DNA from: a virus
Lineage: Duplodnaviria; Heunggongvirae; Uroviricota; Caudoviricetes
IMG/VR virus record: IMGVR_UViG_3300028591_000093
Location: 16,765 to 80,764 of that record
Length of the DNA stretch: 64,000 bases
Strand: one strand, 5' to 3'
A program made the translations under genes and the position numbers. Positions 1 to 64,000 of this stretch are shown piece after piece (positions within the stretch are counted from its first letter, which is position 1; every line of letters begins with the position of its first letter). The notes beneath the pieces are model-generated. The model was not told the DNA's origin. It did not search any database and saw only the letters and a program-made list of their open reading frames with translations.

Positions 1-99
1 CACTAGATAACCCATGCAAGTGGGTCATAGACCTAACTGTGCAGGTAGAACTTACATGTGTAAATGTAGCCATCTCTTTCTGTGCCCTCCTTCAAGACA

Positions 100-1722
100 T
101 CAATTCTCTTTGGGAACTTGCAACAGTAGAGCATTTCTACTAAACCACGAACTTGCTCTTCTAAACTGCTCATTTCTTTGTATCAATTGTTGTTTAGGAA
201 TTTTTCCAAATCTCTTATATCCATACTCATCTGTATACCAGCCTATCTGTTCTGTGGAAGCTTTGGGAGGTGCTTGTTGAATTGTCTTACCAATCATATC
301 TTCATTAGCAAGCATACACATACCAAAAGCTGCTACAATATCGAACTTTCTTTTGTTAGCATAAGAGTACCTAAGTAACTCATTAAGTAACTCAGGAAAT
401 TCAATATAACTACAGTAGTCTGTTATATAGTCATTGATGAGGTCTAATTGATGGTTAATAATATCATCTGTTGCAGGAGTACCATACTGATTAGGATTTG
501 CTTTCCTAATAGTAGGCATAGTAGCTCTAGGTCTTTTTAGCAATAAGTCCATGCACTTCTTTTCTTTAAAGTAAGTTACAAGACTTATCTTAGTAGCTTC
601 TATCAGTCCTTTGCAGTTATACATTCTCATCAGCTTAATAGCATTATCAAATGCAATTCTAATATCTCTAGGTCTGTCTTTATATATTGCTACAGGTTTT
701 GGCGGGTTTAACCCCATCATCCTTTTATATATAATAATACAGAATTCAGATACATCAGATTGACCTGAAGAAGTAGAAGTATCATTGTCAATAGAGTCAA
801 TACCTGCAACATACAGATTATATGGGATTTGCCCATTATCATCCTTAGTAGGTAACTCTACTATTCTAATCTTACTATGAGAATCATATTCAAACTCAGG
901 AGGAGCAAACCTATCAACTTGATGAGGGTCATTCTTCAAAGGTCTGAATCTTAAACTAATACCTTGTGGAGGGTCAATCAGTTTATGTATCTCAATATTA
1001 TTTAGTTGAGTAGAAAGAGCTTCTTTATCAAACTTGTTCTCACCTTCAAGAATAAGAGCTTCTTCAGGAGTAAAGCAGTACTCTGCTTTATACATCATTA
1101 AATCTTTAGGGGAGTTCTCCAAAAGAGCTCTTCTATCCATGTAGTACTTCTTAGCTCTTTCTTCATCAACAACTCCTCTATTATCATAGCCTATCTCACC
1201 TTTATCTTGCTCGCCAAACCACATGGTGTAAGCAGGAATAAAGTAACCAGTATAAGCTACTTCTTGCGCTTCATTATATCTATTTTTATAAGGAAGAACT
1301 TTATACTTTTTAGGCTCATAGAACATTTTGGTGAGGCCTTCGAGATTAGGGCCAGAGTCACCACCAGTTCCCCAAGCATATCTGATACCAAACTTAATAC
1401 CATTGATTTCTGTTAAAGCTTCTCCTTTAATCCATGAGGCAATAAGGTGTTTATTAGAACCTGCTTCTTCAAATAAAAGCTTGTCAGTTCTATCACCTCT
1501 GACCTTATCTGGTACATCTGCTACTTTACCTTCAATTTCTGACATCCATCCAGATTCATTTCTTTCCTCGTCTAGAACAGATGCTCTCTTAAAGTCAGCA
1601 GTATCAATTACCATTCTTTGATGGGCAAACATTCCTTTAGTCCTTGTATTAAGGAAGTTCAGTTGTGTCCATATCTTATCAAGCAACTTACTCACAAAGA
1701 AGTCATTTGGAGCAGTTGCCAT
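100..1722 (-). CDS. terL: terminase large subunit, C-terminal part (Walker B and motif III of the packaging ATPase plus RNase H-like nuclease domain)
   Basis: 540-aa ORF. DKVRGDRTDKLLFEEAGS...AWGTGGDSGP parallels T4 gp17 DAVRGNSFAMIYIDECAF...TTTPNG. LYVAGIDSIDND fits the nuclease hhhGhD Asp motif. No Walker A here; it lies in ORF 2024-2659. TGA stop. Confidence 0.6.
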   Translation of the reverse strand: MATAPNDFFVSKLLDKIWTQLNFLNTRTKGMFAHQRMVIDTADFKRASVLDEERNESGWMSEIEGKVADVPDKVRGDRTDKLLFEEAGSNKHLIASWIKGEALTEINGIKFGIRYAWGTGGDSGPNLEGLTKMFYEPKKYKVLPYKNRYNEAQEVAYTGYFIPAYTMWFGEQDKGEIGYDNRGVVDEERAKKYYMDRRALLENSPKDLMMYKAEYCFTPEEALILEGENKFDKEALSTQLNNIEIHKLIDPPQGISLRFRPLKNDPHQVDRFAPPEFEYDSHSKIRIVELPTKDDNGQIPYNLYVAGIDSIDNDTSTSSGQSDVSEFCIIIYKRMMGLNPPKPVAIYKDRPRDIRIAFDNAIKLMRMYNCKGLIEATKISLVTYFKEKKCMDLLLKRPRATMPTIRKANPNQYGTPATDDIINHQLDLINDYITDYCSYIEFPELLNELLRYSYANKRKFDIVAAFGMCMLANEDMIGKTIQQAPPKASTEQIGWYTDEYGYKRFGKIPKQQLIQRNEQFRRASSWFSRNALLLQVPKEN

Positions 1723-2023
1723 AACTCTAGTATTTTCAAAAGCTGTGTATAAATTGACTGATATTGAAGCACTAATTTCAGAAGCACCTCAATTTGTTAC
1801 CCTATAGGCTTTTTATCCCATAGCTCTTATAGTTTCCTATAAGTTCAGCATATATTTTCAGCCACTCAAAGGTTGGGCTGTCCAACACTCTTGGGAGAAT
1901 TATATTTATTCATCTCCTATGCGTTACACTACTTACTAGCCTTTCGCTATCTAGTAAGTTAGCTAGATGTTAGCATTTTCAGCCTTCTTCTATTTTGCTG
2001 GATTTATTACCCTAATGTTCCCA

Positions 2024-2659
2024 TTAAGGAGTGCAAGTCTTTACACCTCTGCTCTTGAAAGCAACAACATCTTGCTTCAATTTAGCAGCCAATTCCATGT
2101 AATGAAAATACTCATATTGTTTTGCAATAAATGTAGGAAAGGTCTCATTTCTACCAGTTGCAGCTCCTTTGATACCAACAACACTCTTCATTCTGTAGTA
2201 GTTCAACCAGAAGTAGTTATCACCAGTAATGTGATATTTACCAATGGTAAGACCATTCATACATCTATCTAATTCTCTATAACACAGGTCAGCAAACATT
2301 ACCGTTCCTGGGATAAGAGATGTATACTCCCCAGTTTCTTCATAAGTCCTAGCCATTTCAGTAAATGGCGTAGGGTCAAAGTCTAGACCTTGTGTAGCAC
2401 TAATAGGTCTATAACCAGTGAGTTCATAAGAAAGTTCTGGGTCAAAATACTCTATAGGGTCTCCTATATGTACATCCCAGTCATCCTCTTTCTCAACTTT
2501 CTTAGTTTCCTGAACAGTCTGCTATTCCTTTTTTATATCTTCCTGGGGGATGTCTAGAATAACAGCTCTTCTTTTCTCTCTTTTAGCATCAAGAGCAGCC
2601 GCCTCTTTAGACAACTGCTCTTTTAATGCTGTTTTTTCTTCAGGAGATAACTTACCCAT
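2024..2659 (-). CDS. terL: terminase large subunit, N-terminal ATPase fragment with a P-loop-like GIKGAATGR; one in-frame TAG at 2522-2524 read as sense
   Basis: Frame is open from the ATG at 2659 to the TAA at 2024-2026 apart from a single TAG. No alternative start lies downstream of the TAG before M at 2356. Distance to the P-loop (about 170 aa) matches T4 gp17. The ORF track shows only the post-TAG piece 2024-2356. TAATG overlap with the upstream gene. Confidence 0.5.
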
Positions 2660-3246
2660 TATCTCTTATCAAAGAATCCTGGAGTCCTACCCCCTCTTAA
2701 TCCAGTAGATTCTGATTGTTCAGTTTTAAACTTTTCTTCAGCTTCTCTCTTAGCATCAAAGAGTTTTGGTAATTTGATATAATCATCCATAATATCTTTA
2801 GATGTAGTGAGAAACTTACCAGTAACCTCATCTCTCTCAGAGAGGTCAAGATTTTTATATCTTGCTGTTAACTTATGAACTGCATCGTTCATTGCTGCTA
2901 ACAGAGGACCAAATAAAGAAGAACTATCTTGTAATTGGTTATATCTGTCAAATGCCGCTTTAAACAATGGGTCTTGTAACTCTTCTTTAGTAAGACCTGT
3001 CGAAGCTAATGCCATCTCATGTCTTTCTTGAGGAGTACTCTTATTACCTGGTGCTAACCAATCTATAGCAAGATATATGTATGTCAGTTCCTTATATGCC
3101 TTAAGTCTTTTCTTACCAGTAGGGTCTTCCTTACATTTATTTCTATCTACATCCCATAAATCTTTGAATTCCTTCACTAGTAAAATTTCAGGTTCATTAA
3201 GAGTTAAGGCATTGGACTTATTATCATATACAAAAAACTTAACCAT
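2659..3246 (-). CDS. hypothetical protein (position immediately upstream of terL; possible small terminase subunit)
   Basis: 195-aa ORF, charged and helical. Gene order only; no motif recognised. Confidence 0.35.
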   Translation of the reverse strand: MVKFFVYDNKSNALTLNEPEILLVKEFKDLWDVDRNKCKEDPTGKKRLKAYKELTYIYLAIDWLAPGNKSTPQERHEMALASTGLTKEELQDPLFKAAFDRYNQLQDSSSLFGPLLAAMNDAVHKLTARYKNLDLSERDEVTGKFLTTSKDIMDDYIKLPKLFDAKREAEEKFKTEQSESTGLRGGRTPGFFDKR

Positions 3247-3257
3247 ATAGTAAACAA

Positions 3258-3668
3258 TTAGTGTAAGACAGGCAGGCCAGTACAGCTATCTACTTCAATA
3301 AGCCTGCCTCCAACTCTCTTGAGCATACAAGGACATTTCTTCTTAGGTTTACCACCTTGTCTAAGTTTCTTATAATACTCAAGTTTCATACCACACTTAG
3401 CTTTTGCAACGGCTTGCTGTACAATCTGTACAATTTGTGCAGTAATGTCTTTAGGTTGTGCACCTTCAGCAGCTAACTTACTAACAGATTCTGCTGCTTC
3501 TTTTACACCGCCAGCTGTTTGAATAAAGGCTTGTGCAATCTCAGGAGCATCATTCTCAGAAAGACCACCATCAATCAGAATCTTAACAATTCCTTGCGCA
3601 AGTTCTTCCTCAGAAGGAGCTTGAGTTGCACCACCTTCTTTAAATTTCTGTCTATTAAAGTATTGCAT
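3258..3668 (-). CDS. hypothetical protein with Ala/Gln-rich N-terminus and C-terminal CG...CPC zinc-ribbon-like motif
   Basis: 136-aa ORF, TAA stop. Confidence 0.4.
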   Translation of the reverse strand: MQYFNRQKFKEGGATQAPSEEELAQGIVKILIDGGLSENDAPEIAQAFIQTAGGVKEAAESVSKLAAEGAQPKDITAQIVQIVQQAVAKAKCGMKLEYYKKLRQGGKPKKKCPCMLKRVGGRLIEVDSCTGLPVLH

Positions 3669-3680
3669 AGTTATAAAAAA

Positions 3681-3944
3681 TTAGTCTTCTCTTCCAGACT
3701 TAACAAGAACTAAATCCTTTGTGGAGAATAAATTCTCTTGGAAAGCTCCTTCAGAAGTAAACCAGAAACAACTGATTCCCTTCAAAGTAGAGATAGAATT
3801 ATCCTTCAATTTATAAAGATTCTTGTCAATCTTAGAAACAACCATAATTGGTCTATTAGGAATGTCCTGTCTCAATGTAACAACATCACCAGGAACAAAA
3901 TATACTTTCTCTTCCATATTATTATACATTAGGATTATTGTCAA
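3681..3944 (-). CDS. hypothetical protein (87 aa)
   Basis: ORF track. Its start overlaps the end of the groES-like gene. Confidence 0.35.
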   Translation of the reverse strand: MTIILMYNNMEEKVYFVPGDVVTLRQDIPNRPIMVVSKIDKNLYKLKDNSISTLKGISCFWFTSEGAFQENLFSTKDLVLVKSGRED

Positions 3945-4257
3945 CTAATAAGAGGTTTTGTTCTGCAACAACCATATATCCAGACTCAAAGAATACAGGT
4001 CTAGCTCCTCTCATATCAAATAAAACATTGTCACCTTTGTGGACAACTTCACATTTATTACCAACAGCAAGAACCTTGCCCCATTTAAAGGGTTGTTCCT
4101 TATAATCAAGCTGACCACTGTCAGGGTTCTCAAACTCACCACCTGTTATTTCAAATTCATCCTCAGCAGCTTTCTTCTCATAAGGATTGAATTCATAAGG
4201 GTCAACTAAAATGTTAGTGAACACTGGAATAAAATTTTCTGTCATATCATTAAGCAT
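3922..4257 (-). CDS. groS: GroES-like co-chaperonin (Cpn10) with expanded mobile loop
   Basis: IPVFTNILVDPYE then loop then WGKVLAVGNKCEVVHKGDNVLFD matches GroES IRPLHDRVIVKR...GEVLAVGNG...VKVGDIVIF. Lies directly upstream of the GroEL-like gene. Confidence 0.55.
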   Translation of the reverse strand: MLNDMTENFIPVFTNILVDPYEFNPYEKKAAEDEFEITGGEFENPDSGQLDYKEQPFKWGKVLAVGNKCEVVHKGDNVLFDMRGARPVFFESGYMVVAEQNLLLVDNNPNV

Positions 4258-5707
4258 TAAGAATTAAACAAGAGCATGTTAAAATAATAGAGGCTGTATT
4301 TACAGCATTCTCTAAAGAAGTCTTAACAACTTCATATGGGTCTATCACACCTTCATTATATAAGTCATTTACCCATTTTCTAGTTTTAAAGTTATAACCT
4401 TGCCAATCTTGTGGGCATGGAATAACTTGTTCATTAGGACCAAAACAGTTCTTATATAATATATAATAAGGAGTAGTCAATACTTCTCTCAAGTACTTCA
4501 ATTGACTACCTAAATTAGTAGAAGCATCAAAAAGTGCTGTTCCACCACCAGGAAGAACTCCTCCTCTTAAAGCGGCTCTAGTAGCACCTACAGCATCTTC
4601 TACTCTATCCAATCTTTCTTTAACTTCTATCTCAGAGTAACCACCTACATAAATAGTGGCAATGCCTGCTGTGAAGTTAGCAAGTCTCTTTCTCTGGAAT
4701 TCTAAGTCTCCTTCATCAAGATTACCTTTTTCTAAAAGTCCTTGAATTGCTGTTACTTTTTCAGATACAGCTTGTTCATTACTTTTATATCCTACAAAGG
4801 TACAAGTATCAGCAGTAGCTACAACTTTATCACAATAAAGTGTATCTCCAAGAATATCTCTAATATCAGAAAGCAGAATACTTCTCTGGATACCAAAGTT
4901 AGGAGCAACTACCATACAGGAGTCTAACTTATGTAAGTTATTTAAAAGATTTATTTTTATCTCAGAATCAAAATCTGGAGCAATAAGCAATAGAGCTTTT
5001 TTCTTTCTGAGAGCTTCATTAGCTACCTCAGCAATTTTGGTAATCTCACTAATCTTTGTATCTGAGATGTATATCATTACATTGTTAAGTACACAAGTGT
5101 TTTCAGCAGTATTTACAAATCTGGAATCAAAGTAACCATTGTCAAATTGAAAACCTTCAGAGAATTCAATACCATCTGAGTTAGTTTTAGATTTCTCAAA
5201 CTTAACAATTCCATTCTTGCCTACTTTCTTAAAAGCTTCAGCAACAAGTGCACCTATTTTAATATCGTTGTTTGCAGAAAGTGTAGCAACTTTAGTTAAG
5301 TCATCAAGAGTAATATCTCTTTTATGTTCTTTTAACCAATCTACAACTTTCTTGCAATCTTCTTGTAAATCTCTTTGTATCTCTATAGGATTTTCCTTAC
5401 TATTACAAAGACTATTTACAATCTTGTTAGAAAGAATGGTAGCAGTAGTGCTACCATCTCCAATATCATTAGAAGTTTTTCTTGAAATATCTCTAACTGC
5501 ATCTATACCCATTTGAACAAAAGGATTCTCATGAGTAACATAAGTTGCTACAGTACTACCATCTTTAGTAACATGTAAATGTCTGCCAAGCTTAATCATT
5601 ACATTCTTACCACTTGGACCATAAGTAGCAGCAACACAATTAGAAACTAAATTTACACCTTTAATTAAAGATTCTCTGCATTCTTCAGTAAATTGTACAT
5701 TTTCCAT
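4250..5707 (-). CDS. groL: GroEL-like chaperonin (Cpn60), shortened C-terminus
   Basis: 485 aa. ATYGPSGKNVMIKL...VTKDGSTVA...NDIGDGSTTATILS parallels GroEL TLGPKGRNVVL...ITKDGVSVA...NDAAGDGTTTATVLA. Confidence 0.75.
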   Translation of the reverse strand: MENVQFTEECRESLIKGVNLVSNCVAATYGPSGKNVMIKLGRHLHVTKDGSTVATYVTHENPFVQMGIDAVRDISRKTSNDIGDGSTTATILSNKIVNSLCNSKENPIEIQRDLQEDCKKVVDWLKEHKRDITLDDLTKVATLSANNDIKIGALVAEAFKKVGKNGIVKFEKSKTNSDGIEFSEGFQFDNGYFDSRFVNTAENTCVLNNVMIYISDTKISEITKIAEVANEALRKKKALLLIAPDFDSEIKINLLNNLHKLDSCMVVAPNFGIQRSILLSDIRDILGDTLYCDKVVATADTCTFVGYKSNEQAVSEKVTAIQGLLEKGNLDEGDLEFQRKRLANFTAGIATIYVGGYSEIEVKERLDRVEDAVGATRAALRGGVLPGGGTALFDASTNLGSQLKYLREVLTTPYYILYKNCFGPNEQVIPCPQDWQGYNFKTRKWVNDLYNEGVIDPYEVVKTSLENAVNTASIILTCSCLILNA

Positions 5708-5713
5708 AATTTA

Positions 5714-6004
5714 TTACCATTTATTAAGAGGACACTTCTTAGAAGCTACCCTCAATGCTGCCTCATGTGGGCAGCCACATCCATTTATAAAACCTATTTT
5801 GTATTCCATAGACAATTCTCCTGTCTTTGGATTATACCATTTCATTCTATCACATTTACCTCCACCTACTGTATCAGTATGTAGAGGACAAGCTAAACAA
5901 ATTGGTTTTCTTTTATCGACAAGCTCCTGTTCTTTTTTAAGAACTCTGTTTGTCCACCCTTCTGCAATTTGTTCAACCTATTCAAAAGATTCTATACCAA
6001 ACAT
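5714..6004 (-). CDS. small Cys-rich protein (6 Cys) with in-frame TAG at codon 9
   Basis: ATG at 6004, TAG at 5978-5980, then an 86-codon open frame to TAATAA at 5711-5716. Missed by the ORF track because of the TAG. Confidence 0.45.
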
Positions 6005-6005
6005 T

Positions 6006-6557
6006 TTATCTTCTTTTTATTGGTCCACCTATACCTATCCCAGCATGTATACCAGCTTCAGGACCATGACCAAAAGTTCCATTGTTTACATTTCCATGTC
6101 CACCATAACCAGCTGAAAAACCAACAAACCAAACAATAGTAACTTTCTTAGGTGGTAAAACTACAGTTTCTTTCTTTTCATAATAGTTATGTTTCAAGCC
6201 AACCTCTTCAATGTTAGCATTAAAACCACTATACTTAATGTTAATTTCTGTAGATGTTGAATCTGTAGAAATTGTATCTTTATACTCTTTATGTTCTATT
6301 GGTAAATCTTGTACATAGACTGTATCACCATTATAAACATAAAAAGTATCAATTCTATCTATATATTTTACTTTTGTCTTTTCAACAATTCTTTCTTGAG
6401 TAACAGTTACTGTATCATGTACAGGAATATACTCAACTTTTGTAGTAGGTTCAGAACCTCTACAATTAGACATCAAACATATACACAAGATTATATTGAT
6501 TATAAATGATGCAATAAAATACTTGTGTTTATTCAGATAAGTCATTATCTTGCTCAT
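6006..6557 (-). CDS. lipoprotein with Gly/His-rich C-terminus
   Basis: N-terminal signal peptide with lipobox LMSNC. Start may be the second ATG at 6545. Confidence 0.5.
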   Translation of the reverse strand: MSKIMTYLNKHKYFIASFIINIILCICLMSNCRGSEPTTKVEYIPVHDTVTVTQERIVEKTKVKYIDRIDTFYVYNGDTVYVQDLPIEHKEYKDTISTDSTSTEINIKYSGFNANIEEVGLKHNYYEKKETVVLPPKKVTIVWFVGFSAGYGGHGNVNNGTFGHGPEAGIHAGIGIGGPIKRR

Positions 6558-6978
6558 GTTTCTTTCTCATTTTATGTAAAGCATAAGCTCCACCTAACAA
6601 AAATAAACAGAAAGGAGAGCCAACTGGAAATGTCTTACTGTTATATTCTACAAGGGCTACTTGTATAGCAGCTAAGAGACTTGCTTCACTTCGATAAGTA
6701 TTTTGTAAATCTAAACCTCCATCATTAAGAACATGTGCTATGTTATAATCAATTAGAAGTCCTGCACCAACCCAGTAAGTAACAGTAAAAGAGGTGCCAT
6801 CATTGGCAACTACTGTAACTGAGTGGTATCCAGGAGATTTGAGAGCTTGAGACTATTGATAATTTATATTATAACCAATAGCCTCACTCTATTTAAATCC
6901 CATGTTCTTTTGTATCTGTTCATTGCTAACTGGCTCTATAAGTAAAAGAATAGATAATAGCAATACTTTTAAATTCAT
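6529..6978 (-). CDS. secreted or membrane protein with two in-frame TAG codons (6889-6891 and 6853-6855)
   Basis: ATG at 6978 with signal-like MNLKVLLLSILLLI. Continuous 149-codon frame to TAA at 6529-6531. ATGA overlap with the upstream small gene. Confidence 0.45.
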
Positions 6979-7088
6979 TCTGCTTCTTTAGTTAAATTTT
7001 CAGGTACTTTTCTACCAGTAAATATTAAACTATATACAATCATTGCAATGCATAATTGTTTAAGTAACCATTTCCAAAACTTTTTCAT
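6975..7088 (-). CDS. small single-TM membrane protein (37 aa)
   Basis: MKKFWKWLLKQLCIAMIVYSLIF. ATGA overlaps at both ends link it to its neighbours. Confidence 0.4.
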   Translation of the reverse strand: MKKFWKWLLKQLCIAMIVYSLIFTGRKVPENLTKEAE

Positions 7089-7897
7089 AACATAATTGGA
7101 TTACATTGTTCTAAATCCTTTTTTAACTTTAAATCATTTATATGAAACCTAATCAATTTCTCAACTGTATTTTTAAGATATTCTACAGGATAAATAGCTT
7201 TTGGTTTCATATCTCTTACATGTACAATCTCTAACTTATCTATAATTAAATCTGGGTCTAATTGTTGTAAACACCAAGCATAAATAGAAAGTTGGAGATT
7301 ATAATGTGTGCCATTTACATCAGGTAGAGTATTCAGTGGGTATCTCATGTTTTTAGTCTTCATCCTACCTGTATCAAATCTACCCTTAAAAGATATTTTA
7401 TCAACATCTTTCCAATCAATAATGGAAATGTGTTTTCCTTGTTTGACAACTAAATCAGCTACTCCAACAAGAATATAGTCACCTACATTAACTTCCATCT
7501 TAAACTCTGGAAATAGTCCTGATTCAGTTACCATAAAATTATCAATCTGACAAACTGGAAGTTTTGCAATACCAAAAGTATTTTGTAGAGCTGCAACATC
7601 TTTAGTAAACATTTTCTCTAAAGCTTCATGAGTAGCAAGACCAGCTGCTTTAGCTTCATCGTTCTTATCTTTCCACTCTTTATTTATCTCTTCTAAAGCT
7701 TTCTCATATTCTTCTTTACCAACATCAGCAATGTACATTGGGAGAATTTTCTTACTTCTTAATAAACCTGTCTTAATTTCTGCAAATCTATCAGGTTCCA
7801 TTAACTTCTCTAAAGCTTTATATCCAGCCCAGAAATCACCATCAAAACAGTGATACTGTTGGAGTAATACAGTTGTTGCAATTCTATTGTCTTCCAT
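7085..7897 (-). CDS. PD-(D/E)xK nuclease, RecB/Cas4-like exonuclease family
   Basis: GVADLVV...IIDWKDVDK gives the D...ExK core. QLSIYAW gives a RecB-family QxxxY motif. Confidence 0.5.
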   Translation of the reverse strand: MEDNRIATTVLLQQYHCFDGDFWAGYKALEKLMEPDRFAEIKTGLLRSKKILPMYIADVGKEEYEKALEEINKEWKDKNDEAKAAGLATHEALEKMFTKDVAALQNTFGIAKLPVCQIDNFMVTESGLFPEFKMEVNVGDYILVGVADLVVKQGKHISIIDWKDVDKISFKGRFDTGRMKTKNMRYPLNTLPDVNGTHYNLQLSIYAWCLQQLDPDLIIDKLEIVHVRDMKPKAIYPVEYLKNTVEKLIRFHINDLKLKKDLEQCNPIML

Positions 7898-7900
7898 TTA

Positions 7901-8506
7901 TCATTTAACATTTGAAAAATCAAGGAGGGTTGAAATCTGTTGAGCTTTCTTGCTCAAGTCACCAGTAATAAATGATTTAGCAACTTTATGCTCACTCATG
8001 AATCCAACAATAATAAAACCTATAGGAGTATGCACACCTTGAAGAGGACAGACTACTACAGATTTAAAGCCATCCTCACTAAGTTCTTTATACATACCAG
8101 GGAATACAGATTTTAAGTCTTTGATGTCATCATACCAGACAATACCTTCCTTATCAATCCTATTTATAAAATGAGGTATTGATGAAAGTAACATATTACT
8201 AAACTGATTAGTCAACTCATCAATACCTAGTTTGTTCTGTTGAATAGTAGGAGTCATATGTAAGAATTGTAAACCTGTCAGATTAGCACCACCATTGTGA
8301 TATTCAAACACAATAGCTCTGTCAGCATCTGTTCTGTCTACAAGGTCCTTCATAACTTCCTTAACAAGCAATACTTTTTCTTTTCTTGCTTTTAATGACT
8401 TGGCATGAGTATCTTCTTTAGCATACTCTTCATGCCTTTTTTCAAAGTAGGGTTTCCAACTTGTAATGTAGGTTACAATGGCAAATACTATAAAGAAAAG
8501 TATCAC
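7901..8506 (-). CDS. membrane-anchored hypothetical protein
   Basis: 201 aa with an N-terminal TM helix MILFFIVFAIVTYI. Confidence 0.4.
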   Translation of the reverse strand: MILFFIVFAIVTYITSWKPYFEKRHEEYAKEDTHAKSLKARKEKVLLVKEVMKDLVDRTDADRAIVFEYHNGGANLTGLQFLHMTPTIQQNKLGIDELTNQFSNMLLSSIPHFINRIDKEGIVWYDDIKDLKSVFPGMYKELSEDGFKSVVVCPLQGVHTPIGFIIVGFMSEHKVAKSFITGDLSKKAQQISTLLDFSNVK

Positions 8507-8576
8507 ACCTAGAATACCCCACTAATTAAAAAAATCTAACACTGTACTAATGTTCATCTTTGTTCTTATTTTCTAG

Positions 8577-8648
8577 AGCACCTTTCCAGAATCGAACTGA
8601 AATCATCGGGTTACAAAGCCGAGGTAATAACCATTATACTAAAAGTGC
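8577..8648 (-). tRNA. tRNA-Thr(TGT)
   Basis: Manual cloverleaf. Acceptor GCACTTT/AAGGTGC, T-loop TTCGATT, anticodon loop TTTGTAA. One C-C mismatch closes the anticodon stem. Confidence 0.65.
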
Positions 8649-8652
8649 AAAT

Positions 8653-8727
8653 GCTGGCAGTACTGGACTCGAACCAGTAATCCCCTGATTAACAGTCAGG
8701 TGCAGTAACCATTTTGCTAACTACCAG
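8653..8727 (-). tRNA. tRNA-Asn(GTT)
   Basis: Acceptor CTGGTAG/CTGCCAG, anticodon arm CCTGA-CTGTTAA-TCAGG, T-loop TTCGAGT. Confidence 0.75.
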
Positions 8728-8733
8728 TAAAAG

Positions 8734-8806
8734 TAGTCTGGGATGGAGTTGAACCACCGACCTTCATCTTATCAGGATGACAATCTAACCACTGATATAC
8801 CAGACC
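8734..8806 (-). tRNA. tRNA-Ile(GAT)
   Basis: Acceptor GGTCTGG/CCAGACT, anticodon arm TCATC-CTGATAA-GATGA, T-loop TTCAACT. Confidence 0.75.
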
Positions 8807-8812
8807 AAAAAG

Positions 8813-8886
<74 letters not shown>

Positions 8887-8893
8887 ATATAAG

Positions 8894-8967
8894 ACACACT
8901 GATGAGATTTGAACTCATGAATAGCAGTTTTGCAGACTGCCCCCTTAGACCACTTGGGTACAGTGTG
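8894..8967 (-). tRNA. tRNA-Cys(GCA)
   Basis: Acceptor CACACTG/CAGTGTG, anticodon arm GCAGT-CTGCAAA-ACTGC, T-loop TTCAAAT. Confidence 0.8.
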
Positions 8968-8971
8968 AGAG

Positions 8972-9066
8972 TGGGAAGAGAGGGACTTGAACCCCCCTAC
9001 TGCAAAGGCCAATACAACAATTTGTTAAAGCAGGTAAGTTTTACAGACTTGTGTTGTTATCTTCCC
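8972..9066 (-). tRNA. atypical 95-nt tRNA-like gene (long-arm type II or intron-containing; anticodon unresolved, possibly TAA)
   Basis: Perfect 7-bp acceptor GGGAAGA/TCTTCCC and canonical T-arm GGGGG-TTCAAGT-CCCTC. D-loop lacks GG. There are 46 nt between the D-arm and T-arm that do not fold into a standard anticodon arm. Confidence 0.4.
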
Positions 9067-9071
9067 AATTG

Positions 9072-9144
9072 TCTAGATAGAGAGGCTCGAACTCCCGCTC
9101 ACTTGCTCCCAAAGCAAGAATGTTACCCATTACACCATATCTAG
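9072..9144 (-). tRNA. tRNA-Pro(TGG)
   Basis: Acceptor CTAGATA/TATCTAG, anticodon arm CTTGC-TTTGGGA-GCAAG, T-loop TTCGAGC. Confidence 0.75.
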
Positions 9145-9149
9145 AGTTG

Positions 9150-9221
9150 TGCAGCAGAAAGGATTCAAACCCTCCACTCCTGGTTGGAGGCCAGGTATGT
9201 TGTCACTAACACCACTACTGC
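9150..9221 (-). tRNA. tRNA-Gly(TCC)
   Basis: Acceptor GCAGTAG/CTGCTGC with one GU pair, anticodon arm CCTGG-CCTCCAA-CCAGG, T-loop TTTGAAT. Confidence 0.7.
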
Positions 9222-9226
9222 ATTTG

Positions 9227-9298
9227 TGCAGATAACCAGAATCGAACTGACATTTCCAGGCTGGCAGTCTGGAGCACTAACCGTTGTGCTATATCTGC
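9227..9298 (-). tRNA. tRNA-Gly(GCC)
   Basis: Perfect acceptor GCAGATA/TATCTGC, D-arm GCAC-AACGGTTA-GTGC, anticodon loop CTGCCAG, T-loop TTCGATT. Confidence 0.65.
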
Positions 9299-9302
9299 AT
9301 TG

Positions 9303-9374
9303 TGGAATCATAGGGAATCGAACCCTAATGAATAGCTTGCAAAGCTACCATAATAACCATTATATGATGACCCC
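9303..9374 (-). tRNA. tRNA-Ala(TGC)
   Basis: Acceptor GGGGTCA/TGATTCC with GU pairs, anticodon arm GTAGC-TTTGCAA-GCTAT, T-arm TAGGG-TTCGATT-CCCTA. Confidence 0.75.
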
Positions 9375-9378
9375 AAAG

Positions 9379-9451
9379 TATCCCCATCCTGATTTGAACA
9401 GGACCCTGCACCTTGAAAGAGTGCTGACCTAACCAGCTAGTCTATGAGGAC
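9379..9451 (-). tRNA. tRNA-Glu(TTC)
   Basis: Acceptor GTCCTCA/TGGGGAT, D-arm GACT-AGCTGGTTA-GGTC, anticodon arm GCACT-CTTTCAA-GGTGC, T-loop TTCAAAT. Confidence 0.8.
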
Positions 9452-9456
9452 ATAAG

Positions 9457-9528
9457 TTGCAGGGGCAAGAATCGAACTTGCGACCGTCAGCTTATGAAAC
9501 TGCTTAGCTACCACTGCTACACCCTGCA
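9457..9528 (-). tRNA. tRNA-Met(CAT); could be initiator, elongator or Ile2-type
   Basis: Acceptor TGCAGGG/CCCTGCA, D-arm TAGC-AGTGGTA-GCTA, anticodon loop TTCATAA, T-arm GCAAG-TTCGATT-CTTGC. Confidence 0.7.
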
Positions 9529-9690
9529 TAAAAATTTGCTGCAAAATTACAACAAATTATTCACACAAAAAACCCAAAATATTATTTTATAAAATAAAGC
9601 TCCTATTCACAAATGAGAAGCTTAAATTAAGTTTTGATTTCCTGACTTTTTTAGAAGGTAAATTTGTAGTACCTTTGCAAGCAAATTGAA

Positions 9691-10569
9691 ATGAACATGG
9701 ACAACATCCAAGAACTAATGAAAGACCTGAAAACTCTTCCCATGTTCAAGACTGGTGGAGGGATACACATCAAGCCAGAAAATAAAGGGAAGTTTACAGA
9801 GACTATGAAAAGAACTGGCAAGACTGCTGAGGAACTTTCACATAGTAAAAATGAGTTGACTAGAAAGAGGGCACAATTTGCTCTTAATGCTAGAAAGTGG
9901 AAACATCAAGAAGGTGGTATACTTGGTAAAGTATATTATAAAAGTAGTGAGGTAAAGAAAGAAGAACCTTATAAATATTACAGACAGCCATTACCTGGAG
10001 AGGAGAATTATGAAGAACTTATAGAAGAAGCTCCTGAAGAGGTAGTAGCTGAAGTTGAGGAGAGACCTGTTACTAACCCCACTCCAACCTCACCTAAAAA
10101 AGAAACAAGCCTTTACTATAAAGCACCAAAGCCAACTAGTAAAGAGCAATGGGTAAAGGACATGTATACTGCTTATATAGCAGCAGGAGTAAGCCCATCA
10201 CTAGCTACAGTACTTATAGCACAAGATGCTACAGAGACAGCTTATGGAAGAAAAACAGTTGGTAATTACAATTATGGTAATATACATGCTGGTAAGAATT
10301 GGTCAGGAGCTGTAGCAGTAGCAAATGATAAAGATGCTAATGGCAATCCTTATAGTGCTAGATTTAGAAGTTATGCTAATCTTAACTCATACATTGCTGA
10401 CAAAGTAAGTCTACTTAACAGATTATATGACATTACTAACAGTGATACACCTGAAACAGTTAAAGCTAAACTTGAAGGAAATAACAGAAATGGATATAGA
10501 TATGCTGAGGCTGGACAAGCAAGTCTCTTAACAACAGCAGCAACTATTTCTAGAATGTTACAAGCATAA
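9691..10569 (+). CDS. peptidoglycan hydrolase with C-terminal glucosaminidase (mannosyl-glycoprotein endo-beta-N-acetylglucosaminidase) domain
   Basis: SLATVLIAQDATETAYGRK...GNYNYGNIHAGKNW...YSARFRSYANLNSYIADKVSLL fits the glucosaminidase family (GxxQAxLESxxG...NNxFGIK...FRxY). TAA stop. Confidence 0.6.
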   Translation: MNMDNIQELMKDLKTLPMFKTGGGIHIKPENKGKFTETMKRTGKTAEELSHSKNELTRKRAQFALNARKWKHQEGGILGKVYYKSSEVKKEEPYKYYRQPLPGEENYEELIEEAPEEVVAEVEERPVTNPTPTSPKKETSLYYKAPKPTSKEQWVKDMYTAYIAAGVSPSLATVLIAQDATETAYGRKTVGNYNYGNIHAGKNWSGAVAVANDKDANGNPYSARFRSYANLNSYIADKVSLLNRLYDITNSDTPETVKAKLEGNNRNGYRYAEAGQASLLTTAATISRMLQA

Positions 10570-10609
10570 AAAATACCCCAATAGGAACTCTCCTACTGGG
10601 GTATTTTCG
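10568..10609. terminator. bidirectional rho-independent terminator between convergent genes
   Basis: TACCCCAATAGGAACTCTCCTACTGGGGTA hairpin, flanked by a T-run on the plus strand and by an A-run (a T-run on the minus strand). Confidence 0.6.
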
Positions 10610-11806
10610 TTATACAGTATAAGTAATACTTACAATTTGGTCATCTGCTGTAAGTATTCTAGTTTCCAAAGAAGGTTTGAAGTTCTTATAATCTTCATGA
10701 AAATCCTCTTCTTTTACACTAAAGACCTTACTCTTAGTTTCAATATGGAACTTACTATAGTCAGCTTCATAAGGAAGAAAGATTATAGAAATAGCAACAG
10801 GTTCACCGTTTCTAAATACAACTCTTTCACAATCAACTGAACATAAGTTAATTCCTAACTTGTTTGGGAAGGTTTCTAACTTAATAGGAAATTCTTGATT
10901 AACAGTATCTTCTCTAATTGGAAGTTCAATGGATACTGTATCCTTACATTCTACACAAGGAGCTTCTTCCTTGTTTAAGTCTTCCATATCCTTAACAGGG
11001 ATAAGAGTGTATCCCTCTAATTCATTTCTGGTATCGCACAAGTAGTTACCTTCTACAATCTCTTTACCATCTACTTTGAAAGATGCTTCTACCTTTTCTT
11101 GAGAAGCTTGCATTTCAACATGTAAAGTCTTTACTTGTGGTTCTTTACCTTCTTTTACTACAACAACTTCATCAAATCCAACAGAAGTAATAACATTTCT
11201 CTTTGGCAAAACAAAGAAATCAATGCCAAAGAAATCAAGTACTTCTTGGAATTCTTCCATGTTCATGTTGTGCTTAATTTGAATACACTTAACATCTTCA
11301 TCTTTATTTACTACTGGAGCAGGTTCTGCTGGCAGTGTTTCTACACAAGGAGTAGTAGGCATGAACATTGCTTCTACCTCATCTGGAGTAAGATAATAGA
11401 TTTTATTATCTTTTAATACCAGAACATTACCTTCTACAAAACCAATTCCCTTGAAAGTCATATACAGACAGAAATTAGGTCTGAAGTAGTGATGTAAAAT
11501 CTGGATACTAAATTCTCCAGTAAATGCAGACTTACCATTGTGCAGTAAAATGTTTGCCTTACCTTCAACATCGAAAGGAATTATCTCATGTAGTTTCTTG
11601 CAGTAATCTTCAGCCTCTTCTGCACTAGTAAATACATTCTTAATAACAAGATGAGGACACCAATCAGGAATATACTTAATTGCATCATCACCATTTTCCA
11701 AATGAAAAGCGTCTGCTTCTCTCTTTGCTTCTTGCTCTCTTTCCTTTGAACTATTTTCAAGAGCTTGTGCAAAGGTTCTTAAAACTTCTTCAAAATTCAT
11801 ATTCAT
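10610..11806 (-). CDS. hypothetical protein (398 aa, acidic, Cys-containing)
   Basis: ORF track, TAA stop. No motif recognised. Confidence 0.45.
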   Translation of the reverse strand: MNMNFEEVLRTFAQALENSSKEREQEAKREADAFHLENGDDAIKYIPDWCPHLVIKNVFTSAEEAEDYCKKLHEIIPFDVEGKANILLHNGKSAFTGEFSIQILHHYFRPNFCLYMTFKGIGFVEGNVLVLKDNKIYYLTPDEVEAMFMPTTPCVETLPAEPAPVVNKDEDVKCIQIKHNMNMEEFQEVLDFFGIDFFVLPKRNVITSVGFDEVVVVKEGKEPQVKTLHVEMQASQEKVEASFKVDGKEIVEGNYLCDTRNELEGYTLIPVKDMEDLNKEEAPCVECKDTVSIELPIREDTVNQEFPIKLETFPNKLGINLCSVDCERVVFRNGEPVAISIIFLPYEADYSKFHIETKSKVFSVKEEDFHEDYKNFKPSLETRILTADDQIVSITYTV

Positions 11807-11830
11807 TTACATTTAATTGTTATTGAGTAA

Positions 11831-12226
11831 TTATATAGGAGTATAATATGGATACTTCTTTGGCTGTAAGATTTGTCCTGTTGCACTAACAGCACTATTT
11901 CCTATTTGCTCAGCAGTTTGAAGTGCATTGACACCAACATTACCTGCTGTTTGGATGCCATTTGCTGCAACAGACCCAGCTGCTTGCATTCCTGTATTAG
12001 CCAATTGTCCACCTGCTCTAATACCAGCATTTGCCACCTGAGCAGTTGTTTGGAGACCTGTACCTAATACATTAGCACCTACATCCAATGTAGTACCTAA
12101 AATAGAGCCAATTGCTTGACCACCTATCTTAAGGCCTTCTTTAATACCATTTCCAACCTTTTGCATGAAGTCCACAAAACCTCCTGCATCCAACTTCTTA
12201 GGTTGATAATATGTTAAATTACTCAT
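11831..12226 (-). CDS. Gly/Ala/Gln-rich low-complexity protein
   Basis: 131 aa with repeated G-x-Q-x-A-x-G units. TAA stop. Confidence 0.4.
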   Translation of the reverse strand: MSNLTYYQPKKLDAGGFVDFMQKVGNGIKEGLKIGGQAIGSILGTTLDVGANVLGTGLQTTAQVANAGIRAGGQLANTGMQAAGSVAANGIQTAGNVGVNALQTAEQIGNSAVSATGQILQPKKYPYYTPI

Positions 12227-12229
12227 ATC

Positions 12230-12787
12230 TTATAATGTGTTATCTTTAATAATGTTTTTAATAAGTTCTGCATGTAATTCTGCAACTCTTTGTCTACCTT
12301 CTTCAGACATTATGAACTTGCAGTCTTTTTCTGTATCCATAAAGAAATTCTCAGTTAAGATAGCAGGACATTTAGTATACTTAATTATTTGATAGTTAGC
12401 TTCTTTATGTCCCCTACACTTCCATTCTGGAAATCTTTTCTTGAACATATCTACCATTCTATTAGCAATGGTATCTGATTTTGTTTTACCAGTAGAAGTA
12501 AAGACTTCCCAGCCAGTACCTTTACCAGCATTAGCATGTACTGAAATAAGGAAGCAATCTTTTTCAACATTTGTTCTCCTACATCTCGCGTTTAAGGATA
12601 TATCAGAATCTTCTGGAACTAATATAGAATAAGGGATTTTATCCTTATCTAAAAGTCTAGCAATTCTCTTCACAATATCCCTAGTGAACTCCCATTCAAA
12701 TAACTAGGAGCCATCTTTCCAAACAGGACTTCTCTTTCCAGGAGTTTCCTTACCGTGTCCTGCATCAAGTAATACTTTCTTAATCAT
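12230..12787 (-). CDS. N-acetylmuramoyl-L-alanine amidase (Amidase_3 family) with in-frame TAG at 12704-12706
   Basis: MIKKVLLDAGHG...KDGS[TAG]LFEWEFTRDIVKRIARLL...FLISVHANAG. The His, Glu and SVHANA motifs of one Amidase_3 domain lie on both sides of the TAG. The ORF track only reports 12230-12673, starting at GTG. Confidence 0.65.
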
Positions 12788-12944
12788 TGTGGTCAATTGT
12801 AGATAAATAATTTAAAGAATCCTCAAAATTTAAGAACCATTGAGAGTCTGTTAACTCTTGTTTCTCAACAAGGATTACAAATACATCACACAGTAGAATC
12901 ACTGCTTTAGATAATTGTTTTAAAATCCATTCTTTCATAGTCAT
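12780..12944 (-). CDS. small hypothetical protein (54 aa)
   Basis: ATGA overlap with the upstream stop at 12941-12944. Its TAA overlaps the amidase ATG. Confidence 0.35.
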   Translation of the reverse strand: MTMKEWILKQLSKAVILLCDVFVILVEKQELTDSQWFLNFEDSLNYLSTIDHND

Positions 12945-13228
12945 TCTTCCTTACTTGGAACATATAAAGTACAAACACATTTGTCATGCAATCTATATTG
13001 CTCACATGGACAGTGCTTGTCTCCAGTATCTTCATGATGACAAGGACACTTACCATTACATCTATTGATGCCTCTGATGATTCCTTGCACTATCTTTTCA
13101 TTAGGGTTTAAAATAAAACCTTTCTTACATCCTTTCTTAACTGTTTCTAAATCAATAGAATGCTCTTGCATAACCTTTTCTTTTATCATGTTCTGCACCC
13201 TTATTTGCTCTTTCAAAAGTCTCTTCAA
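12941..13228 (-). CDS. Cys-rich protein with CPC...CPC...CxC arrangement resembling the ferredoxin-thioredoxin reductase catalytic subunit
   Basis: CNGKCPCHHEDTGDKHCPCEQYRLHDKCVCTLY. The true start may be an internal ATG (13189 or 13171), because the first 77 nt overlap the upstream gene. Confidence 0.4.
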   Translation of the reverse strand: MKRLLKEQIRVQNMIKEKVMQEHSIDLETVKKGCKKGFILNPNEKIVQGIIRGINRCNGKCPCHHEDTGDKHCPCEQYRLHDKCVCTLYVPSKEE

Positions 13229-13856
13229 AAAGTACTGTCAAATCATCAAGAGTAGTATCTGGGTTATTCCAAGCTGCTTTGAAATCAACAACAGGAAATA
13301 ATCTACCTTCTCTTTCCCTATCTCCATACATTTTGTCTGTATAAGCAGCAATTTCTTCATAAGACTTCTTTAGTCCTACATTATTAGGATATTTCTCATG
13401 TTCTGCTTTTGCTCTTTCTAAGAGTGCTTTTTGTTTGTTATAGCCATCCATATAAATGTCCTGACCATTGTTAATTACCCATAAGAAGTAATCTACTTCT
13501 GGGTATTTACCTGGCTTATTGTTTTTAAGCCATTCTTTATAGTGTCTAGTTCTATCTCCAAGCATTTGGAAAAGACCAGTAGCACTAGATGTAGTACTAG
13601 AAGCATTTGTGTCAAAGCTAGATTCTTGCATGATATTACCCATCATAGCAGCAGCATTTCTTCTGCTTACTCCTTTTTCCAATAAGTAATTCCACAAGTC
13701 TGCCATTAAATCATATTTAGCAGGAGAGAAGTATTGTTCATTACCAATTCCTTTTAAATAAGATTCAATATCTACCTTAGCTTTAAATGGGGTATTGTCT
13801 TTATTGACATTACCACCAACTTCTAATTTCCTAATTGGTGTATAAAATGTACTCAT
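13152..13856 (-). CDS. putative peptidoglycan hydrolase (phage tail-lysozyme-like GNxMQESSF motif)
   Basis: 234 aa. AAAMMGNIMQESSFDTNASS resembles the phage lysozyme and amidase-associated motif. Lies in the lysis gene block. Confidence 0.4.
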   Translation of the reverse strand: MSTFYTPIRKLEVGGNVNKDNTPFKAKVDIESYLKGIGNEQYFSPAKYDLMADLWNYLLEKGVSRRNAAAMMGNIMQESSFDTNASSTTSSATGLFQMLGDRTRHYKEWLKNNKPGKYPEVDYFLWVINNGQDIYMDGYNKQKALLERAKAEHEKYPNNVGLKKSYEEIAAYTDKMYGDREREGRLFPVVDFKAAWNNPDTTLDDLTVLFEETFERANKGAEHDKRKGYARAFY

Positions 13857-13872
13857 ATATTGTATAATTTAG

Positions 13873-13959
13873 TCGCCCCTGAGGGACTCGAACCCTCACT
13901 TCTTCCAACAGAAGGACATGGTTTTAGAGACCAGCACACTACCATTATGTTAAGGGGCA
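13873..13959 (-). tRNA. suppressor tRNA, anticodon CTA (reads UAG), type II with long variable arm, discriminator A
   Basis: Acceptor TGCCCCT/AGGGGCG, D-arm ACAT-AATGGTA-GTGT, anticodon arm CTGGT-CTCTAAA-ACCAT, variable arm CTTCT-GTTGGA-AGAAG, T-arm GAGGG-TTCGAGT-CCCTC. Confidence 0.7.
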
Positions 13960-13986
13960 GAAAAATCCTCCAATAAGGAGGATGGA

Positions 13987-14157
13987 TTATTCACAAACTT
14001 TATCTGCAATTGCATATCCTGCTAAAGCACCTAAGCCAGCCGCTACAACTGTAAATAACCCTACATACCAGGTAATTGCAAATCCCACAAGTGCGAGGAT
14101 AACAGCTCCTGCACCACCAACCAGCTTTTGCCAGTTTTTCTTAAACCATTCTTTCAT
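13987..14157 (-). CDS. small two-TM membrane protein (holin-like position next to lysis genes)
   Basis: MKEWFKKNWQKLVGGAGAVILALVGFAITWYVGLFTVVAAGLGALAGYAIADKVCE. Replaces the spurious plus-strand ORF 13982-14167. Confidence 0.45.
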   Translation of the reverse strand: MKEWFKKNWQKLVGGAGAVILALVGFAITWYVGLFTVVAAGLGALAGYAIADKVCE

Positions 14158-14291
14158 AACTTCTTAACTTTAATTTATCATTCTTAATTTCTGTAAGAGC
14201 TTGCGCTATCTTGAAGTAAGCATCATCTCTTACCTTATCTCCTAGTAAGTGTTGATAACAGTATAGTATACAACTTTCTAGGAATTCTATT

Positions 14292-14447
14292 TCATTTAAC
14301 TGATTCATATTTATCTATCATTGTTGCCATTCCACTTAATCCTATAAAGAACCAAGTTGGAACCATTACTAAGCAAATAATTGCAATAATAAAAAATACT
14401 AAACCTGCATACCAGGCATAAGCTAAATCCTTAAAATACTTTCTCAT
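14292..14447 (-). CDS. small membrane protein (51 aa)
   Basis: MRKYFKDLAYAWYAGLVFFIIAIICLVMVPTWFFIGL. ATGA overlap with the stop of gene 14444-14674. Confidence 0.4.
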   Translation of the reverse strand: MRKYFKDLAYAWYAGLVFFIIAIICLVMVPTWFFIGLSGMATMIDKYESVK

Positions 14448-14674
14448 TTCTTTCTACTTGCTACATTTAAAATATAATCTATTGCTTCAGCTGCATAAGC
14501 AAACTTAACTCTTAATACAATATGAGTAAGAGAACTTACTATAATTGTACCATTAACATGGTTAAATACTACTTTAGGCCATCCTTTCTGAGAATATACC
14601 TGGCTGAACTCTTTATCTTCTCTAATATACCCAAACATTATGAGTAATTCCTTAAGATTATTTACATCATTCAT
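14444..14674 (-). CDS. hypothetical protein (76 aa)
   Basis: ORF track, TGA stop. Confidence 0.4.
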   Translation of the reverse strand: MNDVNNLKELLIMFGYIREDKEFSQVYSQKGWPKVVFNHVNGTIIVSSLTHIVLRVKFAYAAEAIDYILNVASRKK

Positions 14675-14793
14675 AACACATTAGTTTAATAATTATGATG
14701 CAAAATTACTATAAAATTAAGCAATAAAAAACCCAAACTATTAAAAATAAATTTAGCCCCCTCATTGTGTAATGAGAGAGCTAAATTTTTTGG

Positions 14794-15621
14794 TTATGCT
14801 CCACCTGAATGAGAACATCCTTCTGGAACAGATGAAGATAGTTGATTTATAGTATGGAATCCTGTACTATCATAAGTAAATACATGCCACCAAAGTTCAC
14901 CGTTTTCTACAGTTGGTGGGTATATTGTTTGAGATGTACCATCATCAAAAGTTACCTCAACTCTAGCCCCCATACTTGAAATTGTGCCACTTCCTGTATA
15001 GAAATGTACATAAAATTTAGTAGTATATTTATTATTATTCCAGGTACCAGACCTTAAATATAAAGAAGATGTTTCTACTGCATAATCTACATCAGCATGT
15101 TTATAGTGAGTTCCAGCTCCTGGTAAATCATCAGTATCCAATGAAATATATGCATTGTCTCCTACTGGCAATTCAGTATTAACATGTCCGTCTGCATAGT
15201 TAGCATATGCCGTTTTTGTATGAGGATTATCATCTTCATTCCACACAATCAAATGACTATCAAGGTCTTGACTTGTAGGAGGTTTGCCATCACACCATTT
15301 TAGAATAGCACTCATGAATGCTCCAATAAGATAAATAATCACATCACCATCTATACTTGGTACTGTAAATGTAGTATTTTTATATTGATTTTGTTCATCA
15401 ACAAATGTAACAGTTCTACCAATCCAGATGCTGTCAAATATAATTTTAGAAAAGTCAGAACTGTATGAAATTCCATCTGTTGTAATTCCTTGTGAATTAG
15501 ATAGAACTGTTGCACCACCATATGTTATAGAAGTATAATGATTATCGTGAGCATTACCAGTATTCTGTTCTATAAATTGTATTTTACAACCTTTAGGATA
15601 TAAATATTTCTTACAAATCAT
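14794..15621 (-). CDS. tail fibre or receptor-binding-like protein (Ser/Thr/Gly/Tyr-rich, beta-rich)
   Basis: 275-aa ORF. Composition only. ATGA overlap with the upstream gene. Confidence 0.4.
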   Translation of the reverse strand: MICKKYLYPKGCKIQFIEQNTGNAHDNHYTSITYGGATVLSNSQGITTDGISYSSDFSKIIFDSIWIGRTVTFVDEQNQYKNTTFTVPSIDGDVIIYLIGAFMSAILKWCDGKPPTSQDLDSHLIVWNEDDNPHTKTAYANYADGHVNTELPVGDNAYISLDTDDLPGAGTHYKHADVDYAVETSSLYLRSGTWNNNKYTTKFYVHFYTGSGTISSMGARVEVTFDDGTSQTIYPPTVENGELWWHVFTYDSTGFHTINQLSSSVPEGCSHSGGA

Positions 15622-16511
15622 TTTAATATTGGGTTAAAAAACAAACTCCTGGAGTTACCAGTTCTTAATGTGAAATCATTTAACTAAGGTACTACAAGTT
15701 GCCAAGTATTTGAAGAAATTTTGGTAGCTGTCACAACTGTGGTTTTAGTTTCTGATATTGATATTGGGTCAGTAAGTAATTCAAAACCATCAAGAATATC
15801 AGTATCTGAGGTTGTTATAGTAATAGTATCTCCATAACCAAATCCTGTATAACTAGCATAACCTGTCTGGGAATCATAAAGGGGTTGAGAAGATTCTCCT
15901 CCTGAAGAAAAACTTGTAGACCAAGTTTGACTCCAAGCTTGCCCATCTAATCCTATAGCTGAAAATGTAAAAGAATAAGATGTCTTATCTGTCTATAAAC
16001 TACCTTTTAGCCTAGACCTGTTATATCTAAATATACCATCTCTAGTTAACTTGAAAGTATTAACAACATCAGAAGAACCAATAGTACCAGAACTGTTTGT
16101 TTGAGATGAATATGTGTAACCAGATTTAGCGACATAAGAAAAAGTAAAGTAATCTCCTGTGTGTACAATAGTAGAGTTATTAGTAGCTACATCTCTACCA
16201 TTAACTCTAATTGTATAACTGGTTAAAGCTTTTAAACAACCAGCAGCAGAGAGATTATACCTATATAATTGATTAAATGTTGCATAATAATCTTGGTCTT
16301 GTGTTACTATTGCAATAGCTGGATTCCAACCATTGAAGGTATAATCATATATGGAATCACTAGCTTTCGTTGGTGTAGCACCTTTATAAGAAGGTGTTTG
16401 ACCACTTACATAAGTTTCTGTATCTAAAAGTGAGTCACCACCTGACAAGGATTGTAACCATCTAATTGTATATTCTGCAAAATTATATAAATATTTCTTT
16501 GAATATAACAT
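15618..16511 (-). CDS. tail fibre-like protein with two in-frame TAG codons (15993-15995 and 15684-15686)
   Basis: Frame is continuous for 297 codons from the ATG at 16511 to the TGA at 15618-15620. The ORF track truncates at the first TAG (15993-16511). Ser/Thr-rich composition is maintained across both TAGs. Confidence 0.55.
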
Positions 16512-16837
16512 TACTTTGTGGGTTTAATAGTTATTTCTGGAAGTACATTACCAGGAATACCAATATGTTTAAGTTTACTTAATTTATTGAGTCTATCTTT
16601 ATGATAATTATAAGCTTCTGGATTCTTTTTCTTATAAAAAGAATATGCTGTTTCATTACCTAAATCAATGTTTACAAGGTCTGGTGTAATTACAGTAGAT
16701 TCTGAACCAAGAGAACTTGTAAATGTATAATTCTTATCTTTACCTGTATTTGTAAGAGATGTGATTTGATAGCTCATTTTATTAGGATTATTTGATAACC
16801 ATTGATATATAATAGAGTTTACATCATATGGTGCCAA
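16511..16837 (-). CDS. hypothetical structural protein (108 aa)
   Basis: ORF track. TAATG overlap with the downstream gene. Confidence 0.4.
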   Translation of the reverse strand: MAPYDVNSIIYQWLSNNPNKMSYQITSLTNTGKDKNYTFTSSLGSESTVITPDLVNIDLGNETAYSFYKKKNPEAYNYHKDRLNKLSKLKHIGIPGNVLPEITIKPTK

Positions 16838-16875
16838 ACCTCCTTGCTATAATTTATAAGGTTTATAATATGTCA

Positions 16876-17214
16876 TTATTTAAAAAGTTTAATTATTTTA
16901 CTCCACAAAGAAAGTTTATCTTCAGCATTTTTCCATGCTTGTCTAGCTTGATTTAACCACATTTCTTTAGAATCAAAATCCTAGTCTTCTTTAAATCCTC
17001 CCCATTCATATGGGTCAGCCATGTAAACTTTTGGTTCTGTTTTAGAACCTATTGCTGGCCAAGTTACTTTATGTGTTGTTCCTCTAACACTTTTAGGTGT
17101 AATTAAAACAGTAGTATCACTAGGTGTAGCAGATAATAATTGTATGTCTGCCTTGATTGTATCAGTGGTATTACTATTTGACTTAGTGTACCAAGTTTGT
17201 TTTGTTTTACTCAT
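16876..17214 (-). CDS. hypothetical protein with in-frame TAG at 16981-16983
   Basis: The ORF-track ORF 16981-17214 ends in TAG. The frame continues 34 codons to TAA at 16876-16878. Confidence 0.4.
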
Positions 17215-17533
17215 ATCTGTACATGTATAAATAGTTATCTTCTATTTCTCCTTCTTCAAAGCCTAATCTCTTATAATAGGCAATTAACTTACTTAAATCT
17301 TCCTTAACTCTCAAGTAAGGAATCTTACCAGGGTATATACTAATTGCTTTTTCCAGTAAAAGCCTGCTATAACCCCTCCCCCTCTCTCCTGGAAAAATCC
17401 AAAGGTCAGAAAGACATACATATTTAGGGTCATCACTAAACACACTAGCTCTTATCATACTCAACATACTTTCTGTAAAGATATAAGTAGTGTGCATATC
17501 TCCCCAATCTTGAGTGTGTGTTATAAATTCCAT
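17207..17533 (-). CDS. GNAT-family N-acetyltransferase-like protein
   Basis: GERGRGYSRLLLEKAI resembles GNAT motif A (R/QxxGxG/A). Confidence 0.4.
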   Translation of the reverse strand: MEFITHTQDWGDMHTTYIFTESMLSMIRASVFSDDPKYVCLSDLWIFPGERGRGYSRLLLEKAISIYPGKIPYLRVKEDLSKLIAYYKRLGFEEGEIEDNYLYMYRYE

Positions 17534-17886
17534 ATAATATAAAATTTGGGTACAAAAGTACTATAAAAAGAGTAAAAGAAAAAGTCAAAATAATAAATAA
17601 TAAAATAAGCTTCTCATTGATAAATAAGACTGTTAATCTCATCTTTTAGTAAAAGAAGTATAAGTAGCCCTCACACATGTGTGTGCACATGTATATATAA
17701 TAAGGTGTAAAATAATGAGCAAAAAGAGGTGTTTTTGTGCAAGATTGTGAGCAAAAATATACAAGATTTAAAATTGTATATATGAATTAGATGTGCAAAG
17801 TGTATGGTAATCGGCCCCCTCCCCTCAACGGAGGAAAACCCAAAACTGAATCCTCTTTTAATTTTACAATCCAAAATAAAACCATT

Positions 17887-18177
17887 ATGAGACTCATTGG
17901 CATTCACAGTGGAGACTGCATTATTTGCACTGACTCTACTAGACTTATCTTTGTGGTTAATCCCACAAAGCGTTTTGACTACAACTCTAACCTTGCTACC
18001 TTAAAGGTTATGGCCATAGATATGGCATTGAAGGGAGAGTTAAATCCTGCACGCTCTTTGAAGAAGTTGCACACTATTGTGCACTTACAAGAGGAGCAGT
18101 ATGCTTTGGTGCTTAGAGCAGCAGAGACACACAATGCAGAGATATTTGAGAGTGTGGCAGAGATGATTCTGCCATAA
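17887..18177 (+). CDS. hypothetical protein
   Basis: Internal ATG of ORF 17791-18177. Lies in a GC-richer segment. Confidence 0.3.
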   Translation: MRLIGIHSGDCIICTDSTRLIFVVNPTKRFDYNSNLATLKVMAIDMALKGELNPARSLKKLHTIVHLQEEQYALVLRAAETHNAEIFESVAEMILP

Positions 18178-18290
18178 TCTCTGAGCCTATGCTTCCTTGA
18201 TTGGGGGCATAGGCACTTATTTATTTAGTTAACTGAACAGTGTCCGCATTGGGCTGTTCTAATTATTTACCTTTTTAAACTAGTTTTAAT

Positions 18291-18848
18291 ATGAAATTAG
18301 ATGAACTGAAAGCCTCTGAGGCCAAGTTGGCTGCTATGGGCTACAAAATTGATGATGGTTCCAAGAACCTGAATCAGGCATTTATGCCTCAGTCTTTTGC
18401 TGAGGGAGATACTATTGAGTCTCTTGACACTGCAATGGTTGCCAATGATGTAGAAATCAATGGTGAGACTCGTACTGTGATTGGTGTAGTCTGCAAGATT
18501 ACCAACAAAGCAGGTGTCAGCAGAACTCAGGTTGTTGCTTACAACACTCTGACAGGTTCTCTGATTATGGAGAAGAATGCTCTGACCACTGCTCCTCGCA
18601 AGCCTCGCTTTGCTGCACTGTTTGGTGCTCAATTTGAGGAGGTTAAGAATGAGGAAGGTAAGACTGTTGGTCGCAACTTCCCATTCAACTTCAAGTTGAA
18701 GATTGACCAGGAGGTTGATGCATTCAACACTGTCTTCCAGGATGGTTCTACCATCTATGAGGATGAGAATGGTGCTAAACACTATCGCACTGCTGAGGAG
18801 CCTGTTAAGAAGGGCATTTCCACAGGTGCTAACTTGATTAAGCACTAA
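18291..18848 (+). CDS. hypothetical, probably very highly expressed protein (strong codon bias: CTG, CGC/CGT, GCT; local GC about 45%)
   Basis: 185-aa ORF, TAA stop. Codon usage and GC content differ from the rest of the window. Confidence 0.5.
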   Translation: MKLDELKASEAKLAAMGYKIDDGSKNLNQAFMPQSFAEGDTIESLDTAMVANDVEINGETRTVIGVVCKITNKAGVSRTQVVAYNTLTGSLIMEKNALTTAPRKPRFAALFGAQFEEVKNEEGKTVGRNFPFNFKLKIDQEVDAFNTVFQDGSTIYEDENGAKHYRTAEEPVKKGISTGANLIKH

Positions 18849-19087
18849 TGAGGACACTTAGGACTGTAAAGGCATTCCACCATTGTGGTTGTGCCTTTAC
18901 TCTCCTACCTCAACTTCCTTATGGGGAGAAATCAAGTATTAGTCCAACCTTAGGTAAGACTTCTGAGATACTAGGAGTACAGCCATATATTTTACCCACA
19001 CTACAAGACAACAGGTATTACTACATCTTGTTAAAAGGTAAAGTTGTTATTGGTGCTATCTTATGTACAGAAGATGAGGAAGGTTAG
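18848..19087 (+). CDS. hypothetical protein (79 aa)
   Basis: ORF track. Confidence 0.3.
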   Translation: MRTLRTVKAFHHCGCAFTLLPQLPYGEKSSISPTLGKTSEILGVQPYILPTLQDNRYYYILLKGKVVIGAILCTEDEEG

Positions 19088-19312
19088 ACATATAGGTACA
19101 GGTTATTGGTTTAATCTGTACTTTCTAGGTTTGTTCATGATGGTTATTTAAGGTGCAAGGGTGTTTCTGTCTGTGAAGATAGAGCACCCAAGATTGGTTT
19201 TTGAGGTCTCATCTCAGTGTAATGGAATGGGCTGGTTGGCACTTGGCTGGAATCTCTTTTTTTATTTTCTCTATTAAGTTTAGTTCTATAAGTTTAGGTA
19301 AGTATAGTTAGA

Positions 19313-19420
19313 GTAAAGAAATTTTAGACAACCAGTAAAAAATTTTTAGGTAAGCAGTATTATTTTTTTAGGTAACCAGTAAAGAAATTTTAGGTGGTAA
19401 AGAAACTAGTAAAGTTTATT
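19313..19420 (+). repeat. array of 4-5 direct repeats CCAGTAAAGAAATTTTAGG (iteron-like) upstream of the winged-helix gene
   Basis: Repeat units at about 19316, 19336, 19356, 19377 and 19397. Confidence 0.5.
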
Positions 19421-19596
19421 TTAAAAACTGACTGCTTATTTGATAATGAGGAGCTTAATTTAACATTATTTACTCTGGCTTTTTTCTTTTGTAAAAATGT
19501 ATTACCTTTGCAGTATATTTTAAATACTATAATATTATGGAAGAAAGTAAGCAACATGTTTAGGTTCCAAGTATTCCTTCTCTTAAAGAAGAAGGT

Positions 19597-20289
19597 TTGA
19601 ACAACATTGACCCTTATGTATATGCACTTATTGCAGATTGTAAGAATGCAGAAACAGGAGAGTCATTTCCAAGTATTGAATATTTGATGTCTAAAAGTAA
19701 GTTAAGTAAACCTACAATCTTAAATGCAATTAACAGACTTGAACAAGCTCATTATTTGCATATAAGAAAAACTTTTGGTAAACCAAATATTTATACTTTT
19801 AATCAAAACAAGAAATTTGAGATATTTTCTAGAGAGTTTCTTTATAATGATGCTCTCACTGCTAAAGAGAAAGCATATTGGATTTCTACACAACAATTTA
19901 TGTTTAAAAATCCAGATTTGCACACAGGTAAGATAAGCTATAATACAGAAGTATTAGCACAAAAAATAAATTTATCTGTACCTACACTTATGCAAAGAGA
20001 ACAATCCTTAATTAAGAAAAATATCTTAACAATAGTTCCTTTAGAAAAAAGAGATAATATAACAGGTTTAGAGAAACAAGAAAGAATCTATAATTATGAT
20101 GAAGCTTTTAATATTGTAGCTCTTAAATTCATAGAAACTGATTCTAGACTTGAGAATTTGGAAAATACTAAGGTTGATAAAGCTGATTATGATAAGCTCT
20201 TAGAAGCTGTTAAACAACAACAACAGACTATTGAAGAATTGAAAAAGGAGTTGTACATGCAAAAGCCTCTGATTATGGGAAATTGTTAA
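19597..20289 (+). CDS. winged-helix DNA-binding protein (two wH-like repeats; replication initiator or transcription regulator-like)
   Basis: ETGESFPSIEYLMSKSKLSKPTILNAINRLEQAHYLHI has a wHTH-like pattern. C-terminal coiled coil. Iteron-like repeats lie upstream. Confidence 0.4.
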   Translation: MNNIDPYVYALIADCKNAETGESFPSIEYLMSKSKLSKPTILNAINRLEQAHYLHIRKTFGKPNIYTFNQNKKFEIFSREFLYNDALTAKEKAYWISTQQFMFKNPDLHTGKISYNTEVLAQKINLSVPTLMQREQSLIKKNILTIVPLEKRDNITGLEKQERIYNYDEAFNIVALKFIETDSRLENLENTKVDKADYDKLLEAVKQQQQTIEELKKELYMQKPLIMGNC

Positions 20290-20591
20290 TAAAGCTTGAC
20301 TTTGTTAAAGTTGTATGTGAGGTAAAGTGTGTAACTGACTGATACATAACACATTACAACCTTTCAACTTTCTCTTTTTCATCTCTCAGGCAGGGTCCAA
20401 CTCGGGGCAGTTTGGAATCAGAAAAATTATTTCCTATTAAAATTATAGTCTTTTTAGATATGTTTAGGTGGGTTTAAGAATTTTGAAAATTTCAAATTGG
20501 TTGTTTTTCTCTTCTTTTGTAGGTTTTTCCAGTATTTTTCTCTTTTGAATATTTCAAACTTAGGTTTAACAGCCTGAGTACACATTTTTAT

Positions 20592-20984
20592 ATGTCACAA
20601 ATTACTAAAGTCCTTCTGACCATTAACTTGGAGGGAGGCCTCACTGGAGCAGTGAGCAATGCAGGTTCTAAGAAAGAAAAGAACCGAATGAAGAAGTCAC
20701 CTATGTGGCTTGGTAAAGGACCACTTCCTAAAGGGTATTATCACTCTCAGGAGAAGTACAATGAGAGACCTCAGACTCAGTGTATTCAGAAGGTCAGAAT
20801 TTCTGAGGAGAATTATCGGGCTTATATTGCTCCTGTACCAAAGGAGAAATTTGAGACCAAGCAACAAGCAGCCAAGAGAGTTTGGTGGAACAAGTTAGAG
20901 CCGAAGCAGAGGCTTGAGTTCCATTTGGAACAAATTTCCTCTTCCCTTGGAGGTAAGTCTTACACTTATGAGATGATTGACTAA
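20592..20984 (+). CDS. hypothetical basic protein (130 aa)
   Basis: ORF track, TAA stop. TAATG overlap with the next gene. Confidence 0.4.
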   Translation: MSQITKVLLTINLEGGLTGAVSNAGSKKEKNRMKKSPMWLGKGPLPKGYYHSQEKYNERPQTQCIQKVRISEENYRAYIAPVPKEKFETKQQAAKRVWWNKLEPKQRLEFHLEQISSSLGGKSYTYEMID

Positions 20985-21229
20985 TGGCAACTGGAAGTAC
21001 TCTGCTTTGTAGACATGGCAGAATAAACCAGAAAGTTGCTATGCCTGTTAATCCTATTGGGTATATGTCTACTATGCCCAAAGGTACAGTTCTTGAACAT
21101 TGTGTTAAGACTGGCAGGCCTGGAAGATTTGCTTATAAGAAGACTTATTGGTCTTCTATGGGTAATGGAAAGGTTATTAGAACTCAAGAATATTCAAATT
21201 GTGAATAGTCATGTTTAGTCTTGGTGTAA
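20984..21229 (+). CDS. hypothetical Cys-containing protein; the ORF ends at TAG 21206-21208 and may read through 7 codons to TAA
   Basis: ORF track 20984-21208, extended. Confidence 0.3.
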
Positions 21230-21468
21230 TCTTGTGCATTATTGCCTTTCTTCTCTTAATCTTCTTATGTATTGTTTTGGGTTGTACTCATTATAATACT
21301 ATTATAGAGATTGGAGATTACAAGGTATTTTTCCATCTTATTGGTACAAGTATTTTCAGTACTAATGGTGCTAAAGTAATTCACCTCTCTTATTGGGATA
21401 TGATATTACTTTTGGTAGCTTTGGTATCATGTTCTATATTTGGACCTATGATTCTAGTTCTAGTTTAA
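21211..21468 (+). CDS. small membrane protein (two TM helices)
   Basis: MFSLGVILCIIAFLLLIFLCIVLG...MILLLVALVSCSIFGPMILVLV. Confidence 0.4.
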   Translation: MFSLGVILCIIAFLLLIFLCIVLGCTHYNTIIEIGDYKVFFHLIGTSIFSTNGAKVIHLSYWDMILLLVALVSCSIFGPMILVLV

Positions 21469-21734
21469 CTAGAGCTTGTTAGGGGTGTGTCTATTGGTTT
21501 AGGCACACCTTTCTTTTTTCATTCAATGTAGCCATTTTGATTGAACTTGCTTGCTTGTGATAAGTAGGCAAGGACTTACACTTGATAGGAGATTTTGGAT
21601 TAGACTATCCGAGGCTGTTTTTATCCTATTATTGAACTTACAAAACAGTTGATTAGTTTAGGTTTTGGCTGCCCTAACAGACTGGAAACCGACATCCTTT
21701 AAGATTTAGGGTATTATAGGATGTATAAAAACAG

Positions 21735-21804
21735 AGTATATTAGCTCAGTTGGTAGAGCACTACAGAGATGTAGCGGTCGGAGGTTCAAGTCCTTCATAT
21801 ACTC
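21735..21804 (+). ncRNA. tRNA-like RNA with canonical acceptor, D- and T-arms but a truncated anticodon arm (5-bp stem, 4-nt loop); pseudo-tRNA or Y-RNA-like
   Basis: AGTATAT/ATATACT acceptor, GCTC-AGTTGGTA-GAGC, CTACA-GAGA-TGTAG, GGAGG-TTCAAGT-CCTTC. Only 70 nt long. Confidence 0.45.
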
Positions 21805-21888
21805 CTTTGGTGAGAGTGGGGTTAGACTCACAAACAAAACAGATATGTGCTCACAGAATCTATATTACTAAAAAGTATATAAACTACA

Positions 21889-22749
21889 ATGAGAGAACAA
21901 TTTTTTGGACAAACTGGTTTGACTAGTACCAGTGCTAATCACACTGCTAATCTTGCTAAGGAGTTTATCCAATCTCAGAAGATGTATCTTAACAATCTTT
22001 GCTTTGTAGGTAAGACTACACAAGCAGGAGGTAACTCTTATGAGACTGGTGTTGCTACTCCAAGAGAGCAGTTTACTAGTATTAGTGTTGTTCTTGATAA
22101 GATTGCTCTTGCTACCCAGCTTATTGCTTGGTTAAGAGAAGCACTTAAAGAGAAGACTGATGCTTCTAACAACATCATGGATTTTGATGCTTGGTGTGTG
22201 GCTAATAAGGTAGAACTTACTAGACCTGTTAGGGAAGCTTATCTTACTGAAGCACAGGTTATTAAGTCTTGGGACATCAATAAGCTTAATGCTTATCTCC
22301 AAGCTCAGACTTATGCATCTGTAATTGGTGAATTTGTACATCCTGCTGGTCAGTATAGTAGTGCTAGAAAGCATCTTACTGATGTCATTGCTAATCCTAT
22401 TGAGGTAGAAGGTACTGGTCAGGATATTACTGTTATTACCTATAACCCTGTTTATTCACTTGAAGAAGTGGATAAGAAGTTCTTTGAACTCCAGGGTTCT
22501 CAAAGGGAACATCAGGCTAAGTTTAACCAGTATCAGCATGAGATTACTTCTGCTGTAGAAGCAGACAAAGCTAAGAAAGACAATGAGTTTGCTAAGGCAT
22601 ATTCTGAGTATTCTAAAGCTTTTGATAAGGCTTATGCTGAATATACTGCTTGGAAGACATCTGAGGGTCAGCACATAGCAGACCTTAAGATAGTTGTTCC
22701 TGAGGCTCTTGCAGGTATCTACAAAGAGATTCAGGGACTTGGTAAGTAA
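21889..22749 (+). CDS. hypothetical protein (286 aa, helical, Lys/Ala/Glu-rich C-terminus)
   Basis: ORF track, TAA stop. Confidence 0.45.
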   Translation: MREQFFGQTGLTSTSANHTANLAKEFIQSQKMYLNNLCFVGKTTQAGGNSYETGVATPREQFTSISVVLDKIALATQLIAWLREALKEKTDASNNIMDFDAWCVANKVELTRPVREAYLTEAQVIKSWDINKLNAYLQAQTYASVIGEFVHPAGQYSSARKHLTDVIANPIEVEGTGQDITVITYNPVYSLEEVDKKFFELQGSQREHQAKFNQYQHEITSAVEADKAKKDNEFAKAYSEYSKAFDKAYAEYTAWKTSEGQHIADLKIVVPEALAGIYKEIQGLGK

Positions 22750-23024
22750 CATTCTGGATTGCCAGAGGAATTACTGTATATGTAAGTAAGTAAGTGTATC
22801 TGTATTACTAATAACACTGTTTTATCATAACTGCAAGTTATTCAGCCCTGATGTCTTTTTAGGAGGACTGGTCTCGGGGCTATCATGAGCTTTGGGTTTA
22901 CCAAAGTGTTTTTCAAAGGAATATCAATAAAGAATCTTTTTCTTTGCTCTTGCTTTTGTAGATATTCCTTGCTTTTGTACTTGTTATTGTTATTGGTCAT
23001 TATTACACTGAAAACTTACATAGC

Positions 23025-23058
23025 CACCCCCAGGGAGAAGTAGTTGGTTCTACTTCTC
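23025..23058 (+). terminator. stem-loop GGAGAAGTAG-TTGGTT-CTACTTCTCC followed by TTTCT (possible terminator)
   Basis: Perfect 10-bp hairpin. Weak T-run. Confidence 0.35.
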
Positions 23059-23386
23059 CTTTCTAGTGCAGGCATAACCAATGTACACTTACCCCCAAGT
23101 TAAGTATACATTCCTGCCAAAAGTGGTAAGCTTGGGCAGTTTCAAACCTCCTGATGTGCAGCTGAAAACTGGGTTGATGGAGGTTCTAACTTGTTTATTA
23201 TGATTTTACAACACAATATTCTTTTTACTCTTAAAGATGGTTCAGTTAAGAAAGTCTCTACTTGTGTGGAGATAGGTTCTTTTGTTATACCAATTAAGAC
23301 AGTTTGTGACTTTGATGCTATACCTATACAGGATGTAGTAAATATAGCCACAGAAACAAAGTTAGACCAAATAATTGAGTGCTAGT

Positions 23387-23518
23387 ATGAAATACAAAAA
23401 GAAACTTGAGAAGCTTGCAGCAAGGCAGGCTTTTTATGAGCTGCATCCTAATAGTGCAGCAGGTGCAGGTGTAGCAAAGAAAGCTTTTAAGTTTACTAAA
23501 CCTGGGAGTATTAAGTAA
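23387..23518 (+). CDS. small basic protein (43 aa)
   Basis: MKYKKKLEKLAARQAFYELHPNSAAGAGVAKKAFKFTKPGSIK. TAATG overlap with the next gene. Confidence 0.35.
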   Translation: MKYKKKLEKLAARQAFYELHPNSAAGAGVAKKAFKFTKPGSIK

Positions 23519-23721
23519 TGACAAACAAGCAACTACAAAAACTTCTCTCTCATTATGCAGATGATGAAGAGATATTTATCTTTACTGGTAATTGGCCTAC
23601 TGAGATGCATGAACCTGTTGTAGGTACTAGAATTCAGGATGTCAACACCAATAAAGGTAAAGGAAGAGATAAGTTAGGAAAATGCTATAATGCCATTGTT
23701 TTAACTACTGTCAAAAGCTAG
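23518..23721 (+). CDS. hypothetical protein (67 aa)
   Basis: ORF track. Confidence 0.35.
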   Translation: MTNKQLQKLLSHYADDEEIFIFTGNWPTEMHEPVVGTRIQDVNTNKGKGRDKLGKCYNAIVLTTVKS

Positions 23722-23817
23722 GCATCTTAATGTCTCAAAGCTCAATTTGGCAGTAGGAGTATAAAGAGGTGACACAAAGCCAATTCCTCTTGGATTAGGT
23801 GTTCTAAACATCTCAAA

Positions 23818-24168
23818 GTGCAGTTGTGGCCGTTGGCACCATTAGAGTTGAAGAAGCCAAGACTCTTTGCTCATGTTTTCTTGGTTGAAAATGTGAGCTC
23901 TATGAAAACAGACTATGAAATTTTTAAGGAATTATCTCTCATACAGAAAACTTCTTTCTTAAAGAAGCATCCTGAATATGATAAAAGTTATTATGTCTCT
24001 TATGCTTTTAACAGAGATGGTTTTATGGGATTTGGTAGTACTACTTTAAGTGGCACTATACCTCTTCTACAGTATGGACCATCAAAAGGACATTTAGCAG
24101 AATATTTTGAGAAAGAGTTAAGAAAAAACTATTCTCATGTTGTCATAGTCAACTTTTGGGAGATATAA
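23818..24168 (+). CDS. hypothetical protein (116 aa)
   Basis: ORF track. Confidence 0.35.
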   Translation: MQLWPLAPLELKKPRLFAHVFLVENVSSMKTDYEIFKELSLIQKTSFLKKHPEYDKSYYVSYAFNRDGFMGFGSTTLSGTIPLLQYGPSKGHLAEYFEKELRKNYSHVVIVNFWEI

Positions 24169-25739
24169 CTATCCCTTCAGAACAATAGAAGGGTGTCAAG
24201 GAAGCTGAGGTTGTATGCTAGCTTAAAGCTAAAGCAGCATTCTAAGGTCGAGGTTGTGGATGAAAGTGTAGGTTTCCTTTTACTAAAAACTACTTGAGAG
24301 AGTTGCCAGGTTCCCCTCTCTCAGAATTACCTTACTGTCTGGAGTTAAGGTATGGGACAGTTTGAGTAGTGACTGTCACCTTTATTTGTAGTTCTCTACA
24401 AATCTTCTTAAGGTTGTCCAACAATGAGGACAATCTGACATGTGGGAAAGACCACAGCCTTATACAAAGTTTTGTTTGGAAGGTAATTCTTAGTTGCAAA
24501 TAAGGATTATTGAGTAGGACATTATGGAGTAAATGTTACTAGGGTGACTAGTATATAATGACTAGTGTTTGTAGCATTAACTAGTAAAAACATCTCTAAT
24601 TTAGCTCAAGGAAAGTAAATAGAGATATGAGGTATGAGTTTTGCTGAGTTTCTAGAGCTCAAAGTTTATAAGCCTCTTTACCATAACAGTTTACAGTCTG
24701 TTTAAAACTGTCCCTTTTCTCAATTAAAGTCCTATGAATATCCATTGTAGACTCTAATCTATATTATGGTAATGAAGGAAGATGTTTGGGTAAGAACCAA
24801 CTTCATAGGCAATTAGTCAAGATACTTCTAGTCACAATTCTTGACACAAATCTACAAAGATGTGAGTAGGTTTTTATTTAAATTAAAAATTCAGACCTTT
24901 TTATTATAGTTAAAGGAAAATAACTTTAAAAACCATTAAAAAGTAAGACATGCATGGTTAACTCCCTCCTGTCCACGAGAGATTGTTTACTTCTTATAAG
25001 AATACTAGTAAAACTTATAAGTTTCTTTATCGTGGAGTCAATAGTTGAAAGATACAACTATAAAAATATATAAGGATATTGCAGAGTGATTACTAGATTA
25101 GTCAAGACTGTCATGAAGGCCAAGGTGGTGAGAATCCTCAATAATAGAGTCTTATATCCTTATTAACCAAGTTGAAGGACATACAACTTAAATAAACCCC
25201 TTGACAGTTGGTCGTTAGTAAATTGTACAAAGTGTGTAGAGGAATAGTGGAAAAAAGACACCAAGAGAGATGAAATTCTAGGCTCTCAATTTTTTATAAC
25301 TTTAATTTTGTCTATCAGTTAAAACTATGACAACCCTATGATTGTTGTGGGATAGTAAATGGGAACTTATATAACCAAGCAAATTAAAGTTTTAATTTTA
25401 TTAGATTAGTTTTATCTTTCTGTAATTTGTAGGTTGGGCGACCTTAAAAACAGATGGCTGATAGGAAAGACTATCAATTTTGTAATCCGAGGTAGGAAAT
25501 TGTAGTAATACAAGAAGGTTAGGGATATAAAAATCCTTTACTAAAAGGATAATATATCATTAGGAAAGAAGTTGGGAATTGCGCAACTGTGTAGGATTAC
25601 ATTATTTTTACTTAAAAATTATATCTTCTCAAAGAATAAATAGGAGTAATTGCCCTATTCATGTAGCAAACCACTATTACACGCTTTGAAAACAGTATAG
25701 GAGAGATGTGGGAATCTCCTATACTTGAAGATATTATAC

Positions 25740-25815
25740 TCTCCATTAGCTCAGTTGGTCCAGTAGCAATACACTCATAATGTAGAGGTCCCTGGTTCAA
25801 GTCCAGGATGGAGAA
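25740..25815 (+). tRNA. tRNA-Met(CAT) with enlarged D-loop
   Basis: Acceptor TCTCCAT/ATGGAGA, anticodon arm ATACA-CTCATAA-TGTAG, T-arm CCTGG-TTCAAGT-CCAGG. Confidence 0.65.
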
Positions 25816-26008
25816 CTATCAACATAACAGAAACAAGGCTGAGATACTAATAGGGAAAAGTGATAAGGCTAACAGAAACATTGTTGATATTTACAGTGGC
25901 AGAGTGGAACGCATAAGCTTAACTAATCATTAGGCAAAAACCATCAGAGGCTCATAACCTCTGGATAGCAGGTTGGACTCCTGTTGCCGCAACTAAAAAC
26001 AGAAACAA

Positions 26009-26266
26009 ATGAAAGCAATTAAAGATAAAATTGTAATGAGTGATGCATATTATTTTGTGCTAGCTTATTTGAATGCAACAAATTTTGCTCCTGTTCAAGC
26101 AAAAGGTTTTTGTAAAATTGACCAAAGAACAGGACATCCAATATTTAGAATGAATATGCTTGATTATGAAACATTCAAAGAATTGTTTTATGATGGTATG
26201 CATTGGATGTTAAGCAAATCACAAGAGTTGACATTAGAAAATATTGACAAATACAATCTTGAATAA
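26009..26266 (+). CDS. hypothetical protein (85 aa)
   Basis: ORF track, TAA stop. Confidence 0.4.
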   Translation: MKAIKDKIVMSDAYYFVLAYLNATNFAPVQAKGFCKIDQRTGHPIFRMNMLDYETFKELFYDGMHWMLSKSQELTLENIDKYNLE

Positions 26267-26267
26267 T

Positions 26268-27083
26268 ATGGAAATCAACAAACAGTTATTTGAAGATGTA
26301 CTTGCTGGTAAATTAGAGGGGAATTTTGTACTTAAAAATGGATTTAGAGTTAATAGTAGTAGACTCTGTAAAAAAGAAGGAAAAAGAGCTATTTATTGTT
26401 ATTGGTTAAAAGGATTTTCTCCTTTATATACAGTAAATGGTATTCCTAACTCTATATTTGCTAGAAACTATACTATTGTAGATTTTATACCCAAATATCG
26501 AACAATAGATTTGGAAATGCTAGAATATTGCAGAAAAGATTTTGAGTTTTCACAAATGTTATCAAAAGCAATAAATAATATGAATACACTTGAAATTGAG
26601 ATTCCAGAAGGAAAAGAGATTGACTGGAAAGAATCTGAAAAACAAAATAGGATTATTCTGAAAGATAAGCAGTTGACTTATAAGGATATTTGTGAGAAAT
26701 TGTTTAAGTATAAAGAATTTTTCTTTACAAACAATACTGGAGTGATTCAAAGTAGTTCTCCTACTTCCAAAGAATATTTAGCTAATGCAGCAAATAATTC
26801 AACTTCCTATCATCAACTTGAGTGTATTCTTGCAAAAAATATGCTTGCTAATGTTGCAAAGTATCTAAATAATGGATGGAAGCCATCATATACCAGTGAA
26901 GGTCACTATGATGCCTGGATTTTATTCACAACTCCAGATAAAAATTACATAGGTACATTTAAAATAAATAATTGTAGTCAAAATAGTAATGTAATATTCA
27001 AGTCCTTTGAACTTGCACAACAAGCAATAAAAATCCTTGGAGAGGAAACTGTTAAACTTGCATTAGAACCTTTAGGAATATGA
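26268..27083 (+). CDS. hypothetical protein, member of a three-gene paralogous family (with 27343-27819 and 48265-48783)
   Basis: Shares LEIEIPEGKEIDWKESEKQNRIIL with 27343, and LANVAKYLNNGWKP / KSFELAQQAIKILGEETVKLALEPLGI with 48265. Confidence 0.45.
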   Translation: MEINKQLFEDVLAGKLEGNFVLKNGFRVNSSRLCKKEGKRAIYCYWLKGFSPLYTVNGIPNSIFARNYTIVDFIPKYRTIDLEMLEYCRKDFEFSQMLSKAINNMNTLEIEIPEGKEIDWKESEKQNRIILKDKQLTYKDICEKLFKYKEFFFTNNTGVIQSSSPTSKEYLANAANNSTSYHQLECILAKNMLANVAKYLNNGWKPSYTSEGHYDAWILFTTPDKNYIGTFKINNCSQNSNVIFKSFELAQQAIKILGEETVKLALEPLGI

Positions 27084-27361
27084 TAATAGCACAATATATC
27101 TGTGGAGGACTTATTATTCTTTTATCACTAATTCTTATCGGTATTGGAATATATGTCATTTGTAAAGGAGAAAGAAATGGATTTCTTCCAATACTGTTAG
27201 GCATTATGTTTACTTCTCCTGGTGTGGTGATTATTACTGATAAACCTATTCCTACTAAACAAGATGTTCTTGATGGTAAAGCAATTTATCAGGAGAGTAT
27301 TCACATTAGAAATAATGATACTATTAAGACTTATGAAATAGTATGGAAACAAAAGAATTAA
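27080..27361 (+). CDS. membrane protein (two TM helices)
   Basis: ORF track. Hydrophobic N-terminal half. Confidence 0.4.
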   Translation: MIIAQYICGGLIILLSLILIGIGIYVICKGERNGFLPILLGIMFTSPGVVIITDKPIPTKQDVLDGKAIYQESIHIRNNDTIKTYEIVWKQKN

Positions 27362-27819
27362 AAATTACAATTCCTGAAGGACAAGAAATTGATTGGCAAG
27401 AAAGTGCTAAGCAAGAGAAAATAGTGTTTAAGAAGAAGGATACTAAACCAAGAAGTTGGGAAGAGTATTTGAGGTTAAACACTGGATTTGATGGTATAGG
27501 AATTGATTGGAATATAGTTGGTGGTATTCAAGCAACTGGATTACATCACAGAGGTAAAGCAATTGTTCCAACTAAGTATGGTGCTCCATTTATTGCCATG
27601 ATGCAACTCATGTCTGTGAGAGAAGACTGGATTGGTAATTGGGAGCCTAATTGGAAAAATCCTGATACAAAGAAATGGTGTATTATCTTTGAATGTGAAT
27701 TAAAAGTTAGCTACTTTTATTCTAATTCAAGAGCTTTATCTTTTCCAACAGAAGAAATGGCAGTGGACTTTATAAATTGCTTCAAAGATTTGTTAGGAAT
27801 TGCAAAGTCATTGATTTAA
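27343..27819 (+). CDS. hypothetical protein, paralog family member
   Basis: LKITIPEGQEIDWQESAKQEKIVF matches 26268-27083. Confidence 0.45.
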   Translation: METKELKITIPEGQEIDWQESAKQEKIVFKKKDTKPRSWEEYLRLNTGFDGIGIDWNIVGGIQATGLHHRGKAIVPTKYGAPFIAMMQLMSVREDWIGNWEPNWKNPDTKKWCIIFECELKVSYFYSNSRALSFPTEEMAVDFINCFKDLLGIAKSLI

Positions 27820-27997
27820 AACAAATTACAAACTATCGGACAAGGCTTAGGCAGGTGATATTGAAGTGAATCAGGAGAATACTAGACTCAAAAGGTTTGG
27901 TGTAGGAATTCATTTGTACTGAATAGTTTCAATAAACAAACTGGTGGGATGCGAGTGGATAGTTTGTAGTTTTAAGTAACTAATTTTTCAAAAACAT

Positions 27998-28306
27998 ATG
28001 TTAATCTTGTTAAGACTTCTTTTTGTAATCCTAGGAATTGTATTATTTCCTATTTGGTTGATTACATGTCTAATCTGTGGTATTTACTCTATTCTTAGGT
28101 ACATACTTGTACCATTTGTTTGGATAGCAGGTGGTGGAGATGTCACAGATGATTATCTTGAGAAGAGTAGTATGGAATACATTGATGAGTATCTCTTTAA
28201 TGATTCTATCTCACCATGTTTTCCTATGTGGTATCCTTCTCTTCTAGAAAAAGTATACTCATATATCTATGAGTTGGATGAACAAAAACAAAAGAAAAAG
28301 AAATGA
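27998..28306 (+). CDS. membrane protein
   Basis: ORF track with N-terminal TM helices. Confidence 0.4.
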   Translation: MLILLRLLFVILGIVLFPIWLITCLICGIYSILRYILVPFVWIAGGGDVTDDYLEKSSMEYIDEYLFNDSISPCFPMWYPSLLEKVYSYIYELDEQKQKKKK

Positions 28307-28872
28307 AAAAGTTTATTTCACTATTAGTTGTATGCTTGTTAAGCATTACACTATTTGCAAAGACAAACGATGCTGAGATTGTCAAGGAAGCATCAGGAAA
28401 TTTTGTTGATGCTGTTAGTACAGTTCATCAAGATGTAAACACTGTAGTTGGTACAGTTTATAATGATGCTAAGTCTGTAACTACAACTCTTTATGAGGAT
28501 GGTAAGGATTTTGCTAAGGACCTCTATCCAGAGGTAAAAGCAGCTGTTATTTCTATTGCTAAAGGCCTTGGAGTAGCAGCAGAACATCTTTACACAGTTT
28601 TGGTAAAGAAATATGTAGTTGAAGGACTTGTACAACTCATACCATTTATAATTGGTCTTATCTTGGTAATAGTTGGTTGGATAAAGACAGAGAAATACTT
28701 TAAGACTGCTGAAAAGATTAAGTGGCAGTGTCTTTATCCAATTAGTCTCTTAGTTGTTGGTGCTATTACTCTTTCTTGTGTAGATTATAACACAATGTTT
28801 ATGGGTATCATCAATCCTGAATATGGAGCAATTAACTATATTCTTGAATATGCAAAAGAGATGATAAAATGA
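28303..28872 (+). CDS. secreted or membrane protein (signal peptide and C-terminal TM)
   Basis: MKKFISLLVVCLLSITLFA signal. ATGA overlap. Confidence 0.4.
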   Translation: MKKFISLLVVCLLSITLFAKTNDAEIVKEASGNFVDAVSTVHQDVNTVVGTVYNDAKSVTTTLYEDGKDFAKDLYPEVKAAVISIAKGLGVAAEHLYTVLVKKYVVEGLVQLIPFIIGLILVIVGWIKTEKYFKTAEKIKWQCLYPISLLVVGAITLSCVDYNTMFMGIINPEYGAINYILEYAKEMIK

Positions 28873-29384
28873 TAAGGCAATTCATAAATTGGGGTCTTTT
28901 CATATTATTTATTGTTCTTAATGTACTTATCTGGAAACCTACTTGGATTTACAAAGAAAAAGGAACTATCTGTAGTAAAGTTGTTAAGACTGAACAAGAT
29001 AGATTTATTGATGGTAATCCAACAGGTAGAAAGAACATTTCCTATGAATTTTCCTATAAAACACCTAAAGGAAGAACTGTCAAGGAGTCTGTAGACTATG
29101 TAGATGAACCTGATGGTTATGATAGGTATAAACTTAGGAAAATCACAGAAGAACATAAATATTATGGATGTAATGGCTGGATTATTTTTGGCAATATTCT
29201 CTTTATTATCTGGAGTGTTATTTGGTTAATCTTCTGTATATTCTCCACTTGTTGTTGGAGTGATATATTAGATAGAGGACTAACTCACTGTCATGAAGAA
29301 GATTGTTTCTTATACTTTATGTGTAGTGGCAAAAATGACATTAAAGAAGAATCTCAGAAAATAAGAGAATTCTGGGGGTACTAA
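28869..29384 (+). CDS. membrane protein, Cys-rich C-terminus
   Basis: ORF track. ATGA overlap. Confidence 0.4.
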   Translation: MIRQFINWGLFILFIVLNVLIWKPTWIYKEKGTICSKVVKTEQDRFIDGNPTGRKNISYEFSYKTPKGRTVKESVDYVDEPDGYDRYKLRKITEEHKYYGCNGWIIFGNILFIIWSVIWLIFCIFSTCCWSDILDRGLTHCHEEDCFLYFMCSGKNDIKEESQKIREFWGY

Positions 29385-29391
29385 CCCTGGA

Positions 29392-29463
29392 TGGCCCATT
29401 CTTCTATCGGTTAGGAAGGTAGGTTTTCATCCTAATAAGAGCAGTTCGACTCTGCTATGGGCT
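29392..29463 (+). tRNA. tRNA-Glu(TTC), second copy
   Basis: Acceptor GGCCCAT/ATGGGCT, D-arm TTCT-ATCGGTTA-GGAA, anticodon loop TTTTCAT, T-arm AGCAG-TTCGACT-CTGCT. Confidence 0.55.
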
Positions 29464-29577
29464 TCTTCCCATACAATGTCAAAAATTTGTCAAATTACAG
29501 GCAAGAAAGCCAAGAGTTCTTTCTGGGTGGTTAGGGTCAATTGAGTTTGGCCCTAATCTCTAAAAAATTAAACAACA

Positions 29578-29781
29578 ATGAAAAAGATTATTATTTGTGC
29601 AATTTGTGTTCTTGGACTAATTTTGTGTGCATTTGGTCCTAAATTAAGAGGAACATCACAAAGAGTTGCTTCTGGTAGCAGAGTTGAGGTAGAAGAAGTA
29701 AAGATAGATACTTGTGTTTATCATGCTTTCTATAACTGTTACAATGGTACAGGAGGAATTTTTGTAATTAGAGTCAAATAA
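29578..29781 (+). CDS. small secreted protein
   Basis: Signal peptide MKKIIICAICVLGLILCAFG. Confidence 0.4.
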   Translation: MKKIIICAICVLGLILCAFGPKLRGTSQRVASGSRVEVEEVKIDTCVYHAFYNCYNGTGGIFVIRVK

Positions 29782-29799
29782 CTTAAAAATCAAAAAATT

Positions 29800-29964
29800 A
29801 TGAGTTTTACAATTTATGACATCAAGGCTAAAAATCGCCGTGGTAGAAGAGCAGGTTTGAATATGCCTAGGAGAGCTAACTGTAGAAAAATGACTAAAGC
29901 TAGAATAGCTAATGGTCAACATGGTTATCTCTGTCACACTGGTGGTATTGTGCCTTCAAAGTAA
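29800..29964 (+). CDS. small basic Cys/His protein (54 aa)
   Basis: MSFTIYDIKAKNRRGRRAGLNMPRRANCRKMTKARIANGQHGYLCHTGGIVPSK. Not in the ORF track (under 60 aa). Confidence 0.35.
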   Translation: MSFTIYDIKAKNRRGRRAGLNMPRRANCRKMTKARIANGQHGYLCHTGGIVPSK

Positions 29965-30081
29965 ATAACAACTGAGTAATAAGAGTTCTAACTTGACAAA
30001 GAGAGTGAATGACTGTCTTTTGGATTGTAGCATATATTTTAAAAAAAGAATCAGTCAAGGATTCTCTCTTATTACTAAACT

Positions 30082-30219
30082 GGGGAGATGGTGAAATTTT
30101 TGAACAACCTCTTATGTATTTCTTCCTGAAAGGGATTGTCAACATGAGAGTTACTTCTATGGTTATACACGCTTTTTATTGGAAAAAAGATTCTCCTGGT
30201 TCGAGTCCAGGTCTCCCCA
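30082..30219 (+). ncRNA. 138-nt tRNA-like RNA: perfect 7-bp acceptor GGGGAGA/TCTCCCC with discriminator A and canonical T-arm, but about 107 nt in place of the D and anticodon arms (Y-RNA-like or tRNA with a large insertion)
   Basis: CCTGG-TTCGAGT-CCAGG T-arm. Internal 8-bp helix CTCTTATG/CATGAGAG. Contains a copy of the GGATTGTCA-N7-AGTTACTTC motif. D-region lacks GG. Confidence 0.45.
30132..30156 (+). promoter_or_regulatory. copy of the conserved motif GG(T/A)TGTCA-N6-7-(G/A)GTTACTTC
   Basis: One of four copies. This one lies inside the tRNA-like element. Confidence 0.3.
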
Positions 30220-30243
30220 CTTAATTTAAAAACAATTAAAAAT

Positions 30244-30549
30244 ATGAGTAATTTGCTTGCTTGTATTGTAGTAATTCTTCTTATAATCTTCTTTATAGGA
30301 ATAATTGTACTACAAGTTCATGAAAAAGTTAAGAATTTCCCACAAAGTATTTATGAGGTAATTACCCCATTACATACTGGGATTCTTCTAGTTATCTGTG
30401 CCATATTTTCTGGTTTAATGGGTCTATTATTTGACTATAATTGCCATGATTTTTGGGCAGAATTCTTGTTGTTGATAGCTTTAGTAGTTATCTGGGATTT
30501 TATTGTGAAATGTATTGCTTGGTTAATCTGTAAAATTAAATACAAATGA
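30244..30549 (+). CDS. membrane protein
   Basis: ORF track. Multiple TM helices. Confidence 0.4.
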   Translation: MSNLLACIVVILLIIFFIGIIVLQVHEKVKNFPQSIYEVITPLHTGILLVICAIFSGLMGLLFDYNCHDFWAEFLLLIALVVIWDFIVKCIAWLICKIKYK

Positions 30550-31052
30550 CTTGGTATTATGCACTAACTGGTACTGTTTATGCTATTTTTCTAATTCAGT
30601 TTTTGTTAGCTCTTCTTGGAGCTGATGCAGATGTGGATATAGATTTTGATGCAGATGGTACTGCTGATATAGGATGGTCAGACATTCTATCATTTAAAGG
30701 TCTTATTCATTTCCTTATGGGATTTGGTGGTTGGTTATCAGTTATGGGTTACAACAGAGGAACTCTTGTCTGGTATGATTACCTAATTGCCTTAGGCTTT
30801 GGTATCTGTTTCTTCTTATCTCTTTACTATCTTGGTAAGAGCATGTTAAAGTTGGAAAGTAAACCTACTCAACTAACAGGTAAAGACCTTATTGGCTCAG
30901 AAGCAATAGTTACAGTTGTATCAGCTGACTCTAATTATTACATTGGTCTGGTTGATGGTAGAGAATATATGGCAAAAGCCTGTAAGAAATTTTCACCTGG
31001 AGACAAAGTAGTAATTGCTGACTATGTTAATGGAATGTACATTATTCAATAA
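30546..31052 (+). CDS. NfeD-like membrane protein (TM helices plus C-terminal OB-fold-like domain), partner of the flotillin-like gene
   Basis: Architecture and position directly upstream of the SPFH gene. ATGA overlap. Confidence 0.45.
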   Translation: MTWYYALTGTVYAIFLIQFLLALLGADADVDIDFDADGTADIGWSDILSFKGLIHFLMGFGGWLSVMGYNRGTLVWYDYLIALGFGICFFLSLYYLGKSMLKLESKPTQLTGKDLIGSEAIVTVVSADSNYYIGLVDGREYMAKACKKFSPGDKVVIADYVNGMYIIQ

Positions 31053-31067
31053 TAAAATCAAACAAGT

Positions 31068-32948
31068 ATGAATTGGACAATTTTTGCTGTAATTGCAGTG
31101 ATTTTAGTAGTCCTAGTCATATCTGCTATCTGGCTTCTGTCCAGGTATCGGAGATGTCCTAGTGATGAAATTTTAGTAGTCTTTGGTAAGGCTGGTAAGA
31201 AAGAAGTAATGGTAAATGGAGAGAAGATTGAAACAATCTTACCTTCTAAAATTATTCATGGTGGTGGTACATTTGTATGGCCTGTAATCCAAGATTATAG
31301 GATGATGCAGTTGACACCTCATAAGATTCAACCTACTGTTACTGGTCTTTCTTCACAGAATATTAAGGTTACTATTCCTGTAACTCTTACCACTGGTATT
31401 GGTACAACTGATAATCTCATGCAGAATGCTGCTAGTAGATTCTTGAGTTCTTCTGTTCAACAGATGGATAATCAGTTGGAAGATATTATCATTGGTGAGG
31501 TTCGTTCCTTGATGGCTACAATGACCATTGAGGAAATCAATGCTGACAGAAATAAATTCCTGGATGAGGCCAAGAAAAGAATTGAGGTAGAACTGAACAA
31601 AGTAGGTTTCACTATCATTAACATCAATGTAGCTGACATTTCAGATAATGCTAACTACATCAACAATCTTGGTAAGAAAGCTGCAACTCAAGCACAAGCA
31701 CAGGCTGAGGCTGACATTGCAGAACAGGAGAAACAAGGTCAGGTAAAGATTGCTAACACCCAAAAGGAGAAAGAAATCCAAGTAGCTGCTGCTGAAAAGG
31801 AGAAAGCTACAACTGTAGCAAAGACTAAGCAAGAAGAAAGAGTAACTGTTGCTGAGGTAAACAAAGAACAGGATATTCAACTTGCTGAGGCTGCTAGAGC
31901 TAAAGCAGAAGGTGTTGCAATTGCCCAATCAGAACAAGCTATTGCTGTTGCTAAAGCAGAGCAGAAAGCACAATCTGAGCAGGCAGCACAGGAATCTATT
32001 AAGCAGATTAACATTGCTAAAGCAAAGGCAGAAGCAGCAGCAAAAGCCGCAGCTGCTGAGCAAGCAAAAGAATCTGCTGTTGCAGAAGCTACACAAGAGA
32101 AAGAGGCAAAGATTGCAGAGTATGAGTCTAATAAAAGACAAGTAGCTGCTGAAGCTTCTAAGAAAGCAGGTGTAGCAGAGCAAATGGCTACTATTGATGT
32201 AGCCAAAGCAAAAGCTGAAGCTGGTAAAGCAGAAGCTGATGCACAAAAAATAACAGGCATGGCCAAAGTTGAGGCTGAAATGGCAGTTGCTCAGAAAGAG
32301 CAGGAACAAAGAATTAAGGTCAATGAGACTACTGCAAAAGCCAAAGAGGCTGAAATGCAGGCAACAATGATTGTTCCTACTCAGAAAGCAAAAGAAAAAG
32401 CTGTCATTGAAGCTGAGAAAGTAAAACAAGTAGCAGTACTTGAAGCAGAAGCAAAAGCTGCACAAATCTTGAAAGAAGCTGAGGCTCAAGCTGAAGCAAT
32501 CAAGATTAAACAGTTAGCTGAGGCTGAAGGTAAAAGAAAAGTTTTACTTGCTGAAGCAGAAGGTAAGAGAGCATCTCTTATGGCTGAAGCAGAACAGCAA
32601 CAAGCTATTGCACTTGCACCAGCTCTCGCATTTGAGAAGATGGTTCAAACAGCAGGTGGTAATCCTGATGTAGTTGTTCAGTACATGATGACTGACAAGT
32701 ATGAAGGTATTGTAGGACAGCAAGTTAAGGCTCTTGAGCATATTCAGCTTGGTAATGTAAATGTGTATGGTGATGCCAACACAGGTGCACAATTCATGCA
32801 GAGTATGATTAAGAACTTTGCTCCTATGATGGATGGATTTAATGTAGGATTGAAAGACAAAGTTAAGAGTCTGTTCTTGGGCTCTAGTCCTAGTACTACT
32901 AATCCTCCTGTTACTGAAACAAAGGTGGAAATGCCTGAAGTAAAGTAA
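31068..32948 (+). CDS. SPFH/Band-7 (flotillin-like) membrane protein with long Ala/Glu/Lys/Gln-rich coiled coil
   Basis: N-terminal TM, SPFH-like region (EVRSLMATMTIEEINADRNKFLDEAKK), then about 300 aa of EA-type coiled-coil repeats typical of flotillins. Confidence 0.55.
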   Translation: MNWTIFAVIAVILVVLVISAIWLLSRYRRCPSDEILVVFGKAGKKEVMVNGEKIETILPSKIIHGGGTFVWPVIQDYRMMQLTPHKIQPTVTGLSSQNIKVTIPVTLTTGIGTTDNLMQNAASRFLSSSVQQMDNQLEDIIIGEVRSLMATMTIEEINADRNKFLDEAKKRIEVELNKVGFTIININVADISDNANYINNLGKKAATQAQAQAEADIAEQEKQGQVKIANTQKEKEIQVAAAEKEKATTVAKTKQEERVTVAEVNKEQDIQLAEAARAKAEGVAIAQSEQAIAVAKAEQKAQSEQAAQESIKQINIAKAKAEAAAKAAAAEQAKESAVAEATQEKEAKIAEYESNKRQVAAEASKKAGVAEQMATIDVAKAKAEAGKAEADAQKITGMAKVEAEMAVAQKEQEQRIKVNETTAKAKEAEMQATMIVPTQKAKEKAVIEAEKVKQVAVLEAEAKAAQILKEAEAQAEAIKIKQLAEAEGKRKVLLAEAEGKRASLMAEAEQQQAIALAPALAFEKMVQTAGGNPDVVVQYMMTDKYEGIVGQQVKALEHIQLGNVNVYGDANTGAQFMQSMIKNFAPMMDGFNVGLKDKVKSLFLGSSPSTTNPPVTETKVEMPEVK

Positions 32949-32974
32949 GTTAGGTAACTAACATGAGAACTGTA

Positions 32975-33017
32975 GTGAGGAAGCATACCATAAGAACTGC
33001 TCCTCACTCTTTCTCTC
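32975..33017 (+). terminator. hairpin GTGAGGAAGCA...TGCTCCTCAC followed by T/C-rich run
   Basis: Downstream of the flotillin gene stop. Confidence 0.35.
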
Positions 33018-33018
33018 T

Positions 33019-33092
33019 GACCCAGTAGCTCAGTTGGATAGAGCAACAGCCTTCTAAGCTGTGGGTCGAGTGTTCGAGTCACTCCTGGGCCA
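33019..33092 (+). tRNA. tRNA-Arg(TCT)
   Basis: Acceptor GACCCAG/CTGGGCC (one A-C mismatch), D-arm GCTC-AGTTGGATA-GAGC, anticodon arm ACAGC-CTTCTAA-GCTGT, T-arm GAGTG-TTCGAGT-CACTC. Confidence 0.75.
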
Positions 33093-33109
33093 CATAAAAC
33101 AAAAACAAT

Positions 33110-33331
33110 ATGAAAAAGGAAATAATTGAAAAATTAAAATCTCATAAACTTTTTAGAAATCCAAACATTATTAGTAATTTAGTGTTTGAACCTCTAGAAG
33201 TTGATGAAGAAAAGAAAACAATTAAAGTAAATTGTATTGATAGAGTATCAGGTTATTCTCATATAGAAGTATGGGATGATTGGGATATTACTCTCAATGC
33301 TTTTCTACTTGGTGAATATAAATTTCTTTAA
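33110..33331 (+). CDS. hypothetical protein (73 aa)
   Basis: ORF track. Confidence 0.35.
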   Translation: MKKEIIEKLKSHKLFRNPNIISNLVFEPLEVDEEKKTIKVNCIDRVSGYSHIEVWDDWDITLNAFLLGEYKFL

Positions 33332-33332
33332 T

Positions 33333-33980
33333 ATGGGATGTCATACATGGTTTTATGTTTATCTTGAACAAAAACAAAAGGAATTAAAGGAAGAATATTT
33401 TAACAGAATAGTAGATGGTGCTAGATTACTGTTAAAATTATATAAAGAAACAACTGAAGAGGAATGGAATAAAGATTTTACATCTTATGAAAAGGATGAT
33501 AATAGAGCTTATTGGAAAGATAAGACTTATCCTGAATGTAAATCTTTATCAGAACTTAAAGGTTGGTCTGATAAGAGTATACTTGAAGAAATCAAGCTTG
33601 CACAAACAAAAACTTGGCAAGAGTATAGAGATTTCTTCATTGGTTTAAACTCTTTACTTGTTGAAAGTCTTGAAACAAATTGTCATTGTCTAGAAGATGT
33701 AGCAAATTTGTTACCTGAACAATTGCATAGTGTAACGGGTCTTAAATATAAGAATGGTAAAGTTTACATAGATGCTAGTTCAGAAATTGCTGATAAATAT
33801 CTATCTAGAAGAATATGTGACATCTTTAGAATACATGATTATAGTGCAAAACCTTGCTACAGTGTAGCAGATTGTGTACAAAGATGTAAAGAACATAATG
33901 TTATTCTAAAAGATGAAGAGTTTCAAGAATTAAAAGAATGGTACCAGGAATATCCTGATACTATGATTACTTTTGGTTAA
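33333..33980 (+). CDS. hypothetical protein (about 215 aa, Cys-containing)
   Basis: Internal ATG of ORF 33276-33980, placed just after the stop of the upstream gene. Confidence 0.4.
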   Translation: MGCHTWFYVYLEQKQKELKEEYFNRIVDGARLLLKLYKETTEEEWNKDFTSYEKDDNRAYWKDKTYPECKSLSELKGWSDKSILEEIKLAQTKTWQEYRDFFIGLNSLLVESLETNCHCLEDVANLLPEQLHSVTGLKYKNGKVYIDASSEIADKYLSRRICDIFRIHDYSAKPCYSVADCVQRCKEHNVILKDEEFQELKEWYQEYPDTMITFG

Positions 33981-33988
33981 TCTAAGGA

Positions 33989-34013
33989 GGGTTGTCACAG
34001 AGAGGGTTACTTC
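33989..34013 (+). promoter_or_regulatory. conserved motif GGTTGTCA-CAGAGAG-GGTTACTTC abutting the tRNA-Thr 5' end
   Basis: Motif copy. The tRNA position 1 follows directly. Confidence 0.35.
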
Positions 34014-34087
34014 GTTTTATTAGCTCATTTGGTAGAGCACAAAAATTGGTAATTTTGGGGTACCTTGTTCAACTCAAGGATGAAACT
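34014..34087 (+). tRNA. tRNA-Thr(GGT)
   Basis: Acceptor GTTTTAT/ATGAAAC, D-arm GCTC-ATTTGGTA-GAGC, anticodon loop region ATTGGTAA, T-arm CCTTG-TTCAACT-CAAGG. Confidence 0.65.
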
Positions 34088-34132
34088 TTTATATCCCTTT
34101 CTACCTCTCTCCCTCCTTTTTACTATAAAGCA

Positions 34133-34156
34133 GGTTGTCAAATATGGAGTTACTTC
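34133..34156 (+). promoter_or_regulatory. conserved motif GGTTGTCA-AATATG-GAGTTACTTC overlapping the tRNA-Arg(CCT) 5' end
   Basis: Motif copy. Confidence 0.35.
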
Positions 34157-34226
34157 TTTTAGCTCAGCTGGATAGAGCATTTGCCTCCTAAGCAAAGTGT
34201 CGGTGGTTCAATTCCACTAAAGAAAT
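34153..34226 (+). tRNA. tRNA-Arg(CCT)
   Basis: D-arm GCTC-AGCTGGATA-GAGC, anticodon arm TTTGC-CTCCTAA-GCAAA, T-arm GGTGG-TTCAATT-CCACT. First acceptor pair is mismatched. Confidence 0.65.
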
Positions 34227-34267
34227 CCTTAAACACTCTATATTATTTCTCCTGCTTTTCCCATAGG

Positions 34268-34290
34268 GGATGTCAGTGTAAAGTTACTTC
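34268..34290 (+). promoter_or_regulatory. conserved motif GGATGTCA-GTGTAA-AGTTACTTC, about 108 nt upstream of the tmRNA
   Basis: Motif copy. Confidence 0.3.
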
Positions 34291-34397
34291 TATAATTAGC
34301 GTCATGGTTTGCCAATAACTGAAAAATACTTTGCTCTTTTTCTCCCCTTTTTACAATAGGAGAGGGTGGAGTTAATACCTCATCCTCTTTCTTATTA

Positions 34398-34771
34398 GGG
34401 CCTATTTGGTTTTGACAGCATTATATGATTAATGGGAACATGCAAAGAGAGTACTGCTCTAAATTACGGTACAAAAAATAAATGCTAGCAGAAGAAGACC
34501 TGTTAGATTGGTTGCCTAAGCTTAGGCTTACTTAACTGTAAACTAGCTTATTATGGCATAACCTGGGTAATTATACCTGGAAACAGAAAATAATTGACAT
34601 TGTGGAAAGACACATTTAACTTTCTTCAAAGTATAAATGAAGTGGTGGAGTGGCTAGTTGCCAAACCAATTAGCCCCTGTGGGTAAAGTAACCACATTAA
34701 AAAGAACTAAGCATGTAAAGTTTCCTATTAGTTGATATTGTTGGACCTGGGTTCGACTCCCAGTAGGTCCA
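34398..34771 (+). ncRNA. ssrA: tmRNA (SsrA), about 374 nt. Predicted tag reading frame GCT AGC AGA AGA AGA CCT GTT AGA TTG GTT GCC TAA, giving (A)SRRRPVRLVA
   Basis: 5' GGGCCTA pairs with 3' TAGGTCC plus discriminator A next to the T-arm CTGGG-TTCGACT-CCCAG. The segment AACTAAGCATGTA matches the conserved E. coli tmRNA segment CUAAGCAUGUAG. Resume codon lies at nt 87, preceded by AAAAAATAAAT as in E. coli AAAAAAUAGUC. Confidence 0.6.
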
Positions 34772-35307
34772 CTGGTCCTTGAGGTTTTTGTTTCTCTGTT
34801 AGTTTTTCTACGATTTTTCCTAGCAGAGTTTTTGTTTTTCCTCAAGAGTAGGTCTCTCCATCCCTATATAAAAAAGATGGTATCTATATAGACATAAGTC
34901 CACAATTAAGGAGGTCATTGTAGTGATACAGAATAGGCAAAAGCTATTTGTCAGAGAGCCTTGCTCACTAGGTTAAGACAAACTACATAATAAGCTAGAA
35001 TAAAAGTATGGAGACTCAGAGCACCTAGTATGGCAGTCTATAACCATAGGTATTTATATACTTTATTTTACTGTGTTTGGGCAAACACTTGAAACGGCAT
35101 CCTAGTTTGGAGGTTTAAAAGTTAAAACCTTCTGCGAGCATAGGCATCCCTTCACTGGGAAAGTTATGCTCAACATCTGGTGTTAAGTAGCACCTAAAAT
35201 ATACTTCTTATGTGATTCAATGGTTAATATTGTGTTTTTGTTTGCGCGGTGACTCTAGGCAAGATGGGTTGTGAAACTAGTCTTGCCACCTTCTTTTTCT
35301 AAAGTTT

Positions 35308-36519
35308 ATGAAAAATGTAAAAATATATGCAAAAACAGTTGAAGATGAGGCAATGTTACAAATTCAAAACATGTCTTTATCTGATGCTTATGGAGAATGT
35401 CCTGTAAGAATAATGCCTGATTGTCATGCAGGTGCAGGATGTACAATTGGTACTGTAATAGGTATTAAAGATAGAGTTGTACCTAATACAGTTGGAGTAG
35501 ATATAGGATGTGGAATGTTGGTTGTTCCTTTAGGTAATATTGAGATTGATTTAGCAGCTCTAGATAATTTCATTAAAACTGAAATACCTTCTGGATTCAA
35601 TATCAATGAACAGTTTCTTGGTAAAAGTTTTTATCATCCTAGTACACTTACTCAATTTAAATGTCAAGAAGTTATAGATGCTGATATGGCTTTAAAGTCT
35701 ATTGGTAGTCTTGGAGGAGGTAATCATTTTATTGAAGTTGATATAAATGAAAATGATGAAAAATTTCTTGTAATTCATACTGGTAGTAGAAATCTTGGTG
35801 TAAGAGTATGTAAGTATTATCAAGAAAAAGCTATAAAGAGTTGTAAAGCAAAGAGAACTGATTTTATAGAAATTATTAACAGTCTTAAAGAACAAGGAAG
35901 ACAGTCTGAAATCAATGCTACTCTTGCACAAATTAAAGCAACTCAATCACCTTTCAATGCTGAATTGGCATATCTTGAAGGTAAAGACCTTGAGGATTAT
36001 CTTAATGATATGAGATTATGTCAAGGATATGCTTCTTGTAATAGAAGAGCAATTGCTATTAGAATTCTTGATTTCTTAGGACTTTCTAATCTTCTTTCTG
36101 ATTTCTTAGAAGGACATGATAAATCTTTTACAACTATTCATAATTATATTGATTTACCACATAAGATTCTTAGAAAAGGTGCTGTGAGTGCACTTAATGG
36201 AGAAAAGCTTATTATTCCTATTAACATGAGAGATGGTTCTCTTATCTGTATAGGTAAAGGTAATCTTGATTGGTTGTATTCTGCACCTCATGGAGCAGGT
36301 AGACTTATGTCTAGAAAGAAAGCAAAAGAAAGTCTTAAAGAAGAGGACTTTATTGAAGCAATGAAAGGTATTTATACAACTACAGCAACTAAAGATACTA
36401 TTGATGAAGCACCTATGGTATATAAACCGATGGATGAAATCATGGAGTGTATCAAAGATACTGTAGATGTTGTAGATATTATTAAACCTATATATAATTT
36501 TAAAGCAGCAGAGCAATGA
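35308..36519 (+). CDS. rtcB: RtcB-family RNA 3'-phosphate/2',3'-cyclic phosphate ligase
   Basis: 403 aa. RIMPDCHAGAGCTIG and VGVDIGCGM match the RtcB metal-binding motifs. Confidence 0.75.
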   Translation: MKNVKIYAKTVEDEAMLQIQNMSLSDAYGECPVRIMPDCHAGAGCTIGTVIGIKDRVVPNTVGVDIGCGMLVVPLGNIEIDLAALDNFIKTEIPSGFNINEQFLGKSFYHPSTLTQFKCQEVIDADMALKSIGSLGGGNHFIEVDINENDEKFLVIHTGSRNLGVRVCKYYQEKAIKSCKAKRTDFIEIINSLKEQGRQSEINATLAQIKATQSPFNAELAYLEGKDLEDYLNDMRLCQGYASCNRRAIAIRILDFLGLSNLLSDFLEGHDKSFTTIHNYIDLPHKILRKGAVSALNGEKLIIPINMRDGSLICIGKGNLDWLYSAPHGAGRLMSRKKAKESLKEEDFIEAMKGIYTTTATKDTIDEAPMVYKPMDEIMECIKDTVDVVDIIKPIYNFKAAEQ

Positions 36520-36968
36520 TAAATAATCAAATTGATAAACTTATCATGGAGGCTATGAAGTCTCATGAGAATGTAAGAAAAGAGGCTTTAAGAGCAATTA
36601 AAGCTGCTTTCTTATTATGGAGAACTCAGAAAGAAAATGTTAATAAACCATTTACTGATGAAGTAGAAATTCAAATCATCAAGAAAATGGTAAAACAAAG
36701 AGAGGATTCTATTGAGCAATTTAAACAGGCTAATAGAATGGATTTAGTTGAGGCAGAAGAAGCACAACTTAAAGTTCTTAAAGAGTTTTTACCAGTAGAA
36801 GCAACTAGGGAAGACATTTTGAAATGTTTCAATGATGTAATTGGACAAGATGGTTTTGAGCCTGTAAAGAAGAACATGGGTGTCATTATCAAAACAATAA
36901 AAGGTTCACTTCCTAATGCTGATGGCAAATTAGTTGCAGAAGTTGTACAAGAATTTTTAAACAAATGA
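36516..36968 (+). CDS. GatB/YqeY-domain protein
   Basis: 150 aa. NVRKEALRAIKAAFLL and overall size and pattern match YqeY. ATGA overlap with rtcB. Confidence 0.5.
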   Translation: MINNQIDKLIMEAMKSHENVRKEALRAIKAAFLLWRTQKENVNKPFTDEVEIQIIKKMVKQREDSIEQFKQANRMDLVEAEEAQLKVLKEFLPVEATREDILKCFNDVIGQDGFEPVKKNMGVIIKTIKGSLPNADGKLVAEVVQEFLNK

Positions 36969-37561
36969 AAAAGACATTATTTGTTTTTAATATTCAAAGT
37001 ATTTCTGATGTTATTACTAATAGTTCTAGTGAACTGTTTGTTTTTGACAATAAAAATACTGTTGCAGAAGTAATAGCAATTCTTGATAGTATTTATCCTA
37101 ATTGGTCAACTGAGTATAATGACCCAGTTCTCCTTAGAGATGCAGATGATGAAGAGGTTGAAACCTACTTTGATTATAGTATGGCTTATTCAGATATTGA
37201 GGATTATGGTACATACTATAGAGAAGAAGATGGAAACCCCATTGAGTATGCTAAAAAGAGAGCTAAGACTTATAAATCTGCAATAACTAAGTTCCTTAAA
37301 AAGAATTGGAATCTTGATGTAAAATTCTCTGATTTCTACAAAGATGCAGATGATTGTTATAAGAAGTTTTTACCACACCATATGGAACAATTCAGAGGTT
37401 CTCTTAATATGTGGTGGTATCCTCAAATAACTGATTCTGGACTTTCTATGTTAAGAGAAAAGAATGGTGACAGAATTCTTTTGTTCTCTAAGGATGAGAA
37501 TCCTAATTGGGATTATCAAGAAAAGTTAATGGAAGTAGCAGAAAGGTATCATTTAGGATGA
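36965..37561 (+). CDS. hypothetical protein, paralog of 37558-38001
   Basis: Shares the N-terminal block FNIQSISDVITNSSSELFVF with the next gene. Confidence 0.4.
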   Translation: MKKTLFVFNIQSISDVITNSSSELFVFDNKNTVAEVIAILDSIYPNWSTEYNDPVLLRDADDEEVETYFDYSMAYSDIEDYGTYYREEDGNPIEYAKKRAKTYKSAITKFLKKNWNLDVKFSDFYKDADDCYKKFLPHHMEQFRGSLNMWWYPQITDSGLSMLREKNGDRILLFSKDENPNWDYQEKLMEVAERYHLG

Positions 37562-38001
37562 TTACATTCATTATACCTATTCAAAGTATATCTGACATAA
37601 TAACCAATAGTTCATCTGAACTCTTTGTAGCATTTGCAAATCCTGAACAAGAATTTACTAGTACTATTGTTGCTAAGAAATTACAGGAAATTTGGGATAA
37701 TGATGATAAAAAGAGAGAGGAGCTTTGGAACCAATACTGTAGTAGAGGTAAAAATAACTGGGATAAATATGATGAAGCTTTATACAAGTTAGGACTTGAT
37801 GAGTCTTCAGGTGATGCAGCAGAATGTGAAGTCACTACACTTTCTTATAAAGATATTGCTCATGATGTTAAAAGACATTTCAGGGGTAATGTTGATAAGA
37901 AAAATGGTTTGTTCTTACAAATTAGAATTGACCATAATAGAAGACATTCAATTGATTGGATTAGAAATAATCTGTCTGTTGTATCTAGTTACAGTTGTTA
38001 A
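37558..38001 (+). CDS. hypothetical protein, paralog of 36965-37561
   Basis: Starts MITFIIPIQSISDIITNSSSELFVAF. ATGA overlap. Confidence 0.4.
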   Translation: MITFIIPIQSISDIITNSSSELFVAFANPEQEFTSTIVAKKLQEIWDNDDKKREELWNQYCSRGKNNWDKYDEALYKLGLDESSGDAAECEVTTLSYKDIAHDVKRHFRGNVDKKNGLFLQIRIDHNRRHSIDWIRNNLSVVSSYSC

Positions 38002-38894
38002 TTATGAAAGATTTTACTCACTTTGGTATTAAACAGAGGAATTTTTCAGAATATAACTATAATGCTATATGGCAAAATCTAAAAACAGTAAGATTAGGAC
38101 AAGGAGTAGCTCAAGAGTTACCACCTATCTGTTCTGAGTTTTATGATGTAAGTCTTGGTACTAAGTGTAATCTAGAATGTCCTTTCTGTTATACTAATGC
38201 ATTACATACAGGTGTATTCTATAAGGATGTATGTGAGAAAGCAAAAAAGTTCTTTGGAGAGATGGATGAAAATTCCAAACCTTTTCAAATAGCAATAGGG
38301 AGTGAAGGTGAGCCAACAATTCATCCTGAATTCATTCCTTTCTTACAAACTATATATAACTTAGGAATAGTACCTAACTACACTACCAATGGTATAACTC
38401 TAGCTTCTGAAGACAATAAAGAATTGTTGGAAGCAACAGAGAAGTACTGTGGTGGTGTAGCTGTAAGTGCAAACACTTGGAATGAAAATATCAATAAGAC
38501 TTGGAAGAAAGCTGTTGATAATTTAAAAGGTATAGACATTAACATTAACATTCATTACATAATTTCAGATAAAGCTTCTGTTGACAAATTTGTCAGTGAA
38601 GTATATCCATATGTAAATGATATATTGTATTTTGTTCTATTACCACTTATGCCTTCTGGTAGAAGTGTTTGCAAATATACACAAGAAGAATTTGAGTATT
38701 TGTTAAGTAAAAATTTAAATTGGTCTAAAATAGCTTTTGGAGCACATTTCTATGACTTACTTAAACAACAAAATAAAATCAAATGCTGGTTGTATCCTCC
38801 TGAGAGTTTCTCAAAGAATTTAATTTTGGGAAATCCTATAAAAATAACAAAAAGTTCTTTTCACAAAGAGCCAATCTGGCAAAAAGATGTATGA
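37995..38894 (+). CDS. radical SAM enzyme (299 aa)
   Basis: CNLECPFC gives the Cx3Cx2C cluster motif. GSEGEPTIHPEF...TTNGITL is the SAM-binding glycine-rich motif. Confidence 0.55.
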   Translation: MLIMKDFTHFGIKQRNFSEYNYNAIWQNLKTVRLGQGVAQELPPICSEFYDVSLGTKCNLECPFCYTNALHTGVFYKDVCEKAKKFFGEMDENSKPFQIAIGSEGEPTIHPEFIPFLQTIYNLGIVPNYTTNGITLASEDNKELLEATEKYCGGVAVSANTWNENINKTWKKAVDNLKGIDININIHYIISDKASVDKFVSEVYPYVNDILYFVLLPLMPSGRSVCKYTQEEFEYLLSKNLNWSKIAFGAHFYDLLKQQNKIKCWLYPPESFSKNLILGNPIKITKSSFHKEPIWQKDV

Positions 38895-39487
38895 GAAGTG
38901 GTGTTTTCTGTTTAGACACTTATATGGAACCCTTTGAGCGGGGTCAGTGGAAAGACTACAGAGAACCTCAAGGAGTTCTTGTAATGAAGGATGATTATGG
39001 TATTATATTACCACCTGCTCCTCCATTTAGAGCTGCTTGGGGAGTTCCTGGAAGTAATGAAAGACTCATTACTGATGTGGAAACTATCAGTGGTCTTGGA
39101 GCTACTTTAAGAATGCATGAAGTTCTAAAAGATAAAGAATATACTGTTCAAGGAGAACCTTTCTCTTATTTTAAAGGTTCACCTGCTGCACAAGGAGCAC
39201 TTAACTTAAGTTATGGTTCTATTGGTAAAGGTAGATGGTATGTTCCTAGTAAGATAGAACTTAACATGGTATTCTTTAACAATTGGTTAGAGGAAATAAA
39301 TAAATGCTATCTAGTAATGGGTATTCCAGTAATCAGATATGGTTATTATTGGAGTAGTATTGCTAGAGAAGGATACCAGTCTAATGCCTGGTATGTGTAC
39401 CAGAGTTACGCTGACTATGCTCTCTGGGACAATGGTAGCAAGCGTTACCAGGATGGTGTGCTGGCCTGTGCTTCTTTTATCCTTTAA
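38891..39487 (+). CDS. hypothetical protein (198 aa)
   Basis: ORF track. ATGA overlap with the radical SAM gene. Confidence 0.4.
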   Translation: MRSGVFCLDTYMEPFERGQWKDYREPQGVLVMKDDYGIILPPAPPFRAAWGVPGSNERLITDVETISGLGATLRMHEVLKDKEYTVQGEPFSYFKGSPAAQGALNLSYGSIGKGRWYVPSKIELNMVFFNNWLEEINKCYLVMGIPVIRYGYYWSSIAREGYQSNAWYVYQSYADYALWDNGSKRYQDGVLACASFIL

Positions 39488-39551
39488 TCTTGTTACCGAC
39501 CCACTCACTTTAATGAGTGGGTAAATAAATATAAACTAACAATATAGACTT

Positions 39552-40397
39552 ATGAAATATAGGTTTTTAGCTAAAGAAACAACTGAAGCTCTTATAAAGT
39601 ATTTACAATCTTGGTTTGAACAAAATGGACCAGGATGTAATGCTGTAATAGGTATATCAGGAGGTAAAGACTCTACTATTGCAGCAGCACTCTGTGTAAA
39701 AGCTTTAGGTGCTGAAAGAGTCATAGGTGTATTGTTGCCAAATGGTGTTCAACATGATTTCAATATAGCACAGAAAGTGTGTGAAACTCTTGGAATCAAG
39801 AACCTGTCTATTCCTATTGGGACTATCTTTGAAGAATTCCAGGATAGATATAAGATGGCAAATGTACACAATACTCTTAATGAAGTAACTGAGCAAGCAA
39901 GAATTAACTTAGCTCCTAGAATTAGGATGACTATGTTAAGATATGTAGCACAAGCAAATAATGGCAGATTGATTAACACTTCTAACTTATCTGAAGACTG
40001 GGTTGGTTATGCAACTGTTGATGGAGATAGTGCAGGAGATGTATCACCATTATGTATGCTTACTGTACAAGAAGTAAAAGCTATTGGACATGAACTTGGA
40101 CTTCCTGCTGAACTTGTTGAGAAAGTTCCTGAAGATGGACTTGTTGGTACATCTGATGAACAAACACTTGGAATCACTTACAAAGATATAGACACCTATA
40201 TCAGAGAAGGTGAAGGAAGTGCTGAAGTAATTGAAAAGATTAACAAAAAGTTTGAAGCAAACAAGTTCAAGATTTATAGAATGGCAAGTATGCCTTGCTT
40301 CTGGCCTGAAATTGAAATGTTGTTTGACTTAACTGAAAAGCCTACCAATGTAGAGATAATGTCTCTAGGTATGGCTAAAGACCCAAGATTCCAATGA
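39552..40397 (+). CDS. nadE: NH3-dependent NAD+ synthetase
   Basis: 281 aa. VIGISGGKDSTIAAAL gives the PP-loop SGGxDS. Overall NadE pattern. Confidence 0.7.
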   Translation: MKYRFLAKETTEALIKYLQSWFEQNGPGCNAVIGISGGKDSTIAAALCVKALGAERVIGVLLPNGVQHDFNIAQKVCETLGIKNLSIPIGTIFEEFQDRYKMANVHNTLNEVTEQARINLAPRIRMTMLRYVAQANNGRLINTSNLSEDWVGYATVDGDSAGDVSPLCMLTVQEVKAIGHELGLPAELVEKVPEDGLVGTSDEQTLGITYKDIDTYIREGEGSAEVIEKINKKFEANKFKIYRMASMPCFWPEIEMLFDLTEKPTNVEIMSLGMAKDPRFQ

Positions 40398-40945
40398 GAA
40401 AGGTTCTTATTTTGATTGATTGTCAAAATGATTTCTGTGCACAAGGTGGTGTTTTGGCAAATAAAGAGTCTATTGCAATTGCAAAAGACATTGCTAAAAC
40501 ATTACCTGAGCTTATTTCTGAAAAAGGTTTTGACTATATTCTTGCTACAAGAGATACTCATTATAGGCAATCTTATGATGTCACAGTAGAAGGTAAACAT
40601 TTACCTGTTTTACATTGTATATGTGAAACTGCTGGTTGGTGTCTAAGAGATGATATTATGGAAGCTCTTGACAATTGTCAAGTTCCTAAAAAGTTTATAA
40701 ACAAACATACATTTGGTTATAACAATTGGGAACAAATAATTGGTTCAGATAAGTCAGAAATAAGAGAGTTCTATTTAGTAGGATTCTGTACTGATATTTG
40801 TGTTGTTACCAATGCTCTTGTTCTCAAGACATTATACCCTAATTCAGAAGTGTATGTCTATGAAGGACTGACAGCAGGTGTAACTCCTGAAAAGAAAGAG
40901 GCAGCTATTGAGACAATGAGAAGCTGCCACATAAACATTATTTGA
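40394..40945 (+). CDS. pncA: nicotinamidase/pyrazinamidase (isochorismatase fold)
   Basis: LILIDCQNDF (Asp), GFCTDICV (catalytic Cys), 183 aa. ATGA overlap with nadE. Confidence 0.65.
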   Translation: MRKVLILIDCQNDFCAQGGVLANKESIAIAKDIAKTLPELISEKGFDYILATRDTHYRQSYDVTVEGKHLPVLHCICETAGWCLRDDIMEALDNCQVPKKFINKHTFGYNNWEQIIGSDKSEIREFYLVGFCTDICVVTNALVLKTLYPNSEVYVYEGLTAGVTPEKKEAAIETMRSCHINII

Positions 40946-41020
40946 TATGGACAATATTGTTGAGATGGCAAGTTTTATTGCAGGTGTAACAGTTGGTTTC
41001 GCTTCAATGTTTCTTTTCTT

Positions 41021-41230
41021 ATGAGTGAAAATGCTAAAACAAATATAACTATAAGTTTCAATCTTCCACTTATTTTAACAATTGCTTTCTTTATTGCTAA
41101 GGTGACAGAGAAAATTGATTGGAATTGGTGGTGGGTATTTAGTCCTTTGTGGATTACTGGAACTTTAGTTGTTTTAATGTTTATAATCTACATAATTATT
41201 CAATGCTTTTCGTCAACAAAATACCTGTAA
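41021..41230 (+). CDS. small membrane protein (69 aa)
   Basis: ORF track. Two TM helices. Confidence 0.35.
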   Translation: MSENAKTNITISFNLPLILTIAFFIAKVTEKIDWNWWWVFSPLWITGTLVVLMFIIYIIIQCFSSTKYL

Positions 41231-42033
41231 AGGTAGAACATTTCCAGGATGGTACTCAAAAGATAAATATGCCAGATTTTGGTGTAAATGCTTTTCATAT
41301 AGTATGGAAGTATCATTGTGATGAAGAATTAGTCACATTGATATTTGTTTGTGGTTATCTCAGAGATAATTATCAAGACTGTACTATATCTCTGGAAATG
41401 TTGTATGTTCCTAATGCTAGAATGGACAGAGTAGAAGAAAGAGGAGATGTCTTTACCCTTAAGTATTTCTGCAATGTTATTAACAGTTTACAGTTTGAAA
41501 GTGTAACAGTTTTTGATACTCATTCAAAAGTAACTGATGCTCTAGTTGATAGGATGTGTAAAATACCAACTGATGTATCATTGAAAGAAGCCCTTGATGT
41601 TATACATAGTGGGATGTTTGATGATAAATTCAGTAAGGTTACAATTGTATTTCCTGATAGAGGTGCTTATGATAGATACAGTTCTCTTGAAATCTTAAAG
41701 CCTTTTAGAAAGGTAATAGGAAACAAATCAAGAGACTGGAAAACTGGCACTTTGCAAGACCAGGAGCTATATGGAGTAGATACATTGGAGACAGGTATTC
41801 CTGTTCTGATTATTGATGACATATTATCCTCAGGTGGTACCATCTGTAAGACTATTGCAAATATCAGGGAAAAAGTGAATTGTCCAATTTATGTATATGC
41901 TTCCCACTGTGAGAATAAACTTATAGAAGATAATACAGAGAATTGGCAATACATTCTAAGTAATGTAACAAAATTGTTTACAACAAATGGGATATATTCT
42001 CATGAAATTGAAAAGGTTGTGATATTATGGTAG
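41203..42033 (+). CDS. prs: ribose-phosphate pyrophosphokinase (PRPP synthetase)
   Basis: FQDGTQKINM, YVPNARMDRVEERG (compare Prs YARQDRK), VFDTHS (compare DLHA) and PRPP-binding VLIIDDILSSGGTICK. Start taken at the internal ATG 41203. Confidence 0.6.
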   Translation: MLFVNKIPVKVEHFQDGTQKINMPDFGVNAFHIVWKYHCDEELVTLIFVCGYLRDNYQDCTISLEMLYVPNARMDRVEERGDVFTLKYFCNVINSLQFESVTVFDTHSKVTDALVDRMCKIPTDVSLKEALDVIHSGMFDDKFSKVTIVFPDRGAYDRYSSLEILKPFRKVIGNKSRDWKTGTLQDQELYGVDTLETGIPVLIIDDILSSGGTICKTIANIREKVNCPIYVYASHCENKLIEDNTENWQYILSNVTKLFTTNGIYSHEIEKVVILW

Positions 42034-43208
42034 CAATAAACCCTGCAAGTATGTTGGATAATGACCTCTATAAGTTTAGCATGAGCTATGCTTATATGAA
42101 GTTATTTCCTGAAGCAGAGGGTACATTTGTTTTCTGTGATAGAGGTAAAACAGAGTATACTGCTAAATTTGTAACCGCTTTGCAACAAGAGTTACATAGA
42201 CTGGCAGAAAGAATGTTGTCTAATGCAGAGAGACAATGGTGTGTACAAAACATACCATACATTCCTGAGTGGTATTGGGAATGGTTAGAGTCTTTCTATT
42301 TTAATCCAAACTTAATTAAACTTTCCCTTGAGAAAGATGGTGAGTTGAAGATTGAAGTTACAGATAAACTTTATAAAGTTACTCTGTATGAGGTACCTAT
42401 TCTCTATACAGTTGCAGAAACATACTATAAAATCTATGGTAAATCTCTAACTGTTGACCAGTATCAAGAGATATGTAGAAAAACTGAAGAGAAATGTAAG
42501 ATTGCTGAAGAAGCAGGATTTAAATTCTCTGAGTTTGGTACCAGAAGAAGATATAGTTATGAAGTACAAGATACAGTTGTAGCTGTTTGTAAGAACTCTA
42601 CATCCTGCGTCGGTACTTCAAATGTACATCTTGCAATGAAATATGACATGAAACCTATTGGAACTGTAGCACATGAATGGGTAATGTTTCATGGTGCTAT
42701 GTATGGTTACAATGAGGCTAACTACATGGCATATAAAAACTGGGTAAAGGTTTATGATGGCAATCTTGGTATTGCTTTAACTGATACCTATACTTCTAAA
42801 GTCTTTTTCAAGAATTTTTCTTTACAACATGCAAAATTGTTTGATGGTATAAGACAAGATTCTGGAGATGAGAAAGACTTTGTTGAGAGAGCACTAGTTA
42901 GATATGATGAGTTAGGTATCAACCCACTCACAAAAACTATAGTGTTCTCTAATGCTTTGGATTTTCCAAAAGCTGCTCAAATTGCTGAATACTGTAAAGG
43001 AAAGATAAAAGCTTCCTTTGGTATAGGCACTAATCTTACCAATGATATTGAAGGTGTACAGCCTAGAAATATTGTCATGAAGTTAATGCATTGCAGAATG
43101 AACCCAAGACAAGAATGGGTAAATTGTGTAAAGATTTCTGATGACATTGGTAAAGTAATGGGAGCAGATGAGGAAGTAAAAACTGCTATTTATAAATTAG
43201 GTCTATGA
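42027..43208 (+). CDS. pncB: nicotinate phosphoribosyltransferase
   Basis: 393 aa. N-terminal LDNDLYKFSM and EFGTRRR signature of PncB. Confidence 0.65.
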   Translation: MVAINPASMLDNDLYKFSMSYAYMKLFPEAEGTFVFCDRGKTEYTAKFVTALQQELHRLAERMLSNAERQWCVQNIPYIPEWYWEWLESFYFNPNLIKLSLEKDGELKIEVTDKLYKVTLYEVPILYTVAETYYKIYGKSLTVDQYQEICRKTEEKCKIAEEAGFKFSEFGTRRRYSYEVQDTVVAVCKNSTSCVGTSNVHLAMKYDMKPIGTVAHEWVMFHGAMYGYNEANYMAYKNWVKVYDGNLGIALTDTYTSKVFFKNFSLQHAKLFDGIRQDSGDEKDFVERALVRYDELGINPLTKTIVFSNALDFPKAAQIAEYCKGKIKASFGIGTNLTNDIEGVQPRNIVMKLMHCRMNPRQEWVNCVKISDDIGKVMGADEEVKTAIYKLGL

Positions 43209-43681
43209 GAAATTTTCCAGTAGAACATGAAGGAAAAACCTACTGGATAAGTAGGTCTGTAGCAGTTGCAGGTTTCATCTTCACCAAAGATAGTCAAGGA
43301 AATTGGTTAGTTCTTGCAAATAAGAGAGGACCAGGTTGTCCTGATAATGTTGGTAAATGGGTTTGTCCTTGTGGATACCTAGATTATGATGAAACCCTCA
43401 AAACAGCTATTATAAGAGAAGTTTATGAGGAAACAGGAGTTCTTGTACCTGCTGATAAACTTCAATTTGCAGGTATAGATGATGTACCTGAAGGTAGACA
43501 AAACTTAACAGTAAAATTTACTGCATATCTTGGTTCTGATTCACCTGCTGTGAAGATGTTATCTAAAGAGCATTGTGAACCAGATGAGGTAGATGAAGTT
43601 ATGTGGATACCAGTAGCTAAAGCAGGTGAGTATGATTGGGCTTTTGGACATTATGAACTAATTAGGAGTTTTGTACCATGA
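43205..43681 (+). CDS. Nudix hydrolase (ADP-ribose/NADH pyrophosphatase-like)
   Basis: Nudix box GYLDYDETLKTAIIREVYEETGV. ATGA overlap. Confidence 0.65.
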   Translation: MRNFPVEHEGKTYWISRSVAVAGFIFTKDSQGNWLVLANKRGPGCPDNVGKWVCPCGYLDYDETLKTAIIREVYEETGVLVPADKLQFAGIDDVPEGRQNLTVKFTAYLGSDSPAVKMLSKEHCEPDEVDEVMWIPVAKAGEYDWAFGHYELIRSFVP

Positions 43682-44265
43682 ACCCAAAAGTAGCTCATCT
43701 ATTTCTTACAGACAAGTGCACTAATCAGTGTCCTATGTGCTGTAACAACAACTACACTGTAGACAGTATTCCTTTTATAACAAAAGAGGAGTTGTCTACA
43801 GTGGAAACTGTTTGTTTAACAGGTGGTGAACCTTTTCTTCTAGATAATCTTTATGGGATTGTAAATGTAATAAGTTCTTTTGCTAAGAATATCTATGTTT
43901 ATACTTCAGGTTATGAGTTACTCTATTACTTGAAAAAACATACCTTACCTTGTATAACTGGAATTTCCATTTGTCCAAAAGGTAAAAAAGATTGGGATGC
44001 ATTACAAGAACTTATACACAATACAAGAGCTAGATTGAGGATTTCAGAATGTAGTAATAGACTATATGTTCTTTTAAAACAAGAAGATAGAGCTAACTAT
44101 GTTACTGAAACTGATATTAGTTTGAGGGCAATTGAACATTTTGCTGAAGAGTTAAATGCTAAGATATTGTTCAGAACTTGGCTTCCTGAAATTACATCTC
44201 CAGATGGAGAGATATTTAGAAGAGTTAATTTAGAGGATTTAAAACAATGGAAATCAGAACTATAA
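43678..44265 (+). CDS. small radical SAM protein (QueE/NrdG-size)
   Basis: CTNQCPMC Cx3Cx2C motif and LTGGEPFL SAM motif. 195 aa. ATGA overlap. Confidence 0.5.
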   Translation: MNPKVAHLFLTDKCTNQCPMCCNNNYTVDSIPFITKEELSTVETVCLTGGEPFLLDNLYGIVNVISSFAKNIYVYTSGYELLYYLKKHTLPCITGISICPKGKKDWDALQELIHNTRARLRISECSNRLYVLLKQEDRANYVTETDISLRAIEHFAEELNAKILFRTWLPEITSPDGEIFRRVNLEDLKQWKSEL

Positions 44266-44879
44266 GAGGAAGAGCTGTCTTATATGGAGGTTCTTTCAAT
44301 CCTATACATAATGGACATATAGAAGCAATACAAATGCTCTTAGATAGAAGAGATACCAATGGTATGTACTATTATAATAAGGTAATTGTAGCTCCAAGCT
44401 TTGCAAGTCCTTTTAAGGAGTTTAATGTGTGTTTTGCAGACAGATTTGAAATGGCTGCAACTTCTATAAAAAGAGTAATAGGAGATGAAAGAGTAGAAGT
44501 CATCTTTGATAGTAATGCATCGCCATTATTTCAATATACTTACTATTTCCTAAAGCATCTATCTCTTAAGTATTCTGATTATTCCATTGATTTAGCTATA
44601 GGTGCAGATTGTCTTGCACAAATAACTAAATGGGCATGTTTTAAAGACATACTTTATCAGTTTGATATTGTAGTAATACCTAGAGAAGGAGTTGAAATGA
44701 AAGTTCCTGAGGGATTAACTCTAGCTAGAAGTATTACTAAAATGTCAGAAATTCCTTCTAATATAAGTTCAACCTATATCAGACAATGTATTGATGAGTG
44801 TAATCCAGAATGGAAAACACTTGTTCCTAAATATGTTGCTGATTATATTCAAAAACATCATCTATATGACTGTAGTTAA
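44247..44879 (+). CDS. nadD: nicotinate-nucleotide adenylyltransferase
   Basis: YGGSFNPIHNGH (HxGH nucleotidyltransferase motif) and C-terminal ISSTYIR (NadD ISSTxIR motif). 210 aa. Confidence 0.7.
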   Translation: MEIRTIRGRAVLYGGSFNPIHNGHIEAIQMLLDRRDTNGMYYYNKVIVAPSFASPFKEFNVCFADRFEMAATSIKRVIGDERVEVIFDSNASPLFQYTYYFLKHLSLKYSDYSIDLAIGADCLAQITKWACFKDILYQFDIVVIPREGVEMKVPEGLTLARSITKMSEIPSNISSTYIRQCIDECNPEWKTLVPKYVADYIQKHHLYDCS

Positions 44880-45372
44880 TCGGACAGGAAATCTATTAGA
44901 TTCAGAAGCACAGATAATCATGCACCAAGTAAATGATGCTGGTGTAATGGGGAGTGGAGTTGCTGCTGCTATTGCACACAAGTGGCCTTATGTACAAGAA
45001 CAATACACTGTTCTTATGCAACAAGGTGGCCTTAAACTAGGTGTTGTACAGGTTGTTGAGCATGAACAATGTGTAGAAGGACAGGAAGAACCAAACTATC
45101 CTTACATTGCAAATTTGTGTGCTCAAGACTTATACCAAAAAGAGCATTCTTTCTTGAGTATAGGATGTCCTACAAGTTATGATGCTTTGTGGATGTGCCT
45201 AGTTAAATTGGCAAAAATCTGTGAAGAAAACAAAATAAGAACAATTGCAATGCCTTATCTCATGAGTTCTTGTAGAGGTGGTGCTAACTGGAATGTAGTA
45301 CATTCTATGGTTCTAGCAGCATTTGAAAACCTTGATATTACTATTGAGATTTGGCAGTTGCCAAAAGAATAG
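44866..45372 (+). CDS. macro-domain protein (ADP-ribose binding or hydrolysing)
   Basis: IMHQVNDAGVMGSGVAAAIAHKWP resembles the macro-domain NAANxxLxGGGGVxGAI motif. Start at the internal ATG 44866 just before the nadD stop. Confidence 0.55.
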   Translation: MTVVNRTGNLLDSEAQIIMHQVNDAGVMGSGVAAAIAHKWPYVQEQYTVLMQQGGLKLGVVQVVEHEQCVEGQEEPNYPYIANLCAQDLYQKEHSFLSIGCPTSYDALWMCLVKLAKICEENKIRTIAMPYLMSSCRGGANWNVVHSMVLAAFENLDITIEIWQLPKE

Positions 45373-45641
45373 CAATGATAACAATAAAGGTAGTATTTGT
45401 TCAGCAACCAGTACCTGAACAACAAGCTTCACGGCTAAGGCAGTATACTTTTGCAGCTGAAACTGAAGAAGGTATGGAACTACATGTAGGAGATTGCATA
45501 CAATCTCCAAGATATGATTCCCTACTTCAAGTTTGTGAAATAATCAATGAGCAGTATCTGTTCTATAGCCCTATAACAGGAGCTTTGAGCAGAGAAGCTG
45601 GACCAGGTTATTTGCCTTTAAAGTTGCTAAAAGTTCATTGA
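45351..45641 (+). CDS. hypothetical protein (96 aa)
   Basis: ORF track. Confidence 0.35.
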   Translation: MAVAKRIAMITIKVVFVQQPVPEQQASRLRQYTFAAETEEGMELHVGDCIQSPRYDSLLQVCEIINEQYLFYSPITGALSREAGPGYLPLKLLKVH

Positions 45642-46189
45642 AATATTGCTGGCTCATAGCCTTTCTGTAAAGAAACAAGCATACATGAGCCTGTCCATAG
45701 GGACTGCACCCAGTCATAGGGTAAAGAAAAAATATATGAATACTGTGCTCTCCTAACAGGAAATTTTAATACTTATTTGGTGTATCTTGAATTAGTAATT
45801 CCCTATTACAAAAGGGGACTAAGGATGGTGTGCCCAGGAGTCCTGGTAGAGTTTAAAAGAACAAGTAGCCTTGTAGTTCCTGCCAAAAGAAAAAAATCCA
45901 TAGCCCAAAAGTACCTAATATATTTTAGCGGGGTAAGCAAATAATGTATGGCTATGAGAAAGTTAAGGTAACTCACTATTGGCAATAGTGAAGTTTGTAT
46001 AGTAAAGTGCCAATTGTTATAAGTATATCTCCAGACATATTAAAAAGTAAGGCTGTGTTGAGCTTTATTTCTTCTGTAAAGTGACAGTGCAGAGATGTGC
46101 TACTGGGGTTTGCAGTTATGCTTCTGCATAGGCTCTGGGATAACAATTTATAGGGTAGAGGGATTAGTTTCTCTCTGCCCTTCTATTAT

Positions 46190-46262
46190 GCATGTGTAGC
46201 TCAATTGGTAGAGTGCTAGTCTCCAAAACTAGTTGTTGTGGGTTCGAGTCCTTCCACATGTG
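46190..46262 (+). tRNA. tRNA-Trp(CCA)
   Basis: Acceptor GCATGTG/CACATGT, D-arm GCTC-AATTGGTA-GAGT, anticodon arm CTAGT-CTCCAAA-ACTAG, T-loop TTCGAGT. Confidence 0.75.
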
Positions 46263-46283
46263 CTAACTAAAAACAACAAAAAT

Positions 46284-46700
46284 ATGTGTTTACTTGATAC
46301 AAGAAGATTCAGGTTTACTCTGAAAAGAATACCTGTATATAAAGTGGTTGTAGAAAGAGATAATCATTATAGGTCTCCATATAAAAGTGGATTTATTTCT
46401 AAATGTTTACCTTTTATACAGAAAAGCATTACAGATAATTCACCACATTACATTAAATATTATAAATGTTATGAATATGGTCCTGGATTTGTATTTGCTT
46501 TTGCTTCAAAGTCAATGGCAGAACTCAGAAAATTTCATTTAGAGGCAGAAGATGAATTTAACTTTCTTAATGAAAATACAGAAATTGCTCATTTTGTAAT
46601 TCTTGAAGGATATATTCCTGCATTTACAAGATATGCAATTGATGGCAGATGCCAAATTTGTGCTAGAGAAATGGTATTTACAAAAGTGTTACAATCATGA
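46284..46700 (+). CDS. hypothetical protein (138 aa)
   Basis: Internal ATG of ORF 46233-46700, placed downstream of tRNA-Trp. Confidence 0.4.
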   Translation: MCLLDTRRFRFTLKRIPVYKVVVERDNHYRSPYKSGFISKCLPFIQKSITDNSPHYIKYYKCYEYGPGFVFAFASKSMAELRKFHLEAEDEFNFLNENTEIAHFVILEGYIPAFTRYAIDGRCQICAREMVFTKVLQS

Positions 46701-47053
46701 ATATATATTGGTTAAAGAAGCTTAGAAAAGAAGCTAAGAAAAATGTCTGTGCTGTTGTAAATCAGGATTTAGATAGTTGGGCAGTAGTTTGTGACAACTA
46801 TTTTAAAGAAAGACATTTTTTAAGAATCTATATGGATGATTCTTGGCGATGTAAGCAGCCTACAGAAAGGTTAGAGTGGAATACAGAAAGATATAACTAC
46901 AGTAGCTTTGATTCTGTAGAAAAAGTCAAAGAAGCTCTTACTAAAGCTAGAAGATTTTATATATCTACTAGACTAGAAGCTTTAAAGAAAGCAAGAATTA
47001 AACAACAAAAGGCTGTTGAAGCTGATAAAGTTCTTAAAGCTTTAAACGGATAA
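46697..47053 (+). CDS. hypothetical basic protein (118 aa)
   Basis: ORF track. ATGA overlap. Confidence 0.4.
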   Translation: MNIYWLKKLRKEAKKNVCAVVNQDLDSWAVVCDNYFKERHFLRIYMDDSWRCKQPTERLEWNTERYNYSSFDSVEKVKEALTKARRFYISTRLEALKKARIKQQKAVEADKVLKALNG

Positions 47054-47059
47054 AGTGAT

Positions 47060-47130
47060 TGCCCTTTAGCATAGTGGTAGTGCATCAGATTTTGGTTCTG
47101 GGTAGGTAGGTTCGATTCCTGCAAGGGCAA
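47060..47130 (+). tRNA. tRNA-Gln(TTG)
   Basis: Acceptor TGCCCTT/AAGGGCA, D-arm GCAT-AGTGGTA-GTGC, anticodon arm TCAGA-TTTTGGT-TCTGG, T-arm GTAGG-TTCGATT-CCTGC. Confidence 0.7.
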
Positions 47131-47147
47131 CTAAATTTAAAAACATT

Positions 47148-47483
47148 ATGGCAGACTTAGATATAATAGTTAGAGCACAAAATCAGTCATATGAAAATAT
47201 TATGAAGACTTATGAGTTACTAGTTGAGAGTATTAGACAATACTTATCTAGAATGCTCATGTTTCATGATGAAAATAATCCATTAGACTGTAACTTTATT
47301 ATTTCTACTTCTGAAGATTGTGGACTTAGTGAATTGGAAAAGCCTACAGTCATTAGTATGTATCAAATGTCAGGTGAAGGTATCATCTATCTCAAGTTTG
47401 AAGGAGATAATGATTATATTGAACTTGATGAGTTAGAGGTAGAGATACAGTTAAGTATTCTTGAAGCAATTGAAAATAGCTAA
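47148..47483 (+). CDS. hypothetical acidic protein (111 aa)
   Basis: ORF track. Confidence 0.4.
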   Translation: MADLDIIVRAQNQSYENIMKTYELLVESIRQYLSRMLMFHDENNPLDCNFIISTSEDCGLSELEKPTVISMYQMSGEGIIYLKFEGDNDYIELDELEVEIQLSILEAIENS

Positions 47484-47856
47484 TATGTTTGGAATATTAC
47501 AAGACAGAATTGATAAGTTACAGAAAGATGTAGAATCTTTGACTATCAAGGAAATAGACAAAATTAACAAACAAGGTGGTGCTTTAATTGCTATTAGAGG
47601 TCACAGAGATAGTTATTATGGTTTTGTAGACAAGATTGTAACAGATGACTTGAGAAATGCTGTACAGTTCCATTTTACAACAGTTGTATGCAATGTACCA
47701 GGTCATGGTGAAGAAGGTTATAAGTATGTATTTGAAAAAGATTTTGATATGATAATCAGTATTTCTATCAAAGATTCAAATACTGTAGAGTATATTACTC
47801 CTAAAACTTTTGCAAATATTGTTGCAGCTTGTCTTACAGAAAATAAAATTTGTTAA
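47461..47856 (+). CDS. hypothetical protein (131 aa)
   Basis: ORF track. Confidence 0.4.
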   Translation: MKQLKIANMFGILQDRIDKLQKDVESLTIKEIDKINKQGGALIAIRGHRDSYYGFVDKIVTDDLRNAVQFHFTTVVCNVPGHGEEGYKYVFEKDFDMIISISIKDSNTVEYITPKTFANIVAACLTENKIC

Positions 47857-48275
47857 TTGTGGATGTAACTAATGAAAAAATCAGTAAACTTCTTAAAAAG
47901 AAAGAACAACTAACTGAATTTTTAAGAGATGTTGAAAACGAGTTAAGAGCAGTTCAAGCACAAGAATATAATGATAAATATAAAGGACATTACATTATTG
48001 TTCAAAGACAAGGTGAGACTTATTATGGCCTTGTAACAGAAGTAATGAAACTTAACCCTAATTGTTGTTCTTTTTATGTATCTTTTGGTATTATAGAAAG
48101 ACATACTTTAATAGGCAAAAGTGCATATAGTTTTGTTGATGATAGCTGTTTTTCACTTAGCTCAACTGATAACATAAAAATTATTAGCAAAGAATCTTTT
48201 AAGGAAGCTATTGAAGCATTTAAAAGAAGTTTAAGTGAAAGTATAGATAAATATCTAGATTCAGATGGAAAGTGA
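47850..48275 (+). CDS. hypothetical protein (141 aa)
   Basis: ORF track. Confidence 0.4.
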   Translation: MLIVDVTNEKISKLLKKKEQLTEFLRDVENELRAVQAQEYNDKYKGHYIIVQRQGETYYGLVTEVMKLNPNCCSFYVSFGIIERHTLIGKSAYSFVDDSCFSLSSTDNIKIISKESFKEAIEAFKRSLSESIDKYLDSDGK

Positions 48276-48783
48276 TACTACAAGACAAGTTGAAATTAGT
48301 TTTACAACTGCTAAAGAGTGGTACAATAAAGGAGGTTTCCTTAAATCAGTAGCTTTACAAGCATTTACTGAGGAAGAATTAAAATCTCCAACATATGAAG
48401 ATATTGCTAAAGAAATGTTTAAGAATAATAGAGGAGTATACATTACATTCAGAGGTACTATTCTAAATAATTATAATAGAACACCTTTTGAAGGTCAAAC
48501 AGTTGCTCCAAATAATTCTTTACATAAGTCTAATTTAGAAGCACTACTTGCAAAGAATAAACTCATCAATGTTGCTAATTATTTGAACGGTGATTGGAAA
48601 CCAGAACCCTGTACAAAAGTGTATTATCTTGCAGGATGTAATCCTATTACTGTAAAACCAGCAATGTTTAATCATATTGATTTTGATGCAGTTGTCTTTA
48701 AAAGTGCTAACCTAGCAATACAAGCCAAATTTATATTAGGAGATAGAACTATTAGATTAGCTTTATCTCCTTTAGGCTTTTAA
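48265..48783 (+). CDS. hypothetical protein, paralog family member (with 26268 and 27343)
   Basis: C-terminal LINVANYLNGDWKP...VFKSANLAIQAKFILGDRTIRLALSPLGF matches 26268-27083. Confidence 0.45.
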   Translation: MESDTTRQVEISFTTAKEWYNKGGFLKSVALQAFTEEELKSPTYEDIAKEMFKNNRGVYITFRGTILNNYNRTPFEGQTVAPNNSLHKSNLEALLAKNKLINVANYLNGDWKPEPCTKVYYLAGCNPITVKPAMFNHIDFDAVVFKSANLAIQAKFILGDRTIRLALSPLGF

Positions 48784-48790
48784 ATAAGGA

Positions 48791-48863
48791 GCCTCTATAG
48801 CTTAGTTGGTAAAGCATCTGACTCTTAATCAGAGGAGCCTAGGTTCGAGTTCTAGTGGAGGCA
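48791..48863 (+). tRNA. tRNA-Lys(CTT)
   Basis: Acceptor GCCTCTA/TGGAGGC, D-arm GCTT-AGTTGGTA-AAGC, anticodon arm TCTGA-CTCTTAA-TCAGA, T-arm CTAGG-TTCGAGT-TCTAG. Confidence 0.8.
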
Positions 48864-48968
48864 CATGAGTAAATTAAGAACATGTAAAAATTGTTGGCAT
48901 GACTATCATTGTCCTGCAAGGCAGGAAGGATTAGATTTAGCACCAACTTGTGAAGATTATTCAGAGGT

Positions 48969-49322
48969 ATGAGTAATGTAGTAATTTTGATTATCCTCAT
49001 CTTTATCATGGTTGGACTTCCAGCAATGTTAGTTTATGAGGATGAAAAGAAAATGGAAAAAGTTGATAAGTTATATGAAGAATTGAAAGAAAGTCAAGTA
49101 CTTCATATTACTGATGAGAACAGATTCCCAAAAACAACGTTTTACATTTATCATAAGGTAACAAAGAGAGATGACATTCAAGCTTTAATTCTAGATGTAG
49201 ATACAATTACATATGAAGGAACAAAGCCTCAGCAATCTGTTGTACCTATGATAATCTCTTATAGGGAAATTACTTCTGGTAAGAAGACCTATAAAGTAAC
49301 AAATAAGTATTTAAATGTTTGA
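48969..49322 (+). CDS. hypothetical protein with N-terminal TM (117 aa)
   Basis: ORF track. Confidence 0.4.
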   Translation: MSNVVILIILIFIMVGLPAMLVYEDEKKMEKVDKLYEELKESQVLHITDENRFPKTTFYIYHKVTKRDDIQALILDVDTITYEGTKPQQSVVPMIISYREITSGKKTYKVTNKYLNV

Positions 49323-49608
49323 TGGTAGAACACTTTCTGAAATGTTTGAGGATACTATGGCAAATTTTCTAGATAATGTAGAGAATATGCACAAAGCAGC
49401 TCTCAAACAACTTCAGAATCAATTAAATATAGCACTTACTTTCAATCAAACTCTATTGTCTGTTATACAAAGAGCTTACAATGAGGGTAAGCTTGATAAG
49501 GAATACTATGATATAATTTGTGTCATGGTAAATGGTCCTGAAGAGAAAGAAGAAGAACCAAAACAGGTTATTATACCATTACATAAACCAAATGAAAGTC
49601 AAGTATGA
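49315..49608 (+). CDS. hypothetical protein (97 aa)
   Basis: ORF track. Confidence 0.4.
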   Translation: MFDGRTLSEMFEDTMANFLDNVENMHKAALKQLQNQLNIALTFNQTLLSVIQRAYNEGKLDKEYYDIICVMVNGPEEKEEEPKQVIIPLHKPNESQV

Positions 49609-49799
49609 TAACAGTATATTATCCACTTTGTTCATGTAGGAATAATAAATGTTCATATAACACAATAGCTTATGATTTAACAGGAACTTATAGTGCTTTT
49701 AGTGATATAAGAGATTTCTTTAAGTTCTTTGTTAAATGTTTCTTCTCAAAAAAGAGATGTGATAAGTTTTGTGAGAAATTAAATAAGGAATATGGCTAA
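49605..49799 (+). CDS. hypothetical Cys-rich protein (64 aa)
   Basis: ORF track. ATGA overlap. Confidence 0.35.
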   Translation: MITVYYPLCSCRNNKCSYNTIAYDLTGTYSAFSDIRDFFKFFVKCFFSKKRCDKFCEKLNKEYG

Positions 49800-50037
49800 T
49801 GCAATATTTAATCCATCTTTTTCTATAACAGCAAGAGAATCTGCTCAACTAGAAAAAGAGTATGAAATAAACAATATTCTTTATTATCTTAATAGGGCAA
49901 GTATGTTAGTTGGAGGTGGACATAAGACAATCAATGAAGCAATTGATATTCTTAAACCTCAAACTAGATTTGCAAAAGAAGTTGAAAAACAAATCAATAG
50001 TGCATGGAGTTATGAAACCGAACATAAAACAGTGTAA
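49792..50037 (+). CDS. hypothetical protein (81 aa)
   Basis: ORF track. Confidence 0.35.
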   Translation: MANAIFNPSFSITARESAQLEKEYEINNILYYLNRASMLVGGGHKTINEAIDILKPQTRFAKEVEKQINSAWSYETEHKTV

Positions 50038-50272
50038 AGATTTAATCAAGAAACATAAACAAATTCTTGAAAAAGAAGTACAAATTGAAGAACAAAAACA
50101 AAAGTTCTTCAAACAGCAATTGGAAGATTCCAGAACTGGGATTCATAACCACAAACTGTTGAATCACATAAGTGATGACACTTCTGTCATGATAAACTCT
50201 CTTAAAGTTCTTAATAAAGAATTTAACTTACTTATGGAAGAGTTTGAAAAAGTAGTAAACCAAAAAGAATAA
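50012..50272 (+). CDS. hypothetical coiled-coil protein
   Basis: Internal ATG (MKPNIKQ) of ORF 49910-50272, chosen to limit overlap with the upstream gene. Confidence 0.3.
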   Translation: MKPNIKQCKDLIKKHKQILEKEVQIEEQKQKFFKQQLEDSRTGIHNHKLLNHISDDTSVMINSLKVLNKEFNLLMEEFEKVVNQKE

Positions 50273-50274
50273 TT

Positions 50275-50679
50275 ATGAATCAAGAACAAGTATTACAACT
50301 TGCTAATTTGCAGTTAGCACTTGAACAAAGAGTTGAAGAAATCAGAGATATTCTTGGTGGATGTAAAAAGTATGAGGCTGCTAATTATGTAAAGGGTGAC
50401 GCTTGTACTCTTTATGTATATAAGAATCAAAATAACACACTTGATATAAATGTAACAGGTAGTGGTTATGGTAATTGTTGCATGGGAGAATGTGAGCATT
50501 TTGAACTTTGGTTTCCTGCTGAATATCTTTGGATGTCAAAAGAAGAACTTATCTCAACTATAGAAAAAATTAAGGAGGAGGAAAAACAATCTGAACTTCT
50601 TCTTGAGAAAAAGAGAAAAGAGTGTATTGAAGCAAATGAAAGAGCTCAATATGAGAAGTTAAAAGCAAAATATGGCTAA
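50275..50679 (+). CDS. hypothetical protein (134 aa)
   Basis: ORF track. Confidence 0.4.
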   Translation: MNQEQVLQLANLQLALEQRVEEIRDILGGCKKYEAANYVKGDACTLYVYKNQNNTLDINVTGSGYGNCCMGECEHFELWFPAEYLWMSKEELISTIEKIKEEEKQSELLLEKKRKECIEANERAQYEKLKAKYG

Positions 50680-50929
50680 TATGATATACAGATTACTATT
50701 TTTATGGTTACTTTTACATTTGATTGCTATTTTACATGAAGTAGCTCAGTATAGTAGAAGTAAAAAGTGGGGAATTAAATGGTGGATGGACAACCATTTA
50801 GGAGGTCTTTCTGGAGCTCTTTTAGCTATAGATGTAATTGGTTTAGGTATATTAGCAATTCTTCTTATAATAGCTTTTGTTGCTGAAGGATTAGAAGGCA
50901 TTGTCAAAATATTTAGATTTATATTCTAA
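50672..50929 (+). CDS. membrane protein (85 aa)
   Basis: ORF track. TM helices. Confidence 0.4.
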   Translation: MANMIYRLLFLWLLLHLIAILHEVAQYSRSKKWGIKWWMDNHLGGLSGALLAIDVIGLGILAILLIIAFVAEGLEGIVKIFRFIF

Positions 50930-51041
50930 TGAGTAGAATTTTTGATGTATGCTTTCCAAAATGTCCATTGTTTTATATGTGTGAGAATTTCCATATACAT
51001 AACAGTTTAAATCAATGTGCAGGATTTAAGCTTAGAAAAGA

Positions 51042-51446
51042 ATGGAAAAGAATTTACAAGAATTGATTATGGAACATGAACCTCATGTATCATTAGATAC
51101 TGCAAACCTTCTTAAACAGGCAGGATTTGATTGGAATTGTCAAGGCTTCTATAAAGAAAATGTCTTCTATAGTGGTTCTATAGAATACTGTTCTAATTAT
51201 CATTATCAAGAGTCTGTTTATGCAAAAGCTCCAACTCTCGATGTAGCACAAAGATGGTTAAGAGAAGTACATCATTTACATATAACTATCTTTTCATCAT
51301 CACAAGAGTCTTGGATGTTTAGAATTACCAAACAACATCAAAGTTTAGAAGATGGTGTTTATGGAGAAGATTTTTATACTTATGAAGAAGCTCAAGAAGC
51401 AAGTATAAAGAAAGCACTTGAAATAATTTTGGAAAAAGGAGAATAA
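51042..51446 (+). CDS. hypothetical protein, paralog of 52605-53012
   Basis: VSLDTANLLKQAGF...APTLDVAQRWLREVHH parallels VSLETAKMLKEAGF...APTLATAQRWLQQVHH. Confidence 0.4.
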   Translation: MEKNLQELIMEHEPHVSLDTANLLKQAGFDWNCQGFYKENVFYSGSIEYCSNYHYQESVYAKAPTLDVAQRWLREVHHLHITIFSSSQESWMFRITKQHQSLEDGVYGEDFYTYEEAQEASIKKALEIILEKGE

Positions 51447-51448
51447 TT

Positions 51449-51685
51449 ATGTCAGAATTAGGATTAGATATGCTTGATGGTTGTCTAAAAGCATTTGCAT
51501 GGATAGCTGGAATTTGCATAATCACTATGATATTAGGATTATGTATTTGGGACTTAGAAGTTCCTAAAGACCATTGTATTAAGTGTGGTAGGGTTATCTG
51601 CAATGAAAACTATTGTCCTAATTGTGGTATGTCAACAGATAGTGTTGATACATATAATTATTGGAATAATCCAAAGAGAAAATGA
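51449..51685 (+). CDS. small membrane protein with CxxC...CPNC zinc-ribbon
   Basis: ORF track. Confidence 0.4.
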   Translation: MSELGLDMLDGCLKAFAWIAGICIITMILGLCIWDLEVPKDHCIKCGRVICNENYCPNCGMSTDSVDTYNYWNNPKRK

Positions 51686-51689
51686 AGTT

Positions 51690-51830
51690 ATGACAAGCAA
51701 TCAAAAATTTGGGAGACTTGTTGCTAACCTAATGTGGAATACTGGATGGGAAAAATGTCCATTTATTTTAAACATGGAGCAGACAGTGGCATGTTGGAGT
51801 AGATGGAAAGAATTAAAGAAAGGACAATAA
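51690..51830 (+). CDS. small hypothetical protein (46 aa)
   Basis: Internal ATG of ORF 51585-51830, placed after the upstream TGA. Confidence 0.3.
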   Translation: MTSNQKFGRLVANLMWNTGWEKCPFILNMEQTVACWSRWKELKKGQ

Positions 51831-51833
51831 GTT

Positions 51834-51980
51834 ATGATAGCTAAGGAATTAGCAGAAATTTTATTGCAAAATCCAGACAAAGAAGTTCATTTTGCAACTG
51901 GTGATGGTGGATGTTCTGGTGCACTTCCAGTAGAAACAGTCGAAATATTTAATAATAATATTTTATTAGATTGTAAATAA
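51834..51980 (+). CDS. small hypothetical protein (48 aa)
   Basis: MIAKELAEILLQNPDKEVHFATGDGGCSGALPVETVEIFNNNILLDCK. Fills the gap between called ORFs. Confidence 0.3.
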   Translation: MIAKELAEILLQNPDKEVHFATGDGGCSGALPVETVEIFNNNILLDCK

Positions 51981-51982
51981 TC

Positions 51983-52192
51983 ATGGAAGAGACAATTACT
52001 GCTTGGATAGCAAGAGATAAAGTTGAGAATAGAATATACTTATATCTTTACAAACCACATAAAAATCCTAAGGGATGGTGGTATTTAGAAAATGACAAAG
52101 ATAAGGTAATTGATTCTAATTTATTTCCTGAAGTCAAATGGGAAGATAAAGAACCTACTAAAGTGGAATTGACCATTAAAATTTGTGAATAA
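51983..52192 (+). CDS. hypothetical protein (69 aa)
   Basis: ORF track. Confidence 0.35.
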   Translation: MEETITAWIARDKVENRIYLYLYKPHKNPKGWWYLENDKDKVIDSNLFPEVKWEDKEPTKVELTIKICE

Positions 52193-52194
52193 AC

Positions 52195-52404
52195 ATGAAA
52201 ACTTTATTTGAAATTTTACCAGATTTTCTTAATGGTAAGAAAATTCGTAGAGTATCTTGGAATCAAAATCTTTGGCTTGAAACTACAGATGGTACATTAA
52301 CTAGGTTAATGATTAAAGAAGATTCTGGTATTAGACTGTTACATATAGGTGAAGGATTTTCTCTTGATGATGTTAAAGCAAAAGATTGGGAAATAGTACA
52401 ATAA
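52195..52404 (+). CDS. hypothetical protein (69 aa)
   Basis: ORF track. Confidence 0.35.
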   Translation: MKTLFEILPDFLNGKKIRRVSWNQNLWLETTDGTLTRLMIKEDSGIRLLHIGEGFSLDDVKAKDWEIVQ

Positions 52405-52420
52405 AAATAACAGTTAAAAT

Positions 52421-52618
52421 TTGTGGGTAATTATGACTAAGAAAGAATTTATATTAGCCATAAATGAGGAATATGGTACTCCTGGATTTAGCAGTATAAT
52501 CTGGCACCCTGAATGTAAAAAATGGAGAGCTAGGAAAGTTATAGGTGGTAATAATGTTTGTATGTGGCTTACAACAGCATATAAACATAAAATACAGAAA
52601 GAAAATGGTATGGGATAA
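52421..52618 (+). CDS. hypothetical protein (65 aa)
   Basis: ORF track. Confidence 0.35.
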   Translation: MWVIMTKKEFILAINEEYGTPGFSSIIWHPECKKWRARKVIGGNNVCMWLTTAYKHKIQKENGMG

Positions 52619-53012
52619 ATGTGTGAGTCTTGAAACTGCTAAAATGTTGAAAGAAGCAGGTTTCAATCTTGAATGTATGTCTTACTATCAGCATGGTATT
52701 TTCTATCAATATTCTGTAGATAGGGATAGGATTGTATTGTGTGATTGTAATGCAGCTCCTGCGTATATGGACCAATATTCTGCACCTACTTTGGCAACAG
52801 CTCAAAGATGGTTACAACAAGTTCACCATATTGAGGTATATGGCTGCAAGAATTTCTTTCCAAATGAGAAAGAGACAGCTAATACTTATGGAGCTTTCAT
52901 AGGAAATGTTGGTGTTGAGTGTATTGCTTTATATCCTGACTATGATTCTGCATTAGAAGCAGGAATACAATATGCACTTAATATAATCATAAAAGGTTTA
53001 CCATTTGCATGA
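52605..53012 (+). CDS. hypothetical protein, paralog of 51042-51446
   Basis: Internal ATG (MVWDKCVSLETAKM) of ORF 52545-53012. Confidence 0.4.
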   Translation: MVWDKCVSLETAKMLKEAGFNLECMSYYQHGIFYQYSVDRDRIVLCDCNAAPAYMDQYSAPTLATAQRWLQQVHHIEVYGCKNFFPNEKETANTYGAFIGNVGVECIALYPDYDSALEAGIQYALNIIIKGLPFA

Positions 53013-53185
53013 ATGAAACATTAAATAGTCTTATTAAGGCTGCAAGTAATTTTGGCTTAAATTATGTGTTTGTTGATAAGTATTTACTTGATAATGATAC
53101 AATTGAACACTTAAAAAGTCAGAATTATTCAATTTTAATAGGTCAAGGAACTGCTGCTAGGATAAAGATTAGCTGGTAAGTTACA

Positions 53186-53763
53186 GGGCACCTTGGCGAA
53201 ATTGGCAGACGCGCTAGACTTTATCTATAATTTGAGTGCTTATAAAGAAACTTATAGAGTAGAACCTCCCTAATTCGGTGAAGACTAAGTTAGAATAAAA
53301 AAGAAAGTGTAAGTTTTGAAGAAGATTTCACGAATCTCTGGACAATCCTGCATCCTCGCTGAGTTTTTCTTTTTCTAATATGTTAATACCGAGCCAATGT
53401 TAAAACTCAATGATAGGTCTCAATAAAATGGAAGAAGAGACTGATGATATGTCATCCTGAAAGAATTGAGATAATAGACAGTGTGTAGAGACTATACAGG
53501 AGGAACCTAAGTTAGAATTGTAAATTAGAGAACCATATGCATTCTGGGTAAACCGCTAGGTCAGTGAACATCTAATTTACATCTTGCAAGATTCTAATAA
53601 GGTTAAGATAGAGTCCAGACTACAACAAATAATTAGTTTACAGCCATGCAAAACGAGCTAGGTGAACATGCAATCGTTCTAGTTATTTGGCTATGGAAAC
53701 ATAGAGTAGTAAGAAAATCTAGTGGCCAGTGATGGCTGTGTGGGTTCAAGTCCCATAGGTGCT
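53186..53763 (+). tRNA. tRNA-Leu(TAA) interrupted by a group I intron: exon 1 53186-53220, exon 2 53713-53763
   Basis: Exons join to GGCACCT-TG-GCG-AAATTGGCAGA-CGC-G-CTAGA-CTTAAAA-TCTAG plus a 17-nt variable arm and GTGGG-TTCAAGT-CCCAT-AGGTGCT-A. The split lies between U34 and A35, the classical tRNA-Leu(UAA) intron site. Confidence 0.7.
53221..53712 (+). other. group I intron (492 nt, no ORF) in the anticodon loop of tRNA-Leu(UAA)
   Basis: Last exon-1 base is U and the intron ends in G. GGTGAAGACTAAGT (about 53278) resembles the group I R element. TAAGATAGAGTCC (about 53594) resembles the S element AAGATATAGTCC. Confidence 0.6.
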
Positions 53764-53769
53764 ACAATT

Positions 53770-54189
53770 ATGGAATTGACATTAGAACAATATCTTGAAA
53801 GAGAGAAAAGGTTTTTTGATAAGTATGATGAATATATCAGAAAACTTATAGCAATTAACAAATCAGAAAATGACAGTAATGAAGAGGAATGTGTGGAGAA
53901 GAGAAAAGCCTTAAAGAAAGAATATGAAGGTTATACTTCTATTTACCATTGTGACTTCTTTACTGAACTAACACAAAGTTATATTGATACTCATCCTGGA
54001 TGTGTCAATGCTCCTAAAATTCTAAAAGAAGTGGAGAAGAACAAGGGAAGAAAGTTTTTCTTTGGCGATAAAATCTGCACTATGACAAGAGCAATTGTTG
54101 GAACAGATGATTATTACTATGAACTTGTAGATAACAAACAAGGAAGACATTACTATACTTGTGTTGGATTTCCAACTAGAGCTGATTAA
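53770..54189 (+). CDS. hypothetical Cys-containing protein (139 aa)
   Basis: Internal ATG (MELTLEQ) of ORF 53722-54189, placed beyond the tRNA-Leu 3' end. Confidence 0.4.
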   Translation: MELTLEQYLEREKRFFDKYDEYIRKLIAINKSENDSNEEECVEKRKALKKEYEGYTSIYHCDFFTELTQSYIDTHPGCVNAPKILKEVEKNKGRKFFFGDKICTMTRAIVGTDDYYYELVDNKQGRHYYTCVGFPTRAD

Positions 54190-54194
54190 CTCTT

Positions 54195-54779
54195 ATGAAT
54201 TACATATTTGGAATAGATATTGATGAAGTACTTAGGAGTACTCTATCAAAGATGTTAGAGGTGTATAATAGAGAATTCAAAGACAATAAGACAATGGATG
54301 ATGTTCATAGTTTTGTTGTTGAGGAAAGTTTTCCAAGAATTCTTACTGAAACTGGTATAAAAGCTGGAGATTGGTTCTTCCAATTACACAGTAAGGAAAT
54401 CTTTGAAGATGCTGCTTTACTGCCTCATGTTGTAGAAGCAATAGAGATTCTCAAGAAGTTTGGTAAGATAGTCATTATATCCTACCAGAAAACACCTCTT
54501 AATAAAGAACAAGCTATTGAATGGCTTGACAAACATGGGATTACCTATGATGGATTATGTTTCCTTAAAGATAAATCATTGCTTCATGTAGATTATCTTA
54601 TTGATGATAATGATTGGAACTTTAAAGGAAGTACTGCTCAATATGGTGTACTTATTAAAGCACCATATAATAAAAATGTAGATGTTTCAGAACTCTGTAC
54701 ACACGGAGATTGTATGGACATCTACAGATTTGATACTTTGCATGATTTTGCTAAATGGTTTGAAATGTGTCATGAGTAA
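54195..54779 (+). CDS. HAD-superfamily phosphatase, 5'(3')-deoxyribonucleotidase-like
   Basis: HAD motif I FGIDIDEVL (DxDxV). Size (194 aa) and pattern are similar to the NT5C family. Confidence 0.45.
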   Translation: MNYIFGIDIDEVLRSTLSKMLEVYNREFKDNKTMDDVHSFVVEESFPRILTETGIKAGDWFFQLHSKEIFEDAALLPHVVEAIEILKKFGKIVIISYQKTPLNKEQAIEWLDKHGITYDGLCFLKDKSLLHVDYLIDDNDWNFKGSTAQYGVLIKAPYNKNVDVSELCTHGDCMDIYRFDTLHDFAKWFEMCHE

Positions 54780-55392
54780 AATTGTTGATAATATTGACAA
54801 AGTTATTCCTTTACTTGATTTTGAACCAGGCGGAAGGTCACTTATACTTGTATGGGTTGTAAGTAGACACAAAGATGGTAACACCACAGTAAAAGGAAGC
54901 AACAGAGTGAGAACTATTAAGTCTTATCATTTCCAATCTAAGGAACATTTCTTGGAGAAAGTAGATGAGATAAAGCAACTATGTAATATGTTCAATTGTA
55001 GAGCATATGTCTGCTTAAATAGTAAACACTTAATCAAGGTATTATTCAGACTATTAAGCATTATAACAGACAATATACAAGGTTTAATGTCTTCAAAACA
55101 GATTATATCTTTAAGAGGTACCATAGATTCGGCAATTATGAAAACTGAAGGTATCAAAGGACATAAATTTTGGTTGATAGATGTTGATACTAAAGATGAT
55201 GAAGTACTTAAAAAGGTTCTGGATGAAGTAAAATCTGCTCAAAGTGGATTTGAAAATCCTGTTGAAGCTGTTCTTGAAACTGTAAGTGGGAGACATGTTA
55301 TTACTAGACCTTTTGACAGAAGAGTACTTACATCATCTGATGTTGTTAGTTTGCAAACACAATGTTTAGCTTTACTATATTGTAATGTATAA
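54772..55392 (+). CDS. hypothetical protein (about 206 aa)
   Basis: Internal ATG (MSKIVDN) of ORF 54682-55392. Confidence 0.4.
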   Translation: MSKIVDNIDKVIPLLDFEPGGRSLILVWVVSRHKDGNTTVKGSNRVRTIKSYHFQSKEHFLEKVDEIKQLCNMFNCRAYVCLNSKHLIKVLFRLLSIITDNIQGLMSSKQIISLRGTIDSAIMKTEGIKGHKFWLIDVDTKDDEVLKKVLDEVKSAQSGFENPVEAVLETVSGRHVITRPFDRRVLTSSDVVSLQTQCLALLYCNV

Positions 55393-55655
55393 TGGCACAA
55401 TATCAAGGTAAAGAACTATTTGTGGAGAAATCTAAAAGGGATGGAAGATTGTTTACTCCAGAAGAGCAAATATCTGAAATTCCCTTTGTAGATGGCTCTG
55501 AACTAATTGAAACTACAGAGGATGAGATAAAAGCAGGAGTAGAGTATTACTTAAAGTACAAGCAATGTAAGTTGCATATGGTATATGATACTTCTTCTTG
55601 GATTTATCATGAAAGAATCTGTGGTATTTGTGGGCAACATATAGCATTTATTTGA
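55392..55655 (+). CDS. hypothetical protein (87 aa)
   Basis: ORF track. Confidence 0.35.
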   Translation: MAQYQGKELFVEKSKRDGRLFTPEEQISEIPFVDGSELIETTEDEIKAGVEYYLKYKQCKLHMVYDTSSWIYHERICGICGQHIAFI

Positions 55656-55656
55656 T

Positions 55657-55866
55657 ATGTGGATAGTACAAGATGGTAGAGGTAAACAGTTTATTACTGC
55701 AATAAGACCTACTGATTATGAATGTAAAGATATGTCTAACTGGTTGCCAAAGAAGTTATATGACTTTAAACAAGAACTTCATTGTGACTATGGTAGAATT
55801 AACTTTGCAGACCCTAATACTTGTGCAGTAGCTCAGTTAGAACCTACAAAACTAATGTATATATGA
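55657..55866 (+). CDS. hypothetical protein (69 aa)
   Basis: ORF track. ATGA overlap with the next gene. Confidence 0.35.
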   Translation: MWIVQDGRGKQFITAIRPTDYECKDMSNWLPKKLYDFKQELHCDYGRINFADPNTCAVAQLEPTKLMYI

Positions 55867-57086
55867 GTGAATTACATTTTACTGTTGGAACTAATATAGG
55901 AGAAATCCTGTATGATATAGCAACTGAGAAACTGTTACAAAAAGCAAATTATCAAGGATGTATAGATACCTATCTAAAGAGTTTTAGAGGAATTGAACTA
56001 GAAATGGTAAAAAGAATTCTTCTAGGAGAACTGGCTGTAGTAGGCAATAATGATTGTACAGTTAGTATAGGTAAATATAGTCCTGAGGAATTTCCTGATT
56101 TTACTCCTATTGATTTTAAGAATTGGATTACTGAAAAAGTAAACAAGTTAAAAGAGACTTCTCAAAGTGGTAGTTTACAAGTAGCTTGGAACAATCTGGA
56201 AATCTGTAGGAATGATTCAGTGACAGTAGAAGTAGAAAAGGATAACTTTGAGAAAATTTGTTTACTGTGTGGTTATGACTGTAAGTTACCAAATCTTAAT
56301 ATAGAGATTGGTGCTTATGTTAGATTTACTCCAATGAAGCTATTAGCAGCTTTAACTAGTCTTGAAACTCCTGAATTTCTATTTACTGATGCATTACTAG
56401 ATTATTGTGATGATGAAAAATTTAGAAGGTTATACTATCAAATGAAGTTCCTTTTAGGATATAGACTTGATTGTATACACTATTACAAAGTAAATGAAAT
56501 TCTGTTACAAGAACTTGGAGTAGATGCTGGTGTAAAGCCTTGGTTAGAAAATCAAATGGTAGATTGGAAGATAAAGTTTGATTACTATATCAGTTCTGAT
56601 TTTAGTGAAAGAGACCAAGTTAAAGATTCAATTAAGGCTTTTATAGCTGCTGAACTTGATTATGCTAAGATGGGTGCTATTGAACCTGTAAACATTAAAG
56701 ACAAATATGATGCTGGATGGATAAATCCAGATGGTCTGGTGTTTGCAATGAATGGTGAGATAAGCAACATGCTACACTGTAAAATTGCTGATAAAATAGC
56801 AGAAAAGTATGATATGAAATTTACTTATGCTTCTGAATCTGACAGATGGTTAGAGAAGGAAGGTTGGGTTAAGTTTCATAATGGTTGGGTGTTGTTTGAA
56901 GGCAGATGGGATGAAAGACATCCTGCTACTTGGAAGAAACTTACTGATGCACAAGTTAATGTAATTGCAGATTATATTGATACTTGTGAGGAAGGATGTA
57001 TCTTTGGTTTCAGAAGGATTCCTGTAACTCGCAATATGTGGATTAATATGGAACCTTTAATGAGAGAACAATTATTTATGTATTGA
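55863..57086 (+). CDS. hypothetical protein (407 aa)
   Basis: Internal ATG (MSELHF) of ORF 55821-57086, at the ATGA overlap. Confidence 0.45.
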   Translation: MSELHFTVGTNIGEILYDIATEKLLQKANYQGCIDTYLKSFRGIELEMVKRILLGELAVVGNNDCTVSIGKYSPEEFPDFTPIDFKNWITEKVNKLKETSQSGSLQVAWNNLEICRNDSVTVEVEKDNFEKICLLCGYDCKLPNLNIEIGAYVRFTPMKLLAALTSLETPEFLFTDALLDYCDDEKFRRLYYQMKFLLGYRLDCIHYYKVNEILLQELGVDAGVKPWLENQMVDWKIKFDYYISSDFSERDQVKDSIKAFIAAELDYAKMGAIEPVNIKDKYDAGWINPDGLVFAMNGEISNMLHCKIADKIAEKYDMKFTYASESDRWLEKEGWVKFHNGWVLFEGRWDERHPATWKKLTDAQVNVIADYIDTCEEGCIFGFRRIPVTRNMWINMEPLMREQLFMY

Positions 57087-57412
57087 TGAAAAAACAAATT
57101 ATATTTTTATTATTTGTACTATTTACATTAGTAGGATGTGGTAGTACAAAGAATCTTAACAAACCAAAATGGTTTGAAAGAGATTCTAGAATTGAAGTTG
57201 TTAATGAATCTACAGTCATCTTTAAAGATGTATTGAAGATTGAAATTAAAACTAATGACAAAAATCAAGTTACATATGTTTATAATTTAAATCATAGTAA
57301 ACTTGTAAAGGTAGCTAGAGGTTCTTTTGAAGTTGATTTGTCAAGAGGAGATTATCTTGTACAATCTGATAAAAGAATTACAAAAACAATTTATGAAGTT
57401 GTTATTGAATAA
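57083..57412 (+). CDS. lipoprotein
   Basis: Signal peptide with lipobox LVGC. Confidence 0.5.
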   Translation: MMKKQIIFLLFVLFTLVGCGSTKNLNKPKWFERDSRIEVVNESTVIFKDVLKIEIKTNDKNQVTYVYNLNHSKLVKVARGSFEVDLSRGDYLVQSDKRITKTIYEVVIE

Positions 57413-57433
57413 CATTTAAAATTTAGATATATT

Positions 57434-57775
57434 ATGAATTTACAATCTTTTGAAAAGGCATTGAATGCTTCTGCCGCTGATTTGCGGCAAACTAGAGTAA
57501 GTAACTTTGTGAAGAATGCAAAAGCTGATGCTGATTTGCTGATTCAGACAAAGGAGAGAACTATCCGCCAGATGGAAGACAGACTTTCTAGTTTGCTTGA
57601 CCTTGGTGAGGATAATACTATGTCCATTGCTAAGAAGGTACAGAATGTAAATACCAACCAGTTGATGAGTAAAATCTATCAGCTGTCTGTTGATATTGAA
57701 CTGGCTAAGCAGGACTTAGAGATTATGAAGAAAGTAAATGCACAACTGTTCCCTGAGAAGGAGGAAACAAAATGA
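57434..57775 (+). CDS. hypothetical coiled-coil protein (113 aa)
   Basis: ORF track. Confidence 0.4.
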   Translation: MNLQSFEKALNASAADLRQTRVSNFVKNAKADADLLIQTKERTIRQMEDRLSSLLDLGEDNTMSIAKKVQNVNTNQLMSKIYQLSVDIELAKQDLEIMKKVNAQLFPEKEETK

Positions 57776-58293
57776 AAACTTTTGAAGAGATAGATGCTAT
57801 CTTGATGAAAATTGGTACAGCAGAATATGCTTGTGCAACTCTTACTGATGGTAGTAAAATTTTATTTTATATACCAGATAGTTATGATAACTCTTTCTCA
57901 TCTAGATTCATGTTTTCTTGTTGTGCTCAAAGTACTGATGAAGTAGAAGATAAGTGTGATAATTTCTCTCATAGTTTCCTTATGCTACATCCAGAAGATA
58001 TTGCTAATATTGTAGCAATTGACTATTGTCAAATTGAAAAACTACTTACTGCTCCAGATAGTAGTTTTGACATTATGGATGATGACTTTGATTTTTGTAA
58101 CTTTGAGGATTATCTTATGGACTTCTTTTCTGAAGGAGGAACTGTTGCTTTTTATAGTAATCCTTTTGAATCCTTTGACCAACAAAGAAATCTTCCTAAC
58201 CCTTCTGTAGTAGTTGCTAAAGAAGCTCCTGTAACAAAAGATGTTACAACACAGTCTATTGTTATCGGTAGAAAAAGAAAACTTTTTGTATGA
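57772..58293 (+). CDS. hypothetical acidic protein (173 aa)
   Basis: ORF track. ATGA overlap. Confidence 0.4.
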   Translation: MKTFEEIDAILMKIGTAEYACATLTDGSKILFYIPDSYDNSFSSRFMFSCCAQSTDEVEDKCDNFSHSFLMLHPEDIANIVAIDYCQIEKLLTAPDSSFDIMDDDFDFCNFEDYLMDFFSEGGTVAFYSNPFESFDQQRNLPNPSVVVAKEAPVTKDVTTQSIVIGRKRKLFV

Positions 58294-58592
58294 TTAAACC
58301 AGAAGTCTGGAAATATCTTGCTAGAGTTTATCCAGAAATTGCATTAAAACCCTCTATAGACATATTGAGTGTTCTTGATGCATTAGCTAAAAGAGGCTGG
58401 GAGGTCACTGTTAACCATTTTCTTGAGTCTAGAGAGCATGGACCTGTTAAAAGGTATAAATATACCATTGAAGGTCAGATAACCTCTATACAGGGCTCTT
58501 TTGAGTCTTATACAGAAGCTTATGAAAATGCTCTCATAGAAATTGGTAAAACAGAGTACTGTCTTAGACAAAACTCTACTGCAAAAGATTAA
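58290..58592 (+). CDS. hypothetical protein (100 aa)
   Basis: ORF track. ATGA overlap. Confidence 0.4.
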   Translation: MIKPEVWKYLARVYPEIALKPSIDILSVLDALAKRGWEVTVNHFLESREHGPVKRYKYTIEGQITSIQGSFESYTEAYENALIEIGKTEYCLRQNSTAKD

Positions 58593-58674
58593 AAACTATG
58601 CACAAGAAGGGTAATACCTAATTGTGTTTACACCTGATTAAGTTCTTACTGTGTAAGTTTATAGGGTGTTGTGT

Positions 58675-58749
58675 GGTGTTGTTAGTTCAGTTGGTTAGAA
58701 TTCCTGTTTGTGGCACAGGAGGTCCTCAGTTCGAGTCTGAGACAATACC
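58675..58749 (+). tRNA. tRNA-His(GTG) with genomically encoded G-1
   Basis: G-1 paired to C73, acceptor GTGTTGT/ACAATAC, D-arm GTTC-AGTTGGTTA-GAAT, anticodon arm CCTGT-TTGTGGC-ACAGG, T-arm CTCAG-TTCGAGT-CTGAG. Confidence 0.75.
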
Positions 58750-58759
58750 CCACAAAAAT

Positions 58760-58833
58760 AGGGTAATAGTTCAGTTGATTAGAATGCTAGTTTTGGGAAC
58801 TAGTGGTCGCCAGTTTGAGTCTGGCTTACCCTA
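58760..58833 (+). tRNA. tRNA-Pro(TGG), second copy
   Basis: Acceptor AGGGTAA/TTACCCT, D-arm GTTC-AGTTGATTA-GAAT, anticodon arm CTAGT-TTTGGGA-ACTAG, T-arm GCCAG-TTTGAGT-CTGGC. Confidence 0.65.
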
Positions 58834-58854
58834 CTAATTAAAAACAAAGTTATT

Positions 58855-59778
58855 ATGCCAAAGGTAAGAGATTTAGAAGCTGATTATCTGCAAAGAAGTT
58901 CTAGTAAGAAAGCAGTAAGAGAAAGTACTCGCTATCATAAATGGTGGGGGCATGGTGATGAAAAATGGCATTATCTTTATACAGTTCTTGATGCTATGCT
59001 TGAAAAAGGTATAGGTAAGAATGTAGATGATGTCTTTTCTGAGTACTGTAAAAAGTTTGCTAGTGGTTGGGATAGTTTTGACTATAAGAAAATATTCTGG
59101 GATAATTTTAGACTTAAATACTATTATTATTTTAAACCTGAATATTACTTAGAAGGTAAGATTATCAGAAAAAGACCAACTACATCTAAGCATAGAAGAA
59201 GGACAATTACTGTTGGTGGTTATTGGAAAGAAGTAAAGATTTTCAAAAAGGATAAACCTTATTATACACATACTTATGACAAACAGAAATTTGTTGAGAA
59301 TTATTTTAGGCTTAGAAATTGGCCTTTAGATAAGTCTTTTGAGGTATGGGAAATGTCTGATGTAATTGAAGATATTGTTTCTTATTATAGAACACATCCT
59401 CAATTATGGATTGATGAAGGTAATAGTAACTTTCACAGAATTGTATATCCTGAAGAGATTAGATATTATCTACAAGGAGCTTTTTGTAAAGAATCTCTTT
59501 TAGTAGGTAGTCATGTGGTTGTTCCTGGAACAGCTGAATGGAGAAAAGTTAAAGCTAAAGAGAAAGGAGAAAGCCAAAGAGCTGCTCTTTCTAGAAAGTT
59601 AGCTGAAAAAGAAAGTGCTAAAACTTTTGATTATACTTTGTGGTATAAGAAAAAGACTAGACAAAATAAACTTCATGAAAGTGAAGACATAATAACAAGA
59701 GATAGATTAGGCTTTGATGAGTATTCATTCAAAGGAGAATTTTATCATGGATGCAAGAGAAAGAAAAAAAGCAGTTGA
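58855..59778 (+). CDS. hypothetical basic protein (307 aa, Lys/Tyr/Trp-rich)
   Basis: ORF track. Confidence 0.45.
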   Translation: MPKVRDLEADYLQRSSSKKAVRESTRYHKWWGHGDEKWHYLYTVLDAMLEKGIGKNVDDVFSEYCKKFASGWDSFDYKKIFWDNFRLKYYYYFKPEYYLEGKIIRKRPTTSKHRRRTITVGGYWKEVKIFKKDKPYYTHTYDKQKFVENYFRLRNWPLDKSFEVWEMSDVIEDIVSYYRTHPQLWIDEGNSNFHRIVYPEEIRYYLQGAFCKESLLVGSHVVVPGTAEWRKVKAKEKGESQRAALSRKLAEKESAKTFDYTLWYKKKTRQNKLHESEDIITRDRLGFDEYSFKGEFYHGCKRKKKSS

Positions 59779-60100
59779 ACTTCTTTCTGATGTTGGAGAT
59801 AGACACAATGCTTACAAGCATCTAAGAAAATCTATCTGTGATAATATGTACCAAGATTTCTTGAATTTCTTTTTACTAAATGGTCAAGAATTTCCTTGTG
59901 AATTTTGGGCTGGTGGTAGAGTTAAGATTACAAGTTTCTTTATTGAGAGAAACACTGTATATTGTAAATGTTTAGAGAATCCTTTATTTGGTTTTTCTAA
60001 AGTATCTACACCAAATGTAAGAAGACTAGATAGAGTCTTTGGTGATAAGACATTAGAGAAGTACCTTGAACTGTCACAACTGCTTATAAGCAAAATATAA
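59747..60100 (+). CDS. hypothetical protein (117 aa)
   Basis: Internal ATG (MDARERKK) of ORF 59714-60100. Confidence 0.35.
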   Translation: MDARERKKAVELLSDVGDRHNAYKHLRKSICDNMYQDFLNFFLLNGQEFPCEFWAGGRVKITSFFIERNTVYCKCLENPLFGFSKVSTPNVRRLDRVFGDKTLEKYLELSQLLISKI

Positions 60101-60103
60101 GAT

Positions 60104-60595
60104 ATGAAAGGTGCTGATTTATTAACTGCAAAAAGAATAGGAGAATTCCTTAAAAGTAAGTCCTGGACTATAGCAACAGCTGAATCTTGTACGGCAGGAG
60201 GTATATCTAATGCTTTAGCAAGAGTTGAAGGAGCTTCCCAATATCTCAAAGGTGGTGTTGTGTCCTATACTAATGAGATTAAAGAGAAAATCTTATGGGT
60301 AAATCCTAAAACAATTGAGAATTTTGATGTTGTTAGTCTTGAAGTAGCTCAAGAAATGGCTAGTTCAATTAGAAACCTTTACAATACAGATGTAGGAGTT
60401 GGAATTACAGGGTATGTAGGTCAAACTGGTGGTAATAGTAAGGTTCCTAATGGTACAGTTTGGATTAGTGTTAAATGTGAAGGTATTCAGAATACAGTTA
60501 GATGTAGTGTATGTAATTCCAGAAATGAAAACATAGATGAAATGATAGGAACTGCATTGAACTTAATTCTGGAAACACTTGAGTGTACTAACTAA
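60104..60595 (+). CDS. pncC: CinA C-terminal domain protein, NMN deamidase
   Basis: TIATAESCTAGGISNALARVEGASQYLKGGVVSYTNEIKEKIL matches the CinA/PncC core (ATAESCTGG...pGsS...gGvVaYsneaK). 163 aa. Confidence 0.6.
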   Translation: MKGADLLTAKRIGEFLKSKSWTIATAESCTAGGISNALARVEGASQYLKGGVVSYTNEIKEKILWVNPKTIENFDVVSLEVAQEMASSIRNLYNTDVGVGITGYVGQTGGNSKVPNGTVWISVKCEGIQNTVRCSVCNSRNENIDEMIGTALNLILETLECTN

Positions 60596-60776
60596 ATCCA
60601 TATCATTTCGAGACTTTGAAAGGATATTACTTAAAAATGGTTATACCTTAGACAGAAAGAAAGGAGACCATTTCATTTATACTAAACCTTCTGCTAATCA
60701 TATTAGTATTCCTAAAAACATATGTTTTATGATAGCAAGAAGATTGGTAAAAGAAAATAATTTAGATATAGACTGA
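60579..60776 (+). CDS. hicA: HicA-like mRNA interferase toxin domain protein
   Basis: FRDFERILLKNGYTLDRKKGDHFIYTKPSANHISIPKN fits the HicA pattern (...iLkkaGfelvrqkGSHhiy...vtvPvH). Confidence 0.5.
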   Translation: MSVLTKSISFRDFERILLKNGYTLDRKKGDHFIYTKPSANHISIPKNICFMIARRLVKENNLDID

Positions 60777-60779
60777 TAT

Positions 60780-61211
60780 ATGTTTTATAAAATTTTAAGA
60801 GGTAGACCTAGTAGTCACAGATGGGCAATTGCACTTGTATCATTACCAAAAGAGGCTGAATACGATGTTTGGCCACTTAAAGTAAGAGCTTCTGCAATTC
60901 ACATCAACCATATTTTTGAAGTAACAGCAAAAGACAACAAGTTTGCTTTTGTGCCAGTAAATGAGTTTGAACATGCTAATACTTTCAGTTTAGATGCTAC
61001 TCCAACTACCTTTGTTGTAGGTAAGGATTTTGTAGTTCAGAACTTTGAAAACAAACATTTGTTAACAGGTAATGGATATTACTTTCTGCAAACACCTGAT
61101 AACTTACAGAAGTTTTATAACATGATTTCAGGCTCTAACGATGACCATTGTATAATCAAAGCCTTTTTAAATGATAAAGGCGTTAAAAATGCTATGTGTC
61201 AATGCAAATAG
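60780..61211 (+). CDS. hypothetical protein (possible HicB-position antitoxin; no motif support)
   Basis: ORF track, directly downstream of the hicA-like gene. Confidence 0.3.
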   Translation: MFYKILRGRPSSHRWAIALVSLPKEAEYDVWPLKVRASAIHINHIFEVTAKDNKFAFVPVNEFEHANTFSLDATPTTFVVGKDFVVQNFENKHLLTGNGYYFLQTPDNLQKFYNMISGSNDDHCIIKAFLNDKGVKNAMCQCK

Positions 61212-61492
61212 ATGTTCCATACAGTATAGGTCAAGAGCTGTTTTATGTGAGACCTTGTAGTTATTTATCTTCTGAACCTGAAAACAAGGATAAGATAATA
61301 ACCAAGTATAATGTTGAGAAAGTACCTATTACTCACTTACATATTCATCTTACAAACAAAGAGATGGAAGTAGAAGTGTATGTTGAGATAAATAGATTAT
61401 CTATCAACAGAAAGCTTGCAGCAAATATCTTTGATACAGAGGAAGAAGCAATTGAAAAAGCTAATGAACTTAATTCTAAAAGGACATCTTAG
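61196..61492 (+). CDS. hypothetical protein (98 aa)
   Basis: ORF track. Confidence 0.35.
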   Translation: MSMQIDVPYSIGQELFYVRPCSYLSSEPENKDKIITKYNVEKVPITHLHIHLTNKEMEVEVYVEINRLSINRKLAANIFDTEEEAIEKANELNSKRTS

Positions 61493-61817
61493 CATCTTTA
61501 AACAGAAGTTGGAAGACATACAAGAATATCGAGAAAACTTGATAGGCAGTATTGAAGGTTTGTTTACCAACAATGTTGTTGAAAGTATTGTCTTTCCAAA
61601 AGATGTTGAAGTTGTAATGATTGGTACAAAATCTGTGCCTGTCAGAATTGACAAGGTTCTTTATGATTGGGAAGAAAATGAAGCATATGTAGTTGATAAC
61701 AAAGGAATTGCATATGGTTGGGATTGGATTTCCAATGATGAACTTGTAAAAATTGCTGAAGCAATAATTAAATTTTACAAAGATGAATCTGAAATACCGT
61801 TTCCTGTACAAGAATAA
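61464..61817 (+). CDS. hypothetical protein
   Basis: Internal ATG of ORF 61416-61817. Confidence 0.35.
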   Translation: MNLILKGHLSIFKQKLEDIQEYRENLIGSIEGLFTNNVVESIVFPKDVEVVMIGTKSVPVRIDKVLYDWEENEAYVVDNKGIAYGWDWISNDELVKIAEAIIKFYKDESEIPFPVQE

Positions 61818-61968
61818 TCCACAGGATAAGCAGAAAATGATTGTAGTTCAAGCACAAAGTAATGCTGAGGCATTTATTCAACTTAGAACTATTTGTGAGA
61901 AGAGAAAGTTAGACCCTAATGACTTTACTGGTTATTTAGGTGACAACTTGCAGTATGCTGTAAAGTAA
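61783..61968 (+). CDS. hypothetical protein (start uncertain; may be the internal ATG at 61837)
   Basis: ORF track. Confidence 0.3.
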   Translation: MNLKYRFLYKNNPQDKQKMIVVQAQSNAEAFIQLRTICEKRKLDPNDFTGYLGDNLQYAVK

Positions 61969-61995
61969 GCTAATTATTATTCTTTCTGTAAAGAA

Positions 61996-63612
61996 ATGTC
62001 AAGATTTAGCAAAATGAATGTAGGAGTTCTTGCTACTACTAAAGTACAAGCTCCTAACACTGTTAATAGACAAGGACATGCTGCTTATGCATTAGGAGAT
62101 GAGTTAAAACTTTTATCAGCACTGAATGTTCTCAAGTTAGAACAACAGTACTATAGAGGTGTTAACCAACAAATGCTAGAAGTTATTGAACTTGTTGAAA
62201 AAGTGGCAAGGAAAGACCCTTATTTGGCTGCACAATGTATTGTGTATTCTAGATGGGAGGGAGAAGGTTTAAGAAGTGTAAATCATTTAGCAGCAGCCGC
62301 ATTGGCTGATTACATTGCTGGAAGAGAATGGGCTAAGAGATTTTACAGTTCTTATGATAAAAAGAACAAGAGAGGTGGATGTATATGTAGACCTGATGAT
62401 ATGTCTGAGATTAAGATGATTTATTTCGCTATGAATGCTCCTCATAAACTCAGTATGGCAATGAAGAAAGGTTTCAAGAACTATATTGAAGCATTGTCAC
62501 CATATCAGATGTTTAAATATAAAAAGCCTGTTATTGATATATCTAACTTAGTACATCCAAATCCTAATGTTACAGAAGACATTGAGGCTGAAGGTAGAAG
62601 AGTTAAGTCATTAACTGCTCTCATGACTGGTATGCATGTTGCTGCTAATACATGGGAGACTAGACAGTCTGCTGCTGGACAAGAAATAGCAGAACAAGTA
62701 AAAAGAGGTGAAATATCTGCACAAGAGGCTGAGTTGGCTCTTGACCAGGCTAAGAGTGAAAACTGGAATGACATGTTGATGAACAATCAACTTGGTATTC
62801 TTGCTGCTCTTAGAAACATAAGAAACATTCTCAAGACTGCTAACATCAATTCTATCAAGAAACTTTGTGGAATGTTAGAAGATGCTAAAAGAATCAGAGA
62901 AGGTAATATTATGCCACAACAGATAGATGTAGCCTATGACATTGTTATGGATGAATTTGCAAGTACTCAGACTGGTAAATTGATAGCTGCTTCCTTGATA
63001 AAAGGATATGAACTGTCTACTACTAATCTTGGTCCTGCATTGCCAGGTAGAAATTTGGTTATCTTAGATTGCTCAGGCTCTATGGGTTGGAGTAATGTAT
63101 ATGACCTTAGAAAGAAATCTGCTGGTAGAAATACAGTTCTGGATAAAGCATCACTTGTAGCTGCTACTATTTTAAAAGCAACTGGTGGTGATTTAATTGT
63201 ATTTGGTAGTGGTGCAAGAGAAGGTACCTATAATCCTATGCAAAATGTATTTGAGATTGCAAGAAGTCTCAGAAATACCAGCATGGGTGGTACTAACTTA
63301 GCTTCTGCTTTTGATTTAGTAGCTAAGAATTGGAACAATATCAAGTATAACAGAATTTTCATTCTTTCTGACAATGAATGCAATCAGGGTAGTAATGTAC
63401 AAGCTTATAAGAGATTACTGTCTAAATGTAGTGCAGATGAAATGCCTTACATTTACTCAGTAGATATGGCTGCATATGGTACTACTCCTATTAAACATGA
63501 TGGTAGAGTTAACTACTATTATGGCTTTGGATATGCAATGTTTGATGATGTAGCTAAACTGGAGTTCAATCCACAAGCTCACATTGAAAAAGTTAAACAG
63601 ATTGTCATTTAA
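61996..63612 (+). CDS. rsr: Ro60-like ribonucleoprotein (TROVE domain plus C-terminal vWA domain)
   Basis: 538 aa. N-terminal NRQGHAAYALGDELKLLSAL...YYRGVN...DPYLAAQCIVYSRWEGE fits the TROVE pattern. C-terminal LVILDCSGSM gives the vWA MIDAS DxSxS motif. Confidence 0.6.
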   Translation: MSRFSKMNVGVLATTKVQAPNTVNRQGHAAYALGDELKLLSALNVLKLEQQYYRGVNQQMLEVIELVEKVARKDPYLAAQCIVYSRWEGEGLRSVNHLAAAALADYIAGREWAKRFYSSYDKKNKRGGCICRPDDMSEIKMIYFAMNAPHKLSMAMKKGFKNYIEALSPYQMFKYKKPVIDISNLVHPNPNVTEDIEAEGRRVKSLTALMTGMHVAANTWETRQSAAGQEIAEQVKRGEISAQEAELALDQAKSENWNDMLMNNQLGILAALRNIRNILKTANINSIKKLCGMLEDAKRIREGNIMPQQIDVAYDIVMDEFASTQTGKLIAASLIKGYELSTTNLGPALPGRNLVILDCSGSMGWSNVYDLRKKSAGRNTVLDKASLVAATILKATGGDLIVFGSGAREGTYNPMQNVFEIARSLRNTSMGGTNLASAFDLVAKNWNNIKYNRIFILSDNECNQGSNVQAYKRLLSKCSADEMPYIYSVDMAAYGTTPIKHDGRVNYYYGFGYAMFDDVAKLEFNPQAHIEKVKQIVI

Positions 63613-63926
63613 TGACTACTGAAGAAGCTATCCTAGCAAAAATTTTGAAGTTAAGAAGTGCATTAGTTCAAAGAGCTGTTATTACAAATCCTAATTTACT
63701 ACAAATGGTGATACTAGATATAGGAGATTTGACTCTAGAAGTTAAGTTAGCTGAATCTAGGAAGAAGATACCTTTGTGGGATATTTCTCTAAAAAGAAAT
63801 GGACAGTTTGTGTTTATTACACAAACAGAGGATAAACAGTACTTTGACTATTGTACTGTCTTAGCTCAAACTTGGAGACAACAAAATACTGAAATAGGAA
63901 TCCAAGAATTTCTCAGACTTGTATGA
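63612..63926 (+). CDS. hypothetical protein (104 aa)
   Basis: ORF track. TAATG overlap with rsr. Confidence 0.35.
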   Translation: MTTEEAILAKILKLRSALVQRAVITNPNLLQMVILDIGDLTLEVKLAESRKKIPLWDISLKRNGQFVFITQTEDKQYFDYCTVLAQTWRQQNTEIGIQEFLRLV

Positions 63927-64000
63927 GAGTATATAGATGTAGGGGTGCTGGTCATCCCAAGTTACTGTTAGCAATAATGATACTTGTATTTAGTATCTTT

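Follow-up and report, generated by a model that had tools for sequence, protein, structure and literature searches.

Described Relatives of the Intron

The intron of the cyanobacterial tRNA-Leu gene is written as CUU/a...g/AAAA and typed as Leu.3Ug (Williams preprint), and the classical intron site is given as '34/35 in tRNA-Leu' (PMC13011429). For the Azoarcus intron, the described helix set comprises P2-P9 and P9.0 (PMC13168695). Among viral group I introns, more than 50% are assigned to type IA2 (PMC11835236). According to a 2014 review, all phage introns known at that time were located in protein-coding genes, despite the many tRNA genes that phages carry (PMC3984707). The introns of T4 td, nrdB and sunY, Twort and SPO1 (mostly IA) are of this kind, interrupting protein-coding genes and often accompanied by homing endonucleases.

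Here, we describe an interrupted tRNA-Leu(UAA) gene in a 64-kb stretch of DNA from a huge phage; the whole stretch that was analyzed is referred to as the window. With a probability of roughly 0.87, it is a functional phage tRNA-Leu(UAA) gene with a self-splicing group I intron between U34 and A35, whereby we infer self-splicing itself from the analogy with Tetrahymena and Azoarcus. The locus is a genuine case of an intron kind that is well known in bacteria, here in the under-recognized setting of a phage tRNA gene. The preliminary description had called the position known from cyanobacteria, plastids and some phages: its cyanobacterial part agrees with the literature (Williams preprint; PMC13011429), while the reference to phages finds no counterpart in the 2014 review, which knew only introns in protein genes.

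Compared with the cyanobacterial and plastid tRNA-Leu intron, the window intron has the same host gene, the same anticodon and the same interrupted phosphodiester (CUU/AAAA). Both also have U at position -1 and G at omega, belong to group I and are usually free of ORFs, but the host is a huge phage in the present case. The Anabaena tRNA-Leu intron measures approximately 250 nt; with 492 nt, the window intron is about twice as long. A motif-biased scan of 185,579 cellular species genomes with the pattern of the intron family described below gave 47 matches and no cyanobacterial genome among them, so a close sequence relationship between the window intron and the cyanobacterial lineage is unlikely.

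The likeness to the Azoarcus pre-tRNA-Ile intron and other small IC3 introns is one of architecture. P2-P9 and P9.0 are present in both, P2.1 and P5abc in neither, and both carry GAAA loops on P2 and P9 and CCUAAG/UAUGG-type receptors in P8 and P5. The core strings AAUUCGG.GAA, CCGAGCCAAG, GUGUAGAGACUA and AAG.UAUAGUCC presumably match the Azoarcus ribozyme. In contrast to the latter, the window intron lies in another tRNA and at another position of the anticodon loop, has an A+U-rich core with three conserved non-canonical pairs and adds around 290 nt in four extensions. By anatomy alone (P2, P9.0 and P9, GAAA in L2 and L9, receptors in P8 and P5), we class it as Azoarcus/IC3-like. With the T4, Twort and SPO1 introns it has in common that it is phage-borne and of the self-splicing group I type. 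It differs from these classical phage introns by its location in a tRNA anticodon loop, the absence of an ORF and its IC3-like anatomy.

The Split tRNA-Leu(UAA) Gene

ARAGORN in intron mode (-i0,600) recognizes positions 53187-53764 (+) as a tRNA-Leu(UAA) gene that is split by an intron at the 34/35 site; its output reads tRNA-Leu(taa), span 53187-53765, intron length 492 and insertion 'gactt-Intron-aaaat'. All features given below are located on this plus strand. The coordinates first proposed, 53186-53763, were one base off at both ends. As determined from ARAGORN and the sequence, exon 1 (53187-53221) comprises the acceptor 5' strand, the D arm, the 5' strand of the anticodon stem and C32 U33 U34. 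Exon 2 (53714-53764) comprises A35 A36 A37 A38, the 3' strand of the anticodon stem, a variable arm of 17 nt, the T arm and the acceptor 3' strand. Between both lies the ORF-less group I intron of 492 nt (53222-53713), identified by ARAGORN, RF00028 (34 bits) and the custom model R1 (47.5 + 30.6 bits).

The mature tRNA is of type II and has a length of 86-87 nt. Its acceptor stem (7 bp) includes G1.U72, the D stem has 3 bp, the anticodon stem CUAGA/UCUAG carries the loop CUUAAAA, the variable arm is long and the T loop reads UUCAAGU. The discriminator is A53764, and CCA is not encoded in the gene. ARAGORN returns the identical cloverleaf for the exons spliced in silico, in line with the earlier claim that the two halves make a proper tRNA-Leu. 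The splice-site bases had also been read correctly, as exon 1 ends with U53221 and the intron with G53713. The latter is the omega-G, the final intron base abutting the 3' splice site (53713), and is a G in all 54 aligned family members. The predicted junction of the ligated exons joins GCGCTAGACTT to AAAATCTAGTGG, also written as ...GCGCUAGACUU followed by AAAAUCUAGUGG. An alternative splice register, in which the anticodon would be UUA (an ochre suppressor), was rejected because it would put A instead of G at the 3' end of the intron and break the UUU:AAA pairing of P10.

The split tRNA-Leu reads UUA and UUG, and UUA is the most common leucine codon of the phage. In ORFs of at least 150 amino acids, TTA accounts for 33.6% of the leucine codons, and TTA and TTG together for 47.6%. 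No second leucine tRNA was found in the 64-kb window. The longest ATG-initiated ORF within the intron counts 22 amino acids, either strand considered, and there is no sign of a homing endonuclease, neither as an ORF in the intron nor as an endonuclease domain in the flanking ORFs (Pfam). The ORF at 53722-54189 had been flagged as overlapping exon 2 with its start; indeed, its GTG start lies within exon 2, and an in-frame ATG is located at 53770, 6 nt beyond the end of the tRNA.

Standard annotation misses the gene. Default ARAGORN lists 23 other tRNA/tmRNA genes, from which the split tRNA-Leu(UAA) is absent, and Rfam at its gathering score is equally silent. Gene callers leave a gap of 540 nt, and the next ORF starts in exon 2.

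A Family of Introns in Phage tRNA Genes

A pattern scan of viral contigs, motif-biased like the cellular scan, yielded at least 120 loci. In 82 of the at least 120 loci listed, ARAGORN finds a tRNA-Leu(UAA) split at 34/35, usually by an intron of 191-213 nt. A number of 54 of the listed split tRNA-Leu relatives, in which the compact introns measure 191-225 nt, constitute alignment A1 and model R1. The common structure is well determined in this set: 96.9% of the cells are paired (n = 54), compared to 33-41% when partners are slid. Compensatory changes occur in 34 out of 62 family pairs, and none of 500 shuffles reaches the observed score. With the compact phage tRNA-Leu(UAA) introns, the window intron has in common the insertion site, the P1/P10 guide AAUUUGAGUGC and 93 of the 98 family-invariant positions; two of the five differences represent a compensatory G.U to C-G pair. 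It differs from them as a member of a long subfamily with extensions.

Members of the family interrupt tRNA genes for Leu, Lys, Arg, Ser and Thr, and their P10 guides are retargeted accordingly. Among the relatives listed, the guide covaries with exon 2: UUU:AAA in Leu (79/84), UAA:UUA in Lys (3/3), UAG:CUA in Arg and UAC:GUA in Thr. Among the matches listed, a single phage contig contains as many as three tRNA genes with an intron. Unannotated copies of the compact intron are present in Agrobacterium phage Atu_ph07 (RF00028 score of 48.9) and in the 735-kb uncultured phage LR756501; in the former (MF403008, approximately 112,890-113,250), a tRNA-Leu(UAA) gene is split by an intron of 278 nt. 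Judged by sequence, the window intron is part of a large family whose members reside mainly in phage tRNA genes, where the family is common and unannotated.

Introns of the long subfamily span 339-636 nt and have no ORFs on the sense strand. They occur in various tRNA genes of various phages, the largest contig measuring 364 kb, and are marked by CCUCC/GGAGG in P3, a variant J6/7 and extensions of P5, P6, P8 and P9. A BLAST search with the tRNA and its intron against deposited phages only returned a 5' fragment in Atu_ph07. Megablast with 17 kb of the window only gave a tRNA-sized match to Lak phages, and the window is thus not a close relative of these. Identical contigs show zero sequence variation with respect to the window locus. 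The phage is present in the samples ENA ERZ27256846 and SRR10838683.

Core Ribozyme Structure and Model Searches

The window contains a complete group I core, comprising P3-P8 with the P3/P7 pseudoknot, the P4-P6 stack and the P, Q, R and S elements. Because insertions split the R1 match, the helices were mapped by hand and checked with a keep-length alignment. Two hallmarks of group I introns, the U53221.G53234 wobble in P1 at the 5' splice site and the terminal G53713, are present and invariant in the family. P1 (53218-53237) was read from the sequence and is invariant in 54 out of 54 members. It pairs A53218 C53219 U53220 U53221 with the guide GAGU (53234-53237), and P1 is paired 36/36 in the long subfamily. 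The P10 guide UUU (53231-53233), which covaries with the host exon 2, pairs with A53714-A53716 of exon 2 and so aligns the 3' splice site.

In the R1 alignment, the P2 hairpin (53240-53257) has 6 bp and an A.C closing pair, with a GAAA loop at 53247-53250; seven out of seven pairs covary in the family, and four compensatory changes separate it from the related intron L171. The P3 5' strand CCUCC (53265-53269) pairs with GGAGG (53499-53503), and the C53270.A53498 pair of this helix is non-canonical throughout the long subfamily. The P4 5' strand UUCGGU (53274-53279), the 'P' element AAUUCGGUGAAG, pairs with ACCGAG (53388-53393), the 'Q' element; P4 is invariant in the family, and six out of six pairs form in the window. 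The true R element, GTGTAGAGACTATACAGG (53482-53499), runs from J6/7 through the P7 5' strand and J7/3 into the P3 3' strand, of which it includes the first two bases. The S element, TAAGATAGAGTCC (53604-53616), consists of J8/7 (AAGAUA) and the P7 3' strand GAGUCC (53611-53616), as based on the RF00028 and R1 alignments and family invariants. It had been correctly singled out in the preliminary description, but the R-like element proposed there (GTGAAGACTAAGT, 53278-53290) really corresponds to J4/5 and P5, preceded by the last part of the P4 5' strand.

The P7 5' strand reads G53488, a bulged A53489, G53490, A, C, U and A53494, and its pairs in the window are GC, GC, AU, CG, UA and AG. These pairs are invariant or covary in the family, with A-U replaced by U-A in 13 out of 54 members. 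G53490-C53615 is the predicted guanosine-binding pair, which we take to be the equivalent of G264-C311 in Tetrahymena. Within the A+U-rich core, three pairs are non-canonical (C.A in P3, C.U in P6 and A.G in P7). All three recur in distinct members of the long subfamily and are therefore subfamily traits rather than signs of decay.

RF00028 (Intron_gpI) aligns over its full length (1-253) with 34.0 bits and an E-value of 7.5e-7 in a local search of 751 nt, whereas no match is obtained at the gathering score (50 bits) or in an E-value scan of the whole window. This shortfall is due to four large insertions and a 3' domain that lies outside the model. R1 cannot span the insertions either and thus gives two matches, one per intron half, with 47.5 bits (E 2.8e-12) and 30.6 bits (E 2.1e-7), instead of one full-length match. 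The preliminary description had named RF00028 as a check and the lack of a group I hit as grounds for refutation. Taken literally, this would wrongly reject a true intron, since the score is sub-threshold; the check fails at the gathering score and succeeds locally. Its central claim, a type-II tRNA-Leu(UAA) with an ORF-less 492-nt group I intron at 34/35, holds on the combined grounds of ARAGORN, the local RF00028 match, R1 and the invariant columns. The G+C content is 32-36% in the R1-matched parts, and the minimum free energy of the intron is ordinary for its composition (z = -1.23; 13 out of 100 shuffles are as stable).

Peripheral Extensions

The approximately 290 nt by which the intron exceeds its compact relatives of around 200 nt are non-coding extensions of P5, P6, P8 and P9. 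A single large insertion between R and S, as initially assumed, does not describe them; they are four separate extensions. Each is common to just one or two relatives, which come from contigs of huge phages, and the structures given here are therefore tentative.

P5 (53283-53384; 53283-85 with 53382-84) was read from the sequence and a constrained fold. It comprises an 11-nt-receptor-like ACUAAG/UAUGU and a 96-nt extension (53286-53381). Only L171 has the same P5 extension, the pairs 53284/53383 and 53320/53370 having undergone compensatory A-U to G-C changes; other close relatives differ almost completely in their extensions. P6 (53394-53483, closed by C53394-G53483) is extended by around 85 nt (53396-53480), and its C53395.U53482 pair is non-canonical across the long subfamily. 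P8 (53504-53604; 53504-07 with 53601-04), read from the sequence and folds, includes the receptor motif CCUAAG/UAAGG, thus UAAGG rather than UAUGG. It continues in an inner helix (53512-18 with 53591-97), an 11-bp extension helix (53519-29 with 53571-81) and a conserved palindrome, AUCUUGCAAGAU, at 53581-92. The last 40 nt of P8 are approximately 92% conserved in the long subfamily. Matches run through the P8 extension only in L170 (85%), L084 (approximately 75%) and the tRNA-Lys introns of L115 and L182 (approximately 77%), and L170 shows compensatory changes from G-C to A-U (53520/53580) and from G-C to C-G (53528/53572). The 3' domain (53619-53710), located by an R1 alignment of 53529-53717 and likewise by the unconstrained fold, is closed by a P9.0-like helix ACUAC/GUAGU (53619-23 with 53706-10), for which the family shows CCAC/GUGG to CUAC/GUAG covariation. 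It encloses an extended P9 with an 11-bp helix (53626-36 with 53679-89) and a hairpin (53691-53704) with a GAAA loop (53696-99), which differs from L170 by two compensatory changes.

The extensions are probably peripheral scaffolding. By analogy, the 11-nt-type receptors in P8 and P5 are the probable docking sites for the GAAA tetraloops of P2 and of the hairpin at the 3' end. A kissing contact between the P8 palindrome (CUUGCAAG) and UGCAA motifs of the P9 extension was also considered; the window and L171 could plausibly form it, whereas L170 lacks it, and it was rejected.

Alternatively, the extra 290 nt or so could be tolerated secondary insertions, either mobile hairpins or fully eroded homing-endonuclease genes, that do not act as ribozyme periphery. 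The near-complete difference in extensions between otherwise close relatives would fit this explanation, as would their location in terminal loops, the usual sites of ORF uptake in group I introns, and a 12-nt repeat (CTAAGTTAGAAT) that opens both the P5 and the P8 extension. Nonetheless, none of the extensions recurs elsewhere in the 64-kb window, contrary to repeated mobile elements; an eroded endonuclease gene is not supported by the sense strands of the long relatives, all of which lack ORFs, nor by the window intron with no ORF above 22 amino acids. Moreover, the subfamily is long as a whole (339-636 nt), the 11-bp helices are long and perfect, and their pairing is kept by compensatory changes wherever a homologue exists. 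We therefore consider secondary insertion rather unlikely and retain peripheral scaffolding as the probable role.

Predicted Splicing Pathway and Integrity of the Intron

The gene lies within a run of small plus-strand genes, with which it would be transcribed. The intron would then fold, and the guide GAGU (53234-37) would form P1 with A31 C32 U33 U34, in which U53221.G53234 would mark the 5' splice site. Free guanosine bound at G53490-C53615 in P7 is predicted to attack after U53221. Subsequently, UUU (53231-33) would form P10 with A35-A37 and omega-G53713 would take over the guanosine site, upon which the 3'-OH of U34 would attack after G53713. Exon ligation would result in a type-II tRNA-Leu of 86 nt, to be trimmed and provided with CCA by cellular or phage enzymes.

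A large number of group I introns rely on proteins in vivo, and a genuine group I intron that depends on a phage or host cofactor, such as a chaperone or a maturase-like protein, would also account for the locus. The low G+C content, the 4-bp P1, the non-canonical core pairs and the unremarkable fold stability may point in this direction. However, no maturase or endonuclease ORF occurs in or beside the intron, and the latter possesses the tetraloops and receptors by which small bacterial tRNA introns are normally self-sufficient. We regard such dependence as improbable; it would change the helper requirement only and leave the identity of the element unaffected.

It is more improbable still that the intron is a decaying relic that no longer splices, in a tRNA-Leu pseudogene that is passively carried. 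The sub-threshold RF00028 score, a folding z-score of only -1.23, non-canonical pairs in P3, P6 and P7, the A.C pair closing the P2 loop and large insertions in four helices could all be read as decay. Yet the same three non-canonical pairs are found in distinct long-subfamily members that reside in different phages and tRNA genes, 93 out of 98 invariant positions are kept, and the exons form an intact cloverleaf that decodes the most common leucine codon. Compensatory changes relative to L171 and L170 in P2, P5, the P5 and P8 extensions and the 3' hairpin argue likewise against such decay. Finally, a chance pairing of tRNA-like halves or a protein-spliced (bulge-helix-bulge) intron, for which only the silence of default tRNA and Rfam scans would speak, is hardly conceivable given the RF00028, R1 and 93/98 invariant-column support, the position at 34/35 instead of 37/38, the canonical site of protein-spliced tRNA introns, and 82 homologous split tRNA-Leu genes with an identical junction among the loci listed.

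Implications for Phage tRNA Annotation

As standard tools miss the split gene, phage tRNA inventories and analyses of codon supply undercount. The family also contradicts the widely cited generalization that phage introns occur only in protein-coding genes (PMC3984707). Since it occurs in the cultivable Agrobacterium phage Atu_ph07, splicing is directly testable. For the evolution of ribozyme periphery, the long variants free of ORFs make up a natural series, in which exchangeable peripheral domains surround a constant core of around 200 nt.

A more far-reaching idea, which we consider a long shot, is that phage tRNA genes are a major overlooked home of group I introns and that these introns are retained for a benefit to the phage. 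If so, the anticodon loop might stay hidden or inert until GTP-dependent splicing, by which the tRNA could evade host anticodon nucleases or its supply could be timed, and the lineage-specific expanded periphery might serve regulation. The numbers would fit an enrichment in phages, with at least 120 viral loci versus 47 matches in the cellular species genomes, both stemming from a motif-biased scan, as would the spread over five tRNA species and the phage contigs with several intron-bearing tRNA genes.

Two further observations concern the coding and intron content of the same phage. A tRNA with a CUA anticodon is suggested as a hint of TAG recoding. A conventional phage intron is also present in the window, where it interrupts the terminase gene.

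The Split tRNA Gene

A tRNA-Leu(UAA) gene in two halves, separated by 492 nt, is present within positions 53186-53770 of the window. When introns are allowed, ARAGORN reports a tRNA-Leu(taa) at 53187-53765 with 87 mature bases, "Intron Length: 492" and the insertion "gactt-Intron-aaaat", and the sequence spliced in silico yields an identical cloverleaf prediction. A default ARAGORN run over the whole window does not find this gene; it lists a tmRNA and 22 further tRNA genes. Exon 1 spans 53187-53221, the intron 53222-53713 and exon 2 53714-53764, which ends at the discriminator A without an encoded CCA. The anticodon loop reads CUU/AAAA (the slash marks the intron), the last base of the 5' exon is U53221 and the last base of the intron is G53713. 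The preliminary description had given the split gene, its loop, the size of the gap and both boundary bases accurately, and only its outer coordinates (53186-53763) needed correction, each end being one base off. Its claim that the intron lacks an ORF also holds: none of at least 30 aa occurs on the sense strand, and the longest ATG-initiated ORF on either strand measures 22 aa. The observation is real and its interpretation as a group I intron essentially right.

The gene lies 8 nt downstream of a 56-aa ORF and 6 nt upstream of the ATG at 53770. The gene calls of the public contig leave a gap of 540 nt and begin the next ORF at a GTG within exon 2, so that the earlier dismissal of this start as spurious is reasonable. 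The neighbouring genes encode small proteins without an assigned function and an NT5C-type nucleotidase, and no endonuclease is found among them.

Evidence for a Group I Intron

The group I assignment was checked with the Rfam profile Intron_gpI (RF00028). No match is obtained anywhere in the window at the Rfam gathering score (50 bits), nor does a whole-window scan by E-value give one at the split tRNA. A local scan of 53100-53850 does return a match at 53211-53636 (34.0 bits, E 7.5e-7), whose alignment takes in the full model (1-253) with three long insertions. On its own, this sub-threshold match is suggestive, and relatives of the intron were therefore sought.

In a BLAST search against deposited phage genomes, Agrobacterium phage Atu_ph07 was the sole match. 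It carries an unannotated tRNA-Leu(UAA) gene (L001; MF403008, ~112,890-113,250) in which a group I intron of 278 nt again separates positions 34 and 35 and scores 48.9 bits with RF00028. A CDS annotated as "hypothetical protein" (AUZ94936) overlaps the 3' end of this intron and exon 2. In the genome paper of Atu_ph07, which gives 33 tRNAs from tRNAscan-SE, no intron is mentioned; this phage offers a cultivable system in which splicing could be tested. IMG/VR was scanned with motifs common to both introns (GAGTGC..GTAGAA..AAWTYGGTGAAR), which retrieved at least 120 loci. ARAGORN recovers an intron-split tRNA-Leu(taa) at 82 or more of these; among the matches listed, the modal intron length is 191-213 nt and a few loci lie in tRNA-Arg(UCU), Thr(UGU), Lys(UUU) and Ser(UGA) genes. 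Full copies in deposited phage genomes occur in Atu_ph07 and a 735-kb uncultured phage (LR756501/LR756503), and core-only matches in others, one of them beneath a capsid protein gene.

An alignment of 54 distinct compact tRNA-Leu introns (A1) was used to derive the structure. With RNAalifold, P2, P3, P4, P5, P6, P8 and the 3' domain emerge with plentiful covariation, and the drawn structure comprises P1, P2, P3, P4, P5, P6/6a, the P7 pseudoknot, P8, a P9.0-like closing helix, two 3' hairpins and P10. It is paired in 96.9% of its cells, compared to 33-41% in controls with the 3' strands shifted by 1-3 columns, and in 34 of its 62 pairs both partners change. It scores 0.403 for covariation versus 0.134 for shuffled alignments, with 0 of 500 shuffles reaching the observed value. 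GAAA tetraloops cap P2 and the last hairpin, and P8 holds a receptor motif of the CCUAAG/UAUGG type. The A1 structure is a well-supported group I fold.

A covariance model built from A1 (R1) matches the window intron in two pieces, 53216-53428 (47.5 bits, E 2.8e-12) and 53529-53717 (30.6 bits, E 2.1e-7), because the model cannot span the insertions. When the 502-nt window segment is added to A1 and its insertions are dropped, 93 of the 98 invariant columns are kept; two of the five departures form one compensatory pair (G.U to C-G). With all core helices readable as well, the intervening sequence is a group I intron, as had been proposed, and self-splicing is predicted from its conserved anatomy and covariation.

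The Core and Its Four Extensions

The core can be traced as P1 (53218-21 with 53234-37, including the U53221.G53234 wobble), P2 (53240-57, with a GAAA loop), P3 (53265-69 with 53499-503), P4 (53274-79 with 53388-93), P5 (53283-85 with 53382-84), P6 (53394 with 53483), P7 (G53488, bulged A53489 and 53490-94, with 53611-16) and P8 (53504-07 with 53601-04), followed by the closing helix (53619-23 with 53706-10), a 3' hairpin with a GAAA loop (53691-704) and the omega-G at 53713; P10 joins 53231-33 with 53714-16. By analogy to Tetrahymena G264-C311, G53490-C53615 is the predicted guanosine-binding pair. The S-like string noted before is the true S element, but the R-like string (53278-53290) covers the last part of P4 together with J4/5 and P5, and the R element proper is located at 53482-53499. 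Three core pairs are non-canonical (P3 C.A, P6 C.U and P7 A.G). All three recur among the nine distinct sequences of the longer-intron relatives (the long subfamily), and are therefore lineage traits rather than damage.

Compared to its ~200-nt relatives, the window intron carries four extensions in a constrained fold: in P5 (53286-53381), P6 (53396-53480), P8 (53508-53600, with a perfect 11-bp helix of 53519-29 with 53571-81) and P9 (53624-53690, with an 11-bp helix of 53626-36 with 53679-89). An unconstrained fold yields the P8 and P9 domains as well. No second copy of any extension is found elsewhere in the window. P5 shows an 11-nt-receptor-like motif (ACUAAG/UAUGU) followed by the 12-nt string CTAAGTTAGAAT, which is a direct repeat (53285-53296 and 53507-53518) opening both the P5 and P8 extensions; on the return strand of each, TTCTAATA(T/A)G follows. 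The tetraloop-receptor module looks duplicated. P8 further contains a perfect 12-nt palindrome, AUCUUGCAAGAU (53581-53592), whose surroundings are ~92% conserved in the long subfamily. Its possible pairing partners are the UGCAA motifs at 53647 and 53668 of the P9 extension; the related locus L170 has none.

The Long Subfamily

Window-specific patterns retrieved the long subfamily from viral contigs that reach 364 kb in length. The introns of this subfamily measure 339-636 nt, lie in tRNA-Leu(UAA), Lys(UUU), Ser(UGA) and Arg genes and contain no sense-strand ORFs. A single contig can bear as many as three split tRNA genes. Some huge-phage contigs hold related long introns in two or three differing tRNA genes (Leu UAA, Lys UUU, Ser UGA), each with a P10 guide fitted to the 3' exon of its own tRNA, as in L169/L170 (IMGVR_UViG_3300037400_003188), L115/L180, L182/L184 and L173/L179. 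L171, on a 171-kb contig that also matches other parts of the window, is a 516-nt tRNA-Leu intron with 81% identity over P1-P6, P5 extension included, and the P8 extension is common to the window and L170. Where L171 and L170 are homologous to the window, pairing is kept by compensatory changes: four in P2, one in P5 (A-U to G-C at 53284/53383), one in the P5 extension (A-U to G-C at 53320/53370), two in the P8 extension helix (G-C to A-U at 53520/53580 and G-C to C-G at 53528/53572) and two in the 3' hairpin. Just 5' of the GAGU guide, three bases vary with exon 2 from one tRNA host to another, pairing as UUU:AAA in Leu (79 of 84), UAA:UUA in Lys (3 of 3), UAG:CUA in Arg and UAC:GUA in Thr. 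Such matching directly supports P10 by covariation and shows that the intron has been retargeted.

Comparison with Known Introns

Position 34/35 of tRNA-Leu(UAA) is indeed, as the preliminary description stated, the site of the classical bacterial and plastid group I introns, and the anatomy of the window intron is that of the small IC3 tRNA intron type known from Azoarcus. The phage host is the less expected part of the finding. A 2025 database paper places over 50% of viral group I introns in type IA2, and our literature search found no description of phage tRNA introns, though other papers may exist. The motif pattern used on IMG/VR gave only 47 matches in 185,579 cellular species genomes, mostly in tRNA-Leu(CAA) of Bdellovibrionota, with some in beta- and alphaproteobacteria and in Bacteroidota or MAG contigs, which may themselves be phage; none is cyanobacterial. 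In the Bdellovibrionota MAGs (L125, L131, L133, L140, L142 and others), introns of this family measure 250-280 nt, and a tRNA with C34 is therefore split at the same site. The window intron is of a known kind; it is notable for occurring in a phage, for being long without encoding an ORF and for revealing an unannotated family of such size.

Phage Context

The sequence of the window (33.8% G+C) recurs unchanged in a 169-kb ENA metagenome contig. Besides the tRNA and tmRNA genes, the window holds a large-terminase gene and, on the ORF translation alone, a putative GroEL-like gene. The C-terminal ORF of the terminase shares 30-44% identity with terminases from crAss-like phages and further phages of Bacteroidota. 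These contents point to a huge phage that probably belongs to a Bacteroidota host. It is similar to the "Jug" phages, in which terL is described as interrupted by group I introns (PMC12880540). The large-terminase gene of the window is split between ORFs 2024-2356 (-) and 100-1722 (-) by a second group I intron, at 1826-2054 (-) (RF00028: 35.2 bits, E 3e-7; R1: 37.3 bits). Among Leu codons in ORFs of 150 aa or more, TTA is the most used (33.6%; 47.6% together with TTG), and no further Leu tRNA is seen within the window, so a working tRNA-Leu(UAA) would be of use to the phage.

Ten of the tRNA genes from the default run cluster at 8576-9528 (-), and the tmRNA at 34398-34774 (+) (RF00023, 93.2 bits) encodes the tag peptide ASRRRPVRLVA. 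An 88-nt tRNA at 13872-13959 (-) with anticodon CUA, called "Pyl" by ARAGORN, is likely an amber suppressor. TAG is the stop codon of just 3 of the 43 ORFs of at least 150 aa. A tRNA-like gene at 21735-21805 (+) (RF00005, 53.4 bits) is given a two-base anticodon "ag" by ARAGORN and may have an unusual anticodon loop. Finally, a 69-aa ORF at 52195-52404 (+) gives a sub-threshold match to a Tad2-like domain of Thoeris anti-defence (PF11195), with 22.2 bits against a cut-off of 25.

What the first reader, a model, noticed from the sequence alone, without database searches (positions are those of the whole stretch)
61996..63612. Ro60/TROVE-vWA protein in a phage that also encodes RtcB and aberrant tRNA-like RNAs (candidate Y RNAs)
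Ro60 orthologues (Rsr) bind Y RNAs, which have a tRNA-mimicking module. In bacteria rsr is classically co-regulated with rtcB. This window has rsr, rtcB (35308-36519) and two tRNA-like RNAs. These RNAs keep perfect acceptor and T-arms but lack a functional anticodon arm (21735-21804 and 30082-30219), as expected for YrlA-type Y RNAs. Inference: the phage carries an Ro60-Y RNA RNP plus an RNA ligase, perhaps to process or repair its numerous tRNAs or to counter host tRNA-targeting defences.
Basis: partly seen in the sequence, partly recalled or inferred. Interest (0 to 1): 0.75.

Follow-up and report, generated by a model that had tools for sequence, protein, structure and literature searches.

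The report
Phage Ro60 with tRNA-embedding Y-like RNAs
A large gut phage encodes a true but very divergent Ro60 RNA-binding ring protein, an RtcB RNA ligase, and a conserved RNA stem module wrapped around tRNAs and tRNA look-alikes; in related phages this module clusters tightly around the Ro60 gene, so it is probably the Ro60 partner ("Y") RNA.

Summary
ORF 61996-63612 is a Ro60/TROVE+vWA protein: all 13 top Foldseek hits are Ro60 structures, it matches PHROG 850, and the MIDAS motif is intact. ORF 35308-36519 is RtcB (Pfam, 213 bits). Both tRNA-like elements exist. No element in the window matches Rfam YrlA, even at E<=10, and YrlA has the opposite topology (acceptor closed, ends at the anticodon side).

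Element 21735-21805 is a tRNA with a 4-nt GAGA anticodon loop. It carries no Ro60-linked feature and is absent at the same position in two relatives.

Element 30082-30219 does carry a lineage-specific stem module: P1, bulged U, 2 bp, internal loop, P2, then GUUACUUC. The same module flanks two tRNAs (33986-34116, 34128-34257) and a short RNA (34266-34347) just upstream of the tmRNA and rtcB. In relatives:
- Module density falls about 15-fold between 0.5 kb and 3-5 kb from Ro60, while tRNA density stays flat.
- The module is always on the Ro60 strand.
- A motif-only database scan recovers Ro60 in 29 of 56 stretches.
- Rfam YrlA gives sub-threshold hits (E 6e-5 to 0.03) to one payload class.

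rtcB is never within 5 kb of Ro60. Phage Ro60 with YrlA, and jumbo-phage RtcB with TROVE, are already published. The multi-copy module that encloses tRNAs appears to be a new variant.

The parts
61996..63612 (+). Ro60 / TROVE + vWA(MIDAS) RNA-binding protein, 538 aa, PHROG 850
30082..30219 (+). Element b, a 138-nt tRNA-like RNA. It has an open 7-bp acceptor, a class-II-like D region, a variable-arm hairpin and a T arm. A closed hairpin at 30109-30151 replaces the anticodon arm. That hairpin carries the conserved module: P2 CTCTTATG/CATGAGAG, 3' loop TATTTCT, P1 TTCC/GGGA, then U-UG-UCAA, followed by GTTACTTC.
   Evidence: The ortholog in L269 shows compensatory changes in the acceptor, P2 and variable arm.
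33986..34116 (+). Cassette unit A. P1 is GGAGGG/CCCTCC, the 5' loop is TTGTCAC, P2 is AGAGAGGG/CCCTTTCT, and GTTACTTC follows. The payload is a tRNA at 34014-34087 (ARAGORN Thr-GGT; Rfam tRNA 48 bits).
   Evidence: (z -3.1)
34128..34257 (+). Cassette unit B. P1 is AAGCAGG/CCTGCTT, the 5' loop is TTGTCAAA, and P2 is TATGGAGT/ACTCTATA. The payload is tRNA-Arg(CCT) at 34153-34228, whose acceptor 5' strand overlaps the conserved UACUUC.
   Evidence: (z -3.8)
34266..34347 (+). Cassette unit C, an 82-nt minimal Y-like RNA. P1 is GGGGA/TCCCC, followed by a bulged U, a G-C pair, the loop UCAG, and P2 GTAAAGT/ACTTTGC. The payload is a conserved 37-nt sequence, and a U-run follows P1.
   Evidence: CM R1 16.3 bits, E 0.47; z -2.6
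34398..34774 (+). tmRNA with tag ASRRRPVRLVA*, immediately downstream of the three cassettes
35308..36519 (+). RtcB RNA ligase
36516..36968 (+). YqeY/GatB-like protein overlapping the rtcB stop. Homologues lie in four Ro60 loci of relatives.
21735..21805 (+). Element a, a tRNA-like RNA with normal acceptor, D and T arms and an anticodon stem closed by a GAGA tetraloop. It has no cassette module, and no link to Ro60 is shown.

Best explanation
The ORF is a phage Ro60: a TROVE HEAT-repeat ring plus a vWA/MIDAS domain. In this jumbo-phage lineage its partner RNAs are most likely a multi-copy family of Y-like 'cassette' RNAs, not canonical YrlA.

Each cassette is a long stem made of the two ends of the RNA. 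It consists of P1 (5-9 bp), a conserved bulged U, 2 bp (RG/CY), an asymmetric internal loop (5' YRA-N, 3' ...AUUUU) and P2 (6-8 bp, ending G-U/A-C). The invariant UACUUC(G) follows directly and begins the payload.

The payload varies:
- a ~20-40 nt loop;
- a circularly permuted tRNA-like domain (T arm, closed acceptor, D arm), which is what Rfam YrlA detects;
- an unpermuted tRNA-like cloverleaf whose anticodon varies freely between orthologs;
- a bona fide tRNA.

The window holds three tandem cassettes (33986-34347) upstream of the tmRNA and rtcB, plus element b (30082-30219). In element b the same module is closed by a pentaloop and sits where the anticodon arm of a tRNA shell would be.

Inferred mechanism (not shown): Ro60 binds the bulged-U helix and internal loop on its outer surface, as Ro60 binds the bulged helix of Y RNAs. 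The resulting RNPs would present tRNA or tRNA-mimic domains. Their role could be to chaperone, quality-control or end-mature phage tRNA precursors, or to act as decoys or sensors for host tRNA-targeting nucleases. RtcB, encoded separately, would reseal cleaved tRNAs.

Shown here: protein identity, RNA structure with covariation, and the genomic linkage of the module to Ro60 in relatives. Inferred: binding and function.
For: Ro60 identity.

The module is a real RNA structure:
- Across 66 cassettes, 94.8% of cells are paired, and the covariation score is 0.76 against 0.20 in shuffles (0 of 500 shuffles reach it). This includes pairs that were not used for selection.
- In an unbiased motif-only test, the reverse complement of the P1 7-mer (skipping the bulged U) lies downstream in 86 of 123 instances, against 4.8 expected.
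- A structural scan finds 142 hits on the Ro60 strand and 11 on the other strand in 731 kb.

Linkage to Ro60:
- Motif density is 1.1-1.8 per kb within 500 nt of Ro60, 0.29 at 1-2 kb and 0.10 at 3-5 kb, with none on the opposite strand. tRNA density is flat at 0.7-1.6 per kb.
- Loci without any tRNA (L084-L087, L064/L067) still carry 2-4 cassettes just upstream of Ro60.
- A reverse search of IMG/VR with the RNA motif alone gave 56 stretches. Of these, 29 encode Ro60, all 29 on the same strand and mostly less than 1.3 kb away.
- The 634-kb phage LR745206 has two motifs 400-500 nt upstream of its Ro60.

Relation to YrlA:
- Rfam RF02553 gives full-length hits to the T-AS-D cassettes flanking Ro60, at 29-39 bits and E 6e-5 to 0.03.
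- As a positive control, the model finds YrlA next to Ro60 in Gordonia and Streptomyces phages.
- blastn of these units hits the unannotated region just upstream of Ro60 in Xanthomonas phages.

Window copies:
- TTGTCA-N8-GTTACTTC occurs three times and ATGTCA-N8-GTTACTTC once, all on the + strand. About 2e-4 exact matches would be expected per strand; this figure is my own arithmetic (64,000/4^14), not a tool result. A looser form of the pattern gave 0.49 hits per strand in shuffles.
- The folds have z-scores of -2.6 to -3.8.
- In L269, a relative whose neighbouring protein is 85% identical, every helix of units A-C and of element b is kept through compensatory changes.
- The payload of unit A is most similar to cassette payloads of relatives (0.71-0.80 identity against a median of 0.54).
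Against: - No binding or expression data exist.
- In the window the cassettes lie 28-32 kb from Ro60, not within about 1 kb as in relatives. The only nearby candidate (about 63960-64035, running off the window end) folds poorly (z -0.8).
- A covariance model built from relatives' cassettes does not score the window copies significantly (best 16.3 bits, E 0.47). The window variant reads UUGUCA where relatives read UAGYAA.
- All Rfam YrlA hits in relatives are below the gathering score (69 bits). They rest on the T/AS/D core, not on the stem.
- The published YrlA Ro60-site motif GNCGAAN0-1G is not present.
- Cassettes also enclose apparently functional tRNAs, which fits a processing signal equally well.
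- About half of the motif-first loci show no Ro60 in the stretch returned, though many of these are short or cut.
Confidence: 0.55

Rival explanations
1. The module is a Ro60-independent punctuation or processing signal for the phage tRNA operons. It could be a leader-trailer duplex with an internal loop cut by RNase III or a phage endonuclease, or a promoter-terminator pair. Ro60 would then act on other, misfolded RNAs, with or without an unidentified Y RNA.
For: The cassettes enclose tRNAs that score as real: Rfam tRNA 48 and 58 bits in the window, and 30 of 142 payloads in relatives are called tRNA by ARAGORN. In the window P1 is followed by U-runs. The stem / internal loop / stem design resembles phage RNase III sites (my own knowledge). 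The window cassettes are far from Ro60.
Against: Cassette density falls more than 10-fold with distance from Ro60 while tRNA density stays flat. Cassettes flank Ro60 in loci that have no tRNAs. Motif-first searching retrieves Ro60 in 29 of 56 stretches, always on the same strand. Many cassettes carry only about 20-40 nt and so have nothing to process out.
Confidence: 0.25
2. The cassettes mark split or permuted tRNA genes and a tRNA 'intron' (element b). An endonuclease would cut at the module and RtcB would join the ends, by analogy with archaeal and algal permuted tRNAs with BHB motifs. The products would be functional tRNAs or circular RNAs.
For: The T-AS-D payloads keep an anticodon-arm-like hairpin with a 7-nt loop, with U33 in 20 of 30 and A37 in 25 of 30. 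They also have 7-bp acceptor stems followed by a discriminator-like base. Element b looks like a class-II tRNA with an insertion at the anticodon. The phage encodes RtcB.
Against: RtcB is not within 5 kb of Ro60 or the cassette arrays in 78 relatives. The permutation break lies at position 26/27, not in the anticodon loop. Removing the element b hairpin does not leave an obvious 7-nt anticodon loop (my own reading of the sequence). Orthologous cassette 'tRNAs' change anticodon freely. No splicing endonuclease was found.
Confidence: 0.1
3. Elements a, b and c are decaying tRNA pseudogenes with no function. The Ro60 gene is an isolated accessory gene with no dedicated partner RNA in this phage.
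For: Rfam finds no Y RNA or YrlA in the window or in the 2.8 kb beyond it. Element a is not conserved at the same position in two relatives. Element c has no recognisable core.
Against: Element b keeps perfect acceptor and T arms. It shows compensatory changes in three helices, and its loop motifs are invariant in a relative whose neighbouring protein is 85% identical. Pseudogenes would not covary.
Confidence: 0.1

Closest known systems
Rsr (bacterial Ro60) with YrlA Y RNA (Salmonella, M. smegmatis, mycobacteriophages; Chen et al. 2014, PMC4201824; Rfam RF02553)
   Same: Both have a Ro60 homologue with partner-candidate RNAs encoded on the same strand within a few kb. In both, the RNA combines a terminal stem with a tRNA-like domain. 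One cassette class has the YrlA order (T arm, closed acceptor, D arm) and is hit by RF02553. The 7-bp acceptor with a discriminator recalls M. smegmatis YrlA, which is cut by RNase P and receives CCA.
   Different: All scores are below Rfam gathering. The stem has its own conserved motifs (bulged U, UAGYAA or UUGUCA, GUUACUUCG, AUUUUCU) in place of GNCGAAN0-1G. The permuted units keep an extra anticodon-arm hairpin. There are many copies per genome. Payloads include true tRNAs and unpermuted cloverleaves. In the window no T-AS-D unit exists, and element b has the inverse topology: acceptor open, module closed.
Ro60 of Thermus phage phiLo (PDB 9L5Y/9KOP) and other phage 'Ro-like RNA binding proteins' (PHROG 850)
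   Same: This is the best structural and sequence match (Foldseek E 1.5e-13, phmmer 8e-9). It is a phage-encoded TROVE+vWA protein.
   Different: Identity is only about 20%. The RNA partners of phiLo Ro60 were not examined here.
Salmonella rsr-yrlBA-rtcBA RNA repair operon
   Same: Ro60, tRNA-like RNAs and RtcB occur in one genome. RtcB sits next to tRNA-related genes (tmRNA, cassettes, YqeY).
   Different: There is no operon. rtcB is 25.5 kb from Ro60 and is never within 5 kb of it in 78 relatives. No RtcA or RtcR was seen.
Jumbo-phage RNA repair repertoire (Iyer et al. 2021, PMC7824862)
   Same: That paper already notes that a subset of jumbo phages combine many tRNAs, RtcB and a ROT/TROVE protein.
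   Different: In the passages I read, it names a tRNA-like partner only for cellular organisms. It describes no phage partner RNA or cassette architecture.
Permuted or split tRNA genes with BHB motifs ligated by RtcB (archaea, Cyanidioschyzon)
   Same: Both involve circularly permuted tRNA sequence whose ends pair in a conserved helix, in a genome that also encodes RtcB.
   Different: The module is not a bulge-helix-bulge. The break lies at 26/27. No endonuclease was found. Anticodons are unconstrained.

Membership tests
Ro60 / Rsr (TROVE + vWA) | TROVE HEAT-repeat ring fold | tested here: met
   The top 13 Foldseek hits are all Ro60 structures, aligned full length. Profile against PDB: 9l5y 3.7e-14, 1yvp 1.7e-9. 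Pfam TROVE gives only E 5.9e-4, below gathering.
Ro60 / Rsr (TROVE + vWA) | C-terminal vWA domain with MIDAS motif DxSxS...T...D | tested here: met
   VWA_2 E 2.9e-5. D358, S360, S362, T433 and D459 are invariant in 23 homologues. Homologues carry PF25045 vWA_Ro60.
Ro60 / Rsr (TROVE + vWA) | NCBIfam Rsr equivalog score (orthology to bacterial Rsr) | tested here: not met
   24.4 bits against a 900-bit cut-off. The protein is a distant phage branch, not an Rsr equivalog.
Ro60 / Rsr (TROVE + vWA) | Binds Y RNA or misfolded RNA | not testable with these tools
   Needs RIP/EMSA.
YrlA Y RNA (RF02553) | Covariance-model match at gathering score (69 bits) | tested here: not met
   No hit at E<=10 in the window, in L001, or in a focused scan of 29900-35400. 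Relatives reach 29-39 bits.
YrlA Y RNA (RF02553) | Topology: ends paired at the anticodon side, then T arm, closed acceptor-like stem, D arm | tested here: not met
   Window elements a and b have open acceptor ends. A T-arm scan finds no T-AS-D unit in the window. The topology is met in 33 units of relatives.
YrlA Y RNA (RF02553) | Encoded within about 4 kb of Ro60 on the same strand | tested here: not met
   Window elements lie 28-40 kb upstream, though on the same strand. The criterion is met for cassettes in relatives.
YrlA Y RNA (RF02553) | GNCGAAN0-1G motif in the 5' strand of the Ro60-binding stem | tested here: not met
   The lineage motif is U-(A/G/U)G-(Y)(R/C)A. A few relatives read AGCGAAAG, which matches 7 of 8 positions.
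RtcB RNA ligase | Pfam PF01139 above gathering | tested here: met
   212.6 bits against 27, covering 13-425 of 426 model positions.
rsr-rtcB repair operon | rsr and rtcB adjacent or co-transcribed | tested here: not met
   The genes are 25.5 kb apart. tblastn finds no RtcB within 5 kb of Ro60 in 78 loci.
tRNA (element a) | Cloverleaf with a 7-nt anticodon loop | tested here: not met
   Rfam tRNA scores 53 bits, but the loop is GAGA (4 nt). ARAGORN calls it tRNA-??? with a 2-base anticodon.
Ro60-linked cassette module (defined here) | P1, bulged U, 2 bp, internal loop, P2, UACUUC, with covariation | tested here: met
   The architecture is present in window units A-C and, permuted, in element b. 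Compensatory changes occur against L269.
Ro60-linked cassette module (defined here) | Significant score with the covariance model built from relatives (R1) | tested here: inconclusive
   Unit C scores 16.3 bits, E 0.47, within noise. The model is short (59 positions) and the window variant differs in the 5' loop.

The most novel reading that the evidence does not exclude
The Ro60-binding stem of Y RNAs has been recruited in these phages as a leader-trailer module on bona fide tRNA precursors, permuted tRNAs and anticodon-hypervariable tRNA mimics. Ro60 would then be a dedicated phage factor that chaperones, matures or shields the phage's own tRNA pool, or deploys tRNA decoys, against host anticodon nucleases. 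That would give Ro60/Y RNPs a concrete substrate class for the first time.
Probability: 0.25. Interest if true: 0.8.

Novelty: new variant of a known kind. Interest (0 to 1): 0.6.

Why it matters
What bacterial and phage Ro60/Y RNA particles act on is still unclear. This lineage offers an unusually explicit clue. The candidate Ro60-binding stem is physically fused to tRNAs, to permuted tRNA-like domains and to tRNA mimics whose anticodons change between close relatives. The RNAs occur in arrays of 2-9 copies around the Ro60 gene in many uncultured jumbo phages.

If Ro60 binds these RNAs, three things follow:
- Ro60 is tied directly to tRNA biology in the phage-host arms race over tRNA cleavage.
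- There is a sequence-defined, mutable binding module for biochemistry.
- Many 'aberrant tRNAs' in phage genome annotations are explained.

If Ro60 does not bind them, the module is still an undescribed, strongly covarying RNA processing element of phage tRNA operons.

Tried and rejected
- Rfam at gathering and at E<=10 found no Y_RNA or YrlA. Searched: the whole window, L001/L002, and a focused 5.5-kb region.
- The search for related loci with the single protein found nothing. An alignment was needed.
- A viral-contig scan with the window-type motif TTGTCA-N8-GTTACTTC (14 specified bases) returned only single hits that look like chance matches. It was uninformative.
- Covariance model R1, built from relatives, did not separate the window cassettes from noise.
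- The candidate minimal unit next to Ro60 (L001 3030-3135, about window 63931-64036) has the TAGCAA...GATACTTG motif but no convincing P1, with z -0.8. I did not count it.
- Sigma-70 promoter and terminator scans around the cassettes were not above shuffle background.
- PADLOC gave no defence-system match for Ro60, RtcB or their neighbours.
- Contigs carrying the exact neighbouring protein were 100% identical to the window, so they gave no covariation. L269, found through a protein 85% identical, solved this.
- I considered integron attC-like DNA hairpins. I rejected them because of G-U pairs, strict co-orientation with the tRNAs, and register with the acceptor stems.
- I considered self-cleaving ribozymes flanking the payloads. 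No Rfam ribozyme family matched.
- Stop-codon recoding: the standard code fits this window.
Full report
OBSERVATION.

The ORF at 61996-63612 (+) is real and encodes 538 aa. Single-sequence HMMs barely recognise it. Pfam VWA_2 gives E 2.9e-5 and TROVE E 5.9e-4, both under gathering. The NCBIfam Rsr equivalog scores 24 bits against a 900-bit cut-off.

Other evidence shows it is a Ro60:
- phmmer against PDB sequences aligns residues 26-463 to 'TROVE domain-containing protein' 9kop/9l5y at E 8e-9.
- A profile of 23 homologues hits 9l5y (3.7e-14), Xenopus Ro 1yvp (1.7e-9), human Ro60 and D. radiodurans Rsr.
- An AlphaFold2 model (mean pLDDT 73) retrieves Ro60 structures as its 13 best Foldseek hits, all aligned over the full length. 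These include Ro60 of Thermus phage phiLo at 1.5e-13 and Rsr 2nvo at 5e-11.
- PHROG 850 'RNA-binding protein' matches at 4.5e-30.
- The MIDAS residues D358-x-S360-x-S362, T433 and D459 are invariant in the family.

RtcB at 35308-36519 is unambiguous (Pfam, 212.6 bits). The window is phage DNA. It has a large terminase at 100-1722(-), 23-24 tRNAs and a tmRNA, and GC of 34%. Identical sequence sits on a 169-kb metagenomic contig.

THE TWO NAMED RNAs.

Element a (21735-21805) is a tRNA by Rfam (53 bits) with normal acceptor, D and T arms. Its anticodon stem is closed by GAGA, and ARAGORN reports tRNA-???. It has no other special feature. In two relatives whose downstream gene is about 60% identical, no tRNA-like gene occupies that position.

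Element b (30082-30219) has a perfect 7-bp acceptor and a perfect T arm around a 113-nt core that neither ARAGORN nor Rfam accepts.

So both descriptions are accurate, but the phrase 'as expected for YrlA' is not. YrlA runs: 5' stem strand, T arm, closed acceptor-like hairpin, D arm, 3' stem strand. That is the opposite of an RNA with open acceptor ends. No YrlA or Y_RNA match exists anywhere in the window at E<=10, nor in the 2.8 kb beyond its end. The Rfam model does work on phages. It finds YrlA directly upstream of Ro60 in Gordonia phage Neville (E 9e-7) and Streptomyces phage GiJojo (E 0.007).

WHAT RELATIVES SHOW.

The protein has more than 2000 homologues in metagenomes, mostly about 50% identical and often on contigs of 100-500 kb. 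I fetched 78 loci from IMG/VR. In them Ro60 sits inside same-strand tRNA arrays.

Scanning for T arms outside called tRNAs revealed a recurrent motif upstream of them..U(A/G)G(C/U)(A/G)A, then about 8 nt, then GUUACUUCG. The motif belongs to a structured cassette with these parts, in order:
- P1, 5-9 bp, formed with a distal 3' segment;
- a bulged U;
- 2 bp (AG/CU or GG/CC, which covary);
- an internal loop (5' YRA-N, 3' ..AUUUU);
- P2, 6-8 bp, ending G-U/A-C;
- the invariant UACUUC that starts the payload.

The support is statistical:
- On 66 cassettes, 94.8% of cells pair. The covariation score is 0.76 against 0.20 in shuffles and 0.10-0.19 for slid partners. This includes pairs that played no part in selecting the set.
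- In 123 instances chosen on the 5' sequence alone, the reverse complement of the 7 P1 bases (skipping the bulged U) lies downstream in 86, against 4.8 expected.
- A structural scan gives 142 hits on the Ro60 strand and 11 on the other strand in 731 kb.

LINK TO Ro60.

Motif density is 1.1-1.8 per kb within 500 nt of the Ro60 gene. It falls to 0.61 at 0.5-1 kb, 0.29 at 1-2 kb, 0.23 at 2-3 kb and 0.10 at 3-5 kb, with none on the opposite strand. tRNA density is flat. Loci with no tRNA at all still have 2-4 cassettes directly upstream of Ro60.

In the reverse direction, I scanned IMG/VR with GTAGTAA-N7-GTTACTTCG alone. This returned 56 stretches. Of these, 29 contain a Ro60 homologue, all 29 on the motif's strand and mostly within 1.3 kb. 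Many of the rest are short or cut. The closest GenBank relative, the 634-kb phage LR745206, has two motifs 400-500 nt upstream of its Ro60.

PAYLOADS.

Four classes occur.
1. About 20-45 nt only, giving Y-RNA-sized hairpins of 60-95 nt, often at +50 to +100 after the Ro60 stop.
2. T arm, closed 6-8-bp acceptor, D arm (33 distinct units). Rfam YrlA aligns to these full length at 29-39 bits, E 6e-5 to 0.03, at -300 to +730 from Ro60. blastn links them to the unannotated DNA just upstream of Ro60 in Xanthomonas phages. Unlike YrlA, they keep an anticodon-arm-like hairpin (7-nt loop, mostly U33 and A37, covarying stem).
3. Unpermuted cloverleaves whose acceptor 5' strand is the conserved UACUUCU. 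Their 'anticodon' differs between orthologs (UAA, AUC, UUG, UUU, GCA, UUA, UCA, UAG) while the rest is conserved.
4. tRNAs that look functional.

THE WINDOW.

The window variant of the 5' loop is UUGUCA or AUGUCA. TGTCA-N8-GTTACTTC occurs four times, all on the + strand. A looser form of the pattern gave 0.49 hits per strand in shuffles.

Three copies are tandem cassettes:
- A, 33986-34116, with a tRNA payload at 34014-34087;
- B, 34128-34257, with tRNA-Arg CCU as payload;
- C, 34266-34347, with a 37-nt payload.

All three lie immediately before the tmRNA (34398-34774) and 1 kb before rtcB. Their minimum-energy folds reproduce P1, loop and P2, with z-scores of -3.1, -3.8 and -2.6.

The fourth copy lies inside element b, where the module is circularly permuted. 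The order is P2 3'-strand equivalent (CTCTTATG), UAUUUCU, P1 (TTCC), loop UGAAA, P1 (GGGA), U-UG-UCAA, P2 (CATGAGAG), then UUACUUC. It therefore forms a closed arm where the anticodon arm of a class-II-like tRNA shell would be.

L269, a gut-metagenome relative whose flotillin-like neighbour is 85% identical, carries orthologs of all four. Every helix is maintained through changes:
- Element b acceptor: GGGGAGA/TCTCCCC becomes GGGGGAG/CTCCCCC.
- Element b P2: a T-A pair becomes C-G.
- Element b variable arm: CTTTTT/AAAAAG becomes CAAAA/TTTTG.
- Unit A P1: GGAGGG/CCCTCC becomes GGAAGG/CCTTCC.
- The P2 helices of units A, B and C are entirely different sequences that still pair.

The loop motifs (ATTGTCAA, GTTACTTC, TTTCT) are invariant. 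The anticodons of the payload tRNAs differ (GGU against GAU; CCU against CUU). The payload of unit A is most similar, among 677 tRNAs in relatives, to cassette payloads regardless of anticodon.

There are caveats. A covariance model built from relatives does not score the window copies above noise. The cassettes are 28-32 kb from Ro60 here. The only motif-like sequence next to Ro60 is unconvincing.

RtcB.

RtcB is followed by a YqeY/GatB-like gene and an NAD-salvage block. tblastn finds no RtcB within 5 kb of Ro60 in any of the 78 loci, though YqeY homologues occur in four of them. The classical rsr-rtcB operon linkage therefore does not apply. The two genes share only a genome and a tRNA theme.

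INTERPRETATION.

The best-supported reading is that this phage lineage has Ro60 plus a diversified family of Y-like RNAs, whose common stem is the probable Ro60 site. The design (bulged helix plus internal loop) is the same as the Ro60 site of Y RNAs; that comparison rests on my own knowledge of 1YVP. The variable end presents tRNA or tRNA-mimic domains. Binding and function are inferred.

The main rival is that the module is a processing or punctuation signal of tRNA operons, unrelated to Ro60. This is weakened by the distance decay, by the loci without tRNAs and by the motif-first search, but it is not excluded.

A permuted-tRNA or intron splicing model with RtcB is attractive, but it lacks an endonuclease and any linkage to RtcB.

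KNOWN OR NEW.

Phage Ro60 with YrlA was reported in 22 phages (PMC4201824). Jumbo-phage RtcB with ROT/TROVE was noted in PMC7824862. A phage Ro60 structure is in the PDB. Three features were not found in the literature I could search: the multi-copy module, its use around true tRNAs and anticodon-variable mimics, and the inverse-topology element b. I rate this as a new variant of a known kind, with interest 0.6.

Noticed in passing
The insertion follows CUU and ends in G before AAAAUCUAG, which is the classical position and boundary pattern of the tRNA-Leu(UAA) group I intron. Rfam Intron_gpI did not match at E<=10. The 5' exon is preceded by UAGCUGGUAAGUUAC, a variant of the cassette 5' motif.
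   Followed up: partly
window 8972-9066 (-): A third aberrant tRNA-like element lies between tRNA-Cys and tRNA-Pro. It has a perfect acceptor (GGGAAGA/TCTTCCC, then A) and a T arm (GGGGG TTCAAGT CCCTC), but a 62-nt core that neither ARAGORN nor Rfam accepts. It contains UGUAAAACUUACCUG, which resembles the UGUAAAGUUACUUC of unit C.
   Followed up: partly
window 13872-13959 (-): An 88-nt tRNA with anticodon CUA (amber-suppressor type; ARAGORN calls it 'Pyl'). TAG ends only 7 of 98 long frames, but the standard code fits this window. Relatives also carry UUA and CUA suppressor-type tRNAs.
   Followed up: partly
relatives, e.g. L013 6725-6797, L014 5512-5583, L012 4036-4107, L020 6887-6959; L269 6250-6320 against window 34014-34087: Orthologous cassette-embedded cloverleaves keep their D, T and acceptor sequences but change the anticodon freely (UAA, AUC, UUG, UUU, GCA, UUA, UCA; GGU against GAU; CCU against CUU). 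This suggests tRNA mimics or rapidly retargeted tRNAs.
   Followed up: partly
window 39552-44879 and 60104-60595: An NAD+ synthesis and salvage gene set: NAD synthase, isochorismatase/nicotinamidase-like, PRTase-like, NAPRTase, NMNAT-like cytidylyltransferase, and CinA/PncC. It may counter NAD-depleting host defences.
   Followed up: no
window 34775-35307 and 24170-25740: Two ORF-poor stretches: 533 nt upstream of rtcB, and about 1.5 kb before tRNA-Met. Neither has an Rfam match. The second contains a possible minimal cassette at 24803-24865 (GGCAAUU, AGUCAAGA, UACUUC ... UCUUGACA) with a weak P1.
   Followed up: partly
window 34398-34774; L002 3751-4164; L272 255-615: The phage encodes a tmRNA. 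Relatives of 287-325 kb encode SmpB near Ro60, and another relative has a tmRNA with a different tag.
   Followed up: no
L002 11740-11870 (also L003-L005): In 287-325-kb relatives whose Ro60 is 51% identical, the cassette motif is absent. Instead a ~60-nt bulged hairpin (UCUCAAGAGUUAUCCAG...CUGGGAUUAGGAGAGA) followed by an intrinsic terminator lies 100-200 nt after the Ro60 stop. It may be a different Y RNA.
   Followed up: no
L010 5835-5908, L024 4504-4578, L053 4051-4127: tRNAs with 8-nt anticodon loops (four-base 'anticodons' UUAG, UUGG, UUCA). Two of them lie inside cassettes. They may be frameshift-suppressor-like or mimic RNAs.
   Followed up: no
L037 ~2150-2330: The only relative found with an element-b-like closed module hairpin (ACUGUUCA, AGCAUU, CUCU, CGAA, AGAG, UAGUAAU, AGAAUAGU, UACUUC). 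It is flanked by GGGGGAG...CUCCCCC-A and lies 2.8 kb upstream of Ro60.
   Followed up: partly
window 4250-5707 (-), 31068-32948 (+), 37995-38894 (+): Phage-encoded Cpn60/GroEL-like chaperonin, a 626-aa SPFH/flotillin-like protein, and a radical SAM protein.
   Followed up: no
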